This document shows positions 1 to 58,058 of a stretch of DNA of 58,058 nucleotides, piece by piece (the first letter of the stretch is position 1; every line of letters starts with the position of its first letter). The position numbers and the translations under genes were made by a program. This stretch comes from an uncultured Pseudomonadota bacterium (GTDB lineage Bacteria > Pseudomonadota > Alphaproteobacteria > Rs-D84): assembly GCA_949292385.1 (NCBI GenBank), contig CASEZC010000016.1, positions 1 through 58,058 of the forward strand. Reading direction: 5' to 3'. Below the pieces are notes generated by a model, which saw only the letters and a list, made by a program, of their open reading frames with translations, ran no database searches and was not told where the DNA came from.

Positions 1-47
1 GACTGAAAATCCCTGTGTCAGTGGTTCGATTCCACTTCTAGCCACCA
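1..47 (+). tRNA. tRNA-Phe(GAA), 3' portion only (gene cut by the window edge)
   Basis: Anticodon loop CTGAAAA, T-arm GGTTCGATTCC, 3' acceptor strand and encoded CCA. Nearly colinear with the 3' half of E. coli tRNA-Phe. Confidence 0.8.
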
Positions 48-51
48 TTTT

Positions 52-1527
52 TTATTTCCCCATTATTTTTGTCGGACGATTATCTATGCCTGCAAATTCT
101 TCTATATGCTTTGCAAGTTGCAGAACTTTTAAGTCGTCAAAGCGTTTCCCGACAACTTGCATACCTAATGGCAGGCCGTTTTCTGCCAGACCACATGGTA
201 CGCTGCATGCAGGAACACCAGCCAAGTTCATCGCAACCGTAAATAAATCCAATGCATAATATTCAAGAGGACTTAAATCTGAGTCTAATGGCATAGCTGT
301 GCCAGCGCTTGAAGGGCATAATATTAAATCACAACTTTCAAATGCCTTGTTAAAGCTGTCTGCTATCATACGACGTACGCGTGCCGCTTGCATAAAGTAT
401 ACTTCGTACGATTCGCTGGATAATACTGCTGTACCAACAATCATACGACGTTGTACTTCTTCACCAAAACCTGCTGCACGTGTCTTTTTATAAGTGTCTA
501 TTAAATCTTCGCCTTCTACGCGTAAGCCATATCTCATGCCGTCGTAGCGGGCTAGGTTTGATGATGCTTCTGCTGGGGCTATTATGTAATACGCTGCCAA
601 TGCATCCAAAATATTTGGTATAGAAACTTCTACAATCTCGGCCCCTGCGGATTTTAAATCTGCAATGCGTGCTTTAAATAAACGTTCCATATCGGCAGAT
701 ATTTTTACATCTGCAAATTCTTTTATTACACCAACACGTAACTTTTTCCCGTTGCCTAAAACAGGTTCTAATGGATTTTGAACATTAAATCCTTGGTCGC
801 TGCTAGTTGAATCTTTTGGATCGTGACCCGCCATGGTAGATAATAATAAAGCAGCGTCATCAACTGTGCGAGCAATAGGACCAGGTGTGTCTAAACTTGA
901 TGCGAATGCTACGCAACCCCATCTGCTGCATAAACCGTAAGTTGGTTTCATGCCAACCAAACCTGTTATTGCGGACGGAAAACGAATCGAACCACCTGTG
1001 TCTGTTCCTGTTCCACCAATGGCAAGTCCTGATGCAATAGCACTTGTTGCACCACCAGAAGAACCGCCGGCTGTTAATCTTTTTTCTAATTGCCATGGAT
1101 TTACTGGTGCGCCAAAGTAACTTGTTTTGCTGAATGTACCCATCGCAAATTCATCAAGGTTTGTTTTTCCCAATAAAACGGTTCCGGCATCAATGAACTT
1201 TTGCGATACTGTTGATTCATATTCTGGAACAAAGTTTTCTAACATACGTGACGCAGCAGTTGTTCTGATGCCACGTGTTGCGAATAAGTCTTTCATGCCG
1301 ATTGGCATACCGTCCAAGGGTAGGGCTGTTCCTGATGCATAGCGTGCGTCAGATGCAGCTGCGTCTGCCATTGCACGTTCTGGTGTGACGGTTATATAGC
1401 AATTTAATTCTTTGCCGTACTTTTCAATTCTGTCTAGGTACGCTTTTGTCAGTTCAACAGAACTGATTTCTCCAGATTTTAATTTTTGTAAAGCTTCTGT
1501 AATAGTTAGGTCTATCATTTTTTTCAC
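52..1527 (-). CDS. gatA: Glu-tRNA(Gln)/Asp-tRNA(Asn) amidotransferase subunit A
   Basis: 491 aa. Amidase signature GGSSGGATSAIASG and GTDTGGSIRFPSA. Lies 18 nt downstream of gatC. Confidence 0.95.
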   Translation of the reverse strand: MKKMIDLTITEALQKLKSGEISSVELTKAYLDRIEKYGKELNCYITVTPERAMADAAASDARYASGTALPLDGMPIGMKDLFATRGIRTTAASRMLENFVPEYESTVSQKFIDAGTVLLGKTNLDEFAMGTFSKTSYFGAPVNPWQLEKRLTAGGSSGGATSAIASGLAIGGTGTDTGGSIRFPSAITGLVGMKPTYGLCSRWGCVAFASSLDTPGPIARTVDDAALLLSTMAGHDPKDSTSSDQGFNVQNPLEPVLGNGKKLRVGVIKEFADVKISADMERLFKARIADLKSAGAEIVEVSIPNILDALAAYYIIAPAEASSNLARYDGMRYGLRVEGEDLIDTYKKTRAAGFGEEVQRRMIVGTAVLSSESYEVYFMQAARVRRMIADSFNKAFESCDLILCPSSAGTAMPLDSDLSPLEYYALDLFTVAMNLAGVPACSVPCGLAENGLPLGMQVVGKRFDDLKVLQLAKHIEEFAGIDNRPTKIMGK

Positions 1528-1545
1528 TTTGATTTATTTTTTTAT

Positions 1546-1839
1546 TTATTCATCCATAACTTTTGGTACTGCAAAATACCCACGTGAAACACCAGCTGTG
1601 TCAGGTGCATTTTTTAAAACTAAATCACGAATGTTTCCATCAGTCACTGTGTCCGTACGACGTGGTAATTTATGTTCAGCAGGATTTAACATTGGTTCAA
1701 TTCCTGTTGTATCAATTTTTTGTAGTTTGTCTAACCAATCAATTACAGAATCTATATTCATTTTTTCTAATTTTTCTTCAGAAATATCGATTCGTATTAA
1801 ATCGGCAAATTTTTTTAATTGCTGCTTGCTAAATGCCAT
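1546..1839 (-). CDS. gatC: Glu-tRNA(Gln)/Asp-tRNA(Asn) amidotransferase subunit C
   Basis: 97 aa counted from the ATG at 1839 (MAFSKQQLKKFADLIRIDISEEKLE...). The ORF-track start at 1887 looks like an upstream extension. GatC length and position immediately upstream of gatA. Confidence 0.88.
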   Translation of the reverse strand: MAFSKQQLKKFADLIRIDISEEKLEKMNIDSVIDWLDKLQKIDTTGIEPMLNPAEHKLPRRTDTVTDGNIRDLVLKNAPDTAGVSRGYFAVPKVMDE

Positions 1840-1886
1840 TTCTAATCCTATTCTATATTTAAAATAAAAACATAAGGAATTATACA

Positions 1887-2336
1887 ATGATTTTACCAGA
1901 TTTCAAGGCTTTTCCACGGTTGGGACGCGTTTTAGGCGTTGACTGGGGCGCAAAAAGAACAGGAGTTGCTGTATCTGACGATTCCAGAAATTTTGTGTTT
2001 GTAAGACCTGTTTTGACAGCAAATAAATCTGGGCTATCTATGGCAAAGCAAATCGCTGAAACGGCAAAGAAAGAAAATGTTGTTGGAATTGTTTTTGGTT
2101 TGCCTTTGCATTCTGATGGAACTGAATCAGAAACAACAAAGCTTGTACGCTTGTGTGCCAATGAAACGTGCACATACATCGATTTGCCTATTGCTTTTAT
2201 AGAAGAAAATTTAACAAGTTTTTATGCTCAAGAAAATATGGGAAAGGTTAGAGTTTCTGATATAAAAAAGAATTTAGACTCTGAGTCTGCAAAAGTTATT
2301 TTGGAAAATGCAATTGCTGTTATTAATAGACTGTAA
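1887..2336 (+). CDS. ruvX: Holliday-junction resolvase-like nuclease RuvX/YqgF
   Basis: 149 aa. N-terminal LGVDWGAKRTGVAVSD motif typical of YqgF family. Confidence 0.88.
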   Translation: MILPDFKAFPRLGRVLGVDWGAKRTGVAVSDDSRNFVFVRPVLTANKSGLSMAKQIAETAKKENVVGIVFGLPLHSDGTESETTKLVRLCANETCTYIDLPIAFIEENLTSFYAQENMGKVRVSDIKKNLDSESAKVILENAIAVINRL

Positions 2337-2349
2337 ATAAAAACGCAGA

Positions 2350-2375
2350 AACGGTGCATATAGCACCGTTTTTTT
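2350..2375. terminator. Rho-independent terminator hairpin between convergent ruvX and the AI-2E transporter gene
   Basis: AACGGTGC-atata-GCACCGTT followed by a T run. Confidence 0.7.
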
Positions 2376-2379
2376 ATTT

Positions 2380-3429
2380 TTATTCTTCTTCATTTTTGTC
2401 TGGTATTTTCCCGTCTGCTGATAATAGAATTGCTATCCAACGGGTAGAATCAAATTGAGCTGTTATTATAAATGTCGCAACCAATAGTGGTACGCTGAAG
2501 AACATTCCAGCAATGCCCCAAATCATTCCCCAAAATACCAAGTTTATTAATATAGCAAGCGTTGAAAGATTTAAGGTTTTTCCTGTAAACTTTGGCTCTA
2601 AAATATTTCCAAATATTATTTGTAATGCGATTAAACCGATTGCCGTTAATATTGGTTGGTGAAGGGAAGGGGCAGTTATCAACGAATATAATATCGGTAA
2701 TGCGCATGCGACAATTGCACCAATTGTTGGTATATAGCTTGTTATAAATACTATAAATGCCCATATTCCAGCAAATTGTACGCCTATCATTTCTAGCCAG
2801 AAGAATGATAAGATGCCTGTTATTCCTGATAGTAATGTTTTCATAAATAAATATTTTTTCATATTGTCATCGATACTATCGATTATATAACGCATTTTTG
2901 TGGATTGGCGTTTGTTAGGGAATAATGCAGCAAATTTTTTATTAAATGTGCTTTGTTCTATGAACATGAATAATATATAAACTAATATCATTCCTGCAGA
3001 TGTAACAAGATTTGCAGCGGATGCACCTATGTTAGTTGCTATGTTTGCTATGTTCGGTAACATGCTGGCGTCAAATTTTATTCCAAGAGACTCAGATAGG
3101 TAATTCCCGAATATAATCATTTTATGTTGTATGGCGGGCAGGGCAACAAGTAATTCTCTGAACATTGGTTGAATTTGAGTCACAAATAAATACATGACGC
3201 CAAACATTATTCCAATCGCTATTATGTTTGATGTCCAGTCCATTGTTTTGGAAAATATTGGTCGGGACTTTCTATCTGTCTCTGAATTAAAAGGTAATAT
3301 TAAGCGACAATATGCAGCTGTTGCATTTATTAGATACCATAAAAAAGTTGCAACCAGTAATGGTATGATAATAGAACGACCAATCCATAAGAAAAATATA
3401 AGACCGGCAAACAATATTAATCCATTCAT
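2380..3429 (-). CDS. AI-2E (PerM/YhhT) family transporter
   Basis: 349 aa, polytopic. C-terminal GMIWGIAGMFFSVPLLV segment characteristic of the AI-2E family. Confidence 0.75.
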   Translation of the reverse strand: MNGLILFAGLIFFLWIGRSIIIPLLVATFLWYLINATAAYCRLILPFNSETDRKSRPIFSKTMDWTSNIIAIGIMFGVMYLFVTQIQPMFRELLVALPAIQHKMIIFGNYLSESLGIKFDASMLPNIANIATNIGASAANLVTSAGMILVYILFMFIEQSTFNKKFAALFPNKRQSTKMRYIIDSIDDNMKKYLFMKTLLSGITGILSFFWLEMIGVQFAGIWAFIVFITSYIPTIGAIVACALPILYSLITAPSLHQPILTAIGLIALQIIFGNILEPKFTGKTLNLSTLAILINLVFWGMIWGIAGMFFSVPLLVATFIITAQFDSTRWIAILLSADGKIPDKNEEE

Positions 3430-3472
3430 AAAAGTCTCCTATGCCTTGATATCGTGCATATAGCGCGTTTTT

Positions 3473-4411
3473 TTATTCTGTTGTTACAGGTGTTGTAACG
3501 GGTACGTCACTTATATTAAATTGTACATTTGTAATTCTTGGTGCAGACAGATATATGCTGGCACATATCAAACATATTAATAATATGAAGTTAAGTGCGA
3601 TTGCAAATTTTGCATATGTGTCGTTAATAGAGGACTGGAATTTTTTTACCCCAGTAATTTTTATCCATAATCCACATATTATACTTAAACCAAGCGTTAC
3701 CAATACCATATTAAATCCGATAAAGAAACCAGATAATATGACCATTATCAGAAAAGATATGACAGTTTTTAGAGGGTGAGATAAAATCCAATTAGTAAAA
3801 GTTCCATACCAAGAAGATGCTTTTGTGTTAATCTTATTTTTTTGCTTGGTTTCTTCTGGAAGAATGTATCCTGGAATCCAAAATAATCCGAAACCTAATG
3901 GCATAGAACATATTATTTTCCATGGTTTTATTCCGATAGTTTTGCAACGCTGATATTTTACATATAGGTTTGATAAAAATATTCCGCAAAGATACAGATA
4001 AAATAGAGCAACACCTGCGACCAGTGCTATCAAAGATAGGCTGGAATTTGCTTCTAGCCACATCAGTTTTAATAATAGACTATTTGAATATATTAAGATA
4101 AGTGTTGTTGATGAGATAAATAATAAAGACAGGATAAATATCTGAGCGTTACTTATTGCAACAAAGTTTTTTTGATTAATGTCTTCTTTTGACATACCTT
4201 TCCAAAGTAATAAAGCGCTTAATGCAAAAGCTAAAGCCATAAGTAGTGTTAATACGCCGTTAGGATTTGTTGAGGCGGAGTTTGAGAATATGGTTGAGAT
4301 TATTCCGTATCCAAAACCCATCACAACCATCAGCAAGAAACTTATAATTGCGAATTTTAGTGGTTGTTTTACTAACCAATATAACATGCTTTGTGACTTT
4401 TTTTCTGTCAT
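3473..4411 (-). CDS. Polytopic membrane protein, unknown function
   Basis: 312 aa with about 8 hydrophobic helices. No motif recognised. Lies 25 nt downstream of sufC on the same strand. Confidence 0.6.
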   Translation of the reverse strand: MTEKKSQSMLYWLVKQPLKFAIISFLLMVVMGFGYGIISTIFSNSASTNPNGVLTLLMALAFALSALLLWKGMSKEDINQKNFVAISNAQIFILSLLFISSTTLILIYSNSLLLKLMWLEANSSLSLIALVAGVALFYLYLCGIFLSNLYVKYQRCKTIGIKPWKIICSMPLGFGLFWIPGYILPEETKQKNKINTKASSWYGTFTNWILSHPLKTVISFLIMVILSGFFIGFNMVLVTLGLSIICGLWIKITGVKKFQSSINDTYAKFAIALNFILLICLICASIYLSAPRITNVQFNISDVPVTTPVTTE

Positions 4412-4436
4412 ATTTTATCCCTTTTATTTTTTCTTA

Positions 4437-5114
4437 TTATTCTATCATAACTTTCCCTGCAGACAAAGTTGTTATGTGATCTGGGCTTATCATGTCTGTA
4501 AACTTTTGTTGGTGACTGATGAATAAGAATGTCGTTTCTGACATTTCCTTTATCGTTTTTACTATTTGTTCTTGTACAGATGCATCCGCGCCAGAATCTG
4601 GTTCATCTAATATTGCCAGTTTTGGTTTTGTTAAAATCAATCTTAGCAACATTAATCGTTTGCGTTCGCCGCCGGAAAAACCAACGTTTATACTTCTGTT
4701 CAGCCATTCTTTGGGAATGTCTAGTTTTGTACGTGCGCTTTCTAATTCGGTTAAAAATTCCCCCATGGATAATTCTTTTCCAGTTTCAAAGTGTTTGTGC
4801 GCCGCAATAGAATGTTTTAGAAAACTTAAAACAGTTAACCCTGGTATTTCTGGTACGTTTTGTGCGCCTAAAAATATTCCTAGAAGAGCACGAGTCGTAG
4901 AGTTTTCATTAGTGATGTCACGACCTTCAAAAATTATTTTACCTGATTTAACTTCGTATTCTGGGTTGCCTGAAATTGTACCAACAAGGGTAGATTTACC
5001 AGAACCATTATGACCAGATAATAAATGTCTGGACCCTTTTGATACTGTCATGTTTATGTCAGTTAAAAGTGGTTTATCATTTAAGGATACTGACAAATTT
5101 TTTATTTCTAGCAT
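4437..5114 (-). CDS. sufC: Fe-S cluster assembly ATPase SufC
   Basis: 225 aa. Walker A GHNGSGKSTL, ABC signature FSGGERKR, Walker B LAILDEPDSG. Follows sufB by 18 nt. Confidence 0.9.
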   Translation of the reverse strand: MLEIKNLSVSLNDKPLLTDINMTVSKGSRHLLSGHNGSGKSTLVGTISGNPEYEVKSGKIIFEGRDITNENSTTRALLGIFLGAQNVPEIPGLTVLSFLKHSIAAHKHFETGKELSMGEFLTELESARTKLDIPKEWLNRSINVGFSGGERKRLMLLRLILTKPKLAILDEPDSGADASVQEQIVKTIKEMSETTFLFISHQQKFTDMISPDHITTLSAGKVMIE

Positions 5115-5132
5115 GTTTGTAAACCTTAGTTT

Positions 5133-6464
5133 TTATTTATTGGACAATGCCATTTGTATTAATTGTTTAGATTCTACTAAGAACTCCATAGGAAGTCTTG
5201 ATATAATAGGAGCTGCACTGGCGCCTATTATAAGAGCCGTTGCTTCATCTTCTGTAATCCCAGATTGCATAAGATATAATAATTGATTTTTATCTATTGC
5301 ACCGGTGCTTGCTTCGTGGCTTTGTGCATTATCAGAATTTGTATGTATTATTGTCGGCAGTGTATTTGCAATTGCGTTGTTTCCTATAATTCTTGTGTCG
5401 CATTTAGATGCGTTTTTACCATTGTGGCCGGTAAAACTTACAAGACTACGAAATGTTTGACGCGAATTATCTGTTGCAACCCCATAAGATATTATGTTTG
5501 ATACAGTATCATTGCCTATATGTATCATCTTTGTACCGGTGTCAGCCTGTTGAATACCACGTGTTATTGTTAAAGAACAGAAGTCACTTTTAGAGTTGTC
5601 GCCTGCAAGGATAGTAGATGGATATTTCCATGTCATTGCAGAGCCTATTTCTACCTGAGTCCAATTTAATCGTGCATTTTTTTCACATCGTCCACGCTTG
5701 GTTACAAAATTTAATATGCCACTTGTATTCGTTTGGTCTTTTTTTGCTTCGCCAGCATACCAGTTTTGTACAGTTGCATATTTTACGATTGCATCTTCTT
5801 TTACTACTATTTCCACAACACCACTATGTAACTGGTGGTTGGGGCGTCTTGGTGCACTGCAACCTTCCATATAGCTTAATTCTGCGCCTGTGTCCGCAAT
5901 TATCAATGTTCTTTCAAATTGTCCTATCTTTGCCGTTTCTATTCTAAAATAACTTGCCAAATCGATAGGGCATTTGGTTTTCGGTGGAATGTATACAAAT
6001 GTTCCATCCGAGAATACCGCCGCGTTCAATGCTGCAAAAAAGTTATCTGTTGCAGATACAACGCTTCCTAGATATTTTTTTACTAAGTCTGGATATTGTT
6101 TAACTGCGTCCGAAAATGGCAGAAATATTATACCAAGCTTGTTTAGTTCTGCCGTATATGATGTATGAACTGATTTGCTATCAATTACTGTGTCTGTTGC
6201 CATGCCCAGAAGTGCTTTTTGTTCGCTTTCTGGTAAACCCATTTTTTCGTAAGTAGATTTTAGGTCAGAATTATCAACAGGTTTGACTTCGTTATAATAA
6301 TTTAATGTATCGTAATCAATCGGTGAATAATTTATTTCTGCCCAATGGGGTTCGGACATTTTTGACCAAGCTTTAAATGCATCCAGTCGCCAATCTAATA
6401 ACCAGTTTGGTTCTTGTCTTTTTGTGGATATTTCTTTTATAAGATTTTCTGATAACTTTTGCAT
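5133..6464 (-). CDS. sufB: Fe-S cluster assembly scaffold SufB
   Basis: 443 aa. Motifs FERTLIIAD...YMEGCSAP, ATVQNWY and TRIIG...HEASTGAIDKNQLLYLMQSGI are typical of SufB rather than SufD. Confidence 0.88.
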   Translation of the reverse strand: MQKLSENLIKEISTKRQEPNWLLDWRLDAFKAWSKMSEPHWAEINYSPIDYDTLNYYNEVKPVDNSDLKSTYEKMGLPESEQKALLGMATDTVIDSKSVHTSYTAELNKLGIIFLPFSDAVKQYPDLVKKYLGSVVSATDNFFAALNAAVFSDGTFVYIPPKTKCPIDLASYFRIETAKIGQFERTLIIADTGAELSYMEGCSAPRRPNHQLHSGVVEIVVKEDAIVKYATVQNWYAGEAKKDQTNTSGILNFVTKRGRCEKNARLNWTQVEIGSAMTWKYPSTILAGDNSKSDFCSLTITRGIQQADTGTKMIHIGNDTVSNIISYGVATDNSRQTFRSLVSFTGHNGKNASKCDTRIIGNNAIANTLPTIIHTNSDNAQSHEASTGAIDKNQLLYLMQSGITEDEATALIIGASAAPIISRLPMEFLVESKQLIQMALSNK

Positions 6465-6467
6465 GTT

Positions 6468-7013
6468 TTATTCACTGCTTTGCGAAGCAAGTTGTTTGGC
6501 TTGCGCAAAAAATGTAAGAGACTGTCCTAACAGCCCGTCTGTAAATGTTGCAGATAGTATTCCATCTGGATCTGTTGTCGTTAAATGATGTAAAAAACTA
6601 TCCGCGCGGTTCATATAGTTATCTATACTACGTGCAACTTCAGAGTCAAGTTTTATACATCTGCGCAGTTTTTCAAGCGCAAAAGGATTTTTTGCATATT
6701 CGTCCATTATTCCGCCCAAAGCACGCCAAAGAGGGTGTTCTGATGTGTTTCTAGGCATTACGTCAATAGCTGCCATTATCGGAATAAGATTTTGTAACAA
6801 ATCTTGGTAAATCATTTCTGCGTTTTCTGCGACTGCGTTTGTTGCTGACTTGTTTTTTAATACCGATTGAATTTTTACTATCAGGTTATATTGATGGCTT
6901 AATGTCTTAGTAGCGTCTTTTACCCTGATGTTTATGTTTATTAAAAAATACAAAATACCAATGCAAGTGATTAACGTTAATCCAATAAGTACTAAAATCA
7001 AAGTGTTATACAT
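6468..7013 (-). CDS. N-terminally membrane-anchored protein, unknown function
   Basis: 181 aa. Single N-terminal TM (ILVLIGLTLITCIGILYFLI). Stop codon lies 3 nt before the sufB start, so probably co-transcribed. Confidence 0.55.
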   Translation of the reverse strand: MYNTLILVLIGLTLITCIGILYFLININIRVKDATKTLSHQYNLIVKIQSVLKNKSATNAVAENAEMIYQDLLQNLIPIMAAIDVMPRNTSEHPLWRALGGIMDEYAKNPFALEKLRRCIKLDSEVARSIDNYMNRADSFLHHLTTTDPDGILSATFTDGLLGQSLTFFAQAKQLASQSSE

Positions 7014-7126
7014 ATAAAGCCTCTGTTAGTCTGTTAAAATCACAAACAGTATAACATTTTTTGTCGATTCGTGCGATTTTATCTTGCCGTATTACATTTT
7101 ATCCGTGTTTTTAGTGCGTTTTAGTC

Positions 7127-7155
7127 TTGCACAGATTCGGTCAAGTTGATATAAT
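7127..7155 (+). promoter_or_regulatory. Candidate sigma70 promoter for the TcpQ-like/secretin operon
   Basis: TTGCAC, 17-nt spacer, TATAAT. About 43 nt upstream of the ATG at 7198, which is preceded by AGGAAAGGAAG. Confidence 0.45.
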
Positions 7156-7197
7156 AAACATAATTAAATAGTATGAATTATCAGGAAAGGAAGATTT

Positions 7198-8133
7198 ATG
7201 TTCCGTAAAATTTTAATAGTAGCAATGTTTGCAACGGCTGCGGGATATTGTTTCGCTGCTGAAAATTTGCCTCAGGTTGTAACGTCAGAAGTTTTTTATG
7301 TTCAAGATAAAAATGTGAATGAGTCTGAATATGTTCAGACGGATAATTCACAAGTTGCTCAAGAAACTGTTATGCAGCCAACAGAAATTCCTGTTTGGCC
7401 TTTGGCTGGTTCTGATGCAGACGTTGATGTTTCTTGTGACGAAAGTTCAGCGGGGCAGGTTGCGCAAAAAGACAATATAAGAATTGTTTCAAAAATTGGT
7501 ACAGATTTAGTTGTTGAAAATAATTTTAATATAGGTGCGACCGATGGTGATTTTACTGGTTGGTCAGGTGGCGCAAATATGTTGCATGGAACGCAAATTC
7601 CTGTTGGGTTTGATGATGAATGCAATAGGGGGTCGGAAATGCCTTTGTTGCATAGGGAAATGTTAGAAGATGACGGTGGCTCTGTTTTAGCTGTTTCTCG
7701 TAGTGGTCGTAAAAATTGTGGAAATTATGCCGATGGTTATGAAGCTTTTGCTGCAAGAGTTGGTATGACAGAAGAGGAAATGGCTGAAATAAACGAAAGT
7801 GCTAATGGGGAAAGTATTGATGCGGAAATAAAGGTTGATATTTCAGCTGATGCGGAACCAGCACCAGTTTTGACAGATCAAGTTCGTTCTTGGGTTGTCG
7901 CAAATGGTCAGACGTTAAGAGAAGTTTTACAAAGTTGGTGTGATAAAGAAGGTTGGGATTTGGTTTGGGCTACATCTCGTGAATATCCTATAGAAGCAAG
8001 TGCTGTCTTTAAAGGGCGTTTTGTAGACGTTGCATCGGCTTTGGTCAGAAACTTTTCAAGAGCAACACCAATACCTTATGCTAAATTTTACAAGGGTAAC
8101 CGTGTATTGGTAATAACTACATCTGAAGAATAA
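7198..8133 (+). CDS. Exported TcpQ/PilL-like protein (putative secretin partner)
   Basis: 311 aa with a signal peptide (MFATAAGYCFA-AE). The C-terminal ~85 aa (WVVANGQTLREVLQSWCDKEGWDLVWATSREYPIEASAVFKGRFVDVASALVRNF...FYKGNRVLVI) match the pattern of the TcpQ C-terminal domain found in type IVb pilus and ICE PilL proteins. Confidence 0.6.
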   Translation: MFRKILIVAMFATAAGYCFAAENLPQVVTSEVFYVQDKNVNESEYVQTDNSQVAQETVMQPTEIPVWPLAGSDADVDVSCDESSAGQVAQKDNIRIVSKIGTDLVVENNFNIGATDGDFTGWSGGANMLHGTQIPVGFDDECNRGSEMPLLHREMLEDDGGSVLAVSRSGRKNCGNYADGYEAFAARVGMTEEEMAEINESANGESIDAEIKVDISADAEPAPVLTDQVRSWVVANGQTLREVLQSWCDKEGWDLVWATSREYPIEASAVFKGRFVDVASALVRNFSRATPIPYAKFYKGNRVLVITTSEE

Positions 8134-8162
8134 TATTTTGTGCGGGGTCAGAGGAGAAAATT

Positions 8163-9791
8163 ATGAAAAAAAAGTTAAAATTTTTCTTTTTGTGCGGAAT
8201 TGTAAGCGCAATGGTTACTGGATGCGCAAAAGAAGAGTCTGCTAAAGTTGCTGCCTCTGTTGATCAGGATTTTATAAATGCGTATGATGCATTTGAAATG
8301 GCTAAAAATCCACGCGCAAAAGTTGCAAGTGGTGATACTGTTTCTATGTCTGATGGAGTGTGGTTGGGGGCATCTTCTACGGTTTTAGCACATAGAAATA
8401 ATTTGCCTTCGCAGTTTGAATCAGATACTGGCATAACTATTTTGTTGAATGAGCCTGTAACTTTGCAGGTGTTGGCTAATAATATAACATCTATTACAGG
8501 TATCCCTGTAAAGATTGATAGTCAGGTTAATTCAGAAAAATTGAAAAAAACAATCAATATTGCTTATACAGGAAGATTGTCTGGGCTTCTTTCTCAAATA
8601 GCAACAGATTTGGATTTGTTGTGGTATTATGATAAGTCTTCGATTGTTTTCTATGAAACTGAAACAAAAACATTTACTTTGTATGCATTAGGTACGGATG
8701 TTTCTTATCAGACTGCCATAGAAACGGATGATGGTAATCAGGTTTCTTTAGAGTCTACTTTGAAAGAATGGGATGAAGTAGAAAAGTCTATTTCTGCTAT
8801 AATAGGGGATGCTGATAACGCGAAATTTACAGTTTCTCGCAGTTTGGGAACAATTACTGTAACTGCGCCTCCGTCCGTGCTTTCGCGAGTTGGTGAATAT
8901 ATAGCCAAGCAAAATAAGCGCTTGTCACAGCTTGTTACTATCGATGTGAAGGTTTTACAAGTTTCTATATCAAATGATTCTGCATTTGGGTTGAACTTGG
9001 CGGCGGCTATTAATTCTGCGTCCGGTTTGGATATAGTTGCAAATCCAAAAAATAATTTGGCAACGACAGAAGCAAGCTCTATGAATATAGCTGTTTTGTC
9101 TAATACTGTATCTGGTATGACTGGTGCAACGCATCTTGAAAATGGGCAAGAAGTAGCAGGCGCGTATACCGCAGATCAAATAAGAAACAGTTCTTTGTCT
9201 GGTGTAGCTGGTAGCTCTGCATTGATAGAAGCGTTGGCTAAGCAAGGAAAGGTTTCTTTGGTTACAAACGTAGGTGTTACAACACGTAACAACCGTGTAG
9301 CACCGGTTAATAATACAAAGACAACTGGATACATAAAACGTTTCGAATCTCGTAACTTTACAACTGTCGAATCAAGTACAGTTGATCAGGATGATTTGGA
9401 AACAGGATTTTCAATGCAACTTTTACCAAATGTTTTGGAAAATGGTAAAATATTGTTGTTGTTTAGAATGTCTGTTCGTGAATTGTTAAAGATGTCTACG
9501 CAGACTATTGGTGAAGTAACTTTGCAGTTGCCAGAAGTTGAAGAACGTAGCTTTATGCAGGAAGTTATAATGGAATCTGGACAAATGCTGGTTGTTTCTG
9601 GTTTCGAAAAACAGACTAACAATGATACAAGATATGGTTTGGGTGATCCTGACTTTATGGCCTTGTCTGGTTCAAGAGAAACGTCTGCAACGCGTGATGT
9701 GTTGGTTGTTATCTTGACACCTCAGGTTCTGGTAAGTCCTATGGATGCTGAGAGAAATATTCAGCAACATTGGGGAGCTCCTTTGAATTAA
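8163..9791 (+). CDS. PilN/TcpC-type lipoprotein secretin (type IVb pilus family outer-membrane channel)
   Basis: 542 aa. Lipobox VTGC at residues 18-21. C-terminal secretin-like block ...VIMESGQMLVVSGFEKQ...RDVLVVILTPQVL. Confidence 0.7.
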   Translation: MKKKLKFFFLCGIVSAMVTGCAKEESAKVAASVDQDFINAYDAFEMAKNPRAKVASGDTVSMSDGVWLGASSTVLAHRNNLPSQFESDTGITILLNEPVTLQVLANNITSITGIPVKIDSQVNSEKLKKTINIAYTGRLSGLLSQIATDLDLLWYYDKSSIVFYETETKTFTLYALGTDVSYQTAIETDDGNQVSLESTLKEWDEVEKSISAIIGDADNAKFTVSRSLGTITVTAPPSVLSRVGEYIAKQNKRLSQLVTIDVKVLQVSISNDSAFGLNLAAAINSASGLDIVANPKNNLATTEASSMNIAVLSNTVSGMTGATHLENGQEVAGAYTADQIRNSSLSGVAGSSALIEALAKQGKVSLVTNVGVTTRNNRVAPVNNTKTTGYIKRFESRNFTTVESSTVDQDDLETGFSMQLLPNVLENGKILLLFRMSVRELLKMSTQTIGEVTLQLPEVEERSFMQEVIMESGQMLVVSGFEKQTNNDTRYGLGDPDFMALSGSRETSATRDVLVVILTPQVLVSPMDAERNIQQHWGAPLN

Positions 9792-9801
9792 AATCTGATT
9801 T

Positions 9802-9830
9802 AAAAAGTGGGTGAAATAACCCACTTTTTT
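9802..9830 (+). terminator. Rho-independent terminator after the secretin gene
   Basis: AAAAAGTGGGT-gaaata-ACCCACTTTTTT. Confidence 0.75.
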
Positions 9831-9862
9831 ATTTGGCATTTATTTTGTTTCTGTAAAAAAAT

Positions 9863-9887
9863 AAAAACCGCAATAATTGCGGTTTTT
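9863..9887 (-). terminator. Rho-independent terminator after rpsT
   Basis: AAAAACCGCAA-taa-TTGCGGTTTTT, flanked by A and T runs. Confidence 0.7.
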
Positions 9888-9908
9888 ATATCTTAACTTT
9901 GTTTCATA

Positions 9909-10166
9909 TCACATTGCAGAAACTTTTTTTGCCAAACGTGATACTTTACGCGCTGCACGTTTCTTTGGCATGATTTTTCCAACAGCTTTCATAATTTTGC
10001 TTTCTGCTGCACGTAATGCGTTTGTTGCAACTGTCTTGTCGCCAGATTCTACTGCTGCCAAAGCTTTCTTTGTTGCGGTTTTTACTGCACTGCGACGCGC
10101 TGTGTTAATAGCATTCTTTTTCGCAGTTACTAAAATTCTTTTTTCAGATGACTTATGATTTGCCAC
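9909..10166 (-). CDS. rpsT: 30S ribosomal protein S20
   Basis: 85 aa. MANHKSSEKRILVTAKKNAINTARRS... is a typical S20 N-terminus. Confidence 0.93.
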   Translation of the reverse strand: MANHKSSEKRILVTAKKNAINTARRSAVKTATKKALAAVESGDKTVATNALRAAESKIMKAVGKIMPKKRAARKVSRLAKKVSAM

Positions 10167-10251
10167 GTTATTTTCCTTTTATTTATTTAAGTTTTCTGAT
10201 ATTTTATAAGAAACAAACATAAAATCAAGCATAAAATCAAGGAAAAATAAA

Positions 10252-10839
10252 ATGATGTATGTCTTAGGAGTGATTATTTCTTATTTTTTAGGCTCTATAC
10301 CAATGGGGTTGTTGCTGACAAAATTTATGGGTAAGGGCGATTTACGTAAAGTTGGCAGCGGTAATATAGGGGCTACGAATGTTATGCGTGTCGGTGGCTT
10401 GCGTATGGCTGCGTTGACTTGGATACTTGATATGTTAAAAGCAATACTGTCTGTTTTTATTGGTTTTTATATAGGTGGCGAGGCTTTCGGGGCTTGGTGT
10501 GGTTTTTTTGCAATTGTAGGTCATTGTTATCCTGTATGGTTAAAGTTCCATGGAGGTAAGGGAATTTCTTCTTTGTTTGGGGTGCTATTATCCATAAGTC
10601 CTCTTGCTTTCATTATATGTGGCGTTGAATGGTTAATTGTCGCTTTGTCTTCAGGTTTTTCATCTTTGGGGGCAGTTGTTGTATTTTGTTTAATGCCGGT
10701 ATTGGGATTCTTTATGGGATGGCAAATGGGATTGCCTTTCTTGGCTATCGCTTTGTTATGTCTGTGGCGTCACCGTGAAAATATAGGAAGATTGGTTGGT
10801 GGAACCGAATCTAAAATAGAATGGAAATGGAAAAAGTAA
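10252..10839 (+). CDS. plsY: Glycerol-3-phosphate acyltransferase PlsY
   Basis: 195 aa membrane protein with GSGNIGATNV and GGKG motifs. Confidence 0.9.
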   Translation: MMYVLGVIISYFLGSIPMGLLLTKFMGKGDLRKVGSGNIGATNVMRVGGLRMAALTWILDMLKAILSVFIGFYIGGEAFGAWCGFFAIVGHCYPVWLKFHGGKGISSLFGVLLSISPLAFIICGVEWLIVALSSGFSSLGAVVVFCLMPVLGFFMGWQMGLPFLAIALLCLWRHRENIGRLVGGTESKIEWKWKK

Positions 10840-10848
10840 ATCTTTAAC

Positions 10849-10872
10849 ATCGCGCATTTTGCGCGATTTTTT
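10849..10872 (+). terminator. Rho-independent terminator after plsY
   Basis: ATCGCGC-atttt-GCGCGAT followed by TTTTT. Confidence 0.7.
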
Positions 10873-10937
10873 ATAGTTTTATACTTTATTTATATGTTGT
10901 TTTATGCTATAATTATGCTCAATAAGTAGGAAAGAGA

Positions 10938-11768
10938 ATGATGAAAAAAGTTATATCTATTTTAGCTATTGCTTTGATGTTAGAGCCTGCTTTGGCTGCA
11001 ACTTCTAATAATTCTGCGCGTAGGTCTGTAACTTCTAAGATGGTTATAAGTGCTCCTCGTGCAACTGCATCTACTAATCAGTTGAGTGCGATGGCTGCAG
11101 CAAATTCTACTTCTGAGTCTACTACACAAAAATCTAGTGTACGTGTTGACCCGATTCCTATTCCTACTGTTGATAGGCGTGAAAAAGAAAAGGCTGCTTG
11201 TATCAATAATAATATAGGTGTTGGTAATACTTTCGTTTGGGCGTCAAGATATAGTAATATTAATAATTATGCTTCTATGGTGGAAGATACAGAAAATCCA
11301 GAAAATAATACTTGCTTTGTGAAAATTACATTGAAATCTAATGATCCGAAAGTAAGTGTTAACGATGTGCCAAGTAAATATTATGAAATGGGACGTGATA
11401 TTGCGTGTGGTGAATGGGTCGATTCCGAGATGTTGCGTCAGCGTATCTTAGATGCAAAGAAGACAGCACGTGTGTGGGGAAGTGTTGGTGCTGCTGTCGG
11501 TGGCGCAGCAGTCGGTGTTGGCGTTATGGAATTGTTCGGTAATAAATTAATAGGCGGGAAGGTTGAAGGTCAGAAAAGTTTGTCTGATGATGAATTGTTG
11601 CGTTCTCAGTTGTTAGTTTTAAAAGATGAAAATCGTAGTGATTTTAACGACTTTATGGCTGCTTTGCGTGAGATTAAAACAGAATGTGAAAATCTTGAAA
11701 AGAATAATGCAGAAAAGCCATCAGAATGTGATGCGTATGATTATGACTATTTGCTTTCTATACAGTAG
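10938..11768 (+). CDS. Exported Cys-containing protein with a C-proximal Gly-rich TM segment, unknown function
   Basis: 276 aa. Signal peptide ILAIALMLEPALA-A and a Ser/Thr/Ala-rich linker. Contains 6 Cys. Hydrophobic VWGSVGAAVGGAAVGVGVMELFG, then a ~75-aa charged tail. Confidence 0.55.
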   Translation: MMKKVISILAIALMLEPALAATSNNSARRSVTSKMVISAPRATASTNQLSAMAAANSTSESTTQKSSVRVDPIPIPTVDRREKEKAACINNNIGVGNTFVWASRYSNINNYASMVEDTENPENNTCFVKITLKSNDPKVSVNDVPSKYYEMGRDIACGEWVDSEMLRQRILDAKKTARVWGSVGAAVGGAAVGVGVMELFGNKLIGGKVEGQKSLSDDELLRSQLLVLKDENRSDFNDFMAALREIKTECENLEKNNAEKPSECDAYDYDYLLSIQ

Positions 11769-11878
11769 AAGTTTGTAGCTCTTATTAATTAAGTAAAAGG
11801 TCCCAGTTGGGACTTTTTATTTGGATTAAGAAAAATAAGGCTTCCTTTTAATATGCATATATTACTAATATAAATAAC

Positions 11879-12892
11879 ATGTCAGATTTACTTTATAAAT
11901 TATTAATATTACGTACGCCAGGAATAGGGCCTGCTAAATACAACGAATTGATTCGTATGTTTGGAAATGCAGAAAACGCGGTTCGTTCTTTAAATATAGA
12001 CGAAAAAACAAAAAGTGCTGTATTGTTTGAAATAGATGCTGCAAATAAATTAAATATACATTATATAACAGATGAAGATTCGAATTATCCAATCAATTTA
12101 AGAAAAATGAAGAATCATCCACCTGTAATAACTGCGCGTGGAAATGTAAAAACTTTGTCTAAATCAATTGTTAGTATCGTTGGAACAAGACATGCGACCG
12201 TTACTGGTATGGGATTTGTTTCTGAAATAGCGCGTGCGTTTTCTGAAAATGATTATGCGGTTGCATCTGGCATGGCTATGGGGACAGATAGTGCAGCACA
12301 TAGGGGCGCTTTGGCAGCAAATGGTGATTCGCAAACGATCGCGGTTGTTGCGGGTGGAGTCGATTATATATGGCCATTGGAAAACGAATCGTTGTATTGG
12401 GATATTGTAAATCGTGGTGTTGTTATAAGTGAAATGCCTGTTGGGTTTGTGCCAGTTGCAAATAATTTTGTGCAACGTAATCGTTTGGTCGCAGGAATCT
12501 GCGAAAAACTTATTTTAGGAGAAGCTGATTTAAAATCCGGCAGTATGACAACAGCCCGATTCGCAATAGATTATGCACGTGAAATTTGGGCAATTCCCGC
12601 GCATCCTGTGGATTCTAGGTCGGTTGGTCCAAATTCTTTGATAAAGTCTGGCAGTGCAAAATTATGTATGGGGGCGGAAGATTTTTTCAAAAAAGAATTA
12701 ATTCATAAAAAAAATGATAAAAAAATCGAAAAAGAAAATTCGTTGTTAGACGCGTTAGGAACAAATCCTGTGTCTGAGTCTGTATTGGCACAGGTTGTCA
12801 AAAAAAGTATTTCGGAAATTAAAAGTGAATTAGTGGTCTTGGAATTACAGGGTTTGGTCAGAAAAATTGACGGCGGTTATATTCGCATTTAG
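11879..12892 (+). CDS. dprA: DNA-processing protein DprA
   Basis: 337 aa. Rossmann-like core IVGTRHATVTG...AMGTDSAAHRGAL...AVVAGGVDYIWP...SGSMTTARFA. Confidence 0.88.
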   Translation: MSDLLYKLLILRTPGIGPAKYNELIRMFGNAENAVRSLNIDEKTKSAVLFEIDAANKLNIHYITDEDSNYPINLRKMKNHPPVITARGNVKTLSKSIVSIVGTRHATVTGMGFVSEIARAFSENDYAVASGMAMGTDSAAHRGALAANGDSQTIAVVAGGVDYIWPLENESLYWDIVNRGVVISEMPVGFVPVANNFVQRNRLVAGICEKLILGEADLKSGSMTTARFAIDYAREIWAIPAHPVDSRSVGPNSLIKSGSAKLCMGAEDFFKKELIHKKNDKKIEKENSLLDALGTNPVSESVLAQVVKKSISEIKSELVVLELQGLVRKIDGGYIRI

Positions 12893-13212
12893 AAAAAAAT
12901 ATGTCTATACAGTGTATATACAAAGTGCGGAAATCTGGCAAAAAAACGAATCGTTGTCAAAAAATAAATCTTGAAAAATTGTTCAACAATCGGTTGCAAA
13001 ACTGAATTAATCTTATAACTTATTGGACGTATCCAAAACGATTGAGAAACACTCAATCACCAAAGCGAGAGAGTAAGAAAACGTAGGCAAACATAAACAC
13101 TAAATTTTTATGAAATCGATTAAGATTAGTAAAATTTAGCGTTTATGTGCAGGTGATTTTTACACTCTTGCGCTGGCAGGAAACTCTTTTAAGAAAGGAA
13201 AGGAGAAACGAC

Positions 13213-14505
13213 ATGCAGGTAGCGGTGAAAAAAATAACAATGACTAACTTGGAACAAATCAAGGAGGCCATCGCCGCAAAAATGGATTCTGCAAGTTTTT
13301 CTTCTTGGATTGCACCTTTGCAGTTTGACGTTTCTGGTGATACATTAGTTTTAACGGCTCAGAATCAATTCTCGGCAGATTTTATCGGCAGTGTTCATGC
13401 AAATGTTTTAAATTCTGTTGCAGCTGAATTTGGTTTGAATGTTAAATTGGCAGTTAAAGGTACTACAGTTGTTGCAGCACCTGTTGCAAATGATAATAAC
13501 GTTCAAGCTTATGCACCAAAGACAGAAGATAAAGTAAATAACGTTTCTTCTGCAGTTGCATTTGATTCTTTCATCTTGTGTGAAGAAAATGCTTTCGTTG
13601 TTTCTGCATGCAAAAAATTAGCAGCGGGTGTAGTTCCATTTTCTCCGCTGTTTATTTATGGTCCAGCAGGCTGCGGTAAATCTTTGTTGGCAGATTGTAT
13701 CGAAGCTGCTTCAAATGGTCGTGTAATAAAAATGTCTGGTGGTCAGTTCGTTTCAGAATTTGCACGTAGCTTGCATGACAGATCTGTTTTTGCTTTTAAA
13801 GACTTCTGCCGTAATTGTGATACTTTCATTTTGGATGATGTTCAGACCTTGGCGGGTAAACGTGCAACTTGTGAAGAATTTATACAGTTGGTTATAGATT
13901 TACGTGCAGCAGGTAAAAATGTTGTTTTGACAGCAAATGCAGCACCAAATAATTTGTCAGGTTTTGATCGTCGTATGCAATCTTTGTTGGCATCTGGTTT
14001 GGTTGCAGATGTTGCAGCACCAACTGTAAATGTAAAACGTGTTATGTTGATGCGTGCAGGTGTTTCAGAAGAAGTTGCATCTTCTTTGGCAGCACGTATC
14101 GCAGGTGATGGTCACTTGGTTGGTGGCGTTGCAATGAAAATCAAAACATATGCAGATTTAATGGGTGAAAAAGTTACATTAGAAATTGCACAACGTTTAT
14201 TATCTGATACATTGCAGAAAGCAAAAACACCAATTGCAATGGTTAAGTCTATGTGTGAAAAATTGGGCGTTTCATATGATGCAGTATGCGGCAAAGGTCG
14301 TAGCCGTGCTGTTGTATTGGCTCGTCAAATGATGATGGCAGTATTGAAGGGGGCAACAAGCATGTCTTTGACAGAAATTGGTCGTGTATGCGGTGACCGT
14401 GATCATGCGACAGTATTGTATGCAATATCACAAGTTGAAAAAATGAAAAAAACAGATTTGGTATTAGCAGCTCAGATTAACCAAATGATAGAAGAATGCA
14501 AATAA
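13213..14505 (+). CDS. dnaA: Chromosomal replication initiator DnaA (divergent)
   Basis: 430 aa from the ATG at 13213, which is preceded by AGGAAAGGAGAAACGAC. Walker A GPAGCGKS, FILDDVQTLAGK, and C-terminal DNA-binding SLTEIGRVCGDRDHATVLYA. The ORF-track start at 13147 was judged an upstream extension. Confidence 0.85.
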   Translation: MQVAVKKITMTNLEQIKEAIAAKMDSASFSSWIAPLQFDVSGDTLVLTAQNQFSADFIGSVHANVLNSVAAEFGLNVKLAVKGTTVVAAPVANDNNVQAYAPKTEDKVNNVSSAVAFDSFILCEENAFVVSACKKLAAGVVPFSPLFIYGPAGCGKSLLADCIEAASNGRVIKMSGGQFVSEFARSLHDRSVFAFKDFCRNCDTFILDDVQTLAGKRATCEEFIQLVIDLRAAGKNVVLTANAAPNNLSGFDRRMQSLLASGLVADVAAPTVNVKRVMLMRAGVSEEVASSLAARIAGDGHLVGGVAMKIKTYADLMGEKVTLEIAQRLLSDTLQKAKTPIAMVKSMCEKLGVSYDAVCGKGRSRAVVLARQMMMAVLKGATSMSLTEIGRVCGDRDHATVLYAISQVEKMKKTDLVLAAQINQMIEECK

Positions 14506-14635
14506 ATCTGATATAAAATAACGAAAAGTTAGATATTTAGTTGTTGGCAGCCCCAGTGAAATATGATAAAATAAAGAAAAATATGTATAGGTTTTTTACC
14601 TGTAAAAGTTCGCAAATCGAACAAATGGGGGAGAA

Positions 14636-16096
14636 ATGAAAAAGTTATTATTGTTTTCGGTGGCGTGTTTTTCTATTTGTTTTTGTGCATATGGTGCACC
14701 TGCTGGAGTGGGGGCTTATGCGGAATTGGGGAGGGCTATGCAGCTGCAGCCAAATATAAAAGTTACTCCGAAGGGCTGTCCAACGTCTGAACCTACAAAT
14801 TGTAACCGTAATGATAATGAAATTTTACAATTGTATGGGGTGAATGGTTGTTTTATTTGTGAACAAAACTATTGTAATTCTGGAGTATTTGTTAGTTTTA
14901 GGGGAACCGCCGAAGTTCGTGGTGGTGGTGGAAAACGATATTCTGGTTTTCATAGTTTTGTTTGTAAACGTGGTGGTGCTTTTTATGATGATCATTGGTC
15001 TCATGTAGATTTGAATGAATGTACGAGTAATAAATTTTTGCGTTTAAAGAATGACCCTAATGCTATTCAGGTTATTATAAACCCTGATACGGGTGAGGCA
15101 AGTGTGAATGATCAGGCTTCATATGTTATGAGTGCTACTGCTGCTTGTATCGGGTATGTGTGTGGATCTGATTTTGTCGAGGTAAATGGGAAATGTATGC
15201 CTAAAAATGCCGAAATAGATTTTGGCGCGAAATGTGAAGAATCAGGCGGTAGTTGGAGTATTGATTCTGCTTCCTGTTCTTGTGATTCTAATAAGAATTT
15301 GAAAGAACAAAATGGAGTATGTGTATGTATAAGCGATGATTATACATACTCTGAAAGTGAGAAAAAATGTATAAAAAAAGCTGGAAATGAAACACCTGGC
15401 AGTGGTGAAAATCCTACTTGTACACAGCGATATGGATGTTATAGCTTGCCAGCAGATAAGCAGAAGGCTTGTGTTGCATGTTGCTCGGTTTCATCGGCAA
15501 TTGCAAATTGGAATCCTGGTACACAAATTTGTGAATGTGTTAATAAGTCGCAAACCTTTAACCCTGATACAAAGATGTGTAGTGGGGGTAGTGTGGTAAA
15601 TCCACCGGTTGTTGTTACACCTACACCAGAAACTTACAGATGTGATTTAAATAAGTTATTAGAATTAAGAAATAAGTATTCGAATAATAGTGAGGTTGTT
15701 CGTTTGATAGATGATCTTATTAAAAAGTGTAATGAAGGTATCTCTGAAACAGAATATAATAATCTGTATGTTAACATTAACATTATAATTACTAATATAC
15801 AGAATACTACGATATCTTCTTCAAAGACAAAGATTTCAAATGCAGTTGCAAAGTTAAATAAAATCGCGAGTGACTTTAATACAAGTGTTTGGAAAAATGC
15901 AGAAGGCGAATTTAATACGTCGCGTCTGATTTCTGATACCGTTGCTGGCGTGGTTCTTGGAACTGCTGGTGGTTTGATAACAAGTAGCGTAGTTAAAAAG
16001 AATCAAGTTGAAAGTGGTTTCGAAGATATTCAATGCACAGTCGGTGGACAAGTTGTCGCTGGTTGGGGCGATCAGTTCCGCGTCGGTATCCAATAA
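14636..16096 (+). CDS. Exported cysteine-rich protein with a C-proximal TM segment, unknown function
   Basis: 486 aa. Signal peptide LLFSVACFSICFCAYGA. More than 35 Cys in short CxC / Cx(n)C clusters (e.g. CEESGGSWSIDSASCSCDSNKNLKEQNGVCVC). A helical Asn-rich segment precedes hydrophobic VAGVVLGTAGGLITSSVV near the C-terminus. Confidence 0.6.
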   Translation: MKKLLLFSVACFSICFCAYGAPAGVGAYAELGRAMQLQPNIKVTPKGCPTSEPTNCNRNDNEILQLYGVNGCFICEQNYCNSGVFVSFRGTAEVRGGGGKRYSGFHSFVCKRGGAFYDDHWSHVDLNECTSNKFLRLKNDPNAIQVIINPDTGEASVNDQASYVMSATAACIGYVCGSDFVEVNGKCMPKNAEIDFGAKCEESGGSWSIDSASCSCDSNKNLKEQNGVCVCISDDYTYSESEKKCIKKAGNETPGSGENPTCTQRYGCYSLPADKQKACVACCSVSSAIANWNPGTQICECVNKSQTFNPDTKMCSGGSVVNPPVVVTPTPETYRCDLNKLLELRNKYSNNSEVVRLIDDLIKKCNEGISETEYNNLYVNINIIITNIQNTTISSSKTKISNAVAKLNKIASDFNTSVWKNAEGEFNTSRLISDTVAGVVLGTAGGLITSSVVKKNQVESGFEDIQCTVGGQVVAGWGDQFRVGIQ

Positions 16097-16112
16097 AACA
16101 GATGGGGAAGAC

Positions 16113-16146
16113 AAAAATACCGGACTTTATGTCCGGTATTTATTTT
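16113..16146. terminator. Bidirectional terminator hairpin between convergent genes
   Basis: ATACCGGAC-tttat-GTCCGGTAT with an A run before and a T-rich run after. Confidence 0.7.
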
Positions 16147-16157
16147 GGTGTCTTTAT

Positions 16158-16595
16158 TTATTTTGTTTTTTCTTTGTTTTTCATGCTTAACATATTTAAA
16201 TACTTGTTACGTATCTTTATCTGTCTTTCAAGATCGTGACGAGTTGCATGATTTAATCTTTGGGTTAATTCTTCAACTGAATTGCAACGTGCAAGCATTT
16301 CATTCGTTGGGAATAATAATGCAATTGGGTGTTTCGTTTCTTTATCTTGGTATTCAATAATTGTTGATGCCAAGCTTTCGCCCATAATTGGTTTTAATTC
16401 ATCATACATCTCTACCATAGTTGTTGTTGCTGGATTTGGAAAATGTGTAGTACGCATCCAACCTGCATCTTCTTGAACTGGTTTGCCGTTCAATTTTACA
16501 ACTGCCAATGGCGTTTCGTTGCATAAGCTAAATTGTTTATTCAAATGTGGTATGATTTTTACCACATATGTATTCTTATTCTTTTTGGAACCCAT
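16158..16595 (-). CDS. Hypothetical cytoplasmic protein
   Basis: 145-aa ORF with no overlapping better candidate. No recognised motif. Preceded by AAAGGATAAAAC. Confidence 0.5.
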   Translation of the reverse strand: MGSKKNKNTYVVKIIPHLNKQFSLCNETPLAVVKLNGKPVQEDAGWMRTTHFPNPATTTMVEMYDELKPIMGESLASTIIEYQDKETKHPIALLFPTNEMLARCNSVEELTQRLNHATRHDLERQIKIRNKYLNMLSMKNKEKTK

Positions 16596-16726
16596 GTTTT
16601 ATCCTTTATTTTACTTTATTAAAGTAATACAAAAAATATAATTGTCAAGTGTTTTTTTGCGCAACACTATTCAGGAAGGTTTTTATGCGTTAAGGACTTG
16701 TTTGTTATATTTGTGAAAAAACGCCT

Positions 16727-18706
16727 TTAAACAAACAAGTCTTTTACAAACTGTGCATGTTCTGTGATGAATTTAAATCGAAATTCTGGTTTCTTTCCCA
16801 TAAGTTCAGATACTATCGTGCGTGTTTTTTCCGTATCTTCTGCACCTTCATCTGTTCTTGGGGGCAGGTCAACACGTATCAGACGACGGGTCTTTGGTGA
16901 CATCGTTGTTTCTTTTAGCTGGTTTGGCATCATTTCACCAAGTCCCTTGAATCGAGATATTTCTACTTTTTTATTTTTATATTTACCGTTTTTCAATTCT
17001 TCCAGTTCTTCATCTGTATCTACGTAAATAGACTCAGTTCCGCAGGTCAGTTTATAAAGCGGAGGACAAGATAAATATAAATGACCGCCATATATTAACT
17101 GTGGCATATGCTGGTAAAAGAACGCCATAAGAAGCGATGCAATATGGCTGCCGTCAACGTCAGCATCGGTCATTACGATTATTTTTTCATATCTTAATTT
17201 GCTGTCATCCCAATTTTTTGCTGTGCCAGCACCGATTATATCTATTAATTCATTTAATTCCTTGTTTGCTCCAAATCTTTCGTCTGAATTTGATATAACG
17301 TTTAATACTTTTCCACGTAGTGGCATAATCGCTTGGGTTGCACGGTCGCGTGCTTGCTTTGCGGTACCACCAGCTGATTCTCCTTCTACGATAAATAATT
17401 CTGTGCCTTCAACGCCGTGTTTAGAGCAATCTGCAAGTTTAGCCGGCATTCTTATGCGTTTTGTAGGTGTCTTTCTTGCAATATCTTTTACCTGCTTGGT
17501 CTTTATTCTGGCGTTTGCCAAGTTAATTACAAAATCAAGTAAAGAATTTGCTGTCTTTGGGTCAGATGCTAAAAATATATCCCATGGATCGCGCAATGCG
17601 TTTTCTGTATATCGTGCAATTTCTGGATTTGATAATTTTTCTTTCGTTTGACCTAAAAACTGAGGTGTTTTATAAAATACAGATACTATTGCTGCAACTG
17701 AATCAAAGACGTCATCGCCAATTATACTGGTCGCTGCTTTGTTATTTACTTTTTCACCGTATGCTTTTATGCCCTTGGTTATCGCAGATTTAAAGCCTGT
17801 TTCGTGTGTTCCGCCATCAATAGTTGCAATAGTGTTACAGTACGATGAAAAGAAGCCGTCGTCAGAAGCTGCACCATTTTCGTCTGTTAAAAATGTTAAA
17901 GCCCATTCTACGCGCCCCATATCATCAGGAAAATCTACGCTGCCACTAAATATTTTTGGCAAAATGCGCGGTTTTTCTTTTGTCTTTTCTTCCAAGAAAT
18001 CTGCCACACCGTTTGGATAGTAAAACGTTGTATCCGCAGGTATATTCATATCCTCGGTTAATAAAGACGGATTACAGTGCCAATCTATACGAACGCCTTT
18101 GGATAGAAATGACTTTGCACGCGCCATTCTGTATATTTTTATTGGCTTAAATACAGCCGCAGTACCAAATATTTCATCGTCTATTGTAAATCTTATCTTT
18201 GTACCGTGGTTCTTTGTTGCTTCGCCACGTGTCATCGGACTGGTTGGTTTCCCGCGTGAAAAGGTTTGTGTCCATTCATATCCATCGCGAGATATTGTTA
18301 CTATCATCTCGGAAGTTAGTGCGTTTACAACCGCACTGCCAACGCCATGCAAACCGCCACTGGTTTTATATACATTGTTATTAAATTTACCGCCAGAATG
18401 AAGTGTTGTTAAAATTACTTCCAATGCTGATTTGCCAGGATATTTAGGATGCTCGTCGACAGGGATACCGCGTCCGTCATCGGTTATTTCAATCGTTTTT
18501 GCATCTATTAAATTTACGATAATTTTTTTTGCAAAACCGGCAACCGCCTCGTCAATAGAATTATCCATTATTTCAACAGGCAGGTGATGCCACGCCTTTT
18601 CATCTGTACCACCGATATACATACCAGGGCGCAGGCGAACTGGTTCCAAACCTTCTAATACTTGAATGTCTGATGCGTCATAAGAATGAGTATTTTGTTC
18701 TGTCAT
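16727..18706 (-). CDS. parE: DNA topoisomerase IV subunit B
   Basis: 659 aa. GHKL ATPase (LEGLEPVRLRPGMYIGGTD, DNSIDEA, DDGRGIP, GLHGVG) and Toprim (EGESAGG, DADVDGSHI). The length and the IGGTD motif fit alphaproteobacterial ParE rather than the ~800-aa GyrB. Confidence 0.85.
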   Translation of the reverse strand: MTEQNTHSYDASDIQVLEGLEPVRLRPGMYIGGTDEKAWHHLPVEIMDNSIDEAVAGFAKKIIVNLIDAKTIEITDDGRGIPVDEHPKYPGKSALEVILTTLHSGGKFNNNVYKTSGGLHGVGSAVVNALTSEMIVTISRDGYEWTQTFSRGKPTSPMTRGEATKNHGTKIRFTIDDEIFGTAAVFKPIKIYRMARAKSFLSKGVRIDWHCNPSLLTEDMNIPADTTFYYPNGVADFLEEKTKEKPRILPKIFSGSVDFPDDMGRVEWALTFLTDENGAASDDGFFSSYCNTIATIDGGTHETGFKSAITKGIKAYGEKVNNKAATSIIGDDVFDSVAAIVSVFYKTPQFLGQTKEKLSNPEIARYTENALRDPWDIFLASDPKTANSLLDFVINLANARIKTKQVKDIARKTPTKRIRMPAKLADCSKHGVEGTELFIVEGESAGGTAKQARDRATQAIMPLRGKVLNVISNSDERFGANKELNELIDIIGAGTAKNWDDSKLRYEKIIVMTDADVDGSHIASLLMAFFYQHMPQLIYGGHLYLSCPPLYKLTCGTESIYVDTDEELEELKNGKYKNKKVEISRFKGLGEMMPNQLKETTMSPKTRRLIRVDLPPRTDEGAEDTEKTRTIVSELMGKKPEFRFKFITEHAQFVKDLFV

Positions 18707-18827
18707 AGTATGTTTATTATTATAACATTATTCCTTTTCTTGCAAGTGAAAGATATATTTATGGGCTTGATTTTTTCTGCAAAGAAACTATATATTTCTG
18801 AGAAATAAATAATATGGGCTAAATAAT

Positions 18828-19961
18828 ATGAATAAAAATCCTTATGAAGTTCTTGGTGTTGCACGTGATGCATCTGATGCAGATATTAAAAAGGCTTATC
18901 ATAAGCTTGTTTTAAAATATCATCCAGATAAGAATCCTGGTAACAAAGAAGCCGAAGAAAAGTTTAAAGAGGTTAATAACGCTTTTGATATTTTAAAAGA
19001 CCCTCAGAAGCGTGCTGCGTATGATAGATTTGGTGATGCCGCTTTTGCAGGTGGAAATGCGTCTGGGGCGAATCCTTTTGGTGCAGGTGCTAATCCGTTT
19101 GGTAATGGGGCGTTTCGCTTTGATATGGGCGGTGGCGCAGGTATGGAAGATATTTTGCGTGAAGCAATGCGTGGATTTGGCTTCGACGGTTTTGGTGGCG
19201 GGGCAAGTCGCGGGGATGCTCGTCGTGGGGGACGTGACCTGTTAGATGAAGTTGTCATAGATTTAAAAGACGCATATTTTGGTAAAGCTCATACCGTTAA
19301 ATTTACAAGCGATGTTCAATGTGAAAAGTGTCACGGATTTGGTACGGATGACGGCAAACAGGCACCAAAATGTACTCGTTGTGGCGGAACTGGTTACGTT
19401 CATACAAGTCGTGGTTTCTTTGCTATGGAAACGCCTTGTCCAGAGTGTAATGGGTTAGGGCACAAGATTGATAAAAAGTGTTCTCAGTGTGACGGTACTG
19501 GTACAATCAGAAAAAGTCGCACCCTAGAGGTAAATATACCTGCAGGTGTAGAAGATGGAACACGTCTTCGTTTGGCAGGTCAGGGCGAGGCAGGACAAAA
19601 TGGTGGACCTGCTGGTGACTTTTATTTAGATGTTCGTATTCGTCCTGATAAGCGCTTTGAACGTCAAGGTGACGATTTGATTGTAAAAGTAGATGTACCT
19701 TTTACTACGTTAGCGTTGGGCGGTGAGATAGAGGTCGAAACAATTGACGACAAAAAACTGGCTGTGAAAGTTCCTTCTGGTACACAGATTGGTGAAAAGT
19801 TACGTGTTCGTGGTCATGGTATGCCAGGACGTCGTGCGGGAAGTTTTGGCGATTTGTATATAGATATTAATATGAAAGTTCCAACAAAGCTTACTGAAAA
19901 GCAAAAGAAGTTGTTAAATGAATTTGCCGGAACTAAATCTGAGAAGAAGGGATGGTTTTAA
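18828..19961 (+). CDS. dnaJ: Molecular chaperone DnaJ
   Basis: 377 aa. J domain with HPD (KYHPDKNPG), a G/F-rich linker, and four CxxCxGxG zinc-finger repeats. Confidence 0.95.
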
Positions 19962-19972
19962 AATAAGTAAAT

Positions 19973-19998
19973 AAAAAACCGACGTTTGTCGGTTTTTT
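19973..19998. terminator. Bidirectional terminator between dnaJ and pgsA
   Basis: AAAAAACCGAC-gttt-GTCGGTTTTTT. Confidence 0.8.
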
Positions 19999-20010
19999 AT
20001 TTTGTTATTA

Positions 20011-20610
20011 TTATTTTATTTTCTTTAGCTTTTCTGCAAATGTGAAAGTATATTGTGTTGCAGACCAAATAGACGCAACCAAAGACAACCAAGTCCCCCA
20101 TATACCAATCTGGGGTAAAATATAAATCAATGCCATTAAAGTGCGACTGTCTGCAGCAGGTGTGATAAGTGTGCCGATTGCAAACAACAACAAGAATGCA
20201 CCAATTGTAATCATTTGTAATGTTGTTTTAATTTTACCCATTGAAAAGCGTGCTTTTGGTACAGGCATTTCCATTTTTTGTGTGCCTAAAAATTCGCGTA
20301 AGCCACTGATATATAATTCGCGGGCTATCATTATTATAACAGGTACTACTATAAACCAAACTGGCATCATAACAGTTAGCATTATTAATGTGTTTGTAAC
20401 CAGTAATTTATCACCGATGTGATCCATTACGCCACCAAGCTTTGAACATACGTTATATTTACGTGCAAGATATCCATCAAACCAATCTGATATAGCTGCC
20501 AGTACATATAAAACGAATGTTGTCCAATACAGCCCAAACATAAGAGTTGGTATTATCGCAAATGCCGCGGCAATGCGAAAAGCTGATAAAAAGTTAACAA
20601 AAAATTTCAT
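20011..20610 (-). CDS. pgsA: CDP-diacylglycerol--glycerol-3-phosphate 3-phosphatidyltransferase
   Basis: 199 aa membrane protein. CDP-alcohol phosphatidyltransferase motif DWFDGYLARK...GGVMDHIGDKLL. Confidence 0.8.
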   Translation of the reverse strand: MKFFVNFLSAFRIAAAFAIIPTLMFGLYWTTFVLYVLAAISDWFDGYLARKYNVCSKLGGVMDHIGDKLLVTNTLIMLTVMMPVWFIVVPVIIMIARELYISGLREFLGTQKMEMPVPKARFSMGKIKTTLQMITIGAFLLLFAIGTLITPAADSRTLMALIYILPQIGIWGTWLSLVASIWSATQYTFTFAEKLKKIK

Positions 20611-20644
20611 GATTTTCTCCTTTTTGGTATCATCAATGTATTCA

Positions 20645-22069
20645 TTATATCACTTCTGAATGAAAATATGCATAGATTTTTTGTGCGGCAGATTTGCCGA
20701 GTCCCGGAACCTTTAATAGTGCCGGCATATCAGCATCTGCAACAGCACGTGCAGAACCAAAATGAGTTAAAAGCGCTTTTTTTCTTGTTGCTCCAATGCC
20801 TTCTATTTCATCAAGAACAGAAGAAGTCATTGTCTTTGCGCGAACTGTTCTGTGGAAGGTTATTACAAATCTATGTGCCTCGTCGCGAACTGCACGTAAT
20901 AGCAAGAATAGTTTAGAGTCTTTTGGAATATCACGACATTCGCTGCCGTCGGGCATTATAAAGTGTTCGTCGCCGTCACGAACTTCGCCTTTTGTAACGC
21001 CTAATATCGGTATGTTTGGTGCTGTTTTATGCGCTATGTTCCATTGCGCTGGTCCTCCATCTACTATGATTAAATCAAGTTTTGGTCCGCGTTGCGTTGC
21101 ACGTGATACAAATTCTTGCATCATTGCTATATCGTTGCCGGCGCGTGACTGGTCGTGCAATTTGAAATGTCTGTAACCTGTTTTTATAAAACCGTTTTTA
21201 CCAAATGTTATCATGGCGCCAACAGGGTTCTTACCGAATAAATGTGAGTTATCAAAAACGCCAGCGCATTCTATATTTAAGTTTAACCAATTTTCTAAAT
21301 CTTTTACGCTTTCTTGCCAATCAAAGTTTGATTTATGTGAAGAGGCTCTTTTTATACCGCGGTTTGCCGTGTGGGTAAGTTCAGCTATCTTGTCACGACA
21401 AATTGCGGCAGATTCAAAGTCCATGTTCGCAGAATGTTTTTTCATCTCTTCTGTCAGGTCTTTTATTATTGGTTCGCTGTCGCCAGTTAAAATTCTGCGT
21501 GCCAGACTTACGTTTTTTTCATATTCTGTTTGTGGTATAGTACACGGTGCGCTGCATCTTCCTATTTGGTATAAAAGGCAAGGACGTGAACGATTGCGCA
21601 TGAAAGAATCTGTGCAAGTACGTAATTTGCATACTTTTTGAATTGTTTTAATTGTTTCGTTTAAAGCGTATACTGATGGATAAGGACCATATACGTCGCG
21701 TCTTTGTGATATTTTTCCACGAAATTTTAGCAGACGAGGGTACTGGCTGCTTGTCAGCGCAATCATCGGGTACATTTTCCCGTCTGTTAACATGATGTTA
21801 TACTTCGGTTTTAGGGTCTTTATCAGATTTTGTTCTAGTAAAAGTGCGTCTGATTCTGTCGCTGTTATTTCCCAGTCAACCTTGGTTACCAAAGAACGCA
21901 TTACTTGTTTATGAGGTTCTAGTTTAGATATATCAAGGTATTGCCTTAATCTGTTAAATAGGTTTTTGGCTTTTCCTACGTACAACAGGTTACCTTCTGC
22001 GTCGTACATTTTGTAGACGCCTGGGGCATTAGGACTGTTTTCTATTAAATCTGAAAATTGAATATTCAT
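20645..22069 (-). CDS. uvrC: Excinuclease ABC subunit C (compact form)
   Basis: 474 aa from the ATG at 22069 (MNIQFSD...). GIY-YIG (GVYKMYDAEGNLLYVGKAKNL), UVR domain (FESAAICRDKIAEL), C-terminal endonuclease region, and HhH pair (IEGIGATRKKALLTHFGS...VPGLGKSAAQKI). Confidence 0.85.
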   Translation of the reverse strand: MNIQFSDLIENSPNAPGVYKMYDAEGNLLYVGKAKNLFNRLRQYLDISKLEPHKQVMRSLVTKVDWEITATESDALLLEQNLIKTLKPKYNIMLTDGKMYPMIALTSSQYPRLLKFRGKISQRRDVYGPYPSVYALNETIKTIQKVCKLRTCTDSFMRNRSRPCLLYQIGRCSAPCTIPQTEYEKNVSLARRILTGDSEPIIKDLTEEMKKHSANMDFESAAICRDKIAELTHTANRGIKRASSHKSNFDWQESVKDLENWLNLNIECAGVFDNSHLFGKNPVGAMITFGKNGFIKTGYRHFKLHDQSRAGNDIAMMQEFVSRATQRGPKLDLIIVDGGPAQWNIAHKTAPNIPILGVTKGEVRDGDEHFIMPDGSECRDIPKDSKLFLLLRAVRDEAHRFVITFHRTVRAKTMTSSVLDEIEGIGATRKKALLTHFGSARAVADADMPALLKVPGLGKSAAQKIYAYFHSEVI

Positions 22070-22119
22070 AATATATATGATAGAATATAAAAAATTAAAT
22101 AGCAAATGGGGGTTATATA

Positions 22120-22584
22120 ATGAGACAAGAATCTGGTCGTTCTATGATTGAAATGATGGGTGTTTTGGCAATTATGGGAGTTATTACTGTCGGGGCAATT
22201 GCTGCTATATCTAGTGCGATGAATTTGCAAAAAAGAAGTACGGTAAATGATGAAGTTTTGCAAATGGTAACCCAAGTTCGTCAATTGTTTGGCGGATATG
22301 ATGATTTTTCTAATATAAATAATTCTACTATCTTTGGGGCAATTGGTATGTCTAATAAAAATCCATATGGTGGAACGTATGAGATTTCTGTAAATCCTTC
22401 TAATTCATTGCAGTTTATTGTTTCTGTTAATGGTTTGTCTCAGTCTGATTGTGAATACTTTATCACAAAAGGATGGGAAGGTTCTGTTGGTTATGAAATG
22501 TCTGGAAGAAAACAAAGCGGTGCAACAGGAAACTGCAACAATCAAAACGGTAAAAATGTCGTTCAAATAATATATGGCGAATAA
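22120..22584 (+). CDS. Type IV pilin / pseudopilin-like protein
   Basis: 154 aa. Class III leader MRQESG/RSMIEMMGVLAIMGVITVG with Glu at +5 after the Gly. C-terminal Cys pair (SDCEYF...GNCNNQ) resembles a pilin D-region. Confidence 0.65.
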   Translation: MRQESGRSMIEMMGVLAIMGVITVGAIAAISSAMNLQKRSTVNDEVLQMVTQVRQLFGGYDDFSNINNSTIFGAIGMSNKNPYGGTYEISVNPSNSLQFIVSVNGLSQSDCEYFITKGWEGSVGYEMSGRKQSGATGNCNNQNGKNVVQIIYGE

Positions 22585-22590
22585 GGTTAA

Positions 22591-23562
22591 ATGGCTGATT
22601 TTATTGAAGTTTCAAAGGTAGAAGATGGTACCAGATTATTGCGCTGGTTCTTGCGCCGTTATCCTGGTATGCCGCAGCGAGAGTTTTATAAGTTGTGTCG
22701 CGGTGGGCAAATACGTGTAAATTCTTCACGTGTTCGTGGTCAAGAAATTTTAAAAGCTGGTGATGCGGTCAGAGTGCCGCCTACCTTGGCCAGCTATGCA
22801 CAAAAAAGCAAAAAGCAGGAATCTGGTGAACTTTTTTCTTTATCAGATTTAGAAGCGTTAAGAAAATGTATCATTCATAATGATGATGATATAGTTGTTT
22901 TTAATAAACCTGCTGGGCTTGCTGTTCAGGGTGGAACGGGCATAAGAAAATCTATTGATAAAATGGCTGCAGCTTTGTTCCCGTACGATAAGATATCTTT
23001 GGTTCATAGATTGGATAAAGAAACTAGCGGCGTATTAGTTGTTGCAAAAAATCAAAGGGCGGCGCAGGTTCTGGCGGATGAATTTCAGACAAAAAAGGCA
23101 AGTAAAGAATATCTGGCGTTATTAAACGGAACGGTAAAGCCTTTGCGCGGTATGATAGATAACTATATGATAAAAGGGCAGGTGTTTGATAGTCCTGATA
23201 GGGTGAATAATGGAACAGGGCAAAGACCGCAACGTGCAATTACAGAGTACGAAGTTTTAACGCAAGCTGGCGGTCATTTATCGTGGGTTTTGTTTTCTCC
23301 AAAGACTGGGCGTACTCATCAGCTTAGATTGCATAGTGCTTTATCTTTGCACGCGCCGATTGTTGGTGACGATTTGTATGGAACAGACAAAAAACTGGAT
23401 TCTATGTTAAAGTCTGTCATATCTACAAATAATTTATTTTTATTTGCTTATAAGATTACTTTAAGGCATCCTAGAACTGGTAAGATTATGACGTTTAAAG
23501 CAGAATTGCCGAATTTTATGAAAGCAGTTTTAGACTTTTTGGAATTTAAATTACCTGAATAG
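22591..23562 (+). CDS. RluA-family 23S rRNA pseudouridine synthase with N-terminal S4 domain (RluC/RluD-like)
   Basis: 323 aa. S4-like FYKLCRGGQIRVNSSRV. Catalytic HRLDKETSGVLVVAKN. C-terminal GRTHQLRLH. Confidence 0.85.
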   Translation: MADFIEVSKVEDGTRLLRWFLRRYPGMPQREFYKLCRGGQIRVNSSRVRGQEILKAGDAVRVPPTLASYAQKSKKQESGELFSLSDLEALRKCIIHNDDDIVVFNKPAGLAVQGGTGIRKSIDKMAAALFPYDKISLVHRLDKETSGVLVVAKNQRAAQVLADEFQTKKASKEYLALLNGTVKPLRGMIDNYMIKGQVFDSPDRVNNGTGQRPQRAITEYEVLTQAGGHLSWVLFSPKTGRTHQLRLHSALSLHAPIVGDDLYGTDKKLDSMLKSVISTNNLFLFAYKITLRHPRTGKIMTFKAELPNFMKAVLDFLEFKLPE

Positions 23563-23570
23563 GCAATAAA

Positions 23571-25628
23571 ATGGTAAAAAAGAGTAAAAAGAAAAAAAAT
23601 ATTTTTTTTTCAATAAGTAGAGTCCTTGTAATTTTTGTTATGGGGCTTGCGGTTGCTTTTGTTATAGCTTTGTCACAAATAAATCTTGAAACGTTGCGTG
23701 GAAACGTTTTGGCTGTTCTAAAAGATTCTACGGGATTGCCAGTAGAAATTGATGGTGGGGTTTCTTGGAAGTTGTCTTTAAGACCACAGATTGAATTAAA
23801 TAAGGTAAGGGTACCTAATGCAGAGTGGGCAAAACATAAAGATGCTTTTTCAGCAGAAAAAATTGATGTCACTTTAAATTTAATTTCTTTGTTTCAAGAC
23901 AGACCGACAATTCAAAATGTAAAAATTTATGATGCTAGTGTATGTATAGAAAAAAATGATAAAGGGGAATATTCTATAAGTTCTAAAAATGCTTCTGTGT
24001 CTGGCGCAGAAAAAACAGAATATCCTTTTGAAGACCCTGGGCTTGGTGGGGTTGAAGTTAAAAATTTAAAGCTGGATATTTTAGGTAATTTATATTCTTT
24101 GGCAGGTGTTAATGTTCGTTATTTTCCGCGTGATGATACCAGAGAATATAGTGGTTGGATTAAACCAGATAAAGACGTTTTACCATTCATAGTTTCGTAT
24201 TCAAAATATAATGCTGAACGTAAAATTTATCCTGTAAAGATAGCACTGTCTACTGGTGGTGATGCGCTGATTGCAAATATTGCGTTGGAAGGAACAAGTA
24301 AACAGCCTATTGATTTTATAATAAAAGGCGATATACCAAATGTCGCTGCAGCAGGCAAAATATTTAATTTGAATTTACCAGATATGGATACTGTAAAAGT
24401 TAATATAACTGGTGGGTTTGACAGAAATAAATTGTCTTTTAGAAATTCTTCATTAACAGTAAAAGATAACAAGTTGGCATTCTCGGGCGTTATAGATTGG
24501 TCTAAGAACGTTCCTTTTATAGATATGGATTTAGAGTCGAAACTTATAAGCTTGATGGATTTGTTCCCAGATTTATACTCTAAAGACTGGATTAGACCAA
24601 ACAGAGAATTAAATGTTTTTAAAGATATACCATTATATGGAAAAGATTTATTAGGTGTGGATTTAGATTTACATATTTTGTTGGATAATTTCTTTGTGTA
24701 TCGTGATTTTGATATAAAAGATTTGGATTTGTCTTTAAATCTTATAAAAGGACAGGGTAGGCTGGATTCTGAGGCTGTTATTGGTAACGGAAATGTAGAA
24801 ATTGGTGCTGATATAAATATAGATGAAGATGGGCGCTATTATGTAAAAGCCGCGGCCGTCGGACGAAGCATGTCTGTTGGCGAAATTTTAAATCAGGTAA
24901 GAGTTAAAGATTTAATATCTGATTTGCCAGTTAATCTTGATACTTATTTAGAAACAAATGGTACAAATCTGTCTGAATGGATGCAAAATATAACTGGACC
25001 AGTTAAAATTTATTCTGCTGATTCTGGGTATGCCCATTCTGCGCTGGTTGCAAATATGTATGGAACAGATTTCTTGACCACGTTAAGACATAGTATTCAA
25101 GATTTATTTAGAACAGAAAAAAAATATAATCAAATGACAATTTCTTGTGTGGCGTTAAATACCAAGTTACGTAATGGGGTTTTTGATACCCGACATGGTG
25201 TTGCTGTCGAAACAAATGCTATAAATGTAAGATTGGCAGGTAATATGGATTTAGGAAAAGAAACAATGAAACTTTCCTTGACCACGGTTCCCGTTAGGGG
25301 ATTAAAATTGTCTTTGACTGGAAACGTTGTTAATTCTATAGAAATTACAGGAAACTTGGCAGAATCTGACGTAAAAATAAGTGGCGCGGCTGTTGCAGGT
25401 AAGGTTGCGTCAGCAACTGGAATTGGTTTGTTGTTGGCACCATTTACCGGTGGTATTGGTTTGGTTGCTGGGGCGGGCGTTGGTCTGTTGGCAGGCGACT
25501 TGTTGGAAAATTGGTTGGCGGATGACACGCCTTGTAAGACCGCTTTGGAAAAGGGGGCACCTGCAATGCGTAGTGATCCAGATTGGTTAAATGAACCTGT
25601 CGAGAATTTAATACAAAGTGTTATTTAA
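23571..25628 (+). CDS. AsmA-family outer-membrane biogenesis protein
   Basis: 685 aa. N-terminal TM anchor after a Lys-rich start, then a long beta-rich periplasmic region. The C-terminal region (NGVFDTRHGVAVETNAINVRLAGNMDL) resembles the AsmA C-terminus. Confidence 0.6.
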   Translation: MVKKSKKKKNIFFSISRVLVIFVMGLAVAFVIALSQINLETLRGNVLAVLKDSTGLPVEIDGGVSWKLSLRPQIELNKVRVPNAEWAKHKDAFSAEKIDVTLNLISLFQDRPTIQNVKIYDASVCIEKNDKGEYSISSKNASVSGAEKTEYPFEDPGLGGVEVKNLKLDILGNLYSLAGVNVRYFPRDDTREYSGWIKPDKDVLPFIVSYSKYNAERKIYPVKIALSTGGDALIANIALEGTSKQPIDFIIKGDIPNVAAAGKIFNLNLPDMDTVKVNITGGFDRNKLSFRNSSLTVKDNKLAFSGVIDWSKNVPFIDMDLESKLISLMDLFPDLYSKDWIRPNRELNVFKDIPLYGKDLLGVDLDLHILLDNFFVYRDFDIKDLDLSLNLIKGQGRLDSEAVIGNGNVEIGADINIDEDGRYYVKAAAVGRSMSVGEILNQVRVKDLISDLPVNLDTYLETNGTNLSEWMQNITGPVKIYSADSGYAHSALVANMYGTDFLTTLRHSIQDLFRTEKKYNQMTISCVALNTKLRNGVFDTRHGVAVETNAINVRLAGNMDLGKETMKLSLTTVPVRGLKLSLTGNVVNSIEITGNLAESDVKISGAAVAGKVASATGIGLLLAPFTGGIGLVAGAGVGLLAGDLLENWLADDTPCKTALEKGAPAMRSDPDWLNEPVENLIQSVI

Positions 25629-25641
25629 AAGGAGAAAATAA

Positions 25642-26400
25642 ATGTTTAATTGGCTTGGTTTGGTGCAGGTATTAATTATCGCTGTAATAATGTGGCTTTT
25701 TTATAGAAGCTTTATTCAAAATACATCTTCTGAAAAATTGGTAAGAGGCTTATTGGGACTTGCTGTATTATGGGTTTTAAGCTTTGTTCTATCTTGGGCT
25801 CATTTAGATTTGTTAAGCGCTTTTTTACATTGGACAGCGCTGTTCTTGTCTATAAGCTTGATTGTTATATTTCAACCAGAATTGCGTAAATTTATGGCTT
25901 TGATGGGGAATGTAGAAGAATGGCGTCGTTTGTTTAAACGCGGCGGAATTGCAACCAAAAACACTTCTGCTTTGGATGCGATTGTTTCGTCCGTGGAATA
26001 TATGTCTGCAAAGCATACTGGGGCTTTGATAGTTTTTTCTAGAAGCCTTGATGAAAGTGCTATAGAAAAGAAAGGGGTTAGAGTAGATGCTGTTATTACC
26101 AGTGAATTGCTGTTGACGATATTTTTTAATAAAACGCCATTGCATGACGGGGCTGTTATAATAGAAAAAGAAAGAGTGGCTTATGCAGGGGCAATATTGC
26201 CGCTGTCTCAAAATAATTTAAACTGGAAATATGGGACAAGACATCGCGCCGCGTTGGGGTTATCAGAAGTATCTGGCGCGACTATATTAGTTGTGTCTGA
26301 AGAAAGCGGTGACATATCAATCGCGGAAAAAGGTAAGTTTACCAAATTTGATGATATGAAAAAATTGCGCGCAAAATTAGAAAAAGTTATGGCTAAATAA
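25642..26400 (+). CDS. cdaA: Membrane-bound diadenylate cyclase CdaA (c-di-AMP synthase)
   Basis: 252 aa. Three N-terminal TM helices ending in VIFQPELRKF. DAC domain motifs GALIVFSR, TPLHDGAVII, GTRHRAALGLSE and ILVVSEESGDIS. Confidence 0.85.
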   Translation: MFNWLGLVQVLIIAVIMWLFYRSFIQNTSSEKLVRGLLGLAVLWVLSFVLSWAHLDLLSAFLHWTALFLSISLIVIFQPELRKFMALMGNVEEWRRLFKRGGIATKNTSALDAIVSSVEYMSAKHTGALIVFSRSLDESAIEKKGVRVDAVITSELLLTIFFNKTPLHDGAVIIEKERVAYAGAILPLSQNNLNWKYGTRHRAALGLSEVSGATILVVSEESGDISIAEKGKFTKFDDMKKLRAKLEKVMAK

Positions 26401-26404
26401 AGTG

Positions 26405-26427
26405 ACCGCTCGCAAGAGCGGTTTTTT
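26405..26427 (+). terminator. Rho-independent terminator after cdaA
   Basis: ACCGCTC-gcaa-GAGCGGT followed by TTTTT. Confidence 0.8.
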
Positions 26428-26550
26428 ATCTATATTCATATAGATGGGTGTAAAAAGCTTTTGCTCTTGCACCGAATCGGCATTTTTTGATAAACTTAAC
26501 TTAAAAGAATGTAGGGAAATATATTTATTAGAATAAACAGGAGCATATAT

Positions 26551-27669
26551 ATGGAATTCTCGGTATTTCGTCAGGTTTTGATTCGTGCGCTGGGTCATAT
26601 GCAATCTATTGTTGAAAAACGCGCGACTTTGCCGATTTTGATGAATGTAAAGCTTGAAGTTGCTGATGATTTGGTTTTGTCTGCAACAAACGTCGATTTA
26701 GAATTGGTTGAACATGTCGCAGCTGATATAACTTTGGGCGGCAAGACAACAGTTCCTGTACAGATGTTGTACGATATAGTTCGTAAATTACCAGATGATT
26801 CAGAAATTACTTTTAAGCAGTCTGGTGATCAGTTGGTTGTTTCTAGTGGTCGTGCGGTATTTAAGTTGCCTACGTTGCCAGCTGAAAATTTCCCTGCAAT
26901 GGCTGGTAGTAATTTGACTACAAAATTCCAGATGACAACAGGTGATTTGGCTCATCTTATAAATCAAACAAAGTTTGCAATACCAACAGATGACGTTCGT
27001 TATCACTTGGGCGGAATTTATTTCCATATTTCTGATGAAGGTAAAGAAAAAATGTTGACTGCTGTTGCAACGGATGCTCAGCGTATGGCTTTGTGTGCAA
27101 TGCCAGCACCAGAGGGTAGTGTTGAAATGCCTTCTGTAATTTTACCTCGTCGTGTTATTGGTGAATTATCTAAATTGTTAGAAGATGCGAATGTTGATGA
27201 TGTAACTGTTGAATTGTCTGATACCAAGGCACGCTTTACTGTAGGTGCGGCTACTTTGACAAGTAAGTTGGTTGATGCGCAATATCCTAATTATCGCGTT
27301 GTTATTCCAAAGGGGAACGATAAAATTGCTGTTTTAGACAGAAAGCAGTTCTTGAGCGCAGTTGACTTGGTATCTGTTGCCAGTGTTGATAAAACAAAGT
27401 CTGTTCAGTTAACTTTCTCTATGAATAAGTTGGTTATAAACGCTTCAAGTCCAGATGCTGGAACGGCAACACAAGAATTGGATATTGAATATAATGGCGA
27501 CGCTTCTTTCACGGTTACGTTTAACGTAAAGTTCTTGATGGATGTAGCTGGTCAGGTTGAAGGTGAAAAGTTCCAGATGGAAATGCAAGATCCTTTATCT
27601 CCGACTATCATAAAGTCTACGGATAAGAATACAGATGCATTGTTCATATTAATGCCAATGAGAATGTAA
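26551..27669 (+). CDS. dnaN: DNA polymerase III beta sliding clamp
   Basis: 372 aa. Three-domain length. N-terminus LIRALGHMQSIVEKRATLPILMNVKLE and C-terminus ALFILMPMRM are typical of DnaN. Confidence 0.92.
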   Translation: MEFSVFRQVLIRALGHMQSIVEKRATLPILMNVKLEVADDLVLSATNVDLELVEHVAADITLGGKTTVPVQMLYDIVRKLPDDSEITFKQSGDQLVVSSGRAVFKLPTLPAENFPAMAGSNLTTKFQMTTGDLAHLINQTKFAIPTDDVRYHLGGIYFHISDEGKEKMLTAVATDAQRMALCAMPAPEGSVEMPSVILPRRVIGELSKLLEDANVDDVTVELSDTKARFTVGAATLTSKLVDAQYPNYRVVIPKGNDKIAVLDRKQFLSAVDLVSVASVDKTKSVQLTFSMNKLVINASSPDAGTATQELDIEYNGDASFTVTFNVKFLMDVAGQVEGEKFQMEMQDPLSPTIIKSTDKNTDALFILMPMRM

Positions 27670-27673
27670 AAAG

Positions 27674-27698
27674 AAAACTGCCGAAAGGCAGTTTTTTT
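27674..27698 (+). terminator. Rho-independent terminator after dnaN
   Basis: AAAACTGCC-gaaa-GGCAGTTTTTTT. Confidence 0.8.
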
Positions 27699-27768
27699 AT
27701 GTATAAATATGTATTTATAATTGCAAAGTAATATTTTTATGATAATATTGCACGCGCAAAAAAGGTAG

Positions 27769-28317
27769 ATGAATATGAAAATAGAAGAAATTCCGGCAGG
27801 AAAAATGCCGCCAAAAAAGATGAATGCGATAATAGAAGTTCCTGAAAATGGATTCGTAAAATATGAAATAGATAAAGCAACGGGTTTGCCACGTGTGGAT
27901 CGTATTTTGCATACTCCTATGGCTTATCCTGCAAACTATGGTTATTTCCCAGGTACACTTGGCGATGACGGTGACCCATTAGATTGTGTTGTTGTATGTA
28001 ATGCACCATTGCGTCCAGGTGTTTTGATTGAAGTTAGACCTATTGGGGCATTGTTGATGGATGACCAGGCTGGTGGCGACGAAAAAATAATTTGCGTTCC
28101 ATTAGATAAAATTGATCCTTTCTATACGGAAACAAACTTTGTTGAACAGTTGCCTGCAATTTTGCGTTCTAAAATAGAATATTTCTTTCAGCATTATAAA
28201 GATTTGCAACCAAATTCTTGGTCTAAAGTTAAAGGTTGGGCAGATCGTGAAACCGCTGATAAGTTAATCATGGAAAGTATCGATAGATATTGGGCGCATA
28301 AACGTGAAGTTCAATAA
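27769..28317 (+). CDS. ppa: Inorganic pyrophosphatase (family I)
   Basis: 182 aa. Motifs IIEVPENGFVKYEIDK, YPANYGYFPGTLGDDGDPLD and DEKII. Confidence 0.92.
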   Translation: MNMKIEEIPAGKMPPKKMNAIIEVPENGFVKYEIDKATGLPRVDRILHTPMAYPANYGYFPGTLGDDGDPLDCVVVCNAPLRPGVLIEVRPIGALLMDDQAGGDEKIICVPLDKIDPFYTETNFVEQLPAILRSKIEYFFQHYKDLQPNSWSKVKGWADRETADKLIMESIDRYWAHKREVQ

Positions 28318-28377
28318 ATTCTTGCGTTGGAGCCTAAAAAAATTATAATCGTATGGTAGATAACAAGAGGTAAAACA

Positions 28378-28947
28378 ATGGCATCATATATTGCTAATGA
28401 CATGCGTGTCGGTTGGGTTATTGCTCATAACGGTAAGCGTTATTCTGTTATGTCTATTACAAAAGTAAAACCAGGCAAGGGTGGTGCTTTTGTTCAGGCA
28501 GATTTGCGCGATATTGATTCTGGTAACAAGGGCGGTGATCGCTGGCGTGCGGAAGATAAAGTCGAAAAATTGATGGTCGAAGATTTTGATTGTCAGTATT
28601 TGTATTCTGATGGTGAAAGTGCTTTCTTTATGAATCTATCTGATTATGAACAGTTTACTATGCCAGTAGATTCTTTGGGTGAACAGATGAAGTTCTTGGC
28701 CCCAGAAATGCAAGTAAAGGCTAACTTTGTTGAAGGTCAACCTGTATCTATTTCTTTGCCAAAAACAGTCGTTGCAACTGTTGAAGAAACAGAACCTGCT
28801 TTGAAAGGACAAACTGTTTCCAGCAGCGGTGGTAAACCTGCAATTTTGGATAATGGCGTTCGTGTTCAAGTTCCTTTGTTTATCGAACAAGGTGAAAAAA
28901 TCGTTGTTAATACAGAAACTTTGGAATATGTAGAACGCGCGAAATAA
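28378..28947 (+). CDS. efp: Elongation factor P
   Basis: 189 aa. KPGKGGAFVQ loop and three-domain length. Confidence 0.92.
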   Translation: MASYIANDMRVGWVIAHNGKRYSVMSITKVKPGKGGAFVQADLRDIDSGNKGGDRWRAEDKVEKLMVEDFDCQYLYSDGESAFFMNLSDYEQFTMPVDSLGEQMKFLAPEMQVKANFVEGQPVSISLPKTVVATVEETEPALKGQTVSSSGGKPAILDNGVRVQVPLFIEQGEKIVVNTETLEYVERAK

Positions 28948-28963
28948 TATGATAGCGTTTTAT

Positions 28964-28990
28964 AAAACCCCACTTTTATGTGGGGTTTTT
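28964..28990. terminator. Bidirectional terminator between efp and fba
   Basis: AAAACCCCAC-ttttat-GTGGGGTTTTT. Confidence 0.8.
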
Positions 28991-28991
28991 A

Positions 28992-29936
28992 TTATATTTT
29001 ATTTTCAGAATTCATTATTGATTTTATTTCTTCAACACAATTATCAAAAATATTTTTCATACCTTTTCCCAGATAATCACGTGGATTAAATGTTTCTGGT
29101 TTTTGTGCCAATGTTTCGCGAACTCCAGCTGTGAATGCCAGTCTTGAATCACTGTCTACATTTATTTTGCAGATGTTCATTCTTACGGCTTGTTTTAACT
29201 GGTCTGCAGGTATCCCGCGAGCGTCGGACATTTTCCCGCCAAACGTATTTATTGTTTCAATGTAATGTTGCGGAATGCTGGAAGCACCGTGCAGTACTAA
29301 TGGAAAATCTGGAAGTTCTTTTGAAATTTTTTCTAGAATATCAAATCTTAATTTTTCATTTTCTGATTTTCTTTTGTATGCACCATGACTTGTTCCAATG
29401 GCAATTGCCAGAGAATCTATATTAGTTGCATTAACAAAATTTACTACGTCGTTCGGATTGGCATAGCTTGAATATTCGCTTTGAGTGTTTTCGTCTTCTA
29501 TGCCAGATAAAGTTCCCAGCTCCGCTTCTACAGTTACGTCATATTTGTGGGCAAAGTCTGTCACTTGTTTTGCCAAGTCTGCATTTGCAGAAAATGGTAA
29601 TTTTGAACCGTCTATCATGACGCTTGAAAAACCAAGTTTAATAGCGTTGACGCATGCTTCAAAACTGCCACCATGGTCCAGATGAAGAGCAATTTTTTCT
29701 GATGGTTTTATATTTAATCCCCATATCATTCCCATTAAAAGTTCTGGTCCCATATATTTTAAAGCAGATTCTGATACTGCCAGAATAACAGGGCTTTTCA
29801 TTTCACGGGCTGCTGATACTATCGCAGACAATGTTTCCATGTTATAAAAATTAAAAGCCGGAACCGCATAATGTTTTGCTAGTGCGTCTAAAAAAACTTC
29901 TTTTGTGTTTACTAAACCAAAATCTTTGTAATCCAT
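28992..29936 (-). CDS. fba: Class II fructose-bisphosphate aldolase
   Basis: 314 aa. Motifs YAVPAFNFYNMET, HLDHG, GTSHGAYK and LVLHGASS. Confidence 0.9.
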   Translation of the reverse strand: MDYKDFGLVNTKEVFLDALAKHYAVPAFNFYNMETLSAIVSAAREMKSPVILAVSESALKYMGPELLMGMIWGLNIKPSEKIALHLDHGGSFEACVNAIKLGFSSVMIDGSKLPFSANADLAKQVTDFAHKYDVTVEAELGTLSGIEDENTQSEYSSYANPNDVVNFVNATNIDSLAIAIGTSHGAYKRKSENEKLRFDILEKISKELPDFPLVLHGASSIPQHYIETINTFGGKMSDARGIPADQLKQAVRMNICKINVDSDSRLAFTAGVRETLAQKPETFNPRDYLGKGMKNIFDNCVEEIKSIMNSENKI

Positions 29937-30092
29937 TTTGTACCTTCCTTCATGGAAGATTATATCACAATAAAAATAGTTGTCTTTGAAATATTCTTAG
30001 GAAAGTTTAGTATGCTTGACAATTGATTTTTTTGTGCAACAATTGTATTAACGAATCGGGAGCAGAGTGAGAAAAATAAAAAGGTATAGATT

Positions 30093-30461
30093 ATGAAAAA
30101 AGTTCTGTTTTCTATGTTGGTATTAACAGCACTTGTTGGCTGTGGTGGTTATTATGATTACTATAAGGGTGGTGTAAGATATACACAAGATGGTCAAGAT
30201 TGTATTTATTATGCCGGTGAACAGGGACGTAATTTTTCAAGTTATGTAGATGGTATGAACGAAAGTAAAAAAATAGTATATCGCAATACTCGTTGTGAAG
30301 ATTTGTATGCTCGTGATACTTTCGGTCAAGAAGTTCAGCAAAAACGTCAAATTTTGGTTCCTGCTGCGCAAGAAGTAAAAGTTGAAAAAGCATCTTGTGG
30401 TTGCAATTCTTGTGTAAAACCAGTTTTGAAACGTAGATATGTTATCGTTTCTGCTATGTAA
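30093..30461 (+). CDS. Small lipoprotein, unknown function
   Basis: 122 aa. Lipobox LVGC. Six further Cys. Confidence 0.55.
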   Translation: MKKVLFSMLVLTALVGCGGYYDYYKGGVRYTQDGQDCIYYAGEQGRNFSSYVDGMNESKKIVYRNTRCEDLYARDTFGQEVQQKRQILVPAAQEVKVEKASCGCNSCVKPVLKRRYVIVSAM

Positions 30462-30580
30462 TTAAAATTGCTTTAATTATATTAAAAGCGTTCTTGGTCA
30501 AAGAACGCCTTTATTTTTATCTTGCTTGAATCTAAGGCGTTTTTATGATAGAATTGTAGAAAAGGAAAAAGGGGATTCTT

Positions 30581-30958
30581 ATGAAAAATATTTTGAAAAA
30601 ACTTGGTTTTGCAGGTGTTGTTGTACTGGCTGGCGCTGGCACAGCATTGGCGGCACAGGCTGGCGGTGTTAGTAATTCTGGTTTGTGCGGGTTGATACAT
30701 CAGATGTACGGGGTTTTTAGAATTTTGCGTACCCTTGCATTTGTGGGTGCTGCATTCATTATCGCTGGATGGGCATGGGGATATATAACTTCTGGTAAAG
30801 GTGTTGATATTGAGGATTTGCGTAAGAAAGGTACTGGTATGTTGGTTGGTTTTATACTATTGTTTGGTATTGGTATAGTTCTTCAGTTCTTCTTAAGTTC
30901 AGCAGGGCAACAGGCGTTAGGGTGTCCAGAAATTTTGCAGTGGGGAATGATGAGTTAA
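30581..30958 (+). CDS. VirB2/TrbC-like type IV secretion pilin candidate
   Basis: 125 aa. Long signal peptide ending ALA-AQAGG (compare Agrobacterium VirB2, AAA-QSAGGG). Then two hydrophobic helices (LRTLAFVGAAFIIAGWAWGYI and GMLVGFILLFGIGIVLQFFL) separated by a charged loop. Architecture-level match only. Confidence 0.45.
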   Translation: MKNILKKLGFAGVVVLAGAGTALAAQAGGVSNSGLCGLIHQMYGVFRILRTLAFVGAAFIIAGWAWGYITSGKGVDIEDLRKKGTGMLVGFILLFGIGIVLQFFLSSAGQQALGCPEILQWGMMS

Positions 30959-30962
30959 AGAT

Positions 30963-30991
30963 AAAAAAGCGGCTTTTATGCCGCTTTTTTT
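30963..30991. terminator. Bidirectional terminator between the VirB2-like and DinD-like genes
   Basis: AAAAAAGCGGC-ttttat-GCCGCTTTTTTT. Confidence 0.8.
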
Positions 30992-31898
30992 ATCTTATGT
31001 TTATATTAGAGAATTGTTTTATAAATTCTTGTCTTTTATTATATAAATCTCTTCGCACATTTTTTATGTGTTCACTTGTTAAATCTTGTTCTGGGAAAAT
31101 CCCTTCTTTTTGAAATAGCTTTATTCTTTGTGAATTAAGTTCTTTTGTTACAGCGTATGAGAAGTCTCTTAATGTCATATTTTTGATTTCATCATATCTT
31201 TTAACAGCAATATTTAATGCTTTTTGTTTTGCCATCAAAGAACGCGAGCCCATATAGTTTGAAATAGGGTCGCCCGGTTCGTAGACTATGCCGTACATAT
31301 TTTTTAAAGTTTCTATATCAATGTCATAGAAAAATGATTTTTCCATCAGTTGATGAAATAATCCCATTTTTGCTTTGTGTCTGTATGCAATTCCGTTGAC
31401 TATTTTTTCAGAACTTGCCAAATCATTACGTAAATATATTCTGGAAAATTTATAAGACGCTTCACTTAAATCGGAAAAACTAGCGTTTGGCATCATAAAA
31501 TATAGTTCTGTAAATATTAGACGTGGGTTTCTTTTTAAAATAGACCAGCATGCAAATCTGCTTAATTTTGCATCGTGTCCATTTTGTATTTGTTTTATAC
31601 CTTTGTCTGTATTTATTGTGTAATTATGAATAATTGTTGTTAAATGTTTTGCATAAAAATCCCAAAAGTATTCTGGTGTTTCTATATCTTCTGGAGTTTT
31701 TCCTTTTGGAATCTTTAAAACAGCATCGCGTAATGCGGTATTTACTGTTTTTGGAATGAATTCGTTACTGCCTACGTTTTCTTTCCCGAATAAGTTGTAT
31801 AAATCTGAAAATAACCAATATTCAGTGTTTGTATTAGGAACTATATATTTTGTGTTATTTAAGTATTCAAATATTATTTGTGGTTTTGGACGTGGCAT
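30990..31898 (-). CDS. DinD-family (DNA-damage-inducible protein D-like) protein
   Basis: 302 aa. Blocks parallel E. coli DinD: KLSRFACWSILKRNP vs VLSRYACYLVVQNGDP, RIYLRNDLASSEKIV vs RLFLRNELKEHNKQLV, and NYMGSRSLMAKQKA vs DHMGSTELAANLFRA. Confidence 0.55.
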   Translation of the reverse strand: MPRPKPQIIFEYLNNTKYIVPNTNTEYWLFSDLYNLFGKENVGSNEFIPKTVNTALRDAVLKIPKGKTPEDIETPEYFWDFYAKHLTTIIHNYTINTDKGIKQIQNGHDAKLSRFACWSILKRNPRLIFTELYFMMPNASFSDLSEASYKFSRIYLRNDLASSEKIVNGIAYRHKAKMGLFHQLMEKSFFYDIDIETLKNMYGIVYEPGDPISNYMGSRSLMAKQKALNIAVKRYDEIKNMTLRDFSYAVTKELNSQRIKLFQKEGIFPEQDLTSEHIKNVRRDLYNKRQEFIKQFSNINIR

Positions 31899-31913
31899 TT
31901 TTATTCTTCTTTT

Positions 31914-32144
31914 TTAGTTGTTTTTGTTTTCGTCTATGTTTGCCAAAGAGAACAATACGGATGAAATTAAAGACTGGTATGGTACGTGTTGTTGTTCTGC
32001 AAGCTTTTTTATGTTCTCTAAAATAGGGCGCGGTATTCGCATGTTAATAACGCAGTCTGATTTGTTAAAAGTTCGATACGCTGCGTATTCTTTTAATAAA
32101 GCTTCTATGTTCATTATGAACAATTGTTGCATAACGTTTGGCAT
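31914..32144 (-). CDS. BrnA-like ribbon-helix-helix (antitoxin-type) protein
   Basis: 76 aa from the ATG at 32144, with AGGAG 7 nt upstream. The ORF-track start at 32162 is a TTG. C-terminal INMRIPRPILENIKKLAEQQHVPYQSLISSVL matches the BrnA/RHH pattern (ISLRLPxxLLxxLKxLAxxxxVPYQSLIK). Confidence 0.6.
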   Translation of the reverse strand: MPNVMQQLFIMNIEALLKEYAAYRTFNKSDCVINMRIPRPILENIKKLAEQQHVPYQSLISSVLFSLANIDENKNN

Positions 32145-32189
32145 ACACAATCTCCTATACAAGACACAATACTTACGTCTTTACAAGTG

Positions 32190-32221
32190 ACTATAACATT
32201 GTATTGGCAATTGTCAATACA
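32190..32221 (-). promoter_or_regulatory. Candidate promoter with overlapping palindromic operator for the RHH/DinD-like operon
   Basis: Minus strand reads TGTATTGACAATTGCCAATACA. It has 7-bp inverted arms TGTATTG/CAATACA around a CAATTG core and contains TTGACA. A 16-nt spacer follows, then TATAGT. Confidence 0.45.
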
Positions 32222-32450
32222 TTTGTAATTATAGGTGTATTTGCGTATGTGAGTACTGTTGTATATTGGTTTGTGTGACAGGTGTTTTTTGTGTTCTGTT
32301 TGTTGTTGTGGGGCGGAACTTTTTGTTTTTTTATGTTTGTTTATGTAAGAAAAATAGTTTGTATGTTCTGTATAATTTTTTTCGCATTCTTGCTTTTTTA
32401 TAAATATACATATAAAATGAAACAGTATTATTTTTGGAAAGGATTTTCTT

Positions 32451-33770
32451 ATGTTTAAAAAATTTTTGACAGTTTTTTCATTTATGGCTGTGTTTGTTTT
32501 ACCTGCACATGCAGAATTAAAAGTTGATATTATCGCTGGCGCTGCAAATCCTATATCGGTTGCTGTGCAAAAGTTTGAAACAGTGGGTAACGTTTCTGCG
32601 GAAGATAGTGCAATGATAAGAGAAGTTGTAGAAGCGGATTTAAAATCAACGGGGCTTTTTAGAATTGTTTCTCATGATGCGTTGCCAGAATTTGTAGAAA
32701 TGGGTAAATTGCCTGATTTTAAATTATGGAATGCGATAAAGGCACAAGTTTTGGTACAAGCAAAATTGTCAGCAGAGTCTGGTGGTAAATATAGTTTAGA
32801 ATTTTATGTTTGGGATGTGAACGGAAAGGAACAGATAGAGGCGCAAAGTTTGGTTGCGTCTAAAAAATCTGCACGTCGTTTGGCTCATATTATGGCTGAT
32901 GCTATTTATGAAAGATTGACGGGTGAAATCGGTTATTTTGATACTCAAATTGTTTTTATTGCTGAAACTGGTCCGATACATAACAGAAAAAAACGTATGG
33001 CAATAATGGACCAAGACGGTTATGGTATGCGTTATTTATCAGATGAAAAAACTTTTGTGATGTCGCCTCATTTTTCACCTAATATGCAAACTATTGTATT
33101 CTTGTCTTATTATAACAATGACCCTATGGTTTGGACGTTGGATTTAGAAACGGGCGAACAGAGAAGGTTAGGACAGTTCGGAGGAATGAACTTTGCACCT
33201 CGTTTTTCACCGGACGGGACAAAAATAGCTTTATCTTTGGTTAAAAATGGTATAACTCATATATATGAATACGATATAGAGACGAAATCTTTGCGTCAGT
33301 TGACGTTTGGTAGTTCTTTGAATACCAGTCCGTCTTATTCGCCAGATGGTAAAAAAATGGCGTTTAACTCTGACCGTAGTGGTAATCAACAAATATTTAT
33401 TCTTGATTTGGAAACAGGAAAGGTAGAGCGTATTACTTATGGGGCAGGGCGATATGCGACACCTGCTTGGTCGCCTGACGGACAGTTTATAGCCTTTACT
33501 AAAATAGCAGATGATACTTTCTATATAGGTATTATGGATCCGCGTGGCAGAAACGAAAAAATTCTTGCAGGGGGGTGGTATATGGAAGCTCCTTCTTGGG
33601 CGCCAGGTTCCAGACGTTTGGTTTATTATGAAACAGAAAAAGCTTTTGATGATATCGAAAGAATAAGTCATATTCGCAGCGTAGATATTACAGGGCAAAA
33701 TGTTTATGATATAGAATTGCCAGAAGGTATAAATGGTGTAGAACCTACATGGTCACCTAGATTGCCATAA
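32451..33770 (+). CDS. tolB: Tol-Pal system periplasmic beta-propeller protein TolB
   Basis: 439 aa. Signal peptide, N-terminal TolB domain, and repeated SPxxSPDGxxIAF propeller blades (FSPDGTKIAL, YSPDGKKMAF, WSPDGQFIAF). Confidence 0.9.
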   Translation: MFKKFLTVFSFMAVFVLPAHAELKVDIIAGAANPISVAVQKFETVGNVSAEDSAMIREVVEADLKSTGLFRIVSHDALPEFVEMGKLPDFKLWNAIKAQVLVQAKLSAESGGKYSLEFYVWDVNGKEQIEAQSLVASKKSARRLAHIMADAIYERLTGEIGYFDTQIVFIAETGPIHNRKKRMAIMDQDGYGMRYLSDEKTFVMSPHFSPNMQTIVFLSYYNNDPMVWTLDLETGEQRRLGQFGGMNFAPRFSPDGTKIALSLVKNGITHIYEYDIETKSLRQLTFGSSLNTSPSYSPDGKKMAFNSDRSGNQQIFILDLETGKVERITYGAGRYATPAWSPDGQFIAFTKIADDTFYIGIMDPRGRNEKILAGGWYMEAPSWAPGSRRLVYYETEKAFDDIERISHIRSVDITGQNVYDIELPEGINGVEPTWSPRLP

Positions 33771-33773
33771 AAT

Positions 33774-34187
33774 ATGAAGTACTTTTTTAATATTTGTTTG
33801 TTTATGCTTTTAGTAATTAATCCTGCCGTTGCGGAATTCGCAACGGTTAATTATATTTTTGACGGAGATACTTTTGCAGCAACTGTTCATTTAGAAGATG
33901 ATATAGATGTTGAGGCAAGAGTTCGTTTGATGAATGTTGATACGCCTGAAATACACGGGGAATGTGACTATGAGATTAAAATGGCGAATTTGTCTCGTGA
34001 TAGAATTTCCGAGCTTTTGCCAATTGGTAGTGTTGTTGAATTAAAAAGCATAAAAGATGATAAATATTTGGGAAGAATAGATGCTTTTGTTTTGTTGCCC
34101 GATGGTAAAGATGTAGGAGAAATTTTAATAAAAGAAAAGCTGGGGCGTGCATATAACGGTGGACGACGTCAGGGGTGGTGTGACTAG
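33774..34187 (+). CDS. Exported staphylococcal-nuclease-like (thermonuclease) protein
   Basis: 137 aa. Signal peptide. Motifs DGDTF, VRLMNVDTPE and DKYLGRIDAFV are typical of the SNase fold. Confidence 0.7.
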   Translation: MKYFFNICLFMLLVINPAVAEFATVNYIFDGDTFAATVHLEDDIDVEARVRLMNVDTPEIHGECDYEIKMANLSRDRISELLPIGSVVELKSIKDDKYLGRIDAFVLLPDGKDVGEILIKEKLGRAYNGGRRQGWCD

Positions 34188-34210
34188 GAATATTTACCGT
34201 TATAAAGAAA

Positions 34211-34245
34211 TTGAAAATAGTCATTAATTCTAATATAATTAGAAT
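34211..34245 (+). promoter_or_regulatory. Candidate sigma70 promoter with overlapping 19-bp perfect palindrome upstream of the small HTH gene
   Basis: TTGAAA (34211-34216), 17-nt spacer, TATAAT (34234-34239). The palindrome ATTCTAAT-ata-ATTAGAAT at 34227-34245 covers the -10. Confidence 0.5.
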
Positions 34246-34291
34246 CAGTTCTTTGTTTTCTAATAAAAAATAAATAACTGAGAGAGAAAAA

Positions 34292-34534
34292 ATGACTCAT
34301 AATGAAGTTTGGCGTGCAATAGATATGCTTGCGCGCAAGAACAACATATCTTGTTCTAAATTGGCCGTTTCTTCTGGTTTAGACGCAACGACATTTAATA
34401 AAAGTAAAAGATTTTCTGTTTTTGGTAAGCCTCGTTGGCCTTCGATGCAAAGTATTTCTAAAATTCTAGAGTACACATCTACTACGCCAACAGAGTTTGG
34501 ACATTTCTTGGAAGAGTGCGAAAAGCAAAAATAG
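34292..34534 (+). CDS. Small helix-turn-helix (Cro/CI-type) DNA-binding protein
   Basis: 80 aa. The segment ISCSKLAVSSGLDATTFNKSKR fits an HTH. Confidence 0.6.
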   Translation: MTHNEVWRAIDMLARKNNISCSKLAVSSGLDATTFNKSKRFSVFGKPRWPSMQSISKILEYTSTTPTEFGHFLEECEKQK

Positions 34535-34538
34535 AGCC

Positions 34539-35246
34539 TTAGGCGCTGTGTCTATTTATTGCTTCGCTAATTTCTTCTAGTGATGCGTTGCAAGGCAGTA
34601 ATGGTTCAAACCATACGTTTGCTGTACCGCTTTGCATTTTACCGTGCTTTGGCCAATAAATGCCCGAATCTGTTCCTACTGGTAAAATAGGAAGTTTTAA
34701 TTGATGTGCTAAAAATAGCAAGCCACGTTTTAATGGTATGCGTTTGCCTGGTTTGACACGCGTTCCTTCTGGAAAGATTATTAATATTTTCCCGTCCATT
34801 ATTTTCTTGGCCACGGCATTTGTTAGCTTTTGCATGTTCGTTGCACCGCGAGCGCGGTTCACAGGCTGCAGCCCCATGCGCCAAAATGCCCAACCATAAA
34901 TAGGTATCCATAAAAGTTCTCGTTTAATTATAAAAAACGAATTTTTTACGACCTGGGATAAAACGGCTATTTCTAATATAGACATGTGTTTTGCTGCAAT
35001 TATTGCTTTGCCGTCCAGTCTGATGTTTTCATTAGGAGTAACAGGTATCCCGTTTTCTTCAACGGGAGGATAATGAACTTCGTATTTTATTCCTGCGATT
35101 ATTCTGGCAAGAACTAATACACCTGCTGCACATTTTAAAACTAGGAAGTCATTTAGCTTTTTATTTATAAGACCGATTAATAATACAGGTGACCATAATA
35201 CAAAATAAATACCAAGTACTATTTTAAATATAATTGTTCTTAACAT
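34539..35246 (-). CDS. plsC: 1-acyl-sn-glycerol-3-phosphate acyltransferase
   Basis: 235 aa. N-terminal TM, acyltransferase block AAKHMSILE (HX4D-like, with E), and FPEGTR. Confidence 0.8.
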   Translation of the reverse strand: MLRTIIFKIVLGIYFVLWSPVLLIGLINKKLNDFLVLKCAAGVLVLARIIAGIKYEVHYPPVEENGIPVTPNENIRLDGKAIIAAKHMSILEIAVLSQVVKNSFFIIKRELLWIPIYGWAFWRMGLQPVNRARGATNMQKLTNAVAKKIMDGKILIIFPEGTRVKPGKRIPLKRGLLFLAHQLKLPILPVGTDSGIYWPKHGKMQSGTANVWFEPLLPCNASLEEISEAINRHSA

Positions 35247-35265
35247 TTTTACCTTTCTCCGATTT

Positions 35266-35775
35266 TTAACCTTCTTTTATACCGAACATTGTAGCGATGT
35301 ATTTTATATATTCTATGCCCCATCTTTCAAGTCTTTTTGTTGTTGGCATACCTGTTAACGGAACAGGGCATGTTACTATTTCTACTTGTGGTAATTCTTG
35401 CTTTATTAAATAAACTGCGCGGTTCATATGGTCTTCTGTTGTTATTACTACTATTCTATCAAGACCAGTTTTTATGGCTATTTCTTTTATCGCCAATGCG
35501 TTTTCATATGTTGATTTCGATTTTGACTCTATCGTTACCTTTTTTGTCATTTCATAAGAGCCTTGCATGCCAGCGCCTATTATGTACAAGTCTGCATCTG
35601 GGTGTTGGCGTAATTGACGCATTGCAAATGGAATTCTGCGAATGTCTCCGGTCAGAACGAATATACTGTCATCTGGCAGTATTGTAGAACAGCGGGTAGG
35701 AGCCATTGTTTTAAACATAAGGCCGCCCATTACAAAGCAAGATATCAGTATTAAAGATGGTGATAGTATTCTCAT
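35266..35775 (-). CDS. DUF218 (YdcF/ElyC/SanA-like) protein
   Basis: 169 aa. N-terminal TM. Motifs FVLTGD, ESKSKSTYENA and IVVITTEDHMNRA. Start overlaps the ftsX stop by 1 nt. Confidence 0.7.
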   Translation of the reverse strand: MRILSPSLILISCFVMGGLMFKTMAPTRCSTILPDDSIFVLTGDIRRIPFAMRQLRQHPDADLYIIGAGMQGSYEMTKKVTIESKSKSTYENALAIKEIAIKTGLDRIVVITTEDHMNRAVYLIKQELPQVEIVTCPVPLTGMPTTKRLERWGIEYIKYIATMFGIKEG

Positions 35776-36617
35776 TAATTGTTTTTAAGAATCTTTAATG
35801 TTGTTTTCTTGGTCATCCATATCGCAAAAATTACAATTGCTACAGACATTAAAAATAAAGAAAGCCAACCAAAGCCAGTTATGTCTAACATTGCCATTAA
35901 GCCAACGCGCGCACTGTGTGCGGTTGATAGTATTAATAGTAAAACAGGCGCTGCAACAAGAAATCCTGCAAATGATGCGGTTGCGCTAATTTTTGCAATT
36001 ATTATTTGCATTTGGCGCGCTACAAAAGAATCACTGGCCCCGATTTGATTTAGTATTTCAAGCTCTCTGCGATGCAGCAAGGCTATGTTTCGTGCAATAT
36101 AAGAAATGCATACACCAATCGCGCCAAGGGTTAAAAGTAGAACAAATGTAGAAATTGCTATCATTTTCCAACCAGCAGACATAGATGTTTTTAGTGCCTG
36201 AGAGTGCGTTAAAAATCTTGCGTATTTGGAAAGTTGTTCGCCCACATTTTGTAGGTTGGATTTTTCTTTAAACTGTACTTCGTACATTTTTGGTAAATAT
36301 TTTTCTAATGCTGTATTACCACCAGAAAGCCATGGACGCATAAGGTCTTTCATTTGTTCGGTCGAAATTTCTTTAACGGAAGATATTTTATCGCTGTTAT
36401 CTTTTAGAATTTTTTCTACATTTTTTTCGTTTGCTGAATTCATAACTTGGACTGTGGCAAATAAATCCCATTGACTGTTCCATCTTATAACGCCAGTTCC
36501 TATGGATAAAGATATACCAAGGGCAAGTACCGCTAAAAAAGTTAACAGTGACATAATTGCCGTCATAAAAACAGATTGTTCTTGTACTAATGAAAATACG
36601 GTAGGTTTTTTTGTCAT
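35775..36617 (-). CDS. ftsX: Cell-division ABC transporter permease FtsX
   Basis: 280 aa. TM1, periplasmic loop, then three C-terminal TMs. 4-nt overlap with ftsE. Confidence 0.85.
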   Translation of the reverse strand: MTKKPTVFSLVQEQSVFMTAIMSLLTFLAVLALGISLSIGTGVIRWNSQWDLFATVQVMNSANEKNVEKILKDNSDKISSVKEISTEQMKDLMRPWLSGGNTALEKYLPKMYEVQFKEKSNLQNVGEQLSKYARFLTHSQALKTSMSAGWKMIAISTFVLLLTLGAIGVCISYIARNIALLHRRELEILNQIGASDSFVARQMQIIIAKISATASFAGFLVAAPVLLLILSTAHSARVGLMAMLDITGFGWLSLFLMSVAIVIFAIWMTKKTTLKILKNN

Positions 36618-37402
36618 GCGTTTTCTATATCTTCAAATTGTTTTGATAATTCATTAAAGTAGTTTTGTGGCTTAGGTCCTTTCCATAATTTTTTATTTTC
36701 TATATTTGTTTTTGTACTTTCGCGTTCGCCTAAGAAAGAAACTTTATGATTTTCAACATGGATTACAGGAAATTTATAAGTTTCCATAAGTTTTGTACTG
36801 TGTGTTGCTAAAATTATAGTCGTACCAAAAACTTTATTCATTTGTATGAAAAGTTCCATCAGTCTGGATGCATTTTCGTCGTCTAAGTTTCCTGTTGGTT
36901 CGTCGGCCAGTAATATTGCAGGCTGAATTATTATTGCACGCGCAACTGACACACGTTGTTGCTGACCGCCTGATAAAGATTTTGGGTTCGCATCAGCGTA
37001 TTTACCAAGACCTACCCATTCAAGAGTTTTTGATACTAATTTTTTTATTTTTGCTTCTGGAATACCGCGAACGCGTAAGGGCAGGGCGATATTATCAAAA
37101 ACCGACTTGTGTGATAATAAAGAATATTCTTGAAAAACAATTGCCATTTTGTGGCGCAAATTAGCAATGTCATCGCGTGTCATATCGTTTGTTACCCGAC
37201 CAAATAACTTTATTTGTCCACGGCATGGCTTGTGCAACTGGTATATTAATCTTAGTAATGTAGTTTTTCCTGCACCAGATGCACCTGATAAGAAATAAAA
37301 AGAACCGTTGCTTATATTAAAAGATACATCTGATAAAACTTCGCGTGAATTATCGTATCTTGCGCCTACGTTAGCAAAAGATATAGCTGTTGTGTTTTCC
37401 AT
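36614..37402 (-). CDS. ftsE: Cell-division ABC transporter ATPase FtsE
   Basis: 262 aa. Walker A GASGAGKTTL, signature LSGGQQQR, Walker B LLADEPTGNLD. About 40 aa of extra C-terminal tail. Confidence 0.88.
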   Translation of the reverse strand: MENTTAISFANVGARYDNSREVLSDVSFNISNGSFYFLSGASGAGKTTLLRLIYQLHKPCRGQIKLFGRVTNDMTRDDIANLRHKMAIVFQEYSLLSHKSVFDNIALPLRVRGIPEAKIKKLVSKTLEWVGLGKYADANPKSLSGGQQQRVSVARAIIIQPAILLADEPTGNLDDENASRLMELFIQMNKVFGTTIILATHSTKLMETYKFPVIHVENHKVSFLGERESTKTNIENKKLWKGPKPQNYFNELSKQFEDIENA

Positions 37403-37460
37403 GTTTCAAATAGTAGTAAAAAAAGAACTTATGGTCAAGTTTCTCTTTATTTTTGCGATT

Positions 37461-37486
37461 AAAAAAAGCGCTTGTAAGCGCTTTTT
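37461..37486 (-). terminator. Rho-independent terminator after pal
   Basis: AAAAAAAGCGCTT-gt-AAGCGCTTTTT. Confidence 0.75.
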
Positions 37487-37487
37487 A

Positions 37488-37886
37488 TTATTCGTCTACA
37501 ACTGTTGTAGAGTTTCTGTTCTTTGCCCATACTTCTTCGCCAGTTCCTAAGTATTGTGGGCGTTCTTTACCGTAAGAAATAGTTTTTATTCTTTCTGGTT
37601 CAATACCATCTCTTATTAAAACATGGGCCGCATTTCCTGCGCGCAAAGCGCCAAGAGCCAAATTGTATTCAACAGAACCGCGTTCGTCGCAGTGACCTTC
37701 CAGAGTGATGTTCTTTCCCGGGTTCTTCTTCATGTACAAAGATTGCTTTTCTAAGTTTTCACGAGATTCTTCTGAAATATGTGCAGAATCAAATTCAAAA
37801 AATACTTTGTCTTCATTTATGTCTTTTGGTACGCCAGAACAAGCGGCTAAACTTAAAACTAGTATTGTAAATAACGCCTTTTTCAT
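37488..37886 (-). CDS. pal: Peptidoglycan-associated lipoprotein (OmpA-family)
   Basis: 132 aa from the ATG at 37886 (AAGGA 7 nt upstream). Lipobox LAAC. OmpA-like domain VFFEFDSAHI...LEGHCDERGSVEYNLALGALRA. Confidence 0.85.
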   Translation of the reverse strand: MKKALFTILVLSLAACSGVPKDINEDKVFFEFDSAHISEESRENLEKQSLYMKKNPGKNITLEGHCDERGSVEYNLALGALRAGNAAHVLIRDGIEPERIKTISYGKERPQYLGTGEEVWAKNRNSTTVVDE

Positions 37887-38007
37887 AATGATTCCTTTCA
37901 TTTTTATAATAATTTAACATTTATTAATAAAAGTTGTCAATAGACATTTTATGTTTTGTAAAGTGATTCGTTTTGTGTTACAATTCACAAAAAAGGAAGG
38001 AATGATT

Positions 38008-38733
38008 ATGAAAAATATTTTAAAGATTTTTGGCTTTTGTACTGCTTTGATTTCAACTGGTGCATATGCTGCACCTAGTTATTTGCAAAGGGATTCAAAC
38101 GGCGGGTATAACGTTACTTATGATTATACCGATAAAGCTAAGACAGGTTGGTATGTTGGTGGTCGTGCTGATTTGAATTTAATGAATTGGACAAATAAAT
38201 ATAATACAAATTGGCAAGACGAAGCTGTTAATGATGATTTTTCAGAAGATAAATATTCTTTTGAATCTTTGTTCGGTGGAAATTTTTATGCCGGTAAAAG
38301 ATTTGCTTATTTCTGGCGTGCAGAATTAGAAGCTGGATATATGGGGTATTTTGAAGATAAAGATAATTATGCAGAGTTTTCTTTGTCTATTCCTTATATG
38401 ATGGCGAATTTGTATTATGACTTTGTAAATGGTTTTTATGTTGGTGCCGGTGTTGGTGTTGCTATGCCAACAACTACTCTTGATGGTACTTTCTTTAAAT
38501 ATGAAAAAAGAAAAGAAACTGGTTTTTCACCTGTCGCAGGTATTATGCTGGGGTATTCTTATGAGTTAGATTATAACTTGACTCTGGATTTGCGTTATCG
38601 CTTTGCAGGTATGACAGGATTGAAACATAAGGTTGATATGGAAAATTATTTGAAAGAACAATTGGTTTTCGAAAATAAGATAGATGCAATTTTTGATAAT
38701 TCTTTATCAATTGGTTTAAGGTATGAATTTTAA
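38008..38733 (+). CDS. Small outer-membrane beta-barrel protein (Omp25/OmpA-beta-barrel-like)
   Basis: 241 aa from the ATG at 38008 (GGAAGGA upstream). Signal peptide ...GAYA-AP. Alternating aromatic/Gly beta-strand pattern. Terminal ...GLRYEF with C-terminal Phe. Confidence 0.7.
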   Translation: MKNILKIFGFCTALISTGAYAAPSYLQRDSNGGYNVTYDYTDKAKTGWYVGGRADLNLMNWTNKYNTNWQDEAVNDDFSEDKYSFESLFGGNFYAGKRFAYFWRAELEAGYMGYFEDKDNYAEFSLSIPYMMANLYYDFVNGFYVGAGVGVAMPTTTLDGTFFKYEKRKETGFSPVAGIMLGYSYELDYNLTLDLRYRFAGMTGLKHKVDMENYLKEQLVFENKIDAIFDNSLSIGLRYEF

Positions 38734-38819
38734 TTTTAGCAAAAAAGTTATTTTTGCTTGATAAAAGGTGTTGACCCGATTCGTTAAAAAATGGTATCGT
38801 TTAAATGATAGAGAGAGTT

Positions 38820-41270
38820 ATGAAAAACGAATTAAAAATATCTATTTTAACTATTGCGTGTGTGCTGTTTTGTGCGGCTGCAACTGATGCGTATTCTGCT
38901 TCGTCTGTTCGTTCTCTTGGAGGAACGGGAACTTATACAAGTGCGTCAAGTGCAGCCAATTCTGGTGCTTCGACGGCATCTTTGCGTGGTGGGTCAGTTC
39001 GTGTTGGTACAACAAGTAGTAGTTCTGGCAGTGTTGCAAAACCTGTTGGAACAACTTCTACTGGTAGTGTTGTTACTACGCCACGTTTATCTATAGGTCA
39101 ATATCTTGGTGGTGGAACGTCTATTAGTGGTGGCAGTTCTCTTAGGCCACAGACTCCTGGTTCTGGTTCTTCTTCTGGTGGTGGTGCGATTGCCCCGGGT
39201 GTTACAGAGGGGTTACAGCGTGATGTTGATCAGTTAAAACGTGATGTTGAAGGGTTGAATAGTAGGGCAGATTCATTAGAAGATAGTTTGGATAATAAAC
39301 AGGAAACTTTATTACCTACGCCAGATGGTTATATTGTTATAGATGAAAGAACTAATGAAATTTTTGTCGATGTTGAAAATTTAAAAGACGCTATAGGTAT
39401 TGTAGCTGGTCAGGATGGTAGAGAAGTTGAGATTGGTTCTAATTCTACTCATTTGTTATGGCGTTATGTAGGCGAACCTACGTGGAATGAATTGATTTCT
39501 TTGGAAGAAATTCGTGGTCCGCAGGGTGAACAGGGACCTCAGGGTGAGCCTGGAACGCCTGCGGATATGTCTGCATATTCTACGACCGTTGAAATGAATG
39601 CGGCTATACAAGATGCGATTGATTTGGCTTCTGCAAATTATGCGACAAAAGCTGATTTGGACAGCAAGGTTAATGTTGGTGATGTTTATACGAAGTCAGA
39701 AACTTACACGAAAAGTGAAGTCGAACAGAAAATTGCTGATGCTGCGCTTGATGGCGAAGTTGATTTAAGTTCTTATGCGACAAAGGATGAATTGAATTTA
39801 AAAGCTGATAAAACGGAGTTAGCAAATTATGCAACTACGGATTCTGTTAATACGGCATTAGGGGATAAAGCTGATAAAACAACTGTTGAAGCATTGTCTG
39901 GTCGTGTTGATGGTATTGCTGATGATGCTGCAGCGGCTGGCGTATTGGCTGGACAAGCAAATGTTGCTGCAGAGGCTGCAAAGTCAGAAGCTGACAAAGC
40001 TAATCAGGCATTGGCTGGAAAAGCTGATAAGTCTGAGTTGGCTGGATATGCGACGACGGAAGCTTTAGAGGCTAAGGCGGATAAATCTGAATTGATAAAT
40101 CTTGCGACAAAAGATGAGCTTGCCACAAAAGCAAATGCAGGAGATGTTTATAAAAAATCAGAAACTTATAGTGCTGCTACGATTGATGAAAAAATAGCCG
40201 AGGCAGCAACTGGCGGCGAAGTTGATTTGTCCGGATATGCACAAAAAATTTATGTTGATGAACAGTTGGCAACAAAAGCTGATAAGGTATCATTGGATTC
40301 AAAAGCTGACAAATCAGAATTAACAAATCTTGCGACTAAGGAAGAATTGGCGGATAAGGCAGATGTGTCTGCTTTGGGGGCTTATGCTACAACGGAATCT
40401 ATGAACGAGGCTTTGGCGAATAAGGCTGATGTTTCGGCGTTGAATGCAAAAGCTGATAAATCGGAATTGACGAATCTTGCAACCAAGGATGAGCTGGGGC
40501 AAAAGGCAGATGCTTCTGCTTTGGTTGGAAAGGAAGATACTTCTAATAAGGTTGTATCTGCAGAGTTTGATGGTGCTGTTGCTGATGATTCTAAGTATCC
40601 TACTGTTAAAGCTGTTGCCGATCAGTTGGCAAAGAAGCAGGAAGCAGGTGATTATGCATTGAAGTCTGATTTGGACAATGTTGTTACGGAAGAAGATTTA
40701 GGGAATTATGCGACGAAAGACGAGTTGTCTGGGTATGCTTCTAAGTCTGAATTGGAAGGTAAGGCTGATGCTGAAACAGTTACAACGCTGGAATCTCGTG
40801 TTAGCGCGAATGAAGCTGGCATAAGTGGTTTGAATACAAAAGTTGGTTCAGGAGAGTTAACTACGACTTCAAAAGAAGTTATTGGTGCTATTAATGAATT
40901 GAAAACAAAAACTGATGGTATGGCAACTGACGGTAATTTTGAAGAAATGAATCAAAAAATTACTCAGATGGAACAGAAAGTTGATGGTGCTGTTTCAAGT
41001 ATAGAAGGTAAGGCAGAAAAGACTTATGTTGACGAGCAGTTGGCAACCAAGGCAAACGAAGCCGAATTGGGTGCATTGGCTAAGAAGGAACAAGTAAAAG
41101 ATGCTGATGTTGCTGCTGATGCTGCAATATCTCGTACAAAGTTAGCTGCAGATGTTCAAGAATCATTACAAAAAGCGGATTCTGCAATAAGTATAGAGGG
41201 TGCAGGTTCTAATAAAATTCTTGGAACTGATGAAAATGGTGATGAAGTTTGGTATTCAATAGCGTTTTAA
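38820..41270 (+). CDS. Exported fibre-like repeat protein 1 (Ser/Gly-rich linker, tail-fibre-like module, short collagen tract, long YATK/KADK repeat shaft)
   Basis: 816 aa from the ATG at 38820 (the ORF-track start at 38805 is possible). Signal peptide ILTIACVLFCAAATDAYSA. Contains GPQGEQGPQGEPGTP and more than 15 copies of the motif [SE]L.[NG][YL]ATK.EL..KADK. One D-D-S-K-Y-P-T-V-K-A-V motif. C-terminus KILGTDENGDEVWYSIAF. Confidence 0.8.
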   Translation: MKNELKISILTIACVLFCAAATDAYSASSVRSLGGTGTYTSASSAANSGASTASLRGGSVRVGTTSSSSGSVAKPVGTTSTGSVVTTPRLSIGQYLGGGTSISGGSSLRPQTPGSGSSSGGGAIAPGVTEGLQRDVDQLKRDVEGLNSRADSLEDSLDNKQETLLPTPDGYIVIDERTNEIFVDVENLKDAIGIVAGQDGREVEIGSNSTHLLWRYVGEPTWNELISLEEIRGPQGEQGPQGEPGTPADMSAYSTTVEMNAAIQDAIDLASANYATKADLDSKVNVGDVYTKSETYTKSEVEQKIADAALDGEVDLSSYATKDELNLKADKTELANYATTDSVNTALGDKADKTTVEALSGRVDGIADDAAAAGVLAGQANVAAEAAKSEADKANQALAGKADKSELAGYATTEALEAKADKSELINLATKDELATKANAGDVYKKSETYSAATIDEKIAEAATGGEVDLSGYAQKIYVDEQLATKADKVSLDSKADKSELTNLATKEELADKADVSALGAYATTESMNEALANKADVSALNAKADKSELTNLATKDELGQKADASALVGKEDTSNKVVSAEFDGAVADDSKYPTVKAVADQLAKKQEAGDYALKSDLDNVVTEEDLGNYATKDELSGYASKSELEGKADAETVTTLESRVSANEAGISGLNTKVGSGELTTTSKEVIGAINELKTKTDGMATDGNFEEMNQKITQMEQKVDGAVSSIEGKAEKTYVDEQLATKANEAELGALAKKEQVKDADVAADAAISRTKLAADVQESLQKADSAISIEGAGSNKILGTDENGDEVWYSIAF
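39516..39560 (+). repeat. Collagen-like Gly-X-Y tract (5 triplets) inside fibre protein 1
   Basis: Translates to GPQ GEQ GPQ GEP GTP. Immediately preceded by DGREVEIGSNSTHLLWRYVGEPTWNELISLEEIR. Confidence 0.85.
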
Positions 41271-41283
41271 AAGGGAAAAATAA

Positions 41284-43230
41284 ATGAGAAAAGGAAGTGT
41301 GATTTTTTCTGGTTTTATGGGAGCTCTGTTATTGAGTTATGGCGCCCGCGCTGCAGATGCACAGATTGCCAGCAAGCAATATGTTGATAACAAAGAAACC
41401 GCTATATTGGAAACGGTAAGCAGCACGTATGAAACAAAAGAAAATGTTACAAATTTAACGGAACAAGTAACACAGTTGGGTGATACTATTAATAATCCAG
41501 AGTCTGGTTTGTCTTCTAAGTTAGATAAGGCTGCTCAGGATGCATCTGATGCAAAGGGTGCCGTTGATGCTTTAACAGTTACTGTTGAGGGTAAGGAAGA
41601 TAAATCTAATAAAGCCGCTTCTATTTCTGTAAAAAATCAATCTTCACCAGATCAGTATCCTTCTGTTGGTGCTATCGTTCAGTGGACTAATGATAAGATT
41701 AATAAGTTGTCAGAAACTGGGTTGCCAGTTAGTCCAGATAACATCGGTGAAGGCGCGATAACAACAGAAAAAATTGCAAATGATGCAGTTACAGAAGATA
41801 AATTAAGTAATGATGTTGTTAGCAAAATTGATGGTAAAGAAGATAAAACAAACAAGATACAAAGCATAACGCCTGAATCTACTGCTGATCAGTATCCATC
41901 TGCAGTTGCTGTACGTGACGCGTTGGCCAATAAGGTAGATTCTTCTGCGCTTTCAGAATATGCAACGACAGAAGCGATGAACTCTGCACTCGAGGGTAAA
42001 GTTGATGATGCAGAAATTTCCGATATGTTGACCAAGACAGTTGCTTCTTCAACATATGAAACCAAGACTAATGCTTCATCTAAATATGCAACAAAGACAG
42101 AATTGTCTGGCTATGCGACTACTGCACAATTAGGACAAAAAGTTGAAGCTAACGTTGCAATAGAACCAGGTACCGGCACAAAGGTTACTTATGACGCGAA
42201 GGGGTTGGTAACGGGCAGTGAAAGTTTGTCTGTATCTGATTTGCCGGATAGCATACCGACTTCGAAGATAGACGGCTTGGCGACCGTTGCTACTACGGGA
42301 TCTTATAACGATTTGTCTGATAAACCTGTTATTCCAGAAGGTGCAGTTATTGATGCAGAATTGACACCAGAAGGAACTAATGCTGTTCAGGGTAAGGTTA
42401 TTTATGAGGCTTTGCAGGGCAAGCAGGATAAAGGTGATTACGCAACAAAAACTGAATTAACAGATGGTTTAGCTGAAAAGGCCGACAAAACAGCTTTGGA
42501 CAATTATGCAACAACTGAAACAGTTAATTTAAAAGAAGATAAATCAAATATTGTTCAGACTGTTCGTTCTTCGGCGGAAGCGGAAAAAACGAAGTATACA
42601 TCTGAAAAAGCTGTTGCAACGGCATTGGAAGGTAAGGCAGATACGAGTGCTTTAGATGCGTTGGCAACAAAAGAAGAGCTTGAACAAAAGGCTGATGCGT
42701 CTGCTTTGTCTGCGTATGCAACAACAGAGGCGATGAACAGTGCGTTGGCTAATAAAGCTGATTCTTCTGCTTTGACTGAAGGTCTGGCTAAAAAAGAAGA
42801 TTCTGCAAATAAAAGAATAGTTGTTCGTGATTCTGAAACAGCAACAGATACAGACTATCCATCTGAAAAAGCTGTCAGAACAGAGTTGGATAAGAAAGCA
42901 AACAAAGGTACTACACTTGCAGAATATGGCATTACTGATGCTTACACCAAAGGTGAAACTGATTCTGCAATTACAAGTGCTGTGGAAGGTGTTGTTGCCG
43001 GAGATTTTTCTGATGCAATGAAAGGAAAAGAAGACACATCAAATAAAACTACAGTGATAGATTCTTCTAATAAAACATCTACAGATAAATATACTAGTGT
43101 AAAAGCAGTAGTAGATTACGTAATCCCGAAACCTGATGTTTCTTGTCAGGCAGAATCAAACTTGTGTGTATTATCGGTCGACAGGGATGGTAATATAAAG
43201 TGGGTAAACGTAACAGAACCTGCACAATAA
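41284..43230 (+). CDS. Exported fibre-like repeat protein 2
   Basis: 648 aa. Signal peptide ...LSYGARA-ADAQIASKQYVD. Five copies of a [DK]-Y-[PT]-S-x-x-A-[VI] motif and YATT/YATK repeats. C-terminal Cys pair SCQAESNLCVLSVDRDGNIKWV. Confidence 0.8.
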   Translation: MRKGSVIFSGFMGALLLSYGARAADAQIASKQYVDNKETAILETVSSTYETKENVTNLTEQVTQLGDTINNPESGLSSKLDKAAQDASDAKGAVDALTVTVEGKEDKSNKAASISVKNQSSPDQYPSVGAIVQWTNDKINKLSETGLPVSPDNIGEGAITTEKIANDAVTEDKLSNDVVSKIDGKEDKTNKIQSITPESTADQYPSAVAVRDALANKVDSSALSEYATTEAMNSALEGKVDDAEISDMLTKTVASSTYETKTNASSKYATKTELSGYATTAQLGQKVEANVAIEPGTGTKVTYDAKGLVTGSESLSVSDLPDSIPTSKIDGLATVATTGSYNDLSDKPVIPEGAVIDAELTPEGTNAVQGKVIYEALQGKQDKGDYATKTELTDGLAEKADKTALDNYATTETVNLKEDKSNIVQTVRSSAEAEKTKYTSEKAVATALEGKADTSALDALATKEELEQKADASALSAYATTEAMNSALANKADSSALTEGLAKKEDSANKRIVVRDSETATDTDYPSEKAVRTELDKKANKGTTLAEYGITDAYTKGETDSAITSAVEGVVAGDFSDAMKGKEDTSNKTTVIDSSNKTSTDKYTSVKAVVDYVIPKPDVSCQAESNLCVLSVDRDGNIKWVNVTEPAQ

Positions 43231-43312
43231 ATAACAAAAAACGAAAAAAAGTTATTACATTAAAATTAAAAAAAAGATAAAATAAAAATAAATTAAGGAA
43301 AGGAAAGAGAAA

Positions 43313-44719
43313 ATGAAAAAACTAACATCCACTATTTTTGCGACTTTATTAACCGTAGTATCTGTTAATGCAGCAAACGCAGAAATCGCTTCAAAAGGCT
43401 ATGTCGACGAGGAAGTTGGCAAAGTTAATACTGCATTAGAAGGTAAAGTTGATGATGCAGAAATTTCTGATATGTTGACCAAGACAGAAGCAACATCAAC
43501 TTATGAAACAAAATCTCATGCTACTGCAACTTATGCAACAAAGACGGAATTAGCTGGTAAAGCAGATACAACAGCATTAACAGCAAAACAAGATGTAGCT
43601 AATTTGGTTAATTCGGCAGGATTTGAAGGAGCAAAAACAGATGATGCGAAATACCCATCTGTAAAAGCTGTTGCGGATGCAATCACAAAAGCTACAGAAG
43701 GTATCGCATCTGATGAAGTTGTTAGTGCGTTGGGTGAACGTGTAACAACGGCAGAAGGTGAAATTGATGCTTTGCAAACAGGTAAAGCCGATAAAGCAAC
43801 TTCTTTGGCAGGCTATGGCATAACAGATGCTTATACAAAAGGTGAATCTGATGGAAGATATGCAACAGCTGCACAAGGTGCTTTGGCAGATAGTGCTTTG
43901 CAGAAACAGGGCGTATTAACACAAGGAAACTTGTTAACGACAGATGCAACCGGAAAAATTATAGACGCTGGTAAGAAGGGCGCTTTGGCTGCAAAAGACA
44001 CTGTCGCTGCAGACGATATCGCAGCAAATGCTGTAACAACTGCAAAAATTTTAGATGGAAATGTAACAAAAGCAAAATTAGCTACAGAAGTTCAGGCTTC
44101 CTTGGGTAAAGCAGATACTGCACTTCAAGCGGATGCGATTGCAGATATGTTGACCAAGACAGAAGCAACATCAACTTATGCAACAAAGACGCAATTAGCT
44201 GGTAAAGCAGATACAACTGCATTGACCGCAAAAGAAGATGTTGGGAATAAAGTTAATGCTGCAAACTATGAAGCCAATAAAACAAATGATACAAAATATC
44301 CAACTGTAAAGGCTGTTGCAGACGCAATCACAAAAGCTACAGAAGGTATCGCATCTGATGAAGTTGTTAGTGCGTTGGGTGAACGTGTAACAACGGCAGA
44401 AGGTGAAATCGATACTTTGCAGTCAGATGTTTCTGCTAATAAAACTGCAATTGGTACAGTTGGCAGCTTAACTACAGAAGAAAAAACTAATTTGGTTGGT
44501 GCAATTAATGAAGTAGATGCAAATGCAAATGCAGCTAAAACTGCAGCAGATGCTGCACAAAGCACGGCTGATCAAGCAAAAGCAACAGCTGATAAGGCGA
44601 TACCGGCTCCAACACCAGAATGTACAAATTTGGGTGCGAAATGTGTATTAGTTGTTGGTAATGATGGATATGCATGGGAAGTTATTCAAAGAGGAACTTC
44701 TGAAGGTGGTCAACCATAA
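43313..44719 (+). CDS. Exported fibre-like repeat protein 3
   Basis: 468 aa. Signal peptide ...VSVNA-ANAEIASKGYVD. An internal ~100-aa module is present twice. C-terminal Cys pair ECTNLGAKCVLVVGNDGYAWEV. Confidence 0.8.
   Translation: MKKLTSTIFATLLTVVSVNAANAEIASKGYVDEEVGKVNTALEGKVDDAEISDMLTKTEATSTYETKSHATATYATKTELAGKADTTALTAKQDVANLVNSAGFEGAKTDDAKYPSVKAVADAITKATEGIASDEVVSALGERVTTAEGEIDALQTGKADKATSLAGYGITDAYTKGESDGRYATAAQGALADSALQKQGVLTQGNLLTTDATGKIIDAGKKGALAAKDTVAADDIAANAVTTAKILDGNVTKAKLATEVQASLGKADTALQADAIADMLTKTEATSTYATKTQLAGKADTTALTAKEDVGNKVNAANYEANKTNDTKYPTVKAVADAITKATEGIASDEVVSALGERVTTAEGEIDTLQSDVSANKTAIGTVGSLTTEEKTNLVGAINEVDANANAAKTAADAAQSTADQAKATADKAIPAPTPECTNLGAKCVLVVGNDGYAWEVIQRGTSEGGQP
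43469..43764 (+). repeat. Intragenic direct repeat, copy 1 (fibre gene 3)
   Basis: Matches 44144-44409. 84 nt are identical (43681-43764 = 44326-44409). Copy 1 carries a 30-nt insertion encoding ETKSHATATY. Confidence 0.9.
44144..44409 (+). repeat. Intragenic direct repeat, copy 2 (fibre gene 3)
   Basis: See copy 1. Both encode ...DMLTKTEATSTY..ATKT.LAGKADTTALTAK.DV....KYP.VKAVADAITKATEGIASDEVVSALGERVTTAEGEID. Confidence 0.9.
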
Positions 44720-44832
44720 TACGATAAAATAAGAAAAATCTGACTTAAAAGTCTTTCATGATTTTTAAGTCAGAAAAATAAATTCTAAAATTGCAGTTAG
44801 TTGGTATTATTTTGTAATAGAATAGATTTGAT

Positions 44833-46359
44833 ATGATAAAAACAAAATTTGTTTTTGCGGTTTCATTTTTAGCACTGTTTGTTGCAACTGATTATGCGTT
44901 TGGTGCAATCGCGTCCAGTGGATATGTTGATCAACAGGTGGATACTCGTTTGTCAAGTATAACGGGTTCAACGACCGGTGAAGGTAACGTTGTTACAGAA
45001 GTTACTGCTAGTGGTGGTGCGATAACTGCAACCAAAGGTATAAATGCCGAGGTTACATCAAATAAAGCAACTGCAGAGAGCGTTGTTGCTGATGATAAAG
45101 GTAGTACGGAAAAGTATCCGTCTGTTGCAGCCGCAGAAAAAATTGCCGAGGTTGCAGCGCAGACAGCATCAGAAAATTCATTACAAAAAGATGGTGCTTT
45201 AACAGAGGGCAATTTATTAAAATCTGACGCCAGTGGTAAAGCGGTAGATTCTGGTGTTGCCAGTGATAAGGTTTTAACCAATACTGCAACAGGTGCAGGG
45301 GCTTTGGGGGTAAATGCAGATTCTTCAGGTAATAATTCAATAGCAATTGCGGGAAGCCGTTCTTCTGGTACTTTTGCTTCAGGAACTAATAGTATAGCGA
45401 TTGGTAATAGTTTTGGATATGGAGGAAATGTCGTAGCAGAAGGGAGTAATTCTATTGCGCTTGGAACTAACTCTTATTCGGGTGCTGATTATGCCATACA
45501 GCTAGGTAGAGGCTCAAACAGCGAGGCAAATACATTTAGTGTGGGGTTGTCGGATTCTAATAACTATAAACTGCTTGGTTCGGATGGTAAGATACCTGCA
45601 GAAAGATTACCTTTTGAAGGTGATGTTTTAACTAACACCGCAACTGGCAGTGATTCTTTCAGTACTGGTGGCGCAATACCTGTTACTTCTGAAGGGGCGG
45701 TTGTTTTGGGGGCTTCGTCTTCAACTTCTGGTAATGCATCGGTGGTTGTTGGTAGTTCTTCATCTGCTACAAATGATTTTTCTACAGCTTTGGGGCCTAA
45801 TACAAATGTTACAGCTACAGGAGGTACTGCTGTTGGTAACGCCGCAAAAGTGGCTGCAGAAAGTGCTATACAATTAGGATATGGAACTAATAATGAAGCT
45901 AATACGCTTAGTGTAGGTTTGTCTGTTGATAATAACTATAAACTGCTTGGTTCGGATGGTAAGATACCGGTGGAACGCATGCCGTTTGAAGGTACTGTTG
46001 TAACTAATACTAATCCTTCTGGATTTGCTATAGGCGGTGCCGATGGAGGTTATAATGGATTTGCTATAGGTGTTGCTGCAAATGGTGGCGGATACGGTGT
46101 TGCTGTTGGACCTGGTAGTTCTGCTGATAATTACTCTGTATCTGTCGGACGTAATGCGAAATCTTCAAATGGTGGCATACAAATAGGTACTGGTACAAAT
46201 AGTGAGGATAATACTCTTAGTATAGGTTTGTCTAGCTCTAATAACTATAAACTGCTTGGGTCGGATGGGAAGATTCCATCGGAAAGATTGCCGGCGGCTA
46301 TGATTCCAGTTGGCAGTTCTACTTCACCAACCAGTTATGCGACGTTCTGGATTGAATAA
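44833..46359 (+). CDS. Exported fibre-like repeat protein 4 (three tandem Gly/Ser/Asn-rich head-like modules)
   Basis: 508 aa. Signal peptide ...VATDYAFG-AIASSGYVD. One EKYPSVAAA motif. Three modules each end in NT[FL]S[VI]GLS..NNYKLLGSDGKIP.ER[LM]P. GSNSIALG / TNSIAIG repeats resemble YadA-type head repeats. Confidence 0.8.
   Translation: MIKTKFVFAVSFLALFVATDYAFGAIASSGYVDQQVDTRLSSITGSTTGEGNVVTEVTASGGAITATKGINAEVTSNKATAESVVADDKGSTEKYPSVAAAEKIAEVAAQTASENSLQKDGALTEGNLLKSDASGKAVDSGVASDKVLTNTATGAGALGVNADSSGNNSIAIAGSRSSGTFASGTNSIAIGNSFGYGGNVVAEGSNSIALGTNSYSGADYAIQLGRGSNSEANTFSVGLSDSNNYKLLGSDGKIPAERLPFEGDVLTNTATGSDSFSTGGAIPVTSEGAVVLGASSSTSGNASVVVGSSSSATNDFSTALGPNTNVTATGGTAVGNAAKVAAESAIQLGYGTNNEANTLSVGLSVDNNYKLLGSDGKIPVERMPFEGTVVTNTNPSGFAIGGADGGYNGFAIGVAANGGGYGVAVGPGSSADNYSVSVGRNAKSSNGGIQIGTGTNSEDNTLSIGLSSSNNYKLLGSDGKIPSERLPAAMIPVGSSTSPTSYATFWIE
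45271..46296 (+). repeat. Three tandem in-frame coding modules in fibre gene 4
   Basis: Modules start near 45271, 45625 and 45997. The 39-nt tract TAATAACTATAAACTGCTTGGTTCGGATGGTAAGATACC is identical at 45558-45596 and 45930-45968. A slightly diverged third copy lies at about 46240-46278. Spacing is 372 nt, then 309 nt. Confidence 0.9.
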
Positions 46360-46364
46360 TAAAT

Positions 46365-46391
46365 AACCGCCATTATGGCGGTTGTTTTTTT
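46365..46391 (+). terminator. Rho-independent terminator after fibre gene 4
   Basis: AACCGCCA-tta-TGGCGGTT followed by GTTTTTTT. Confidence 0.8.
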
Positions 46392-46467
46392 GTATATCTT
46401 TTTATGCTTTCAAATTTTTTCTATTTTTTATATCTTCCGTTTCTTCTTTACTTAATTTTATTTATCT

Positions 46468-47046
46468 TTAAAACATTGATATCATAAATACGCCAAGTCC
46501 TGCCGCAATTATTGCACCAATCGTTAATGGCCAAAAGTATTTTTTTACTATCGCATTTGCGCGTTCTTGAAAGAAATACAGCAATGCGGCAATTATCGCA
46601 AATCTGCCGGTACGGAATATTGCGGATACCGCCAAAAATATCCAAATTGGATAGCCTATAAATCCAAGCCATATCGCAAGCAATTTATATGGAATTGGTG
46701 TTACCGCTGTTAATACGATTATTAATATCCCATATTTACTGAACATTGGTTTTATTGCGGTTTCTATCAGTTCTGGATTTGAAAATGTGTTTATTAACCA
46801 TATTCCTACAGAGTCCCATAACCATGCGCCTATCATATACGCAATTGCACCACCTACAATTGAACCAAGTGATGTGGCAAGGGCAATTGGTACAGCGCGC
46901 TTTTTGTTCGCAATTATTGCTGGTGTCATAAATACTTCTGGTGGAATAAACAGAAATATAGACTCGCAAATAGTCAAGATAAATACTATCCACGAGTAAG
47001 CACGACTTTCTGATTTGTTTAATATATATTCTGCAAATTTCATCAT
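46468..47046 (-). CDS. YqaA/DedA-superfamily membrane protein
   Basis: About 192 aa from the ATG at 47046/47043 (the ORF-track start at 47064 is a TTG). The ICESIFLFIPPEVFM segment and 4-5 TM helices are typical of the YqaA family. Confidence 0.65.
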   Translation of the reverse strand: MMKFAEYILNKSESRAYSWIVFILTICESIFLFIPPEVFMTPAIIANKKRAVPIALATSLGSIVGGAIAYMIGAWLWDSVGIWLINTFSNPELIETAIKPMFSKYGILIIVLTAVTPIPYKLLAIWLGFIGYPIWIFLAVSAIFRTGRFAIIAALLYFFQERANAIVKKYFWPLTIGAIIAAGLGVFMISMF

Positions 47047-47131
47047 TTTTCCTTTCTTTGCCAAAAAATTTACTTGATTGTAAATTAATATTTACTAATT
47101 TACAATTAGTTAATAACTTGCAGGTATTAAA

Positions 47132-47488
47132 ATGATGAAAAAAAGAACAGATTCTAATCGTGGTGCGCGTATCGCCAGTAAAGTTCAGACTTTGGTCGCA
47201 GAAATTTTGCGCGGCGATTTTAGTGATGATGATTTGTTGGCTGGAATTTCTTTGGTCGGGGCTGTTGCGCATGGCGGATTACAATTTGTTAGGTTGTTTT
47301 ATTATTCAAGAAATGAAAATATAAATGCTGTTCAGAAGCGTTTGGACGAGGTTACTAAGACTATTCGATTCGAATTGGCGGCGCGCATGAATCAGAAATA
47401 TGTTCCTGATATTAGATTTGAATATGACAATACTTTAGAAACTGCAGAACGTATTGATAAATTATTGGATAATTTGGAAGTTGAATAA
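47132..47488 (+). CDS. rbfA: Ribosome-binding factor A
   Basis: 118 aa. R-I-A-S-K-V-Q-T-L-V-A-E-I-L pattern, later LRFELAARMNQKYVPDIRFEYD, typical RbfA layout. Confidence 0.75.
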   Translation: MMKKRTDSNRGARIASKVQTLVAEILRGDFSDDDLLAGISLVGAVAHGGLQFVRLFYYSRNENINAVQKRLDEVTKTIRFELAARMNQKYVPDIRFEYDNTLETAERIDKLLDNLEVE

Positions 47489-47925
47489 TGCCAGGTTTGG
47501 AAAGAGTTTTTACGGTTACAAGAAATTTATTAAATAACTGCTATTGTATTGTTGATCAAACAAGACCCGGTGAGGCCGTCGCTTTATATCATTCTTTGCA
47601 AAAAGACATAGAGCAAAACGGGCATATAATGTTTGTTTTTAATGGCGCATATAATCCGTTGGGGTTTATAAAGGGAAAAATAAATAAGCTGCATTCGGAT
47701 TTTTTGACATCAGAAATAGAGTTCTTATTCGTTGATAAAAAATATCAATCTGCTGGTATTGGCACCAGTTTGATTCAGGCCTATGAAGATTTTTGCCGTA
47801 AAGAAAACGTTCAGAAAATTTCTTTGTATAGTGCTAAAACTGTTCAGGCAAGGGCTTTTTATGAAAAGCACGGGTATGTTTTGCAGAATGTAAATTATTT
47901 AATGTCAAAAAAATTAGAAAGATAA
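47488..47925 (+). CDS. GNAT-family N-acetyltransferase
   Basis: 145 aa. Acetyl-CoA-binding block VDKKYQSAGIGTSLI and C-terminal ARAFYEKHGY. Start overlaps the rbfA stop. Confidence 0.75.
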   Translation: MPGLERVFTVTRNLLNNCYCIVDQTRPGEAVALYHSLQKDIEQNGHIMFVFNGAYNPLGFIKGKINKLHSDFLTSEIEFLFVDKKYQSAGIGTSLIQAYEDFCRKENVQKISLYSAKTVQARAFYEKHGYVLQNVNYLMSKKLER

Positions 47926-48000
47926 TAAATTCGCTTAAAAACTGATTGCAAAAGCTAATATACTGGTTTATTATTGCCGCATGGGCTTTAGGGTGTGTTT

Positions 48001-49794
48001 ATGAATCAAAAGAATATCAGAAACTTTGCTATTGTTGCGCATATTGACCATGGAAAGTCTACTTTATCAGATAGATTGATTGAATATACTGGCGGTTTGC
48101 AATCGCGCGAAATGAAATCGCAAGTTTTGGATTCTATGGATATTGAACGTGAACGTGGTATTACGATTAAAGCACAGACTGTTCGGTTGAATTATACCGC
48201 AAAAGACGGGCAGGTGTATCAGTTGAATTTAATGGATACGCCTGGGCATGTTGACTTTTCTTATGAAGTTTCTCGTAGTTTGGCTGCATGTGAGGGGGCC
48301 TTGATTTTAGTTGATGCAACGCAAGGTGTTCAAGCACAGACTTTGGCAAATGCTTATCTGGCGTTGGATAATGATTTGGAAATGTTGCCGGTATTGAATA
48401 AAATTGATTTGCCGTCTAGTGATGTTGATGCCGCGCGTGAGCAGATTTCAGATGTTATCGGTTTGGATGCGAAAAACGCAATTTGTGTTTCAGGTAAAAC
48501 AGGGGCAGGGGTGCCGGATTTATTAGAAGAGATTGTAAAAAAGTTACCGTCACCACATGGTGATGAAAATAAACCAACGCGCGCGCTTTTGGTTGATTCT
48601 TGGTATGATTCTTATTTAGGTGTTGTGGTTTTAGTGCGTGTCGTTGACGGAAATTTGCAACGTGGTCAGAAAATAAAGTTTATGGCGACTGGTGCAGAAT
48701 ATACTATAGAAAAAATTGGATATTTTACACCGAAAATGGTCGATGTGGATAAACTGACAACTGGTGAAATTGGTTTTATTATTACGGGTATGAAAACCAT
48801 ACATGATTGTAAGGTTGGAGATACAATTGTTGATGCAAAGTGTTCTGCAGATGAACCTTTGCCGGGCTTTAAACCTTCGATTCCTGTAGTGTTTTCTTCT
48901 TTCTTTCCGGTAGAAGCCGATGATTATCCAAACTTGCGTGACGGTGCAGAAAAGTTGGCTTTGAATGATGCGTCTTTCGTGTTTACAACAGAAAAGTCTT
49001 CTGCGTTGGGATTTGGCTTACGTTGTGGATTTTTAGGCTTGTTGCATATGGAAATTATCAGCGAGCGTTTACGTAGAGAATTTAATTTAAGTCTGATTAA
49101 TACAGTGCCAAGCGTGCTTTATAAAGTCTATCTGCGCGACGGATCTGTAATCGATTTAGAAAATCCTGCTGATATGCCGGATGTTACGAAAATTGCTTCT
49201 ATAGAAGAACCGTGGGTTAGGGCGACTATCATGATGCCTGATAAATATATGGGTGGAATAATGTCGCTGTGTTCCGAACGTCGTGGGGTACAAGAAAATA
49301 TATCTTATATCGGTAATCGTGCGGTTCTGGTATACCTTTTGCCGCTGTCGGAAATTGTTTTTGATTTTTATGATAGGGTAAAATCTTTGTCTTCGGGGTA
49401 TGCGTCGTTTGATTATGTCTTGAACGGCTATCAGGCTTCCGATTTGGTTAAAGTTTCTATATTGGTAAACGAAGAAAATGTAGAACCTTTATCTTTTATG
49501 TGTCACAGAAGTTCTGCAGAAAAACGTGGTCGTCAGATTGTTGAAAAATTAAAAGACCTTATACCAAGACATCAATTTAAAATACCGCTGCAGGCTGCTA
49601 TTGGCGGAAAAATTATCGCGCGTGAAACTATCGCTGCATACCGTAAAGATGTTACGGCAAAATGCTATGGCGGTGATATCACACGAAAAAGAAAGCTTTT
49701 GGAGAAACAAAAAGAGGGAAAAAAGCGTATGCGTACGTTTGGTAATGTAGAAATTCCACAATCTGCATTTATAAACGCACTGAAAGTATCTTAG
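48001..49794 (+). CDS. lepA: Elongation factor 4 (LepA)
   Basis: 597 aa from the ATG at 48001. G1 [21 protein letters not shown], and LepA C-terminal domain ...[24 protein letters not shown]. Confidence 0.95.
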
Positions 49795-49812
49795 TTTAAA
49801 AGGGTTTAGGTT

Positions 49813-50205
49813 ATGTTTAAAGATATTATTAGGTATGCTTTTATTGCTCCTTTTTTGTATTTGGGTAAAGATATAAAAGAATATAAAAAGTTGGGGTATT
49901 TGGTAGAAGACGCAAAAATAGAAGCGGATGTTGCACGTGAAAAAATAACCAAGGTTTATTATGGCGATAAAATTGGGTTATCTTGTTTTAAAGTGTGTGA
50001 AGCTTTTGTAGAAAAAAAGAATAATCCAGATTATGAGTTTTCTTTTTCTCAAGAAAGAAAGTGTGTGTTTGTTGATAATTGCGATAAAAAATATTGTCCT
50101 TTTTATCAGAAACGCCAAGAATACGTTCAGCTTGTATCTAAGTTTAGAGAATTGCTTGAGGTTAAAAGGAATTTTTGGCTTAAAAAATTAGAGAAGTTTA
50201 GATAA
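49813..50205 (+). CDS. Small Cys-containing protein, tandem paralogue 1 of 4 (unknown family)
   Basis: 130 aa. N-terminal IIRYAFIAPFLYLGKDIKEYKK. Central C-x5-C-x4-C (CVFVDNCDKKYC). C-terminal KRNFWLKKLEKFR. RBS AAAGGG upstream. Confidence 0.7.
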   Translation: MFKDIIRYAFIAPFLYLGKDIKEYKKLGYLVEDAKIEADVAREKITKVYYGDKIGLSCFKVCEAFVEKKNNPDYEFSFSQERKCVFVDNCDKKYCPFYQKRQEYVQLVSKFRELLEVKRNFWLKKLEKFR

Positions 50206-50222
50206 TAAAAGAGGTATGGTTT

Positions 50223-50615
50223 ATGTTAAAAGGGTTTATAAAGTATTTTTTTGTTGCACCATATAAGTATATAAAAAGAGATATAGAAGATTATAAAGAC
50301 CTAAAGAGAGATATAAAAAACTTGAATATAGGTCTTGTGGACGCTTTGTCGGATATCACTTTTTGCCGTGATGAAGCAGAACCTTCTTGTGGGTGTGTTA
50401 CTAATTATATTTATTATATAGGTAAAGGTCCGGAAATAAAAAGGTTAGGTTATTATAAACGGAGTTGTCCGAATTTTAATGGCAGACCATGCAAAAAAGA
50501 AGAATGTCTTTATAGTTTAGCGAATCATAAGTATTATGGGATTAGGGAAGAATTAAATAAAAAGAAGCAATTAAAAAAGAATTTTTGGATAAATAAATTA
50601 CAAAAAATAAAATAA
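50223..50615 (+). CDS. Small Cys-containing protein, tandem paralogue 2 of 4
   Basis: 130 aa. N-terminal FIKYFFVAPYKYIKRDIEDYKD. Central CPNFNGRPCKKEEC...HKY. C-terminal KKNFWINKLQKIK. Confidence 0.7.
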   Translation: MLKGFIKYFFVAPYKYIKRDIEDYKDLKRDIKNLNIGLVDALSDITFCRDEAEPSCGCVTNYIYYIGKGPEIKRLGYYKRSCPNFNGRPCKKEECLYSLANHKYYGIREELNKKKQLKKNFWINKLQKIK

Positions 50616-50635
50616 AAAAAGAAAGAGTATAGAAG

Positions 50636-51040
50636 ATGAACTTAGTAAAATATGTAATAAAAACACCATTGAAAACAATTTTTAATGAAATTTTAAATTA
50701 TAGACATTTGTCTGAATTGTGTGAGGCAGAACGTAAACGTTGTGAAGATGCTTTGCTGGTTGCAACAAATATTTATAAAGAGAAAAGCGATAACTTCGGT
50801 AAAGATTGTGATGGTTGTTATGTAAAGTGGATAGAAAAAAGAAGAAATGATTTTGATGATGTTGAAGTAAAAGTTCATGATTATAAATGCTCAAAGTTTA
50901 GCATGAATGTTCCTTGTGATAATAAAAATTGCAGATATCATAAGATGAATAATTTGCTGCATGAGTATTTAGAGGAATATGAACATTGCAAAAAACAGAA
51001 GAGAGATTTTGTATATAACATAAACGAAAGAATAAAATAA
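50636..51040 (+). CDS. Small Cys-containing protein, tandem paralogue 3 of 4 (most divergent)
   Basis: 134 aa. N-terminal LVKYVIKTPLKTIFNEILNYRH. Central CSKFSMNVPCDNKNCRYHK. C-terminal KRDFVYNINERIK. Confidence 0.65.
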   Translation: MNLVKYVIKTPLKTIFNEILNYRHLSELCEAERKRCEDALLVATNIYKEKSDNFGKDCDGCYVKWIEKRRNDFDDVEVKVHDYKCSKFSMNVPCDNKNCRYHKMNNLLHEYLEEYEHCKKQKRDFVYNINERIK

Positions 51041-51091
51041 AATTTTGGAAGGAAAGGAATACTGTTTTTATATTTTATAAAGGAAGTAAAT

Positions 51092-51514
51092 ATGTATAAA
51101 TTTTTAAAATATCTTGTCAGTACTCCATTGTCGATCGTCGTTGAAGATTTTAAAGCTTATAACACGATAAGCAAAGAATGTAAGGATTTGCGTCGTGATT
51201 ATGTATCTACAAGAATGGAATTGGTAGCTTTATATAACGCAGAGAAATTTGTTGATAATAAAGATAAAATATCTTGTATATCAAGAAAAATTTATGCAGC
51301 CGAAGATAGGGCTTTTCCTTTTAAAATAAATTCTGTCGTATCGAAAAGTTTTTGTCCTAAGTTTACACCAGCTTATTCTGAAAAGGCGTGTGAATGCAAA
51401 GATTGTCCGTGTGTAGAAAAAAATCATAAATACAATTTAGCAATGCAAAAGTATAATGCTGCTGTGTGTAAGAAAAACGCGTTCTGGGAAGAAAAATTTC
51501 AGAACTTAAAATAA
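51092..51514 (+). CDS. Small Cys-containing protein, tandem paralogue 4 of 4
   Basis: 140 aa. N-terminal FLKYLVSTPLSIVVEDFKAYNT. Central CPKFTPAYSEKACECKDCPCVEKNHKY. C-terminal KKNAFWEEKFQNLK. Confidence 0.7.
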   Translation: MYKFLKYLVSTPLSIVVEDFKAYNTISKECKDLRRDYVSTRMELVALYNAEKFVDNKDKISCISRKIYAAEDRAFPFKINSVVSKSFCPKFTPAYSEKACECKDCPCVEKNHKYNLAMQKYNAAVCKKNAFWEEKFQNLK

Positions 51515-51542
51515 TAACCTTATTTAAATTAGGGTGGAAAAA

Positions 51543-52550
51543 ATGGCGCATCAATTCTTTTTTAACCCGTATATATTAGATAACTTGCCGGCACCAAGTA
51601 AGGGGTTTGATGTCGTGCAAGATTTGTCGGAGCCAAGATTGCGCCTTTATATAACCAGCCGTGGCGTTAAGAGTTTTTTTGTGCGTAAGCGTGTTCATGG
51701 ACATGATAAAAGAATTATAATAGGTAAATATCCAGATATTGATATTGAAGAAGCACGCGCAAAAGTCCCTGAAATTTTAGAACAGGCTTCTAAAAAAATA
51801 CCGATTCGGCATAAACAAATATCTGTTAAAAAATTATTTGATTTGTATTTAGAAAATAAAGTTAGACGTAATTGGTATTCTAAAGATAAGTTAGAACGTG
51901 CTATTGATAGACACTTGGTAAAGCTTTTTGATAAAAAAGTTGCTGATGTTTCTGCTGAAGATGTGTCGGCGGTTATATCTGAAATACAAGGACGTGCAAT
52001 TGCTGGGCGCATGCAAGAATTATTGCAAAGCGTTTTTAACTATGCAATTGATATGGGGTATACAAAGACTAATCCTGTGCGCGGATTACAGAAAATAGAA
52101 CAAACGCGCCGTATAAGACCTTTGAATAAGTCAGGGTTACAAAAGTTATTTGCTGCTATAAATCAGGAAGAAAATCAGACGTTAAGAGCCGCGTTTTTAA
52201 TGCTTATTTACGGGTTTGCGCCAAAATCAAAAATATTTTCTATGCAGTGGCAAGACCTTGATTTTAATCACTATACTTGGAATGGAATGCCTTTGTCTGA
52301 TGCCGCTGTCGTCGTTTTGCAAGACTTGCCTCAAGATGGGGTGTGGGTGTTCCCTGGTAGAGGAATGGGGCATCTTACCGACCCAAGAGTTGCATGGAAA
52401 AAAATAATAGATGCGGCAGGTGTAAAAAATTTGACTATGGATGACGTTTATAAGTTTATGTCACGCAGGTTAATATGGGCTTCTGATAAAGAAGATTTTC
52501 GTAATAATATGAATAATTTAATCGAAGATTTTACTTCGGAAACATTTTAA
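51543..52550 (+). CDS. P4-type tyrosine-integrase homologue lacking the catalytic residues (degenerate or exapted)
   Basis: 335 aa from the ATG at 51543. The N-terminal arm-binding (DUF4102-like) domain is intact (LPAPSKGFDVVQDLSEPRLRLYITSRGVKSFFVRKRV...IIIGKYPDIDIEEARAK). Box I reads LIYGFAPKSKIF instead of LLTGxRxxE. Box II reads TMDDVYKF instead of xHDLRRT. There is no Tyr in the final ~30 residues. Confidence 0.65.
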   Translation: MAHQFFFNPYILDNLPAPSKGFDVVQDLSEPRLRLYITSRGVKSFFVRKRVHGHDKRIIIGKYPDIDIEEARAKVPEILEQASKKIPIRHKQISVKKLFDLYLENKVRRNWYSKDKLERAIDRHLVKLFDKKVADVSAEDVSAVISEIQGRAIAGRMQELLQSVFNYAIDMGYTKTNPVRGLQKIEQTRRIRPLNKSGLQKLFAAINQEENQTLRAAFLMLIYGFAPKSKIFSMQWQDLDFNHYTWNGMPLSDAAVVVLQDLPQDGVWVFPGRGMGHLTDPRVAWKKIIDAAGVKNLTMDDVYKFMSRRLIWASDKEDFRNNMNNLIEDFTSETF

Positions 52551-52555
52551 TTCGT

Positions 52556-52584
52556 TTGTCAAGTTTGTTATCGTTTGTTATAAT
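52556..52584 (+). promoter_or_regulatory. Candidate sigma70 promoter for acpP-fabF
   Basis: TTGTCA, 17-nt spacer, TATAAT. About 87 nt upstream of the acpP ATG. Confidence 0.45.
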
Positions 52585-52671
52585 TTCTTGACACTATGCG
52601 TATAAAATGATAGCTTTTAGTAATGACGCCCATGGTTGGGCCACAAATTTAACTGAAACAAAGGATAAAAA

Positions 52672-52905
52672 ATGACAACTTTTGAAAAAGTAAAAAAAAT
52701 CGTAGCTGAAAAATTGGGTGTTCCAGAAGCAAAAGTTACAGAAGAAGCTTCTTTTGTAAACGATTTGGGTGCGGATTCTTTGGACGTTGTTGAATTCGTT
52801 ATGGAAGTTGAAAAAGAATTTGATATTACAATTCCTGATGAAGAAGCTGCAAAGTTGACAACAGTTGGTGATGCTGTTAAATATATCGAAGCTCATCAAA
52901 AATAA
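52672..52905 (+). CDS. acpP: Acyl carrier protein
   Basis: 77 aa. Phosphopantetheine attachment site [11 protein letters not shown]. Confidence 0.96.
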
Positions 52906-53041
52906 TCGTTTGTTGATGATTGTTTTACAAGAATATAATCCGTCTGGCAATTTGTTGTTGTGACGGATTTTTTTCTGTACGTTTCCTTTCAAACAAGCTA
53001 TTATATGTATATTGAATCTTTTATATAAAAGGAATTATAGT

Positions 53042-54295
53042 ATGAAAAGAGTTGTTATTACTGGTATGGGAATTGTATCTCCTGTTGGTACTGGTATTGA
53101 ATACGCATGGAAAAATATTGTTAATGGTGTATCTGGTGTGCGCAAAATAGATACTTTTGATACATCTGATTTAGCTTCTCAGATTGCTGGTTTGCCTGTC
53201 GTTGGTACGGAACCAGGACAATATAATCCTGAATCTGTCGTTGATGCACGTGAACAACGTAAAATGGATAAGTCCATTGTTTATGGTGTTGTTGCTGCAG
53301 ATGAAGCGATTCGTGATGCTGGTTTGATTGATTATGATGGCGATAAAAATCGTATCGGTGTTTCTGTTGGTGCTGGAATAGGTGGATTGAATACAATATA
53401 TGAAAATTGTGTAGAGTTATATACAGGTGGACCACGTCGTATAAGTCCTTTCTTTATTCCAAAAGCAATTATAAATATGACAGCAGGACACATATCAATT
53501 AAATATGGTTTAAAGGGACCTAACTTGTCTGTTGTTACAGCTTGTGCTTCTGCTGCGCATTCTATTGGAGAAGCTGTTAGATTAATTCAACATGGTGATG
53601 CAGATATCATGATTGCTGGTGGTGCAGAAGGTGCTGTTGGTAAAATAGGTGTTGCGGGGTTCTGTGCGATGAAAGCTTTAAGTACTCGTAATGATGACCC
53701 TGCTGGCGCATCTCGTCCATGGGATAAAAATCGTGATGGTTTTGTTATGGCGGAAGGCGCAGGTATTTTAGTGCTGGAAGAATATGAACATGCTGTTGCA
53801 CGTGGTGCAAAAATTTATGCTGAGGTTGCAGGTTATGGTTTGTCTGGTGATGCGTATCATATAACCGCACCAGCACCAGGTGGTGAAGGTGGTATGCGCG
53901 CAATGCAGGCTGCTTTGAAAGATGCAAACTTAACTCCTGCAGATGTAGATTATGTTAATGCTCATGGTACGTCCACAGGATTGGGCGACTTGGGTGAGTT
54001 GACAGCTGTAAAAACTTTGTTTGCAGGTACAGATGTTTGTATGTCTTCTACGAAGTCTATGACAGGACATTTGTTGGGCGCTGCCGGTGCAGTTGAAGCG
54101 ATATTCTGTGTGTTAGCGATTCGTGATGGCATCGTACCGCCAACAATTAATTTACAAGATCCTGAAGATGAAGTTGGTGACTTTAACTTGGTACCAAATA
54201 AAGCGCAAAAACGCGAAGTAAAAGTTGCTTTAAGTAACTCTTTCGGTTTCGGTGGGACAAATGCAAGTTTGCTGCTGAAAAAGTTTGAGAAATAA
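53042..54295 (+). CDS. fabF: 3-oxoacyl-ACP synthase II
   Basis: 417 aa from the ATG at 53042 (MKRVVITGMGIVSPVG). Active-site ACASAAHSIG, HGTSTGLGD and SNSFGFGGTNASLL. Confidence 0.95.
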   Translation: MKRVVITGMGIVSPVGTGIEYAWKNIVNGVSGVRKIDTFDTSDLASQIAGLPVVGTEPGQYNPESVVDAREQRKMDKSIVYGVVAADEAIRDAGLIDYDGDKNRIGVSVGAGIGGLNTIYENCVELYTGGPRRISPFFIPKAIINMTAGHISIKYGLKGPNLSVVTACASAAHSIGEAVRLIQHGDADIMIAGGAEGAVGKIGVAGFCAMKALSTRNDDPAGASRPWDKNRDGFVMAEGAGILVLEEYEHAVARGAKIYAEVAGYGLSGDAYHITAPAPGGEGGMRAMQAALKDANLTPADVDYVNAHGTSTGLGDLGELTAVKTLFAGTDVCMSSTKSMTGHLLGAAGAVEAIFCVLAIRDGIVPPTINLQDPEDEVGDFNLVPNKAQKREVKVALSNSFGFGGTNASLLLKKFEK

Positions 54296-54305
54296 TGTTG
54301 TGTAG

Positions 54306-54336
54306 AAAAAAACGCGGGATTCGCCCGCGTTTTTTT
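54306..54336. terminator. Bidirectional terminator between fabF and the acyl-CoA ligase gene
   Basis: AAAAAAACGCGGG-attc(g)-CCCGCGTTTTTTT. Confidence 0.85.
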
Positions 54337-54357
54337 GTTGCTATTTATTTACTAGTT

Positions 54358-56040
54358 TTATTTTTCTTCTTCTTTACCGATACCGATAGTGCTTTTGATT
54401 GGTTCAATGATAGTATTCTTTGCACTGTCTAGTGTACGGATTAAAGCACGTCTGATTTTTCCACTGATTGTCATAGGAAGACTATCTACAAATTCTATGA
54501 CGCGGGGATATTTATAAGACGCTGTGCGACTGCGTACATGGTCTTGTAATTGACGAACCAGAACGTCGTTAGGTTGAAAGTATTTATTTAATACTATCGT
54601 TGCTTTTACAGCCATACCGCGTGATGGATCTGGAATTCCTGTTACAGCGACTTCGCGAACTGCAGGATGTTCTAATAAAACGCTTTCAACTTCAAATGGA
54701 CTTACGCGATAACCAGACGTTTTTATCAAGTCATCATTTCTGCCGACAAACCAATAATAACCGTCCGCATCTTTATAGGCTACGTCGCCAGTATGATAAA
54801 AGCCATCGCGAAATACTTGTGAAGTCATTTTTTCGTTTTTATGGTATCCTTGGAATAAACCGGTAGGTTTGCCGTCTTTTAATGAAACGCATATTTCACC
54901 AACGGTGCCATCTGGAACAGGACGTCCGCTTTCGTCTAATAACTGAACGTTCCATCCAGCCGCAGGTTTTCCCATGCTGCCTGGTTTTGGTTCCATCCAT
55001 TCATTGCAGAATAGCATTACGCATGTTTCTGTTTGACCGAAACCTTCGTGCAGTTTTATCCCTGTTTGCTTTAAAAAGCGTTCATATACTTCTGGGTTTA
55101 AAGCTTCGCCCGCAATGTCTGCTTTCTTTAGTGAAGATAGGTCATATTTACTGAAGTCTGCATGTATTAACATTTTATATACGGTAGGTGGTGCACAGAA
55201 AGATGTTATGTGATTTTCAGATATTGCTGTTAATAAGTCATGTGCTGTTGCAATACCAGAAAAATCAAATACGAATACAGTTGCACCTGCAAGCCATTGA
55301 CCGTACATCTTTCCCCAAGAGCATTTTGCCCAACCAGATTCAGATAGGGTAAAGTGTATGTCGCCATCTCTAAGTCTTTGCCAAAATACTGCTGTGTTTA
55401 TGTGACCTAATGGATATATGAAATTATGTGAAACCATTTTTGGCATGTCTGTTGTGCCACTGGTAAAATATATTACCATCGTGTCTGTGTTTTCGTTTGG
55501 TACGCGTTCCAGTGTGTCAGGCATTTCTGATATAGCTTTTGCTACATCTTCGTTTGATATAAGCTGAATGCTTTGGTTGCTAATCGCATTTTTTATTTCT
55601 GTTAGAATATGACCGTCATCAAAAGCAATTACGGCTTTTACTTCTGCCTGCTGAATACGATATTCAATATCTTCTGTTTTTAATTGGTTCGTAGAAGGAA
55701 TAGGTATTACTCCAAGTTTATGCATTGCAAGCATAAGAATCCAATATTCCCAACGACGACGTAAAAATAATAATACGGTATCGCCTTTCTTTAGACCGCG
55801 AGAAGTTAAAAAATTAGCGGCTGCGTTAGACATTTTTGATAAATCTTTAAATGTAAAAGACTTTTTTTCGCCCGAATCGTTCGTCCATAATAAAGCGACT
55901 TTTTCTGGAGTTTCAATAGCTAATTCATCAATTACGTCATAAGAAAAATTAAAGTTTTCAGGAACTTGAACTTTCCCATTGTTTATATAGTCATCATAAT
56001 CATCAAATTTATTTTTATTTAGAAATTTAAGTGCGAACAT
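54358..56040 (-). CDS. AMP-forming acyl-CoA synthetase/ligase (medium-chain/AcsM-like)
   Basis: 560 aa. AMP-binding motif YFTSGTTDMPKMV, then GFGQTE, YHTGDVAYKDADGYYWFVGRNDDLIKTSGYRV, and C-terminal PMTISGKIRR. Confidence 0.85.
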   Translation of the reverse strand: MFALKFLNKNKFDDYDDYINNGKVQVPENFNFSYDVIDELAIETPEKVALLWTNDSGEKKSFTFKDLSKMSNAAANFLTSRGLKKGDTVLLFLRRRWEYWILMLAMHKLGVIPIPSTNQLKTEDIEYRIQQAEVKAVIAFDDGHILTEIKNAISNQSIQLISNEDVAKAISEMPDTLERVPNENTDTMVIYFTSGTTDMPKMVSHNFIYPLGHINTAVFWQRLRDGDIHFTLSESGWAKCSWGKMYGQWLAGATVFVFDFSGIATAHDLLTAISENHITSFCAPPTVYKMLIHADFSKYDLSSLKKADIAGEALNPEVYERFLKQTGIKLHEGFGQTETCVMLFCNEWMEPKPGSMGKPAAGWNVQLLDESGRPVPDGTVGEICVSLKDGKPTGLFQGYHKNEKMTSQVFRDGFYHTGDVAYKDADGYYWFVGRNDDLIKTSGYRVSPFEVESVLLEHPAVREVAVTGIPDPSRGMAVKATIVLNKYFQPNDVLVRQLQDHVRSRTASYKYPRVIEFVDSLPMTISGKIRRALIRTLDSAKNTIIEPIKSTIGIGKEEEK

Positions 56041-56183
56041 ATTGATAATCCTTTAATTAATAATAAATGCACAAAGAAAAGTATTGCAGATAATTCTTAT
56101 AAGTTAAAGAAAATAATGAAATAAAAACGGTTGATTTTTTGTGCGCTGGGGTGCATAATCCGGCTGTTTTTAATTGGTTGTTA

Positions 56184-56260
56184 CGGAGTGTAGCTCAGCC
56201 TGGTAGAGCGCTACGTTCGGGACGTAGAGGCCGCTGGTTCGAACCCAGTCACTCCGACCA
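56184..56260 (+). tRNA. tRNA-Pro(CGG)
   Basis: 77 nt. Acceptor CGGAGTG/CACTCCG, D-arm TAGCTCAGCCTGGTAGAGC, anticodon stem-loop CTACG-TTCGGGA-CGTAG, T-arm GCTGGTTCGAACCCAGT, encoded CCA. Confidence 0.92.
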
Positions 56261-56311
56261 TTTTAATTTTGTGTTTTACATTCTTTTTTTATTTGTAATA
56301 ATTGTTCAGCG

Positions 56312-57325
56312 ATGAAAAAAAGAAAAATTTCTAAAAATGCTTTTATTCAAACTTGTTGCATATTTTGTGCGCTGGTTTTATTGGTTTTAATTTATTGCTT
56401 TGGTATTTATTCGCCAGTAAAACAAAATTATGTTTTTCAGGTACAACGCGGTACCAGTGTTTCTATGATAGCCAAACAGTTAAAGACGGCTAAGTTAATC
56501 GATTCGGAATCTATGTTTAAAATTGCTGTTCGTGGTAATGGCGGACAGGTTCAAACTGGTAAATATGATATTCCTGCAGGTACAAGCGTTTGGAAAATTG
56601 CACGTATGTTCGCAAAAGGTGATGTCGCGACAACTGTGGTTGTTATTCCAGAAGGTATGACGGTAAGACAAATTAAAGAACTTTTATTACAAATGCCGAA
56701 CCTTACCGGTGGGGTAGAGTGTGGTAATGGCACTGATTTGCCGGTATGTGATTTAGCTGATGGCGATTTGTTTCCCGATACTTATAGAGTTGCAAAGGGG
56801 ACGTCGCGTCTTGCGGTGCTTGATTTAATGCGCAAGAAAATGGAAGAAACTAAATCTAATTGGGAAAAAACGGGCAGCATAATGCCAGCTCCTTTAAAAA
56901 ATTGGAATGAAGTTATTACTTTGGCCTCAATTGTGCAAAAGGAAACACCAAAGGCTTCAGAAATGCCAGTAGTCGCAAGCGTTTATATAAACCGTCTGCG
57001 TAAGAAAATGCGCTTGCAAGCTGATCCGACTGTTGTTTATGTGTTAACGAATAAACTTGGGGATATGCGTGGCGCACCTTTATTAAGAGGACATTTAAAA
57101 ATAGAAAGTCCTTATAACACCTATACTAATTATGGTTTGCCGCCAGCGCCAATCGCAAACGTAGGAATGGATGCTATACGTGCTGTAATACAACCGGCGG
57201 ATACGAATTACTTGTTTTTTGTCGCAGACGGGCAGGGTGGTCATAAATTTGCAAAGTCTTATGAAGAGCATATGAAAAACCATGCTGACTGGCGCGCAAT
57301 AAAAAATTTTAAAAATAAAAATTAA
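56312..57325 (+). CDS. mltG: Endolytic murein transglycosylase MltG (YceG)
   Basis: 337 aa. N-terminal TM. YceG motifs LASIVQKE, DPTVVY and SPYNTYTNYGLPPAPIANVG. Confidence 0.9.
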   Translation: MKKRKISKNAFIQTCCIFCALVLLVLIYCFGIYSPVKQNYVFQVQRGTSVSMIAKQLKTAKLIDSESMFKIAVRGNGGQVQTGKYDIPAGTSVWKIARMFAKGDVATTVVVIPEGMTVRQIKELLLQMPNLTGGVECGNGTDLPVCDLADGDLFPDTYRVAKGTSRLAVLDLMRKKMEETKSNWEKTGSIMPAPLKNWNEVITLASIVQKETPKASEMPVVASVYINRLRKKMRLQADPTVVYVLTNKLGDMRGAPLLRGHLKIESPYNTYTNYGLPPAPIANVGMDAIRAVIQPADTNYLFFVADGQGGHKFAKSYEEHMKNHADWRAIKNFKNKN

Positions 57326-57582
57326 AAATCGTCATTCGTTAAATTTTTTAATAATTAAAAAAATCAATAGGTTTTTATTCTATATAAAAAAAGCTTAGTT
57401 TACTAAGCTTTACAGAATGCTTTTGCGATTTTTATCCGATTCGGCAACTGCTAGAATATAGCACATTTTTAGACTGTTTGCAAAAATCTTTAATCTTGCG
57501 GGGGACTTTGATTGGGGGGTAAAATATTATTAACTAGGCTAAACAGAGGCCGGTTAAAAAACAAAAACCATAAGGATGGAAA

Positions 57583-58058
57583 ATGAAAAAATTAGTTTTA
57601 ACTTCTTTGGCAGCAGTATTTGCGGTATCCGCGGCACAGGCGGCAAATGTTATAAATGATAATCCATTATATCGCCCAGACCAGGGAAATTTTTACAGCA
57701 TGACAGGATTGTCTTCTGATACAAATTCTACAACAACTGTTGGTTTGTCAGAAGAGTTCGGTTATGGTATTACAGATAGATTGGCGGTTGGTATTGCAAT
57801 GACCATGTCCGAAAATAATTGGTTTGACCAATCAGATTGGGGTACATTGGGAATTGGTGTAAATTATCGTTTGCTGGATATGGCTAATTGGAAAGCAGAT
57901 GTTTATGGCAGTTATGGTGTAGGACCTGTTTGGGCATATCGCGCAAGCTTTATGGACAAAGACTTAACTTGGTATAATTGGAATGTCGGCGTTCGTGCTG
58001 GTTATATGACAGAAACATGGACCGTTGCAGGACATGTAGCATTTGATTATGTAAATAC
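57583..58058 (+). CDS. Exported, probably outer-membrane beta-barrel protein (5' part; runs off the window)
   Basis: Not in the ORF track because no stop is reached. ATG at 57583 with AAGGATGGA upstream. Signal peptide LAAVFAVSAAQA-AN. Alternating aromatic/Gly strands (GYGITDRLAVGIAM, WGTLGIGVNYRL, WNVGVRAGYM). Confidence 0.6.
   Translation, partial: MKKLVLTSLAAVFAVSAAQAANVINDNPLYRPDQGNFYSMTGLSSDTNSTTTVGLSEEFGYGITDRLAVGIAMTMSENNWFDQSDWGTLGIGVNYRLLDMANWKADVYGSYGVGPVWAYRASFMDKDLTWYNWNVGVRAGYMTETWTVAGHVAFDYVN

Follow-up and report, generated by a model that had tools for sequence, protein, structure and literature searches.

A family-wide RHH gene of the BrnA/CopG-antitoxin type in Candidatus Enterousia and the optional DinD/DdrC-like gene downstream of it

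Small RHH proteins of the BrnA type are encountered in brnTA toxin-antitoxin (TA) loci, in which the toxin gene comes first. The proteins of this group (PF12441, PF14384, NF047399) consist of an N-terminal helix and a C-terminal RHH domain, and a palindrome is found at the promoter of their own operon. A different arrangement is found in the immI region of phage P22, where arc (53 aa) is followed by ant (300 aa) and the Arc operator lies inside the promoter shared by both genes (BK000583). Larger proteins that combine a Bro-N-type N-terminus with a helical C-terminus are represented by DinD of E. coli and by PDC-S13, and their genes are accessory and patchily present. E. coli-type DinD stands under SOS (LexA) control, and in PMC4849656 the E. 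coli protein is described as helping to remove RecA filaments. PDC-S13 is a phage-defence candidate in PADLOC on the basis of guilt by embedding; no paper naming PDC-S13 was found, and the name does not occur in the main text of the Payne et al. preprint. A helical C-terminal domain is also present in DdrC of Deinococcus radiodurans (PDB 7QVB, 8U0G), the dimer of which, according to PMC11347143, binds nicks and double-strand breaks and contacts DNA through that domain. No paper treating DdrC and DinD together was found.

This paper describes a locus that combines features of these systems in Candidatus Enterousia, a gut alphaproteobacterium with a reduced genome (776 kb, ~0.78 Mb; 91% complete), of which a stretch of 58,058 nucleotides (hereafter the window) was analysed. 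Two co-oriented genes are encoded on the minus strand, as stated by a first-pass annotation that was made from the nucleotide sequence alone: a 76-aa RHH gene (31914..32144; ATG at 32144-32142, with AGGAGA 6 nt ahead of it) and a 302-aa DinD-like gene (30990..31898) that starts 15 nt past the RHH stop codon and has its own ribosome-binding site. The placement of the pair between fba and tolB was likewise confirmed, by profile searches that identified a class-II aldolase and TolB as neighbours. The distribution of both genes was followed in 201 genomes of the order, 171 of which belong to the Enterousia family, i.e., Candidatus Enterousia and related genera.

The gene order tolB, RHH gene, DinD-like gene (where present), small membrane protein gene, lipoprotein gene and fba is syntenic throughout the genus, and in 53 of 53 loci the RHH gene is divergent from tolB and preceded by the same promoter and operator. 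The GC content over 31000-32200 is 0.30-0.32, as compared to 0.34-0.43 in the flanks; the AT-richness reported earlier thus holds as a mild dip, but the locus is not an islet, since the block from tolB to fba is syntenic across the genus. A mobile-element ancestry, which had been proposed together with the islet, is not supported in view of this synteny and of the presence of the RHH gene as a single-copy core gene in all 171 family genomes. Target-site duplications flanking the DinD-like gene were not seen, and for the adjoining gene that had been called VirB2-like no Pfam match at E <= 0.01 backed that label.

The 76-aa protein had been recognised from its VPYQSLI segment as a BrnA-type RHH protein, an assignment supported by its score of 38.5 bits (cut-off 28) against Pfam CopG_antitoxin PF12441 over residues 25-64, which include that segment. 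As in BrnA, an N-terminal helix, here invariant, precedes the C-terminal RHH domain, and public records label the orthologues as 'BrnA antitoxin family protein'. The differences from BrnTA are nevertheless considerable. The NCBIfam BrnA model NF047399 was matched with 21.8 bits, under its cut-off of 60; no brnT-like ORF adjoins the gene, in agreement with the first-pass annotation; and a search of the whole genome (91% complete) for BrnT (PF04365) returned 0 matches, whereas control genomes responded. Moreover, in contrast to mobile TA loci, the RHH gene belongs to the core of the whole family, its products being 76-92% identical among the family genomes, with 45 invariant columns in 29 distinct orthologues and dN/dS values of 0-0.09. 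The strand segment INMRIP resembles Arc, in line with a weak Pfam Arc match (E 0.011) and with the PHROG 'Arc-like repressor', which was matched at E 0.0021; in the comparison of the RHH profile with PDB sequences, Arc repressors appeared only at E 0.7-1.5. The lowest E-value in that comparison (3.6e-6) belonged to the k-cTRP5 repeat protein (8etq), which we take to be a designed protein, and was rejected as spurious because none of its stretches passes alone. The AF2 model of the RHH monomer (pLDDT 61) was too poor for a fold search.

The RHH gene is preceded by a sigma-70-type promoter on the minus strand (32190..32217), consisting of TTGACA (32217-32212), a 16-nt spacer and the TG-extended -10 hexamer TATAGT (32195-32190). 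This promoter scored 11/12 in a consensus scan and was the best promoter-like site of the region 30900-32500, which contains 9 such sites, without excess over shuffled sequences (7.9 +/- 2.6). As had been described, the -35 hexamer lies inside a 22-bp imperfect palindrome (TGTATTGACAA/TTGCCAATACA; 32200..32221; 10/11 pairs), the putative RHH operator. The pattern TTGACA-16..18-TA(T/G)A(G/A/T)T was found in 53/53 related RHH upstream regions, including those of genomes without the DinD-like gene and of four other genera, and the same 53 regions all carry TGTATTGAC as an unchanged left operator arm. Over these loci 7-10 of 11 operator positions are self-complementary, with at least 9 pairs in 36/53; one subclade has TGTATTTACA as its right arm, a direct repeat of the left arm, with an inverted symmetry down to 7-8 of 11 pairs. 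The palindrome is judged to be more than a chance occurrence because it is conserved across related loci; part of this conservation could reflect the promoter elements alone. The RHH protein would bind this predicted operator; in contrast to the SOS-controlled E. coli-type DinD, the promoter region carries an RHH-type palindrome.

A search of the genome (776 kb) located the core GTATTG-N8-CAATAC at a single site and the reversed control pattern at 0 sites. No second operator or RHH regulon was found: with <= 2 mismatches allowed, the genome holds 4 sites, whereas 20 controls with shuffled arms had ~8 on average. Among these 4 is a site ~300 bp upstream of recA, which is at chance level. Between promoter and start codon, a conserved 5' leader (32145..32189, minus strand) follows the pattern TTGTAA..AC....GTATTG......GTATAGGAG and includes the Shine-Dalgarno sequence AGGAGA (32156-32151). 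In an alignment of 32 leaders the mean column identity was 80%; TTGTAA is invariant, and GT.TT is accompanied by near-invariant A and G (GTATTG). When the leaders were read as an inverted repeat around GTAT, 74.5% of the cells were paired, against 25.5-65.1% in slid registers, with modest covariation; the copy in the window fits the repeat only in a register shifted by one, and RNAalifold predicted no leader hairpin. The repeat may represent a further half-site or a small hairpin. An Rfam search of 30800-32500 returned nothing near the gathering score (best 28 bits versus 54).

At the other end of the locus, a bidirectional intrinsic terminator (30963..30990) is common to the DinD-like gene and a convergent gene (30581-30958); its 11-bp stem includes 5 G-C pairs, closes a loop of 6 nt and has A/T runs to either side. 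No terminator was found between the RHH and DinD-like genes, and where the DinD-like gene is missing from a genome, the equivalent hairpin is located directly 3' of the RHH stop codon.

Over its full length the 302-aa protein belongs to the DinD superfamily, of which it is a very divergent member, with a Bro-N-like N-terminus and a DdrC-like helical C-terminus. Alignment by hhalign of the Enterousia family with 13 DinD-type proteins gave a probability of 99.55% and an E-value of 2.4e-23 over 247 columns (query 30-304, template 21-281), and it is on profile-profile alignment that the predicted homology of the N-terminal domain to the Bro-N type rests. The two families have the motif D-x-K-L-S/T-R-F/Y-A-C in common, represented in the window by DAKLSRFACW at residues 109-118, as well as YF, Arg and PE positions; relative to E. 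coli DinD, the Enterousia N-terminal domain contains an insertion. Residues 102-295 matched positions 78-276 of the 281-position PADLOC PDC-S13 HMM at E 3.1e-15, with 54.2 bits. NCBIfam DinD NF008573 was matched at E 1.2e-7 over residues 105-295 only, with 31.4 bits against a cut-off of 242, and no Pfam family, Bro-N (PF02498) included, was matched at E <= 1. The relationship to DinD put forward in the first-pass annotation is thus upheld for the superfamily, but neither for the equivalog nor for Pfam Bro-N. Conversely, of 19 proteins retrieved with the DinD-like profile and scored against the DinD model, 7 exceeded its cut-off, with up to 357 bits, and a Bro-N match at E <= 0.01 was obtained only in more distant relatives (11 of 41, 8 of them above the cut-off).

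The AF2 model of the 302-aa protein (pLDDT 91.5) had DdrC (7qvb_A) as its top structural match: 102 residues superposed with Z 9.3 and an rmsd of 2.8 A, model positions 148-266 corresponding to DdrC 111-226. The superposition is limited to the helical C-terminal domain, the N-terminal domains being different, and according to the note supplied with the program a Z of 9.3 can be attained by helical bundles by chance. Foldseek assigned the DdrC match a probability of 0.97, yet no PDB match reached E <= 0.001, and no BFVD match did so either. At the sequence level, NCBIfam DdrC NF033622 was not matched by the 302-aa protein and was matched weakly (E 5e-4) by one DinD-type relative; among PDB sequences no significant relative was found (best E 0.22, and 0.18 for the family profile). 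A tblastn search of plasmids with the DinD-like protein gave no match, and the sole match in phages was a partial one to a Bro-N protein of Pasteurella phage Pmp14, encoded right after a CI-like repressor gene. This link between DinD and DdrC in sequence and structure offers a concrete biochemical hypothesis, namely binding of nicked or broken DNA.

The distribution of the two genes differs strongly. While the RHH gene is present in 171 of the 171 family genomes, the DinD-like gene was detected in 94 of the same 171, an undercount in which very divergent copies are missed, and at species level 92 of 151 sampled Enterousia species had a match. The pairing recurs, in agreement with the first-pass annotation, with the RHH gene upstream of the DinD-like gene in 34/34 related loci, and is confined to the Enterousia clade. 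Inspection of 15 genomes of the genus without a match revealed 12 empty slots, 1 very divergent full-length copy (hhalign 97.3%), 1 C-terminal relic and 1 unclear case; in the 12 genomes with an empty slot the RHH protein is still 81-89% identical, with an unchanged N-terminus. The gene has been lost repeatedly: placed on the TolB tree, the first 5 gene-less genomes need 4 changes, at least 2 of which are forced by well-supported branches. The tree of the DinD-like proteins follows the TolB clades, with 5 changes (minimum 3; 18.4 with shuffled labels), and on the evidence of these trees the gene is inherited vertically within one genus. Its dN of 0.15-0.51 exceeds that of TolB (0.03-0.09) in 13 of 14 species pairs, the exception being the near-identical pair L032/L033, and amounts to 5-10 times the rate of its neighbours; the dN/dS of 0.09-0.33 indicates purifying but relaxed selection. 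Across related loci the DinD-like protein diverges to 27% identity, with the RHH protein staying at 77-93%. This branch of the poorly understood DinD/PDC-S13 family, deeply divergent and vertically inherited, lies behind a simple and testable promoter/operator. The series of presence and absence (about half of >150 sampled species, with relics and extreme variants) can be used to search for the benefit of the DinD-like gene.

Outside the clade, DinD genes almost never adjoin an RHH gene (0/98 and 1/28 scanned neighbours). Of 23 genome loci with a true DinD gene, 9 had it within or adjacent to a restriction-modification (RM) operon, and of 76 metagenome loci, 10 had RM or BREX genes next to it, which fits an accessory, embedded gene. 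Different from these canonical DinD/PDC-S13 genes, the Enterousia gene lies behind a core RHH gene and outside RM and BREX operons, and no known defence system was found around it, its neighbours being tolB, the RHH gene and the genes for a small membrane protein, a lipoprotein and fba. A defence function is thus suggested by association at the level of the family only.

The explanation that we favour, with slightly more conviction than doubt, is that of a core RHH regulator that represses its own synthesis and is co-transcribed with an optional cargo gene for a DNA-binding, DinD/DdrC-like protein. A lineage-specific RHH repressor of the BrnA/CopG-antitoxin type, devoid of a toxin partner, would be maintained beside tolB throughout the family. 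Its dimers would bind the inverted repeat that holds the -35 hexamer, and perhaps also the GTATTG box in the leader, thereby shutting their own strong promoter in a loop of negative autoregulation. Where the DinD-like gene is present, as it is in the window and roughly half to two thirds of Enterousia species, the same transcript is predicted to run on into it. This gene would represent cargo, whose repeated deletion left the RHH gene and its operator as they were. The DinD-like product is most likely a DNA-binding protein, with a target that is either DNA with breaks or nicks or foreign DNA entering the cell, and could serve as an accessory DNA-damage or anti-phage factor, the level of which would be set by the RHH repressor. 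That all 171 reduced genomes would keep a regulator acting on itself alone is implausible, and the RHH protein must therefore have an additional role, involving other targets or a protein partner. It would be one of the few lineage-specific regulators in a genome of ~0.8-1 Mb.

The first-pass annotation had read the locus as a classic type II TA or addiction layout, in which the DinD-like protein would act as a toxin or growth-arresting effector, and the RHH protein would repress the operon and neutralise the effector by binding. The small RHH gene followed after 15 nt by a larger one, the operator-overlapped promoter, and the antitoxin names attached to the Pfam family and to the database records agree with such a role, as does the invariant extra N-terminal helix, which could be a protein-binding module; furthermore, one gammaproteobacterial-type locus (L049) has a PF14384 BrnA-type gene 7 nt downstream of a true DinD gene. 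In type II TA systems, however, the two genes are expected to co-occur and loss of the toxin should free the antitoxin from selection, whereas the Enterousia RHH gene stays constrained (omega 0-0.09), outnumbers its putative toxin by 171 to 94 genomes, and retains its sequence, including the N-terminus, as well as its promoter and operator where the large gene is missing. Because the RHH protein is nearly invariant while its partner diverges, there is no sign of co-evolution of the two. The locus is also fixed, single-copy and vertically inherited rather than patchy, the scarcity of RHH neighbours of DinD genes elsewhere points in the same direction, and to our knowledge no member of the DinD family is a toxin. 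Taken together, this makes a TA function very improbable. A 'BrnA antitoxin family' protein can, it appears, be a toxin-less and strictly conserved core gene of a whole bacterial family, and annotation of a TA system from an RHH gene alone calls for caution. Equally improbable in our estimate is a switch of the Arc-Ant kind, left by a domesticated prophage, in which the RHH protein would repress the promoter of a ~300-aa antirepressor that inactivates another repressor. Bro-N domains are common in phage antirepressor-type proteins. The layout is that of P22 immI, with the small RHH gene first, a gene for ~300 aa next and the operator inside the promoter, and the Arc-like INMRIP segment with its Pfam and PHROG matches and the position of the Pmp14 gene behind a CI-like repressor gene are in its favour. 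Homology between the second genes was, however, not detected: P22 Ant, which carries P22_AR_N/C, was rejected as a homologue of the 302-aa protein (hhalign probability 0.5%). The Enterousia context is chromosomal, with synteny to housekeeping genes and no phage genes nearby; counterparts of Mnt and of the sar antisense RNA are lacking, BFVD gave no significant matches, and a candidate for the target repressor is missing.

A LexA-independent damage module, in which the RHH protein replaces the SOS repressor and, after damage, releases either a RecA-filament modulator of the DinD type or a break-binding protein resembling DdrC, is also considered unlikely, be it less so than the two readings above. 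RecA is present in the genome, and the LexA DNA-binding domain (PF01726) and the S24 peptidase (PF00717) gave 0 matches each; since the genome is 91% complete, absence of LexA is not proven. The functions described for E. coli DinD and for DdrC would suit such a module. Against it, the 76-aa RHH protein has no visible signal-sensing or self-cleaving domain, the operator is unique in the genome and no regulon is visible, ~40% of species lack the DinD-like gene yet keep the RHH gene, and E. coli DinD is a remote homologue (31 bits versus 242). A more far-reaching version, to which we attach a similarly small chance, holds that an essential, domesticated RHH regulator operates in place of LexA-style control and drives a DinD/DdrC-like sensor of broken or foreign DNA that is engaged in an arms race; the 5-10-fold faster evolution and the repeated loss of the gene would follow from that race. 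If the RHH protein were indeed a substitute for LexA, the locus would be a minimal, previously undescribed damage or defence circuit and a natural system in which to learn the function of the whole DinD/PDC-S13 family.

Two further repeat features were noted. A 33-nt direct repeat (31623-31655 and 32113-32145; 27/33 identical) is probably a chance occurrence in AT-rich DNA. A conserved hairpin within the DinD-like coding sequence was discarded as weak and restricted to part of the family: the E-R-E-F-I-x-x-F-A codons form a 7-bp stem only in the near relatives L002, L003, L008, L009 and L013, the window has 6 bp at this position, and L005 has a different 7-bp stem made of A/T pairs only. Summed over 33 sequences, many of them close kin, the stems in the coding sequence amounted to 150, as compared to 137.6 +/- 4.6 in synonymous shuffles.

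On the minus strand, a 76-aa RHH ORF (31914-32144) starts at an ATG with AGGAGA positioned 6 nt upstream, and a 302-aa DinD-like ORF (P0002, 30990-31898, same strand) begins 15 nt past it; no terminator was detected between the two genes, and a bidirectional terminator at 30963-30990 closes the operon. A minus-strand promoter, TTGACA-16-TATAGT with a TG extended -10 (32217-32190), scores 11/12 and is the top-scoring promoter-like site of the region, although the site total there (9) does not exceed that of shuffles (7.9 ± 2.6). The -35 hexamer lies inside a 22-bp palindrome, TGTATTGACAA/TTGCCAATACA (32221-32200), in which 10 of the 11 pairs match, and the GC content of the locus is 0.30-0.32 versus 0.34-0.43 in the surroundings. 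The description of the ORFs, their spacing, and the promoter region in the first-pass annotation was therefore found to be accurate.

The gene identities proposed in that annotation, a BrnA-type RHH protein and a relative of DinD, were likewise confirmed. The RHH protein passes the Pfam CopG_antitoxin family PF12441 (38.5 bits, cut-off 28, residues 25-64) and weakly matches Pfam Arc (E 0.011), and its NCBIfam BrnA score is below the cut-off (21.8 versus 60). Its AF2 monomer model is poor (pLDDT 61), with helices at 4-26, 39-52, and 56-72, which fits a predicted helix at the N-terminus and, after it, an RHH domain that would form its strand only in the dimer. The strand residues V-I-N-M-R-I are invariant, and presumably resemble the Arc strand F-N-L-R-W. 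A search of genome G000 (91% complete), from which the window derives, detected no BrnT (PF04365). No Pfam match was obtained for the DinD-like protein, and its matches to NCBIfam DinD (weak; 31.4 bits versus a cut-off of 242, E 1.2e-7), phrog_8036 (5.7e-13), and the PADLOC phage-defence candidate family PDC-S13 (3.1e-15) all span residues ~102-295. A word-based search yielded 26 relatives at 35-99% identity, all lacking a precomputed Pfam domain, and the profile built from these retrieved 254 proteins at E <= 0.001 from 1.84 billion representatives. Among the distant profile matches tested against DinD, 18 of 19 matched and 7 exceeded the cut-off, with scores up to 357 bits, and Bro-N was detected at E <= 0.01 in 11 of the 41 profile matches tested, 8 of them above cut-off. 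Profile-profile comparison with 13 DinD-type proteins gave 99.55% (E 2.4e-23) over 247 columns spanning both domains, and the motif DAKLSRFACW corresponds to the DinD consensus D-x-K-L-T-R-F-A-C-Y. In a confident AF2 model (pLDDT 91.5, pTM 0.86), the helical domain at 148-266 has as its top match the C-terminal domain of DdrC, a break-binding protein of Deinococcus radiodurans (7qvb_A, Z 9.3, rmsd 2.8, 102 residues; next structural row Z 6.7), Foldseek gave a probability of 0.97 but an E of 0.14 against 8u0g_B, and one DinD-type relative weakly matches NCBIfam DdrC (E 5e-4). Among the matches of the DinD-like protein in a language-model atlas, the commonest set consists of clusters automatically named 'Damage-inducible protein D' (26/30 matches; Bro-N on 38% of members). 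The protein thus belongs to the DinD superfamily as a remote member, related over its full length, and falls outside the DinD equivalog.

Genome G000 comprises 776 kb in 46 contigs, the window being contig C16. In related loci, whose source MAGs carry the label Candidatus Enterousia or uncultured Alphaproteobacteria, the RHH gene is immediately upstream of the DinD-like gene in 34/34, TolB is divergent upstream in 32 (contig ends cut the remaining two), and downstream a small membrane protein is encoded in 31, usually followed by a lipoprotein and fba. Identity to the window ranges from 78 to 90% for TolB, from 77 to 93% for the RHH protein (excluding one cut by a contig end), and from 27 to 45% for the DinD-like protein. 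The locus is a conserved chromosomal synteny and no islet, and the mobile-element ancestry suggested earlier is largely rejected by this shared tolB / RHH / DinD-like / fba block. The neighboring gene at 30581-30958 (+), previously designated VirB2-like and read as a sign of a mobile element, provides no such evidence, since it is syntenic in these 31 of 34 loci and matches no Pfam family in support of that label at E <= 0.01; its small membrane protein product evolves fairly fast (43-81% identity). Directly after tolB, a 137-aa secreted SNase-like nuclease (33774-34187, +; PF00565, E 3.1e-5) is syntenic in related loci, and is followed by an 80-aa Cro/C1-type HTH-like ORF (34292-34534, +; weak, E 0.009).

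Presence was counted in a single sample of 201 genomes, drawn evenly from the order. The RHH gene occurs once per genome in 171/171 genomes of the family (151/151 of the genus and 20/20 of ten other genera); in the remaining families, none of the 26 genomes of four had it, and a fifth gave one weak match (1/3). The DinD-like profile matches 94 of these 171 genomes, i.e., 92/151 within the genus and 2/20 outside it, and for one of the latter two (G067) the match and the RHH gene are on separate contigs. Within the genus, inspection of 15 'no-match' genomes at the RHH locus revealed an empty slot after the RHH stop codon, up to the next, convergent gene, in 12, a very divergent DinD-like protein in one (G056, 304-aa ORF; hhalign 97.3%, E 2.7e-11), a relic in one (G057), and an ambiguous situation in one (G058); the 94/171 is therefore an undercount, yet real absence is common. 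In the five empty-slot genomes whose downstream sequence was inspected for it, a terminator hairpin lies directly 3' of the RHH stop codon. The relic in G057 (locus L156), ~100-190 nt past the RHH stop codon, retains the C-terminal codons alone (...TERDFILKYSNEKIR, then stop) in frame, and directly shows loss by internal deletion. Four other genera (G026, G036, G055, G084) retain the tolB / RHH pair with a different slot content: an unrelated ORF of 293 aa, a 95-aa ORF resembling ACP, a tRNA-like sequence, or no recognizable feature. The 293-aa ORF (L165 from G026, 148-1029) overlaps the RHH stop codon and does not resemble the DinD-like family (hhalign 0.5%), and the 95-aa acyl-carrier-protein-like ORF (L167 from G055) lies just after the RHH gene. 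A fifth genus (G068) has an RHH match of only 55% identity, and its locus contained no match to TolB.

On the TolB tree, the first five genomes without the DinD-like gene require 4 state changes, and well-supported branches force at least 2, while the DinD-like tree largely tracks the TolB clades (5 changes, where 3 is the minimum and shuffled labels give 18.4). The simplest history is that the ancestor of the genus had the DinD-like gene, followed by vertical descent and repeated deletion. In 14 species pairs analyzed by NG86, dS was mostly saturated, rendering omega rough; dN was 0.15-0.51 for the DinD-like gene versus 0.03-0.09 for TolB in 13 of the pairs, and omega was 0.09-0.33 for the DinD-like gene, 0-0.09 for RHH, and 0.02-0.08 for TolB. 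Where TolB is 91-93% identical, DinD-like identity can be as low as 46-50%. These dN and omega values indicate a cargo gene that is functional, yet fast-evolving. In the exceptional pair, L032/L033, the RHH and DinD-like genes are nearly identical (dS ~0.1, 97-100% protein identity) and the adjacent tolB has diverged (dS 1.15, 86% identity), which suggests recent, occasional recombinational exchange of the two-gene module between species.

The 95-130 nt upstream of the RHH gene are strikingly conserved across related loci. TGTATTGAC together with TTGACA-16..18-TA(T/G)A(G/A/T)T was found in 53/53 loci, including 12 genomes with an empty downstream slot and four other genera, and the -10 reads TATAGT in 52 and TATATT in one. 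The 22-mer retains 7-10 of 11 self-complementary pairs (at least 9 in 36/53), and the right arm of one subclade, TGTATTTACA, turns the element into a direct repeat of the left arm. The palindrome core occurs once in genome G000, at this locus, and relaxed searches of that genome found sites no more numerous than in shuffled controls; a copy with 2 mismatches ~300 bp upstream of recA (C10:60488) is at chance level at this stringency. From the position of the putative operator over the -35, we infer that the RHH protein would negatively regulate its own expression. It probably has a further role, because one would hardly expect every reduced genome to retain a regulator that controls itself alone. 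The leader between the -10 and the ribosome-binding site (32145-32189) is conserved across 32 species (alignment A2) and keeps TTGTAA, GTATTG, and GTATAGGAG. It contains a third GTATTG box, flanked by an inverted repeat that is short, varies between species, and shows some compensatory change; 74.5% of cells are paired, and the copy in the window fits once the register is moved by one position.

True DinD was detected in 27 of 399 genomes of a Pseudomonadota sample (401, two Enterousia excluded), with RM-type neighbors (HsdM, HsdS, HsdR, or DNA methylase), frequently with an overlap of a few bases, at 9 of the 23 full-ORF loci; at other loci the gene follows ureC, mnmE, gyrB, or lepA. A metagenome scan, of which the best 80 of 589 relatives were kept (77 with an intact ORF), provided the 98 nearest same-strand genes at 76 loci, after removal of L128 as a duplicate of L107. 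None of these 98 neighbors of the best 80 relatives encodes a PF12441, PF14384, Arc, or CopG RHH protein, one is HicB, and ten of the 76 loci have type I RM or BREX neighbors. Such a neighborhood fits the way in which PDC-S13 arose, among 145 untested candidates of the 'guilt-by-embedding' kind, in a study whose main text does not name it (Payne et al., bioRxiv 10.1101/2024.01.29.577857). The anticipated recurrence of the RHH-DinD pair thus held in the 34 related loci and was almost absent elsewhere (0/98 metagenome neighbors, 1/23 Pseudomonadota loci), and because DinD genes elsewhere almost never adjoin RHH genes in the loci scanned, the pairing is specific to this clade.

The single other DinD/BrnA-type neighbor pair seen, L049 of a Pseudomonadota genome, consists of a true DinD gene behind an HsdM fragment and, 7 nt past it without an intervening BrnT, a 92-aa gene of the PF14384 BrnA-antitoxin type (1195-1476, -). 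This locus, the operon layout, the antitoxin name of the RHH family, and the invariant N-terminal helix of the RHH protein would agree with the toxin-antitoxin pair originally proposed. That interpretation is nevertheless largely rejected: the 'antitoxin' is universal in the family sample (171/171), nearly invariant, and stays the same in genomes lacking the 'toxin'; the latter is optional (94/171) and diverges freely without matching RHH changes; and the locus, present in one copy, is fixed and passed on vertically. These observations favor reading the RHH gene as core and autoregulated, and the DinD/DdrC-like gene as its optional cargo, which evolves fast. E. coli DinD is said to aid RecA filament removal (PMC4849656), and the DdrC dimer is described to bind nicks and double-strand breaks and to compact DNA, with residues of its C-terminal domain contacting DNA (PMC11347143). 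RecA is present in genome G000 (C10:59385-60167), and a LexA DNA-binding domain and S24 peptidase were not detected in this 91%-complete, 0.78-Mb genome. By analogy with these functions and given this gene complement, the cargo protein is taken to be a putative DNA-binding accessory factor, which may act on damaged or foreign DNA at a dose set by the RHH repressor. Rival readings are a damage circuit replacing LexA, and an Arc-Ant-like antirepressor switch, of which the layout matches P22 but homology to the P22 counterpart is lacking.

Among phages, a single relative was found, in Pasteurella phage Pmp14 (L036, record 36878-37717); this 279-aa Bro-N protein, a hypothetical protein by its annotation, is encoded immediately past a CI-like repressor gene and beside an annotated toxin / repressor pair. 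Within the window, a 33-nt direct repeat (31623-31655 / 32113-32145, 27/33 identical) is shared by the RHH coding start and the interior of the DinD-like gene, and may be due to chance in AT-rich DNA.

Follow-up and report, generated by a model that had tools for sequence, protein, structure and literature searches.

A lineage-wide chromosomal operon of putative exported trimeric fibres in Candidatus Enterousia

Introduction

The locus considered here raises the question of what four neighbouring genes, built from phage-tail-fibre-like repeats and bearing predicted signal peptides, could do in a bacterial chromosome. It lies in a 58-kb stretch of DNA (58,058 nt, below the window) from Candidatus Enterousia, an uncultured gut bacterium of the order Rs-D84 (Alphaproteobacteria). 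Genomes of Rs-D84 are smaller than 1 Mb and lack respiration and standard transporters, and dependence on a partner organism is suspected (PMC12306168).

Results

Organization of the locus

As described in an initial reading of the DNA (below, the sequence-only reading), the four genes (F1 to F4) follow each other on the plus strand, 3' of a small outer-membrane beta-barrel (OMP) gene, and are closed by a strong terminator; they span 7.55 kb, and both the open reading frames and the terminator stem with its T-run agree with this description (Table 1). The F1 frame extends from 38805 or 38820 to 41270, yielding 821 aa, or 816 if translation begins at Met6, the start that agrees with the orthologues. 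By Pfam, the upstream neighbours are pal, ftsE, ftsX, DUF218 and plsC, and the downstream ones are a VTT/YqaA gene, rbfA, a GNAT gene and lepA. The fibre operon is situated head-to-head with pal, with tolB and ftsEX nearby, a neighbourhood equally compatible with a periplasmic envelope role. The operon has no known dedicated secretion genes next to it. A TcpQ-like/secretin gene pair is present in the window at 7198-9791; genes for a type II secretion ATPase, platform or pseudopilins were not seen within the window. The count of promoter-like sites around the candidate promoter is not above that in shuffles.

The OMP of the window has weak matches to Pfam Opacity (0.0015) and NCBIfam Rick_Adr, and its orthologues match PF13505 (OMP_b-brl); no YadA_anchor, Omp85 or POTRA signatures were found among its Pfam and NCBIfam profile matches.

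Table 1. Features of the fibre locus, in window positions
Feature	Positions	Strand	Remarks
Candidate sigma-70-like promoter	37882..37910	+	Divergent pal/OMP intergenic region; TTCATA-17-TATAAT, 10/12 matches; weak evidence
Small outer-membrane beta-barrel protein (OMP)	38008..38733	+	241 aa from MKNILK; signal peptide, aa 1-21; C-end LSIGLRYEF, beta-signal-like
F1, class A fibre	38820..41270	+	816 aa
F1 predicted signal peptide	38820-38897	+	
F1 N-domain	38898-39158	+	Conserved, Ser/Gly/Thr-rich, three Arg motifs; N-domain alignment
F1 coiled coil	39210-39317	+	
F1 phage-like beta domain	39408-39560	+	With 5 Gly-X-Y triplets
F1 stalk	39561-41192	+	Beta-layer alpha/beta coiled coil
F1 C-terminal hairpin	41214-41267	+	KILGTDENGDEVWYSIAF
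F2	41284..43230	+	648 aa
F2 predicted signal peptide	41284-41352	+	
F2 N-cap	41365-41388	+	IASKQYVD
F2 conserved N-terminal part	41365-41838	+	~160 aa; conservation profile
F2 hypervariable mosaic centre	41839-43047	+	Conservation profile
F2 C-terminal part	43117-43227	+	Pro-x-Pro, C-x6-C and beta-hairpin
F3	43313..44719	+	468 aa
F3 predicted signal peptide	43313-43381	+	
F3 N-cap	43385-43408	+	IASKGYVD
F3 internal duplication	43520-43781, 44165-44426	+	262 nt
F3 coiled-coil repeats	43718-43777, 44363-44422	+	P22 gp26-like
F3 GYGITD module	43781-43903	+	Phage-tail-fibre module
F3 C-terminal hairpin	44597-44716	+	C-x6-C
F4	44833..46359	+	508 aa
F4 predicted signal peptide	44833-44904	+	
F4 N-cap	44908-44931	+	IASSGYVD
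F4 three YadA-like beta-roll head units	45274-46299	+	DNA repeats, Pfam, AF2, Foldseek
F4 neck-like units	45493-45612, 45865-45984, 46174-46293	+	AIQLGxGTNSEANTLSVGL..NNYKLLGSDGKIPxERLP; close each head
F4 conserved C-end	46300-46356	+	IPVGS...YATFWIE
Intrinsic terminator, bidirectional	46361..46387	.	Ends operon; 12-bp stem (5 GC pairs), 3-nt loop, T-run on + strand; also called on - strand

Modules of the fibre proteins

In BLASTP, F1, F2 and F3 match each other with E-values of 1e-28 to 1e-37, F4 being a more distant paralogue (1e-14 against F3). DNA-level repeats are observed both within and between the fibre genes, confirming module duplication and the suggested origin of all four as paralogues. 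The repeat motifs of the sequence-only reading are real, occurring far more frequently than in shuffles: F1 contains eight copies of [ILVMYF]A[TS][KT]x[DE] (0.13 expected) and 12 of KAD[KAVTS] (0.35 expected), and F2 contains five of Y[PT][ST]xxA[VIA] (0.02 expected). The F1 C-terminus was read correctly (ILGTDENGDEVWYSIAF), and so was the mature N-terminus common to F2, F3 and F4, which starts 1-4 residues past the predicted cleavage site. Other details have to be amended. The motif [DK]Y[PT][ST]xxA[VIA], counted nine times, is found seven times by the strict expression, and nine times only if Q is also permitted at the start, as in QYPS, which F2 contains twice. The cysteines of F2 and F3, given as seven or eight residues apart, are separated by six; and collagen-like repeats, listed as a building block of the family, reduce to the single run in F1.

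The beta-layer consensus of trimeric alpha/beta coiled coils has been published for the stalks of trimeric autotransporter adhesins (TAAs) and for phage fibres, among them HylP1 with its AATKAYVD motif (PMC4786415). The sequences strongly indicate that YATKxEL, KADK and IASKxYVD are such beta-layers, and that IASKxYVD at the mature N-terminus of F2, F3 and F4 is an N-capping one, the same motif as HAATKAYVD of HylP1 from a Streptococcus prophage. The sequence-only reading had assigned the ATKxYVD-type motifs to phage and giant-virus fibres; they are not specific to phages, since beta-layers are also described for TAA stalks, which share the MATKDD and KADKAD types with the Enterousia fibres (PMC4786415). 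It is strongly indicated that every recognisable module, that is, the beta-layer coiled coils, the F1 collagen run and the F4 heads and necks, folds only as a homotrimer, and from the motifs and monomer models we infer trimerisation of F1-F4.

F1 yields profile matches to phrog_19741 (1.5e-32) and phrog_19976 (2e-9) and matches PDB 5apz, the beta-layer construct of Tcar0761. The AF2 model of F2 is poor overall (pLDDT 50.7), with the hairpin strands E628-632 and E638-642 at pLDDT of about 73. YKLLGSDGKIP is present in three copies in F4, the AF2 monomer model of which has pLDDT above 90 over residues ~150-490. The modelled fold is that of a TAA YadA-like head: the best PDB matches in Foldseek are TAA heads (BpaC 7o23, 7e-7, followed by BoaA, CbpF and YadA), the best structural matches also include YadA-like-head proteins of phages and giant viruses, and Pfam YadA_head is matched at 1.5e-4, under the gathering threshold.

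Signal peptides and export

Signal peptides were assessed heuristically, from the n-region charge, the best 12-residue Kyte-Doolittle window and a small-x-small cleavage site. This strongly indicates type-I Sec signal peptides on all four proteins, as claimed earlier: the n-region is positively charged in 4/4, the best window scores 2.2-2.85, compared to 0.5-1.0 in the cytoplasmic controls lepA, rbfA and ftsE, and the predicted cleavage sites are at residues 23-26. These features are kept in orthologues from ~20 genomes. Since each of F1-F4 carries such a predicted signal peptide, the proteins would be exported unfolded into the periplasm; the paired cysteines of F2 and F3 are compatible with an oxidising compartment. 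No lipobox, recognised outer-membrane translocator domain, S74 domain or N-terminal phage (virion) attachment domain was found in F1-F4. The YadA anchor, PF03895, is not matched at E<=1 by any of the four and is absent from the Pfam annotations of 240 listed homologues.

Conservation and divergence of the locus

A scan of genome contigs yielded 18 loci from uncultured Alphaproteobacteria and Candidatus Enterousia MAGs. The gene order, OMP followed by an F1-type gene and two to eight or more fibre genes, is kept in ~25 related genomes, and every locus long enough for both flanks retains the synteny plsC-DUF218-ftsX-ftsE-pal / OMP-F1-F2-F3-F4 / yqaA-rbfA-(GNAT)-lepA. The linkage of the fibre cluster to the OMP gene, noted previously in the window, is constant: the latter directly precedes the F1-type gene in all related loci examined, also where the flanks differ. 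In L027 and L029, the OMP, class-A and downstream passenger genes are still linked, although the neighbours differ on at least one side.

Between related loci, most flank proteins share 65-95% identity; the fibre proteins are 30-50% identical in their best local segments (F4-type occasionally higher over short stretches) and differ both in length, F1-type ranging from 373 to 915 aa, and in copy number (three in L029, five in L025, seven in L026 and at least eight in L030). According to the conservation profile, F2-type proteins have conserved termini and a variable centre, and P0025 is chimeric, joining an F1-type N-terminus to an F2-type C-terminus. In strain L031, with flanks 99.0-100% identical to the window, F1 has 27 additional codons, F3 is split, and F4 has four head units compared to three. 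Between the window and L031, pN equals 0.0082 in the fibre genes and 0.0013 in the flanks, and pS 0.039 and 0.017, respectively. The pN/pS of the fibre genes (0.21, from small counts) is well below 1; thus, the point substitutions give no evidence for positive selection. That the family is diversifying, as had been suggested, is seen in repeat indels, head-unit rearrangement, the chimera and the variable centres. The C-terminal tips are conserved, the opposite of the pattern in many adhesins and phage receptor-binding proteins.

Relation to phages

A Pfam scan covering nearly every ORF of at least 150 aa found no phage structural genes in the window, the recognisable ORFs being housekeeping, and none were seen among genes called around the cluster in related loci. 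This agrees with the flanks having been read as free of phage genes, and the homologues in ~25 related genomes indeed reside at one chromosomal locus, outside prophage tail modules. A tblastn search of 50,697 phage genomes gave two marginal matches for F1 and none for F2, and the C-terminal hairpin pattern had no match in IMG/VR. The sole phage-related match among the genes scanned in the window and the related loci is a conserved integrase-like remnant by lepA.

Modules of F3 and F4 do, however, also occur in real phage tail fibres lacking signal peptides. Such relatives carry PF12571, Collar and Phage_fiber_2; the GYGITD module of F3 is common to P2-type PF12571/Collar fibres, the F3 coiled-coil repeat resembles that of the P22 gp26 needle, and P0204, a fibre with the YadA-head and NNYKLLxSDGxIP module of F4, is encoded in a contig carrying a terminase gene. 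As the motifs are shared with TAA stalks and the F4 head is of the TAA type, a domesticated phage fibre is one possible, undemonstrated origin. The proteins show almost no similarity to GenBank phages.

Discussion

With moderate confidence, we consider the locus to be a lineage-wide chromosomal operon of Candidatus Enterousia / Rs-D84, encoding an OMP and exported homotrimeric surface fibres for adhesion or a coat; the fibre proteins are probably surface attachment fibres. The C-terminal beta-hairpin, presumably disulfide-braced in F2 and F3, would be the last part out of the Sec translocon and probably registers the three chains, perhaps in a foldon-like role, although both sequence tests of foldon likeness were negative. 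The TcpQ-like/secretin pair is a candidate route across the outer membrane. The trimers would be displayed as cell-surface fibrils that could attach the bacterium to partner cells or host material, or coat it; they would probably be retained via the always-linked beta-barrel protein and the Ser/Gly/Thr-rich N-domain of F1-type proteins. The conserved ends would be needed for assembly and docking, the exposed centre varying by module duplication, exchange and repeat indels. Such fibres would present adhesin and phage-fibre building blocks in exported, fast-changing trimers without any known membrane anchor, in a genome smaller than 1 Mb.

Alternatively, the proteins could remain in the periplasm as struts or tethers linking outer membrane, peptidoglycan and inner membrane. 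They would then be analogous to the trimeric Lpp coiled coil, though longer, and act with Pal, TolB and the OMP. The combination of a signal peptide with the absence of an outer-membrane translocator or anchor domain is in line with this, as are the position by pal, tolB and ftsEX, a weak Pfam match of F3 to Alanine_zipper (Lpp-like, 0.0097), and the conservation of both termini, as for a strut docked at two ends. However, 440-790 mostly extended residues would measure, by estimate, tens of nanometres, far more than the periplasm width; length, copy number (three to eight or more) and centre vary between close relatives and even strains, which is typical of exposed proteins; and wherever YadA-like heads and phage-fibre modules have been characterised, they are binding modules outside the cell. 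Moreover, pal and ftsEX are not required, given the other neighbours in L027 and L029. Hence we regard periplasmic fibres as unlikely. Quite unlikely, in turn, are classical TAAs with an anchor diverged beyond recognition, or supplied in trans by the upstream beta-barrel (split type V). TAAs (type Vc; YadA, BpaC, SadA, OMP100) and F1-F4 do have in common a signal peptide, mosaic repeats and a passenger-type architecture of YadA-like heads, neck-like connectors and beta-layer stalks, and a beta-barrel gene is invariably adjacent, but the C-terminal 12-stranded (3 x 4) barrel of TAAs is absent from F1-F4 and the 240 listed homologues, in agreement with the missing PF03895 match. Each C-terminus is one hairpin of 20-40 residues, where a TAA would have a coiled coil and then four beta-strands, and one barrel gene would have to suffice for three to eight or more fibre genes. 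Members of the OMP_b-brl/Opacity/Adr family, which this OMP resembles, are small barrels, too narrow for trimer passage.

Finally, a prophage, gene transfer agent (GTA), tailocin or extracellular contractile injection system encoded elsewhere in the genome might use the four proteins as its tail or head fibres. The PHROG matches, the signal-peptide-less relatives and the terminase-bearing contig point in this direction, and GTA fibre genes can sit apart from the main cluster. Nevertheless, this is highly improbable: particles assembled in the cytoplasm use no Sec-exported fibres, whereas signal peptides are predicted on 4/4 proteins and kept in orthologues; the virion-attachment domain was not found in F1-F4, nor phage structural genes in the scanned ORFs of the window or in related loci; the locus has a fixed core-genome position across the order; the phage genomes gave just the two marginal matches for F1 and none for F2; and the host genomes are below 1 Mb.

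By analogy, the surface fibres proposed here seem functionally closest to the mosaic adhesive trimers (MAT) of Bdellovibrio bacteriovorus, homology being not demonstrable. MAT fibres are signal-peptide-bearing, multi-paralogue mosaic trimers of phage/TAA type, as the Enterousia fibres appear to be, and have been shown on the cell surface, without a known anchor (PMC10769870). The sequence-only reading recognised no described system, which is partly right: Sec-exported, mosaic trimeric fibres of phage/TAA type lacking a known anchor are a concept established with the MAT proteins (PMC10769870), but the defining features of MAT are lacking here. Both groups are chromosomal, outside prophages and without a recognised membrane anchor, and each has one conserved end that presumably presents the fibre on the cell. 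MAT proteins have a conserved ~130-aa beta-rich N-domain, whereas in F2-F4 a beta-layer and coiled coil come first, and in F1 the Ser/Gly/Thr-rich N-domain; MAT shafts are, by description, intertwined beta-helices and beta-prisms, whereas alpha/beta coiled coils predominate in Enterousia; and variable MAT tips (S74, TNF-like, lectin) contrast with short conserved C-terminal hairpins and a variable centre. Solved MAT tips have no sequence match to F1-F4 at E<=1. Unlike MAT, the Enterousia fibres are encoded by a fixed operon that includes an OMP gene, and the host is no known predator.

The Lcl protein of Legionella pneumophila, a trimeric fibrous collagen-like adhesin with a Sec signal peptide and no membrane anchor, is type II-secreted via a secretin; the Enterousia window also has a secretin gene, but none of the ATPase, platform or pseudopilin genes of a type II system were seen there. 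Lcl consists mostly of collagen repeats and a globular C-terminal domain, whereas collagen is marginal in the Enterousia fibres. Phage fibres lack a signal peptide, have an N-terminal virion-attachment domain and are encoded in tail modules, none of which is true of the Enterousia fibres. The phage fibre HylP1, with its similar N-cap motif, is itself a homologue of the TAA short neck.

The fibre operon and its genomic setting

The operon that comprises a small outer-membrane beta-barrel gene (OMP) and four tandem fibre genes (F1-F4) is a real, non-random feature. As judged from sequence, F1-F4 represent an order-wide, previously uncharacterised family of predicted exported, anchorless trimeric fibres, in which the OMP gene and the class-A partner (the F1-type subunit) are conserved. 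A degenerate-pattern scan covering one genome per species yielded 18 loci, all of them in MAGs of uncultured Alphaproteobacteria or Candidatus Enterousia from animal guts. For some fibre relatives, the source is a MAG with the label 'Rickettsiales bacterium' and the annotation simply that of a hypothetical protein; we found no description of F1-F4-type proteins in the literature, their relatives being listed as 'hypothetical protein' only.

Features of the fibre operon, with positions in the window
Feature	Position	Remarks
OMP gene	38008-38733	same strand as F1-F4
F1	38820-41270	816 aa from the Met used by orthologues; 821 aa from the first ATG
F2	41284-43230	648 aa
F3	43313-44719	468 aa
F4	44833-46359	508 aa
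Terminator	46361-46387	12-bp stem and T-run, 3' of F4

In the NCBI taxonomy, Enterousia is a genus in Alphaproteobacteria incertae sedis; the order Rs-D84, to which GTDB assigns it (PMC12306168), is also present in termite guts. The genomes of this group are smaller than 1 Mb and encode neither a TCA cycle nor respiration nor standard transporters; the bacteria are suspected of depending on a partner organism (PMC12306168).

At all loci whose length covers both flanks, we observed the same gene order, plsC-DUF218-ftsX-ftsE-pal, OMP-F1-F2-F3-F4 and yqaA-rbfA-(GNAT)-lepA, and the operon occupies this fixed core locus in about 25 genomes. Most flank proteins of relatives share 65-95% identity with their counterparts in the window, and the fibre proteins share 30-50% (best local segments), with widely varying lengths; for F4-type genes the identity is occasionally higher over short stretches. 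In more distant relatives, the number of fibre genes is 3, 5, 7 or at least 8. At two loci, L027 and L029, the neighbours differ, yet the OMP gene, the class-A gene and the downstream passenger gene stay together. These observations strongly indicate a core-genome operon linked to an OMP gene.

Nearly all window ORFs of at least 150 aa were scanned with Pfam, and the recognisable ones were housekeeping genes (among them gatA-like amidase, suf, plsY, dprA, dnaA, gyrB, dnaJ, uvrC, dnaN, ppa, efp, fba, tolB, lepA, fabF and mltG). No capsid, tail, baseplate, terminase or lysis genes were detected among the scanned ORFs of the 58-kb window, which bears out the earlier claim that the cluster is not surrounded by phage structural genes.

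Predicted export signals and trimer-specific modules

Signal peptides were called by a heuristic based on the charge of the n-region, a hydrophobic h-region and small-x-small cleavage sites. All four fibre proteins have a positively charged n-region, a best 12-residue Kyte-Doolittle window of 2.2-2.85 (vs 0.5-1.0 for lepA, rbfA and ftsE) and small-x-small sites at residues 23-26, and the same features recur in fibre orthologues from about 20 genomes. This pattern strongly indicates predicted Sec-type signal peptides on F1-F4, in agreement with the sequence-only reading.

F1, F2 and F3 are clear paralogues (BLASTP E 1e-28 to 1e-37), and F4 is more distant. Repeats are also seen at the DNA level: F3 has an internal duplication of 262 nt, F4 contains three units of 159 nt, and F2 and F3 have a 158-nt segment in common. 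The protein motifs noticed by the sequence-only reading do occur in F1-F4, far above the shuffled-sequence expectation, although some details had to be corrected. The KYPS motif is present, but the strict regular expression gives seven occurrences instead of nine, two further sites starting with Q; the cysteines claimed to be spaced by seven or eight residues are in fact arranged as C-x6-C; and the collagen-like repeats exist as one run of five Gly-X-Y triplets, restricted to F1. A profile of the KYPS module (KEDxxNK...YPSxKAV) produced chance matches alone against PDB.

Trimeric alpha/beta coiled coils can be N-capped by a beta-layer with the sequence [aliphatic]-A-T-K-[polar]-[DE] and C-capped by one with the sequence KADKAD; beta-layers are present in TAA (trimeric autotransporter adhesin) stalks and in phage fibres, and 'HAATKAYVDKAI' of HylP1 is tabulated as a homologue of the TAA short neck (Hartmann et al. 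2016, PMC4786415). F1 has a phmmer match to the Tcar0761 construct (PDB 5apz) and contains eight ATK-type and twelve KADK-type motifs, vs 0.13 and 0.35 expected from shuffles; at the sequence level, ATK- and KADKAD-type motifs recur within its heptad segments. The beta-layer consensus (PMC4786415) accounts for the YATKxEL...KADK repeats, and the shared mature N-terminus IASKxYVD would likewise be the N-terminal beta-layer cap (N-cap) of a trimeric coiled coil. F3, in turn, has a match to the coiled-coil repeat of gp26, the tail needle of P22. Predicted trimer-specific modules are strongly indicated throughout the fibre proteins, and F1-F4 are very probably exported homotrimeric fibres.

F4 heads and modules shared with phage fibres

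F4 has a confident AF2 model (mean pLDDT 78.7; above 90 over residues ~150-490) with three beta-roll units. Its best Foldseek matches in PDB are YadA-like heads of TAAs (BpaC 7o23, 7e-7; BoaA, CbpF, YadA, EibD, UspA1); among viral structures, phage and giant-virus proteins with YadA-like heads match best. The unit AIQLGYGTNSxANTLSVGL..NNYxLLxSDGxIP is common to F4 and to distant relatives without a signal peptide, one of which is encoded on a 45-kb contig with a terminase gene.

The exhaustive HMMER search with F3 returned 1183 cluster representatives at E<=1e-3. Among the best 148, 60 carry a signal peptide and the N-cap and are of the Enterousia type, and 77 are without a signal peptide as judged by that heuristic. 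Of the 77, the majority align via the F3 149-198 module (KADKATSLAGYGITDAYTK), and N-termini like those of phage fibres are seen in several. Eight signal-peptide-less F3 matches were analysed with Pfam, six of them having PF12571, Collar, Phage_fiber_2, PTR or Gp53-like_C. The tblastn search against 50,697 GenBank phages gave two marginal matches for F1 and none for F2; the Actinomyces phage match is an unannotated protein encoded between the lysin and integrase genes. PHROG matches of the fibre proteins are mostly to families without known function, and scanning IMG/VR with the C-terminal hairpin patterns produced no match. The cluster is a clear example of modules shared by phage fibres, TAAs and Sec-exported cellular fibres.

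Conserved ends and variable centres

Comparison of orthologues demonstrated conserved ends that are specific to each gene position. F1-type proteins have the invariant motifs ASSVRxLGGxGTY, VRGGSVRV and PRLSIGxYLGG in Ser/Gly/Thr-rich sequence after the signal peptide (alignment A6) and end with VLGTDxxGxxVWYEIA[MF]. The other three types (class B) start with the N-cap, which in the F2 type is followed by about 160 conserved residues. The F2-type C-terminus is PxPxxxCx6CVLSVxxxGxxxWVNVTxPA; the F3 type has a similar hairpin ending with WEVIxR, and the F4 type has IPVGSxxxxxYAxIWVE. The centre of F2 (residues ~190-600), on the other hand, has a column identity of 7-36% and low occupancy, explained by gain, loss and exchange of modules. 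The homologous protein P0025 is a chimera with an F1-type N-terminus and an F2-type C-terminus. Taken together, this strongly indicates that the centres diversify rapidly, as far as alignments can tell, while the ends stay conserved.

The same tendency was observed at the strain level. The flanks of the locus L031 are 99.0-100% identical to those of the window, yet its F1 has 27 extra codons and its F4 has four head units vs three. Between the two strains, pS of the fibre genes is 0.039 and pN 0.0082, vs 0.017 and 0.0013 in the flanks. Thus, the fibre genes evolve faster than their flanks, and the change is mostly structural. Positive selection was rejected, as pN/pS of the fibre genes (0.21) is raised over that of the flanks (0.08) yet remains below one, the counts being small. 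The F3 orthologue of this strain (L031 8488-9887) has 17 gap positions relative to the window, and its ORF is split into 292 and 165 aa; possible explanations are a pseudogene, phase variation and an assembly error.

A different passenger was observed at L027 (10810-17814), where the OMP gene and a 200-aa class-A protein gene are followed by a gene for a protein of 2334 aa. This protein carries a signal peptide, its mature N-terminus (AEIANVEYV) is similar to the fibre N-cap, and it contains many Cys-containing 'GCxxLTGSIPExLFAGI' repeats with the appearance of BspA-type leucine-rich repeats. This suggests that the locus can host another kind of passenger, and passengers appear to be interchangeable.

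Comparison with known fibre systems

F1-F4 contain no YadA anchor, S74 domain, phage attachment domain or lipobox. In TAAs, the YadA_anchor domain (PF03895) contributes four beta-strands per chain to a 12-stranded translocator barrel. F1-F4 have no PF03895 match at E<=1, this domain is absent from the precomputed Pfam lists of 240 fibre homologues, and the C-termini of F1-F4 are hairpins of 20-40 aa. At the same time, the N-terminal Sec signal peptide (by the heuristic) and the head, neck and coiled-coil stalk modules (from the F4 model and the beta-layer motifs) are TAA-like. Thus, F1-F4 share the passenger architecture of TAAs but not the defining anchor.

The closest system in function is the superfamily of mosaic adhesive trimers (MATs) of Bdellovibrio, mosaic trimeric fibres that bear signal peptides and combine phage-like with TAA-like parts, demonstrated on the cell surface, whose anchor has not been identified (PMC10769870). 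The MAT N-domain is beta-rich and about 130 aa long; such a domain is not apparent in the N-termini of F1-F4. Instead, F2, F3 and F4 start with IASKxYVD, and F1 with a Ser/Gly/Thr-rich region of about 90 aa; the AF2 monomer model of F2, which is poor (pLDDT 50.7) and makes a Foldseek search meaningless, is helical at residues 27 to 104. MAT C-termini are formed by the S74 chaperone/protease or by a variable globular tip (TNF-like, C-type lectin, beta-sandwich), whereas those of F1-F4 are short and conserved, with no Peptidase_S74 or tip-domain Pfam match; F1-F4 have no sequence match at E<=1 to the solved MAT tips. As both the N-domain and the S74 or variable tips are absent and no sequence similarity was detected, we do not assign F1-F4 to the MAT superfamily.

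Unlike the fibres of phages, prophages and GTAs, F1-F4 are encoded at a fixed core locus with housekeeping flanks, all four have signal peptides, and no PF12571 or similar attachment domain was found in them, whereas six of the eight signal-peptide-less relatives analysed with Pfam do have such phage-fibre domains. Hence F1-F4 share modules with phage fibres but differ in context, signal peptides and attachment domain.

Several other ways of anchoring or trimerisation were considered. Lipoprotein anchoring was rejected, as no lipobox precedes the Cys of the F1 signal peptide, in contrast to LAAC of pal. In Brucella, OMPs are covalently linked to peptidoglycan by N-terminal Ala-Asp; the mature fibre N-termini are not consistently Ala-Asp, and this linkage was rejected as well. 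The C-terminal hairpin resembles the pattern IPEAP...YVRKDGEWVLL of T4 fibritin. Homology to the foldon was not upheld, however: the profile search against PDB sequences retrieved no fibritin or foldon-fusion chain at E<=10, and the hhalign probability was 0.2%. The hairpin would be like the foldon in function only, by analogy. A PDB search with the OMP retrieved no relatives.

Possible mechanism of display

F1-F4 are probably surface adhesin or coat fibres. After Sec export, three chains would come into register via the C-terminal hairpin, the last segment out, which is likely disulfide-braced in F2 and F3; the N-terminal beta-layer possibly adds to the registration. The fibres would then appear on the cell surface, where they would act in adhesion or as a coat, and they would dock via the OMP and the class-A N-domain of F1. 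A tentative extension is that the OMP, the class-A subunit and the N-capped class-B fibres might constitute an undescribed surface-display system for passengers without an autotransporter domain, in which Sec-exported trimeric passengers are taken across, or docked onto, the outer membrane. If so, a genome-reduced, partner-dependent gut bacterium would hold its partner or host by this system. That the OMP serves a TAA system which is split or has diverged, a reading that overlaps with the previous variant, seems quite unlikely.

Alternatively, the fibres could be periplasmic struts, as a translocator is missing and the pal/tol neighbourhood fits; the length of the fibres, their hypervariability and the extracellular-type modules argue against this, and we consider it unlikely. 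That the fibres belong to a phage-derived particle encoded elsewhere is highly improbable: they carry signal peptides, their core locus is fixed, and the window scan revealed no structural genes.

Returning to surface display, the mechanistic question common to MAT fibres is how diderms export and retain TAA-like trimers without an autotransporter anchor. The invariant linkage of the OMP and class-A genes provides a concrete, testable candidate for the missing anchor, and the pair is a tractable handle on the display of such fibres. Rs-D84/Enterousia bacteria, which occur widely in the guts of humans, livestock, poultry and termites, are almost devoid of transporters and energy metabolism. As the fibre operon takes up ~0.8% of the genome, forms one locus order-wide and is reshuffled even between strains, it is a prime candidate for mediating their suspected dependence, and the most plausible attachment apparatus of this reduced-genome gut lineage.

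Other genes of the window

Two paired, isolated genes at 7198-9791 (+) encode a TcpQ-like protein (PF10671, 6e-18) and an outer-membrane secretin (PF00263, 9.5e-14), with no ATPase, platform or pilin genes of type II secretion or type IV pili seen nearby; dprA is at 11879-12892. The two genes may function in taking up DNA or in exporting folded proteins, the fibres for example. By analogy with the Legionella adhesin Lcl, a type II secretion substrate, the pair is a candidate outer-membrane route, although nothing ties it to the operon.

The sole phage-related item in the scanned ORFs is an integrase-like remnant (51534-52550, +) with Arm-DNA-binding and central phage-integrase domains only, no catalytic-domain match being listed. 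It has equivalents in the same position (lepA ... acpP-fabF) in relatives (L004 18202-19200, L025 14996-15994 and L031 16877-17884, the latter 100% identical), and has the appearance of an integrase that was domesticated or has degenerated, not of a mobile-element marker. The interval between lepA and this gene (~49800-51530) has GC 0.30 vs about 0.37 in the window and contains small ORFs only; relatives have 2-4 small genes without known function there. A conserved protein of ~300 aa (30990-31898, -, and upstream) has no Pfam match in the window; its equivalents in L001 and L004 adjoin a gene for a CopG-like antitoxin, immediately upstream of tolB. Finally, 23571-25628 (+) encodes an AsmA/YhdP-like protein (PF05170, 2.6e-15); this gene, pal, tolB and the OMP gene jointly confirm that the bacterium with this reduced genome has a diderm envelope.

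Follow-up and report, generated by a model that had tools for sequence, protein, structure and literature searches.

What are the four short, AT-rich open reading frames that lie between lepA and an integrase-like gene in this uncultured alphaproteobacterium: chance frames, the cargo of a mobile island, or native genes of a family with a role of its own? In the window, by which we mean the whole 58,058-nucleotide stretch of DNA that was analysed, lepA, the array, the integrase-like gene, the promoter match and acpP are all on the + strand. lepA (EF4; 48001..49794), assigned from its open reading frame and the Pfam domains of its orthologue, forms the fixed left border directly 5' of the array. 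The array itself (49813-51514) consists, as originally described, of four same-strand ORFs, which we refer to as paralogue 1 (130 residues; 49813..50205), paralogue 2 (130 residues; 50223..50615), paralogue 3 (134 residues; 50636..51040) and paralogue 4 (140 residues; 51092..51514), separated by spacers of 17-51 nt. Each gene has its own purine-rich Shine-Dalgarno-like motif, in agreement with the first-pass annotation, which had also noted that the sequences upstream of genes 1 and 2 resemble each other; there is a modest similarity in the form of an 18-nt repeat at 89%, but its two copies do not sit at matching distances from the start codons. The proposed paralogy of the four genes holds in a formal test, as the six pairwise Smith-Waterman scores (74-134) compare with shuffle means of 32-35 (z of 6.3-15.9, with 0 of 500 shuffles scoring as high), and BLASTP aligns the pairs with E-values from 1e-9 to 4e-4 at 19-28% identity. 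Downstream lie the integrase-derived gene (51543..52550; 335 residues from a conserved start, MAHQFFFN) and acpP (52672..52905), an ORF that is its fixed right neighbour. Because the array spacers are short, a terminator scan reveals no convincing terminator between lepA and the integrase-like gene, and the only strong promoter match in the lepA-integrase-like-acpP stretch precedes acpP (sigma-70-like, 52556..52584; 11/12 matches with an extended -10 TG), lepA through the integrase-like gene likely form one predicted transcription unit whose right end is marked by the acpP promoter. Weak terminator-like hairpins occur only inside the integrase-like coding sequence, where four were found as compared to 3.2 expected from shuffles.

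Searches of Pfam, NCBIfam, PHROGs, PADLOC, PDB and BFVD return no match for the four proteins, which had rightly been described as an unrecognised family, and PADLOC-DB v2 contains no defence-system family that matches any of them at E<=1. A word-indexed protein search returned only 6, 3 and 5 proteins and badly underestimates the size of the family, which was instead determined by an exhaustive profile search together with a scan of gene neighbourhoods. The exhaustive search (E<=1e-3) yields about 304 clusters at 50% identity, with members that are nearly all 123-148 residues long; four members (P0082, P0104, P0114 and P0129) are fused two-domain proteins. When 145 diverse members were scanned against Pfam and PHROGs, only scattered single matches appeared (CHORD, Albumin_I), which we judge to be noise. 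Conservation across the family rules out the concern that the ORFs might be spurious; the four are genuine, native genes and belong to a protein family without a previous description. Named members come from gut and rumen alphaproteobacteria akin to Candidatus Enterousia (order Rs-D84), and within the searches made the family is known only from these reduced-genome bacteria. Their genomes are roughly 0.7-1.6 Mb in size and the organisms, which are strictly fermentative gut anaerobes, are thought to be obligate symbionts or parasites (PMC12306168). A scan of a genome collection with the family found nothing, and the same scan with LepA found the two nearest MAGs. Viral collections, searched with limited sensitivity, contain no relatives of either the family or the integrase-like gene, and no account of the lepA/array/integrase-like locus was found in the literature on Enterousia and Rs-D84.

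In other genomes, too, the family adjoins an integrase-like gene, always the same one with a single exception, a divergent member located at another site (locus L101). In 60 of 87 loci a total of 127 members are present, all on the + strand and immediately upstream of the integrase-like gene, and four further loci that were looked up share this context; wherever it could be read (the 87 loci and these four), the order is lepA, head-to-tail family members, integrase-like gene and acpP, save for that exception. The number of members in the array changes often and ranges from zero to eight. No copies are present in 14 of 67 complete intervals, and in 13 of these 14 lepA abuts the integrase-like gene with a gap of 2-60 nt; in the integrase-like tree the zero-copy loci are scattered over no fewer than five separate positions. 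Near-identical strains also differ, as locus L155 carries five copies and loci L150, L153 and L159 carry eight, at 95-100% identity. On the other side, 48-142 nt separate the integrase-like gene from acpP in all loci that extend to acpP. The duplications had been suspected to be old or fast-evolving, and an old origin is supported by a best within-locus paralogue identity that never exceeds ~35% over the full-length alignment, a value on which recent tandem amplification was rejected. Its evolution proceeds through birth and death of copies, through deletion and through the replacement of alleles.

The gene downstream of the array was correctly identified as a homologue of P4-type integrases. 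Its product retains Arm-DNA-bind_3 (PF13356, 34.6 bits with a cut-off of 27) and Phage_int_M (PF22022, 31.7 bits with a cut-off of 27) above the Pfam thresholds and matches PHROG 1 (integrase) with an E-value of 5e-30, features that it shares with CP4-57-like enzymes. Together, Pfam and the alignments delineate an arm-binding, a core-binding and a degenerate catalytic domain. For the latter (PF00589) the score is 14 bits where the cut-off is 27.1, with only residues 197-250 aligned to positions 3-57 of the 172-position profile, and profile alignments with PDB entries end at residue 239. Arg212 of Lambda Int (Arg I) aligns to Pro227, an almost invariant residue within a conserved YGFAPK motif. 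The other residues of the catalytic set R-K-H-x-x-R-[HW]-Y were judged by eye only, and on this basis the H-x-x-R region reads as an invariant TMDDV.KF and the last 30 residues contain no Tyr. Unlike P4-type integrases, which it also differs from in being a fixed single-copy gene that is not located at a tRNA or island border, the protein thus appears to have lost recognizable catalytic residues. The term "integrase relic" that had been applied to it is not supported, as the clade conserves the gene in single copy and purifying selection on it is strong (dN/dS = 0.068). There are 156 relatives in metagenomes, and each of the 87 loci carries the gene, at 60-87% identity, between lepA and acpP wherever both are on the contig. 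Its product has an identity to the consensus of 0.76 in zero-copy loci and 0.74 in loci with an array; since it is equally conserved without the array, it does not need the family, and an obligate partnership between the two was rejected. The gene is a candidate example of a domesticated bacterial tyrosine recombinase, one that may have given up catalysis and yet is conserved throughout the clade as sampled.

The AT-richness of the array, estimated by eye at the outset, is confirmed by computation, as the four genes have a GC content of 27-31% (28.7% overall) compared with 36.9% across the window, and lepA, the integrase-like gene and fabF reach 37-41%. Third-position GC in the array (0.22-0.25) lies inside the range of its neighbours (0.17-0.32), the GC content of the family follows that of each host genome, and the AT-richness of the array stems from its amino-acid composition. 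Neither att-like nor attC-like nor flanking direct repeats were found at the locus; the only tRNA, at 56184, lies 3.6 kb away, no other mobile-element genes are nearby, and nothing resembling the array or the integrase-like gene was found near lepA in more distant bacteria. The claim that the genes reside on an island is therefore not supported, given the fixed lepA-acpP synteny, purifying selection, third-position GC and the lack of repeats. Among relatives only the copy number of the array varies while the integrase-like gene is constant, and because the array always sits between lepA and this conserved gene, it is a native feature of the lineage rather than a recent island. The original description as anti-defence, host-interaction or regulatory cargo possibly holds, and then only as a statement on evolutionary behaviour. 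Two other arrangements were considered and rejected. Integrons are characterized by an active IntI divergent from its cassettes, by attI and attC sites and by unrelated cassette genes, whereas here the integrase-like gene is co-directional with and downstream of the array, there are no attC-like inverted repeats, and the array genes are all homologous; a shufflon was discarded as no repeats were found at the locus.

The suggestion that the genes evolve rapidly is well supported, as array dN values of 0.27-0.43 compare with 0.03 for lepA and fabF, amounting to 10-16 times the dN of neighbouring genes. Pairwise dN/dS in the array is 0.17-0.52, in all cases below 1, with saturated dS between orthologues; for example, paralogues 1 and 2 are 44.5% and 60.5% identical to their orthologues in locus L004, with dN/dS values of 0.52 and 0.25, respectively. 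The family is under purifying selection despite its speed, and because the pairwise ratios are 0.17-0.52, positive selection is not demonstrated. Paralogue 3 is only 71% identical to its counterpart in locus L001 (dS of 0.77), and the neighbouring genes are 96-100% identical. The diverged segment has sharp borders against a background dS of 0.04-0.14, a pattern which indicates that the copy was swapped for a divergent allele within one species.

Conserved positions were taken from the 145 diverse members. In the numbering of paralogue 4, the invariant or near-invariant residues are Y7, D19, Y23, C62, C88, F91, C100, C105, N111, Y114, F131 and W132, and on this basis the putative metal ligands form a Cys4 set. 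The set is present in all four copies of the window, at C58, C84, C90 and C95 in paralogue 1, C58, C82, C90 and C95 in paralogue 2, C61, C85, C94 and C99 in paralogue 3, and C62, C88, C100 and C105 in paralogue 4, which has additional cysteines. The cysteine cluster and terminal motifs described in the first-pass annotation are therefore conserved, but the CCCH knuckle proposed there is not, as the fourth ligand is a cysteine ~25 residues upstream and the histidine of the H-K-Y motif is not conserved; the C-terminal FW motif of paralogue 3 is, as had been noted, degenerate, with neither the Y nor the W. Each protein is ~130 residues long, basic (median pI 9.1) and hydrophilic, and further cysteines are common (median of 7 per protein). 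By eye the N-terminus, which is conserved and partly charged, is unlike a signal peptide, and the proteins match no secretion-related Pfam family. The AlphaFold2 model of paralogue 4 (m0c6d0a98a322; pLDDT 93.4, pTM 0.81) has two long helices, one near each terminus (residues 13-42 and 108-137), that flank a β-sheet of three strands and a loop rich in cysteines. Judging from this topology alone, the two helices would run antiparallel, side by side, in a hairpin that carries the sheet and the Cys4 site at its far end. Sequence entropy is lowest at the base of the hairpin (2.3-2.5 bits) and highest in the sheet and the middle of the helices (3.2-3.8 bits). A shared zinc-ribbon or knuckle fold, as had been envisaged, is not what is seen, as the putative ligands are two single cysteines (62 and 88) and a C100-x4-C105 pair instead of two C-x2-C knuckles or the C-x2-C...H-x4-C pattern of a CCHC knuckle, and no Pfam zinc-finger family turns up repeatedly across the 145 members. 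Foldseek comparisons of the model with PDB and BFVD returned nothing below an E-value of 0.03; the top matches are generic long-helix proteins (V-ATPase D, F1 gamma), and neither Xis/RDF nor nucleic-acid-binding proteins are matched. The putative site would most likely bind zinc, although sequence does not distinguish zinc from an Fe-S cluster.

To account for these features we tentatively favour a model in which the family proteins are metal-stabilized adaptors, constant at the base and variable at the head, whose candidate partner is the nearby, apparently dead integrase-like protein. Each protein would be held together by its metal, most likely zinc. The N-terminal Y/D/Y/L and C-terminal FW..K motifs would pack at the base of the hairpin to form a constant docking or dimerization surface, and the β-sheet head and the surfaces of the mid-helices would form the variable part that sets specificity. 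The proteins may act as homo- or heterodimers, as the fused two-domain members suggest. Their ligand would preferably be a nucleic acid or a partner bound to nucleic acid, and the prime candidate partner would be the predicted co-transcribed integrase derivative, which retains two DNA-binding domains; the array would then supply accessory, interchangeable specificity factors at the position that xis genes occupy upstream of int. Several points speak against the link between adaptors and integrase: tandem duplication alone could hold the copies at the site in the absence of a functional tie, 14 intervals are copy-free, and the L101 member lies at another site.

The family resembles several known systems in part. 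Excisionases and recombination directionality factors (Xis/RDF), such as those of lambda and Tn916, are likewise small, basic, fast-evolving proteins encoded on the same strand directly upstream of an integrase-family gene with which they are co-transcribed (here a prediction). However, only the gene position fits, as the family has no winged-helix/HTH match in Pfam, PHROG or NCBIfam and adopts a different predicted fold, and the up to eight tandem paralogues contrast with lambda and Tn916, where a single xis gene lies immediately upstream of int; moreover, there is no excision to direct because the integrase-like protein has no recognizable catalytic residues. The vsa/vpma/vsp loci of Mycoplasma, which carry Xer-like recombinases, and the recombinase-associated orphan immunity arrays of gut Bacteroidales also contain tandem diverged or variable genes beside a tyrosine-recombinase-family gene, in host-associated bacteria that often have reduced genomes, and their copy number also varies by strain. 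These systems possess an active recombinase together with recombination sites or inverted orientations, whereas the genes of the family array all point the same way, the locus yielded no repeats, and the recombinase lacks recognizable catalytic residues; in addition, the Mycoplasma products are surface lipoproteins and the family proteins show no sign of a signal peptide. The WhiB-like (Wbl) proteins are similarly small and mostly helical, have no signal peptide, contain four invariant cysteines and occur as several diverged paralogues per genome. There is no sequence or profile match between the two, Wbl genes are dispersed instead of tandem, and the Wbl cysteine spacing, C-x(14-22)-C-x2-C-x5-C, differs from that of the family.

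A further resemblance concerns the zinc subdomain of the phage single-stranded DNA-binding protein gp32. When the family profile was compared with 177,635 PDB sequences, the top four matches, and the only ones with E-values below 1, were T4 and RB69 gp32 (E = 0.023-0.12). Aligned by hhalign with eight gp32 sequences, the family gives a P-value of 4e-4 and a probability of 35%, which falls to 11.5% (P = 0.0026) once the set is widened to fifteen gp32 sequences that are diverse and in many cases devoid of the Cys ligands. The gp32 score of 28.8 compares with 11.4 +/- 2.2 for column shuffles, and 23.8 with 10.4 +/- 2.2 when only the zinc subdomain is shuffled; in both cases 0 of 150 shuffles reach the score. 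In the reverse direction, a gp32 zinc-subdomain HMM fills its top 30 places with family members, ahead of 7,910 decoy ORFs. Over ~50 residues the two (gp32 represented by 1GPC and 2A1K) share three cysteines, N-x2-Y, a second tyrosine and an aromatic-Trp pair in the same order, with two β-strands before the first aligned cysteine and a helix after the last. The family residues C88, C100 and C105 align with Cys77, Cys87 and Cys90 of gp32, which are zinc ligands, and Y114 and Y121 align with its DNA-binding tyrosines Tyr99 and Tyr106 (PMC8549804, PMC535899). These matches raise the possibility that the ssDNA-contacting zinc subdomain of gp32 is the ancestor of the Cys-rich loop together with the first part of the C-terminal helix, and that the proteins are small zinc-dependent ssDNA or RNA binders, for example RNA chaperones or translational repressors co-made with LepA. 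We consider this unlikely, as all E-values are borderline, gp32 is the best pick from a very large set, and the probability drops when diverse gp32 sequences are included. The family proteins also lack the OB fold, for which ~130 residues and a helix-sheet-helix model leave no room; their cysteine module lies between two long terminal helices, their first ligand is a cysteine 26 residues upstream as compared to a histidine 13 residues upstream in gp32, their spacing is C-x4-C instead of C-x2-C, and longer strands precede the site. Neither the Foldseek matches to the paralogue 4 model nor the Pfam families listed for the 145 members include gp32. For the adaptor model, the likeness is a weak lead towards nucleic-acid binding.

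A rival account, which we regard as possible but doubtful, is that the array is a stand-alone repertoire of cytoplasmic binders that neutralize or sense variable molecules, as in immunity to polymorphic toxins, anti-phage sensing or interaction with a partner organism, the integrase-like neighbour being a historical accident. Such a role would suit a dispensable family that is absent in at least five places of the integrase-like tree, varies between zero and eight copies even among near-identical strains, has a dN 10-16 times that of its neighbours, has had its copy 3 allele replaced within a species (dS of 0.77 against 0.04-0.14), and is nonetheless kept and expanded in the ~0.7-1.6 Mb genomes of presumed symbionts or parasites (PMC12306168). 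It is weakened by the lack of an adjacent toxin, secretion or defence gene, of a PADLOC match and of relatives on viral contigs, by pairwise dN/dS values of only 0.17-0.52, and by a basic charge and a conserved aromatic/Cys head that suit nucleic-acid binding at least equally well. If instead the four cysteines held an Fe-S cluster, the proteins could be redox- or NO-sensing regulators like the actinobacterial WhiB-like proteins. Four invariant cysteines in a small, mostly helical protein, the further cysteines (median of 7) and the several paralogues per genome in strictly fermentative gut anaerobes (PMC12306168) would agree with this, but Pfam, NCBIfam and PDB show no match to Wbl or any Fe-S family, the cysteine spacing is unlike that of Wbl, and fast divergence and copy-number change would be left unexplained, which makes this account improbable. 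More improbable still is the view of the first-pass annotation, that the genes are anti-defence or regulatory cargo of a recently acquired island with a decayed integrase. The AT-rich block, the adjacent integrase homologue and the unannotated family prompted it, but it is at odds with an integrase-like gene that is fixed between lepA and acpP under strong purifying selection, with neighbour-like third-position GC and a family GC that tracks the host, and with a locus that has no flanking repeats, no other mobile-element genes, no tRNA closer than 3.6 kb, nothing similar to either gene near lepA in more distant bacteria and no viral relatives found. That the ORFs are merely open frames in AT-rich DNA has a negligible probability; AT-rich DNA gives few chance stop-free frames only if coding, but length, motifs and reading frame persist across about 300 clusters, comparison with orthologues, at saturated dS, yields dN/dS values under 1, and the AlphaFold2 model is confident.

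The adaptor model can be extended to a new two-part system, in which a dead, domesticated integrase would be a fixed DNA-binding scaffold and a hypervariable array of helical Cys4 adaptors would redirect it towards nucleic-acid or protein ligands that diversify, be it in defence or in controlling the interaction with a partner organism; we hold this version to be rather unlikely. Should either this system or the repertoire of stand-alone binders be correct, it would show how uncultured, partner-dependent bacteria handle other cells or mobile elements. That up to eight paralogues are kept and expanded in such small genomes implies a real selective value of the family. It is new in that it is unannotated and has no detectable sequence or fold relatives, and it occurs in little-studied gut and rumen alphaproteobacteria with genomes of the order of 1 Mb or less, in which the fixed lepA/integrase-like/acpP site provides a handy marker of strain-level variation in metagenomes.

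Four consecutive ORFs on the forward strand encode small, cysteine-containing proteins: paralogue 1 (49813-50205, 130 aa), paralogue 2 (50223-50615, 130 aa), paralogue 3 (50636-51040, 134 aa) and paralogue 4 (51092-51514, 140 aa). They are separated by spacers of 17-51 nt, and a purine-rich Shine-Dalgarno-like motif precedes the start codon of each of the four, in agreement with the first-pass annotation, which had also proposed that they are paralogues of an unrecognised family. A formal test bears out the paralogy: Smith-Waterman scores for all six pairs are 74-134 as compared to shuffle means of 32-35 (z 6.3-15.9; 0 of 500 shuffles match the real score for any pair), and BLASTP among the four returns E-values of 1e-9 to 4e-4 at 19-28% identity. 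The four proteins have no meaningful match among the Pfam, PHROG, NCBIfam and PADLOC models, consistent with an unrecognised family. An 18-nt repeat, 89% identical, is present at 49791-49808 (TTAGTTTAAAAGGGTTTA) and 50221-50238 (TTATGTTAAAAGGGTTTA); it lies 5' of gene 1 but covers the first five codons of gene 2, start codon included, and could be left over from an earlier 5' end of gene 1 or have arisen by chance in AT-rich DNA.

The genes belong to a family of small Cys4 proteins that is new and restricted to one clade; its members are encoded in a site-specific tandem array of variable copy number within a probable housekeeping transcription unit. A word-indexed protein search returned only six family proteins, whose contigs share the gene order of the window (VTT-domain gene, rbfA, GNAT gene, lepA, four family genes, integrase-like gene, acpP, fabF). 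By LepA (89-91% identity), the closest genomes are two uncultured alphaproteobacterial MAGs, and in both a lone small, Cys-rich ORF separates lepA from the integrase-like gene. Querying a metagenome collection with the integrase-like protein gave 156 relatives, with 80 loci retained, and a family HMM iterated across every ORF of 87 loci identified 127 members in 60 of them, all on the plus strand and immediately 5' of the integrase-like gene. Among 67 intervals containing both lepA and the integrase-like gene, with two subfamilies pooled, 14 contain no copy, 25 contain one, 14 two, 3 three, 6 four, 2 five and 3 eight. Of the 14 zero-copy intervals, 13 have the two genes 2-60 nt apart, and the remaining one (locus L085) has a gap of 140 nt with no gene inside. 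When 1.84 billion representatives were searched exhaustively with the family profile, 304 clusters passed E<=1e-3 and 129 passed E<=1e-10, nearly all of 123-148 aa, with a few fused two-domain proteins of 244-257 aa; the three listed representatives that were looked up (two from the list's weakest quarter and one fused double) lie in tandem arrays, and the gene after each array starts MAHQFFFN. Neither the family nor the integrase-like gene is present around lepA in more distant bacteria, and a search of limited sensitivity found no relative of either in viral contigs. Members with names are Candidatus Enterousia, and the others derive from gut and rumen alphaproteobacteria. Ca. Enterousia is placed in the order Rs-D84. 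Members of this group have genomes of ~0.7-1.6 Mb with neither respiration nor most biosynthetic pathways, and are regarded as obligate symbionts or parasites (PMC12306168). The window itself probably derives from the same group. The family is not described in the papers that our searches found on Enterousia or Rs-D84.

A divergent subfamily (140-186 aa), connected to the main family by jackhmmer, adjoins lepA in ten loci: L006 (9797-10288), L092, L097, L127, L134, L139, L149, L152, L162 and L163. Its proteins start with M..IIQDYKNW, end with NF.FWK, and contain C-x2-C in place of C-x4-C. The sole family member seen off the lepA/integrase-like site, in L101 (10330-11298, minus strand), is a 186-aa protein of this subfamily followed by a second small Cys-rich ORF of 134 aa, the pair lying downstream of the integrase-like gene, ~4 kb from it. 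Two family domains are joined head to tail in proteins of 244-258 aa (representatives P0082, P0104, P0114 and P0129, and L150 3566-4342), which suggests that the single-domain proteins work as dimers.

Conservation was counted in 145 diverse members, using the residue numbering of paralogue 4. C88, C100 and C105 occur in every member and C62 in all but one (144), whereas Y7, D19, Y23, F91, N111, Y114, F131 and W132 are each kept in 85-95%. The Cys4 set is present in all four window copies. Thus, the conserved cysteine cluster noted previously holds, but the CCCH knuckle proposed for it does not, as the suggested histidine ligand is not conserved and the site is Cys4. The proteins are basic (median pI 9.1) and hydrophilic, with a median of 7 Cys, and, judged by eye, their N-terminus, which is conserved and partly charged, is unlike a signal peptide. 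An AlphaFold2 model of copy 4 built from a deep alignment (pLDDT 93.4, pTM 0.81) contains helices at residues 2-10, 13-42 and 108-137, strands at 45-49, 63-71 and 79-87, and a Cys-rich loop at 88-107. From this model we infer that the long helices would pair as an antiparallel hairpin carrying the small sheet and the putative metal site at its far end; both the pairing and the geometry of the site are predicted. Sequence entropy is lowest at both termini (2.3-2.5 bits), which would form the base of the predicted hairpin, and highest in the sheet and mid-helices (3.2-3.8 bits). Foldseek with the copy-4 model revealed no match below E 0.03 in the PDB or BFVD. Library searches, and structure searches of the PDB and BFVD, assigned the family to no known kind.

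Divergence was referenced to locus L004, whose LepA is 96% identical to that of the window. The four family orthologues have amino acid identities of 44-61%, dN of 0.27-0.43 and dN/dS of 0.17-0.52 (a range excluding copy 4, for which saturated dS precludes the ratio), as compared to 95-96%, ~0.03 and 0.02-0.04 for lepA and fabF. The family is fast-evolving yet under constraint. Same-locus paralogues never exceed ~35% identity in full-length alignments and orthologues retain their array position, so the duplications are old; the earlier suggestion of old or fast-evolving duplications fits both this ceiling and the elevated dN. A deletion separates near-identical strains, with five copies in L155 and eight in L150, L153 and L159; shared copies are 95-100% identical, the difference amounts to three array genes, and the deletion may have left the second-last L155 array gene as a chimera. 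Zero-copy loci are dispersed over at least five places on the integrase-like tree. In a same-species comparison of the window with conspecific contigs (LepA 100% identical, dS 0.04-0.14), copy 3 has 71% amino acid identity and a dS of 0.77. The DNA of copy 3 and its 3' spacer (50660-51090) is ~20% diverged from L001 4790-5195. This divergence sets in abruptly at codon 9 of copy 3 and breaks off abruptly where the spacer before copy 4 ends; the spacer carries a 39-nt indel relative to L001, while the flanking genes are 96-100% identical to the conspecific contigs. Copy 3 therefore looks like an allele imported or replaced through recombination.

The array's fixed neighbour (51543-52550, plus strand) is a domesticated integrase without recognisable catalytic residues. 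Its mechanical ORF has a GTG start at 51534; as all 87 homologues begin with MAHQF, ATG 51543 is likely the true start. The arm-binding and core-binding domains score above Pfam thresholds, and the catalytic domain falls short, at 14 bits where the cut-off is 27.1. A profile alignment to lambda integrase structures stops at residue 239 and pairs the lambda catalytic Arg212 with Pro227 in a conserved YGFAPK; by eye, the H-x-x-R region is an invariant TMDDV.KF and the last 30 residues contain no Tyr. Judged by recognisable residues the protein appears non-catalytic, and it probably binds DNA. It is 87% identical to its L004 counterpart (dN 0.088) and 60-87% identical over the sampled clade; its dN/dS of 0.068, taken from a comparison in which synonymous divergence is saturated, compares with 0.02-0.04 in housekeeping neighbours. 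Because it is conserved under low dN/dS, and equally so in 14 lineages without the array and 53 with it, the gene is not the decaying integrase relic it had been taken for, and the equal conservation argues that its function is independent of the array.

The array had also been read as island cargo, and its AT-richness, previously judged by eye, was confirmed by computation (27-31% GC versus 36.9% for the window). Third-position GC, however, is 0.22-0.25 in the four array genes, inside the range of their neighbours (acpP 0.17, fabF 0.22, integrase-like gene 0.30, lepA 0.32); the AT excess lies at codon positions 1 and 2 and is therefore an effect of amino acid composition. Over 60 loci family GC tracks the host genome, lying ~5 points under the integrase-like gene in 59. 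A repeat search at the locus found neither att-like nor attC-like repeats, and the single tRNA gene lies at a distance of 3.6 kb. Third-position GC, host-tracking GC, absent repeats and the distant tRNA tell against the island reading, which we consider very unlikely. A terminator scan from lepA to acpP detected just weak hairpins in the integrase-like coding sequence, not above shuffles, and the single strong promoter match of this stretch is immediately 5' of acpP; the array is thus most simply read as part of one lepA-to-integrase-like transcription unit.

For the mechanism, our tentative preference is that the proteins would be metal-stabilised adaptors with a constant base and a variable head, whose target would be nucleic acid or the co-transcribed, probably DNA-binding protein derived from the integrase. 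The main rival, a repertoire independent of that neighbour and serving conflict or partner interaction, seems to us rather unlikely. A weak lead towards nucleic acid came from PDB sequences, where the top four matches to the family profile, and the sole ones with E < 1, are T4 and RB69 gp32 (E 0.023-0.12), all over the zinc subdomain. Alignment with eight T4-like gp32 sequences by hhalign (P 4e-4, probability 35%) pairs C88, C100 and C105 of copy 4 with gp32 Cys77, Cys87 and Cys90, which bind zinc along with His64 (PMC8549804). [quoted passage not shown] The score of 28.8 exceeds column shuffles (11.4 +/- 2.2), as does that of the zinc subdomain only (23.8 versus 10.4 +/- 2.2), with 0 of 150 shuffles reaching either, and an HMM of the gp32 zinc subdomain ranks family members above 7,910 decoy ORFs. 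Adding seven diverse gp32 sequences, many without the Cys ligands, lowers the probability to 11.5%, and gp32 was picked post hoc as the best match. A real link is unproven and, from these alignments, possible but doubtful; if true, it could tie part of the family protein to a known domain. That the proteins are themselves gp32-like binders of single-stranded nucleic acid is improbable, and an Fe-S sensor built on the Cys4 site is more improbable still.

Elsewhere in the window, Pfam returns nothing at E<=1e-5 for four consecutive large ORFs (38805-46359, plus strand; 821, 648, 468 and 508 aa). The corresponding position of L004 holds a 421-aa gene with a faint YadA_head match, and the four may encode surface or adhesin-like proteins. 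dnaA (13147-14505, plus strand) lies ~36 kb upstream of the array, which places the locus close to the likely origin of replication; over 44-58 kb of the window the cumulative GC skew shows a steady rise.
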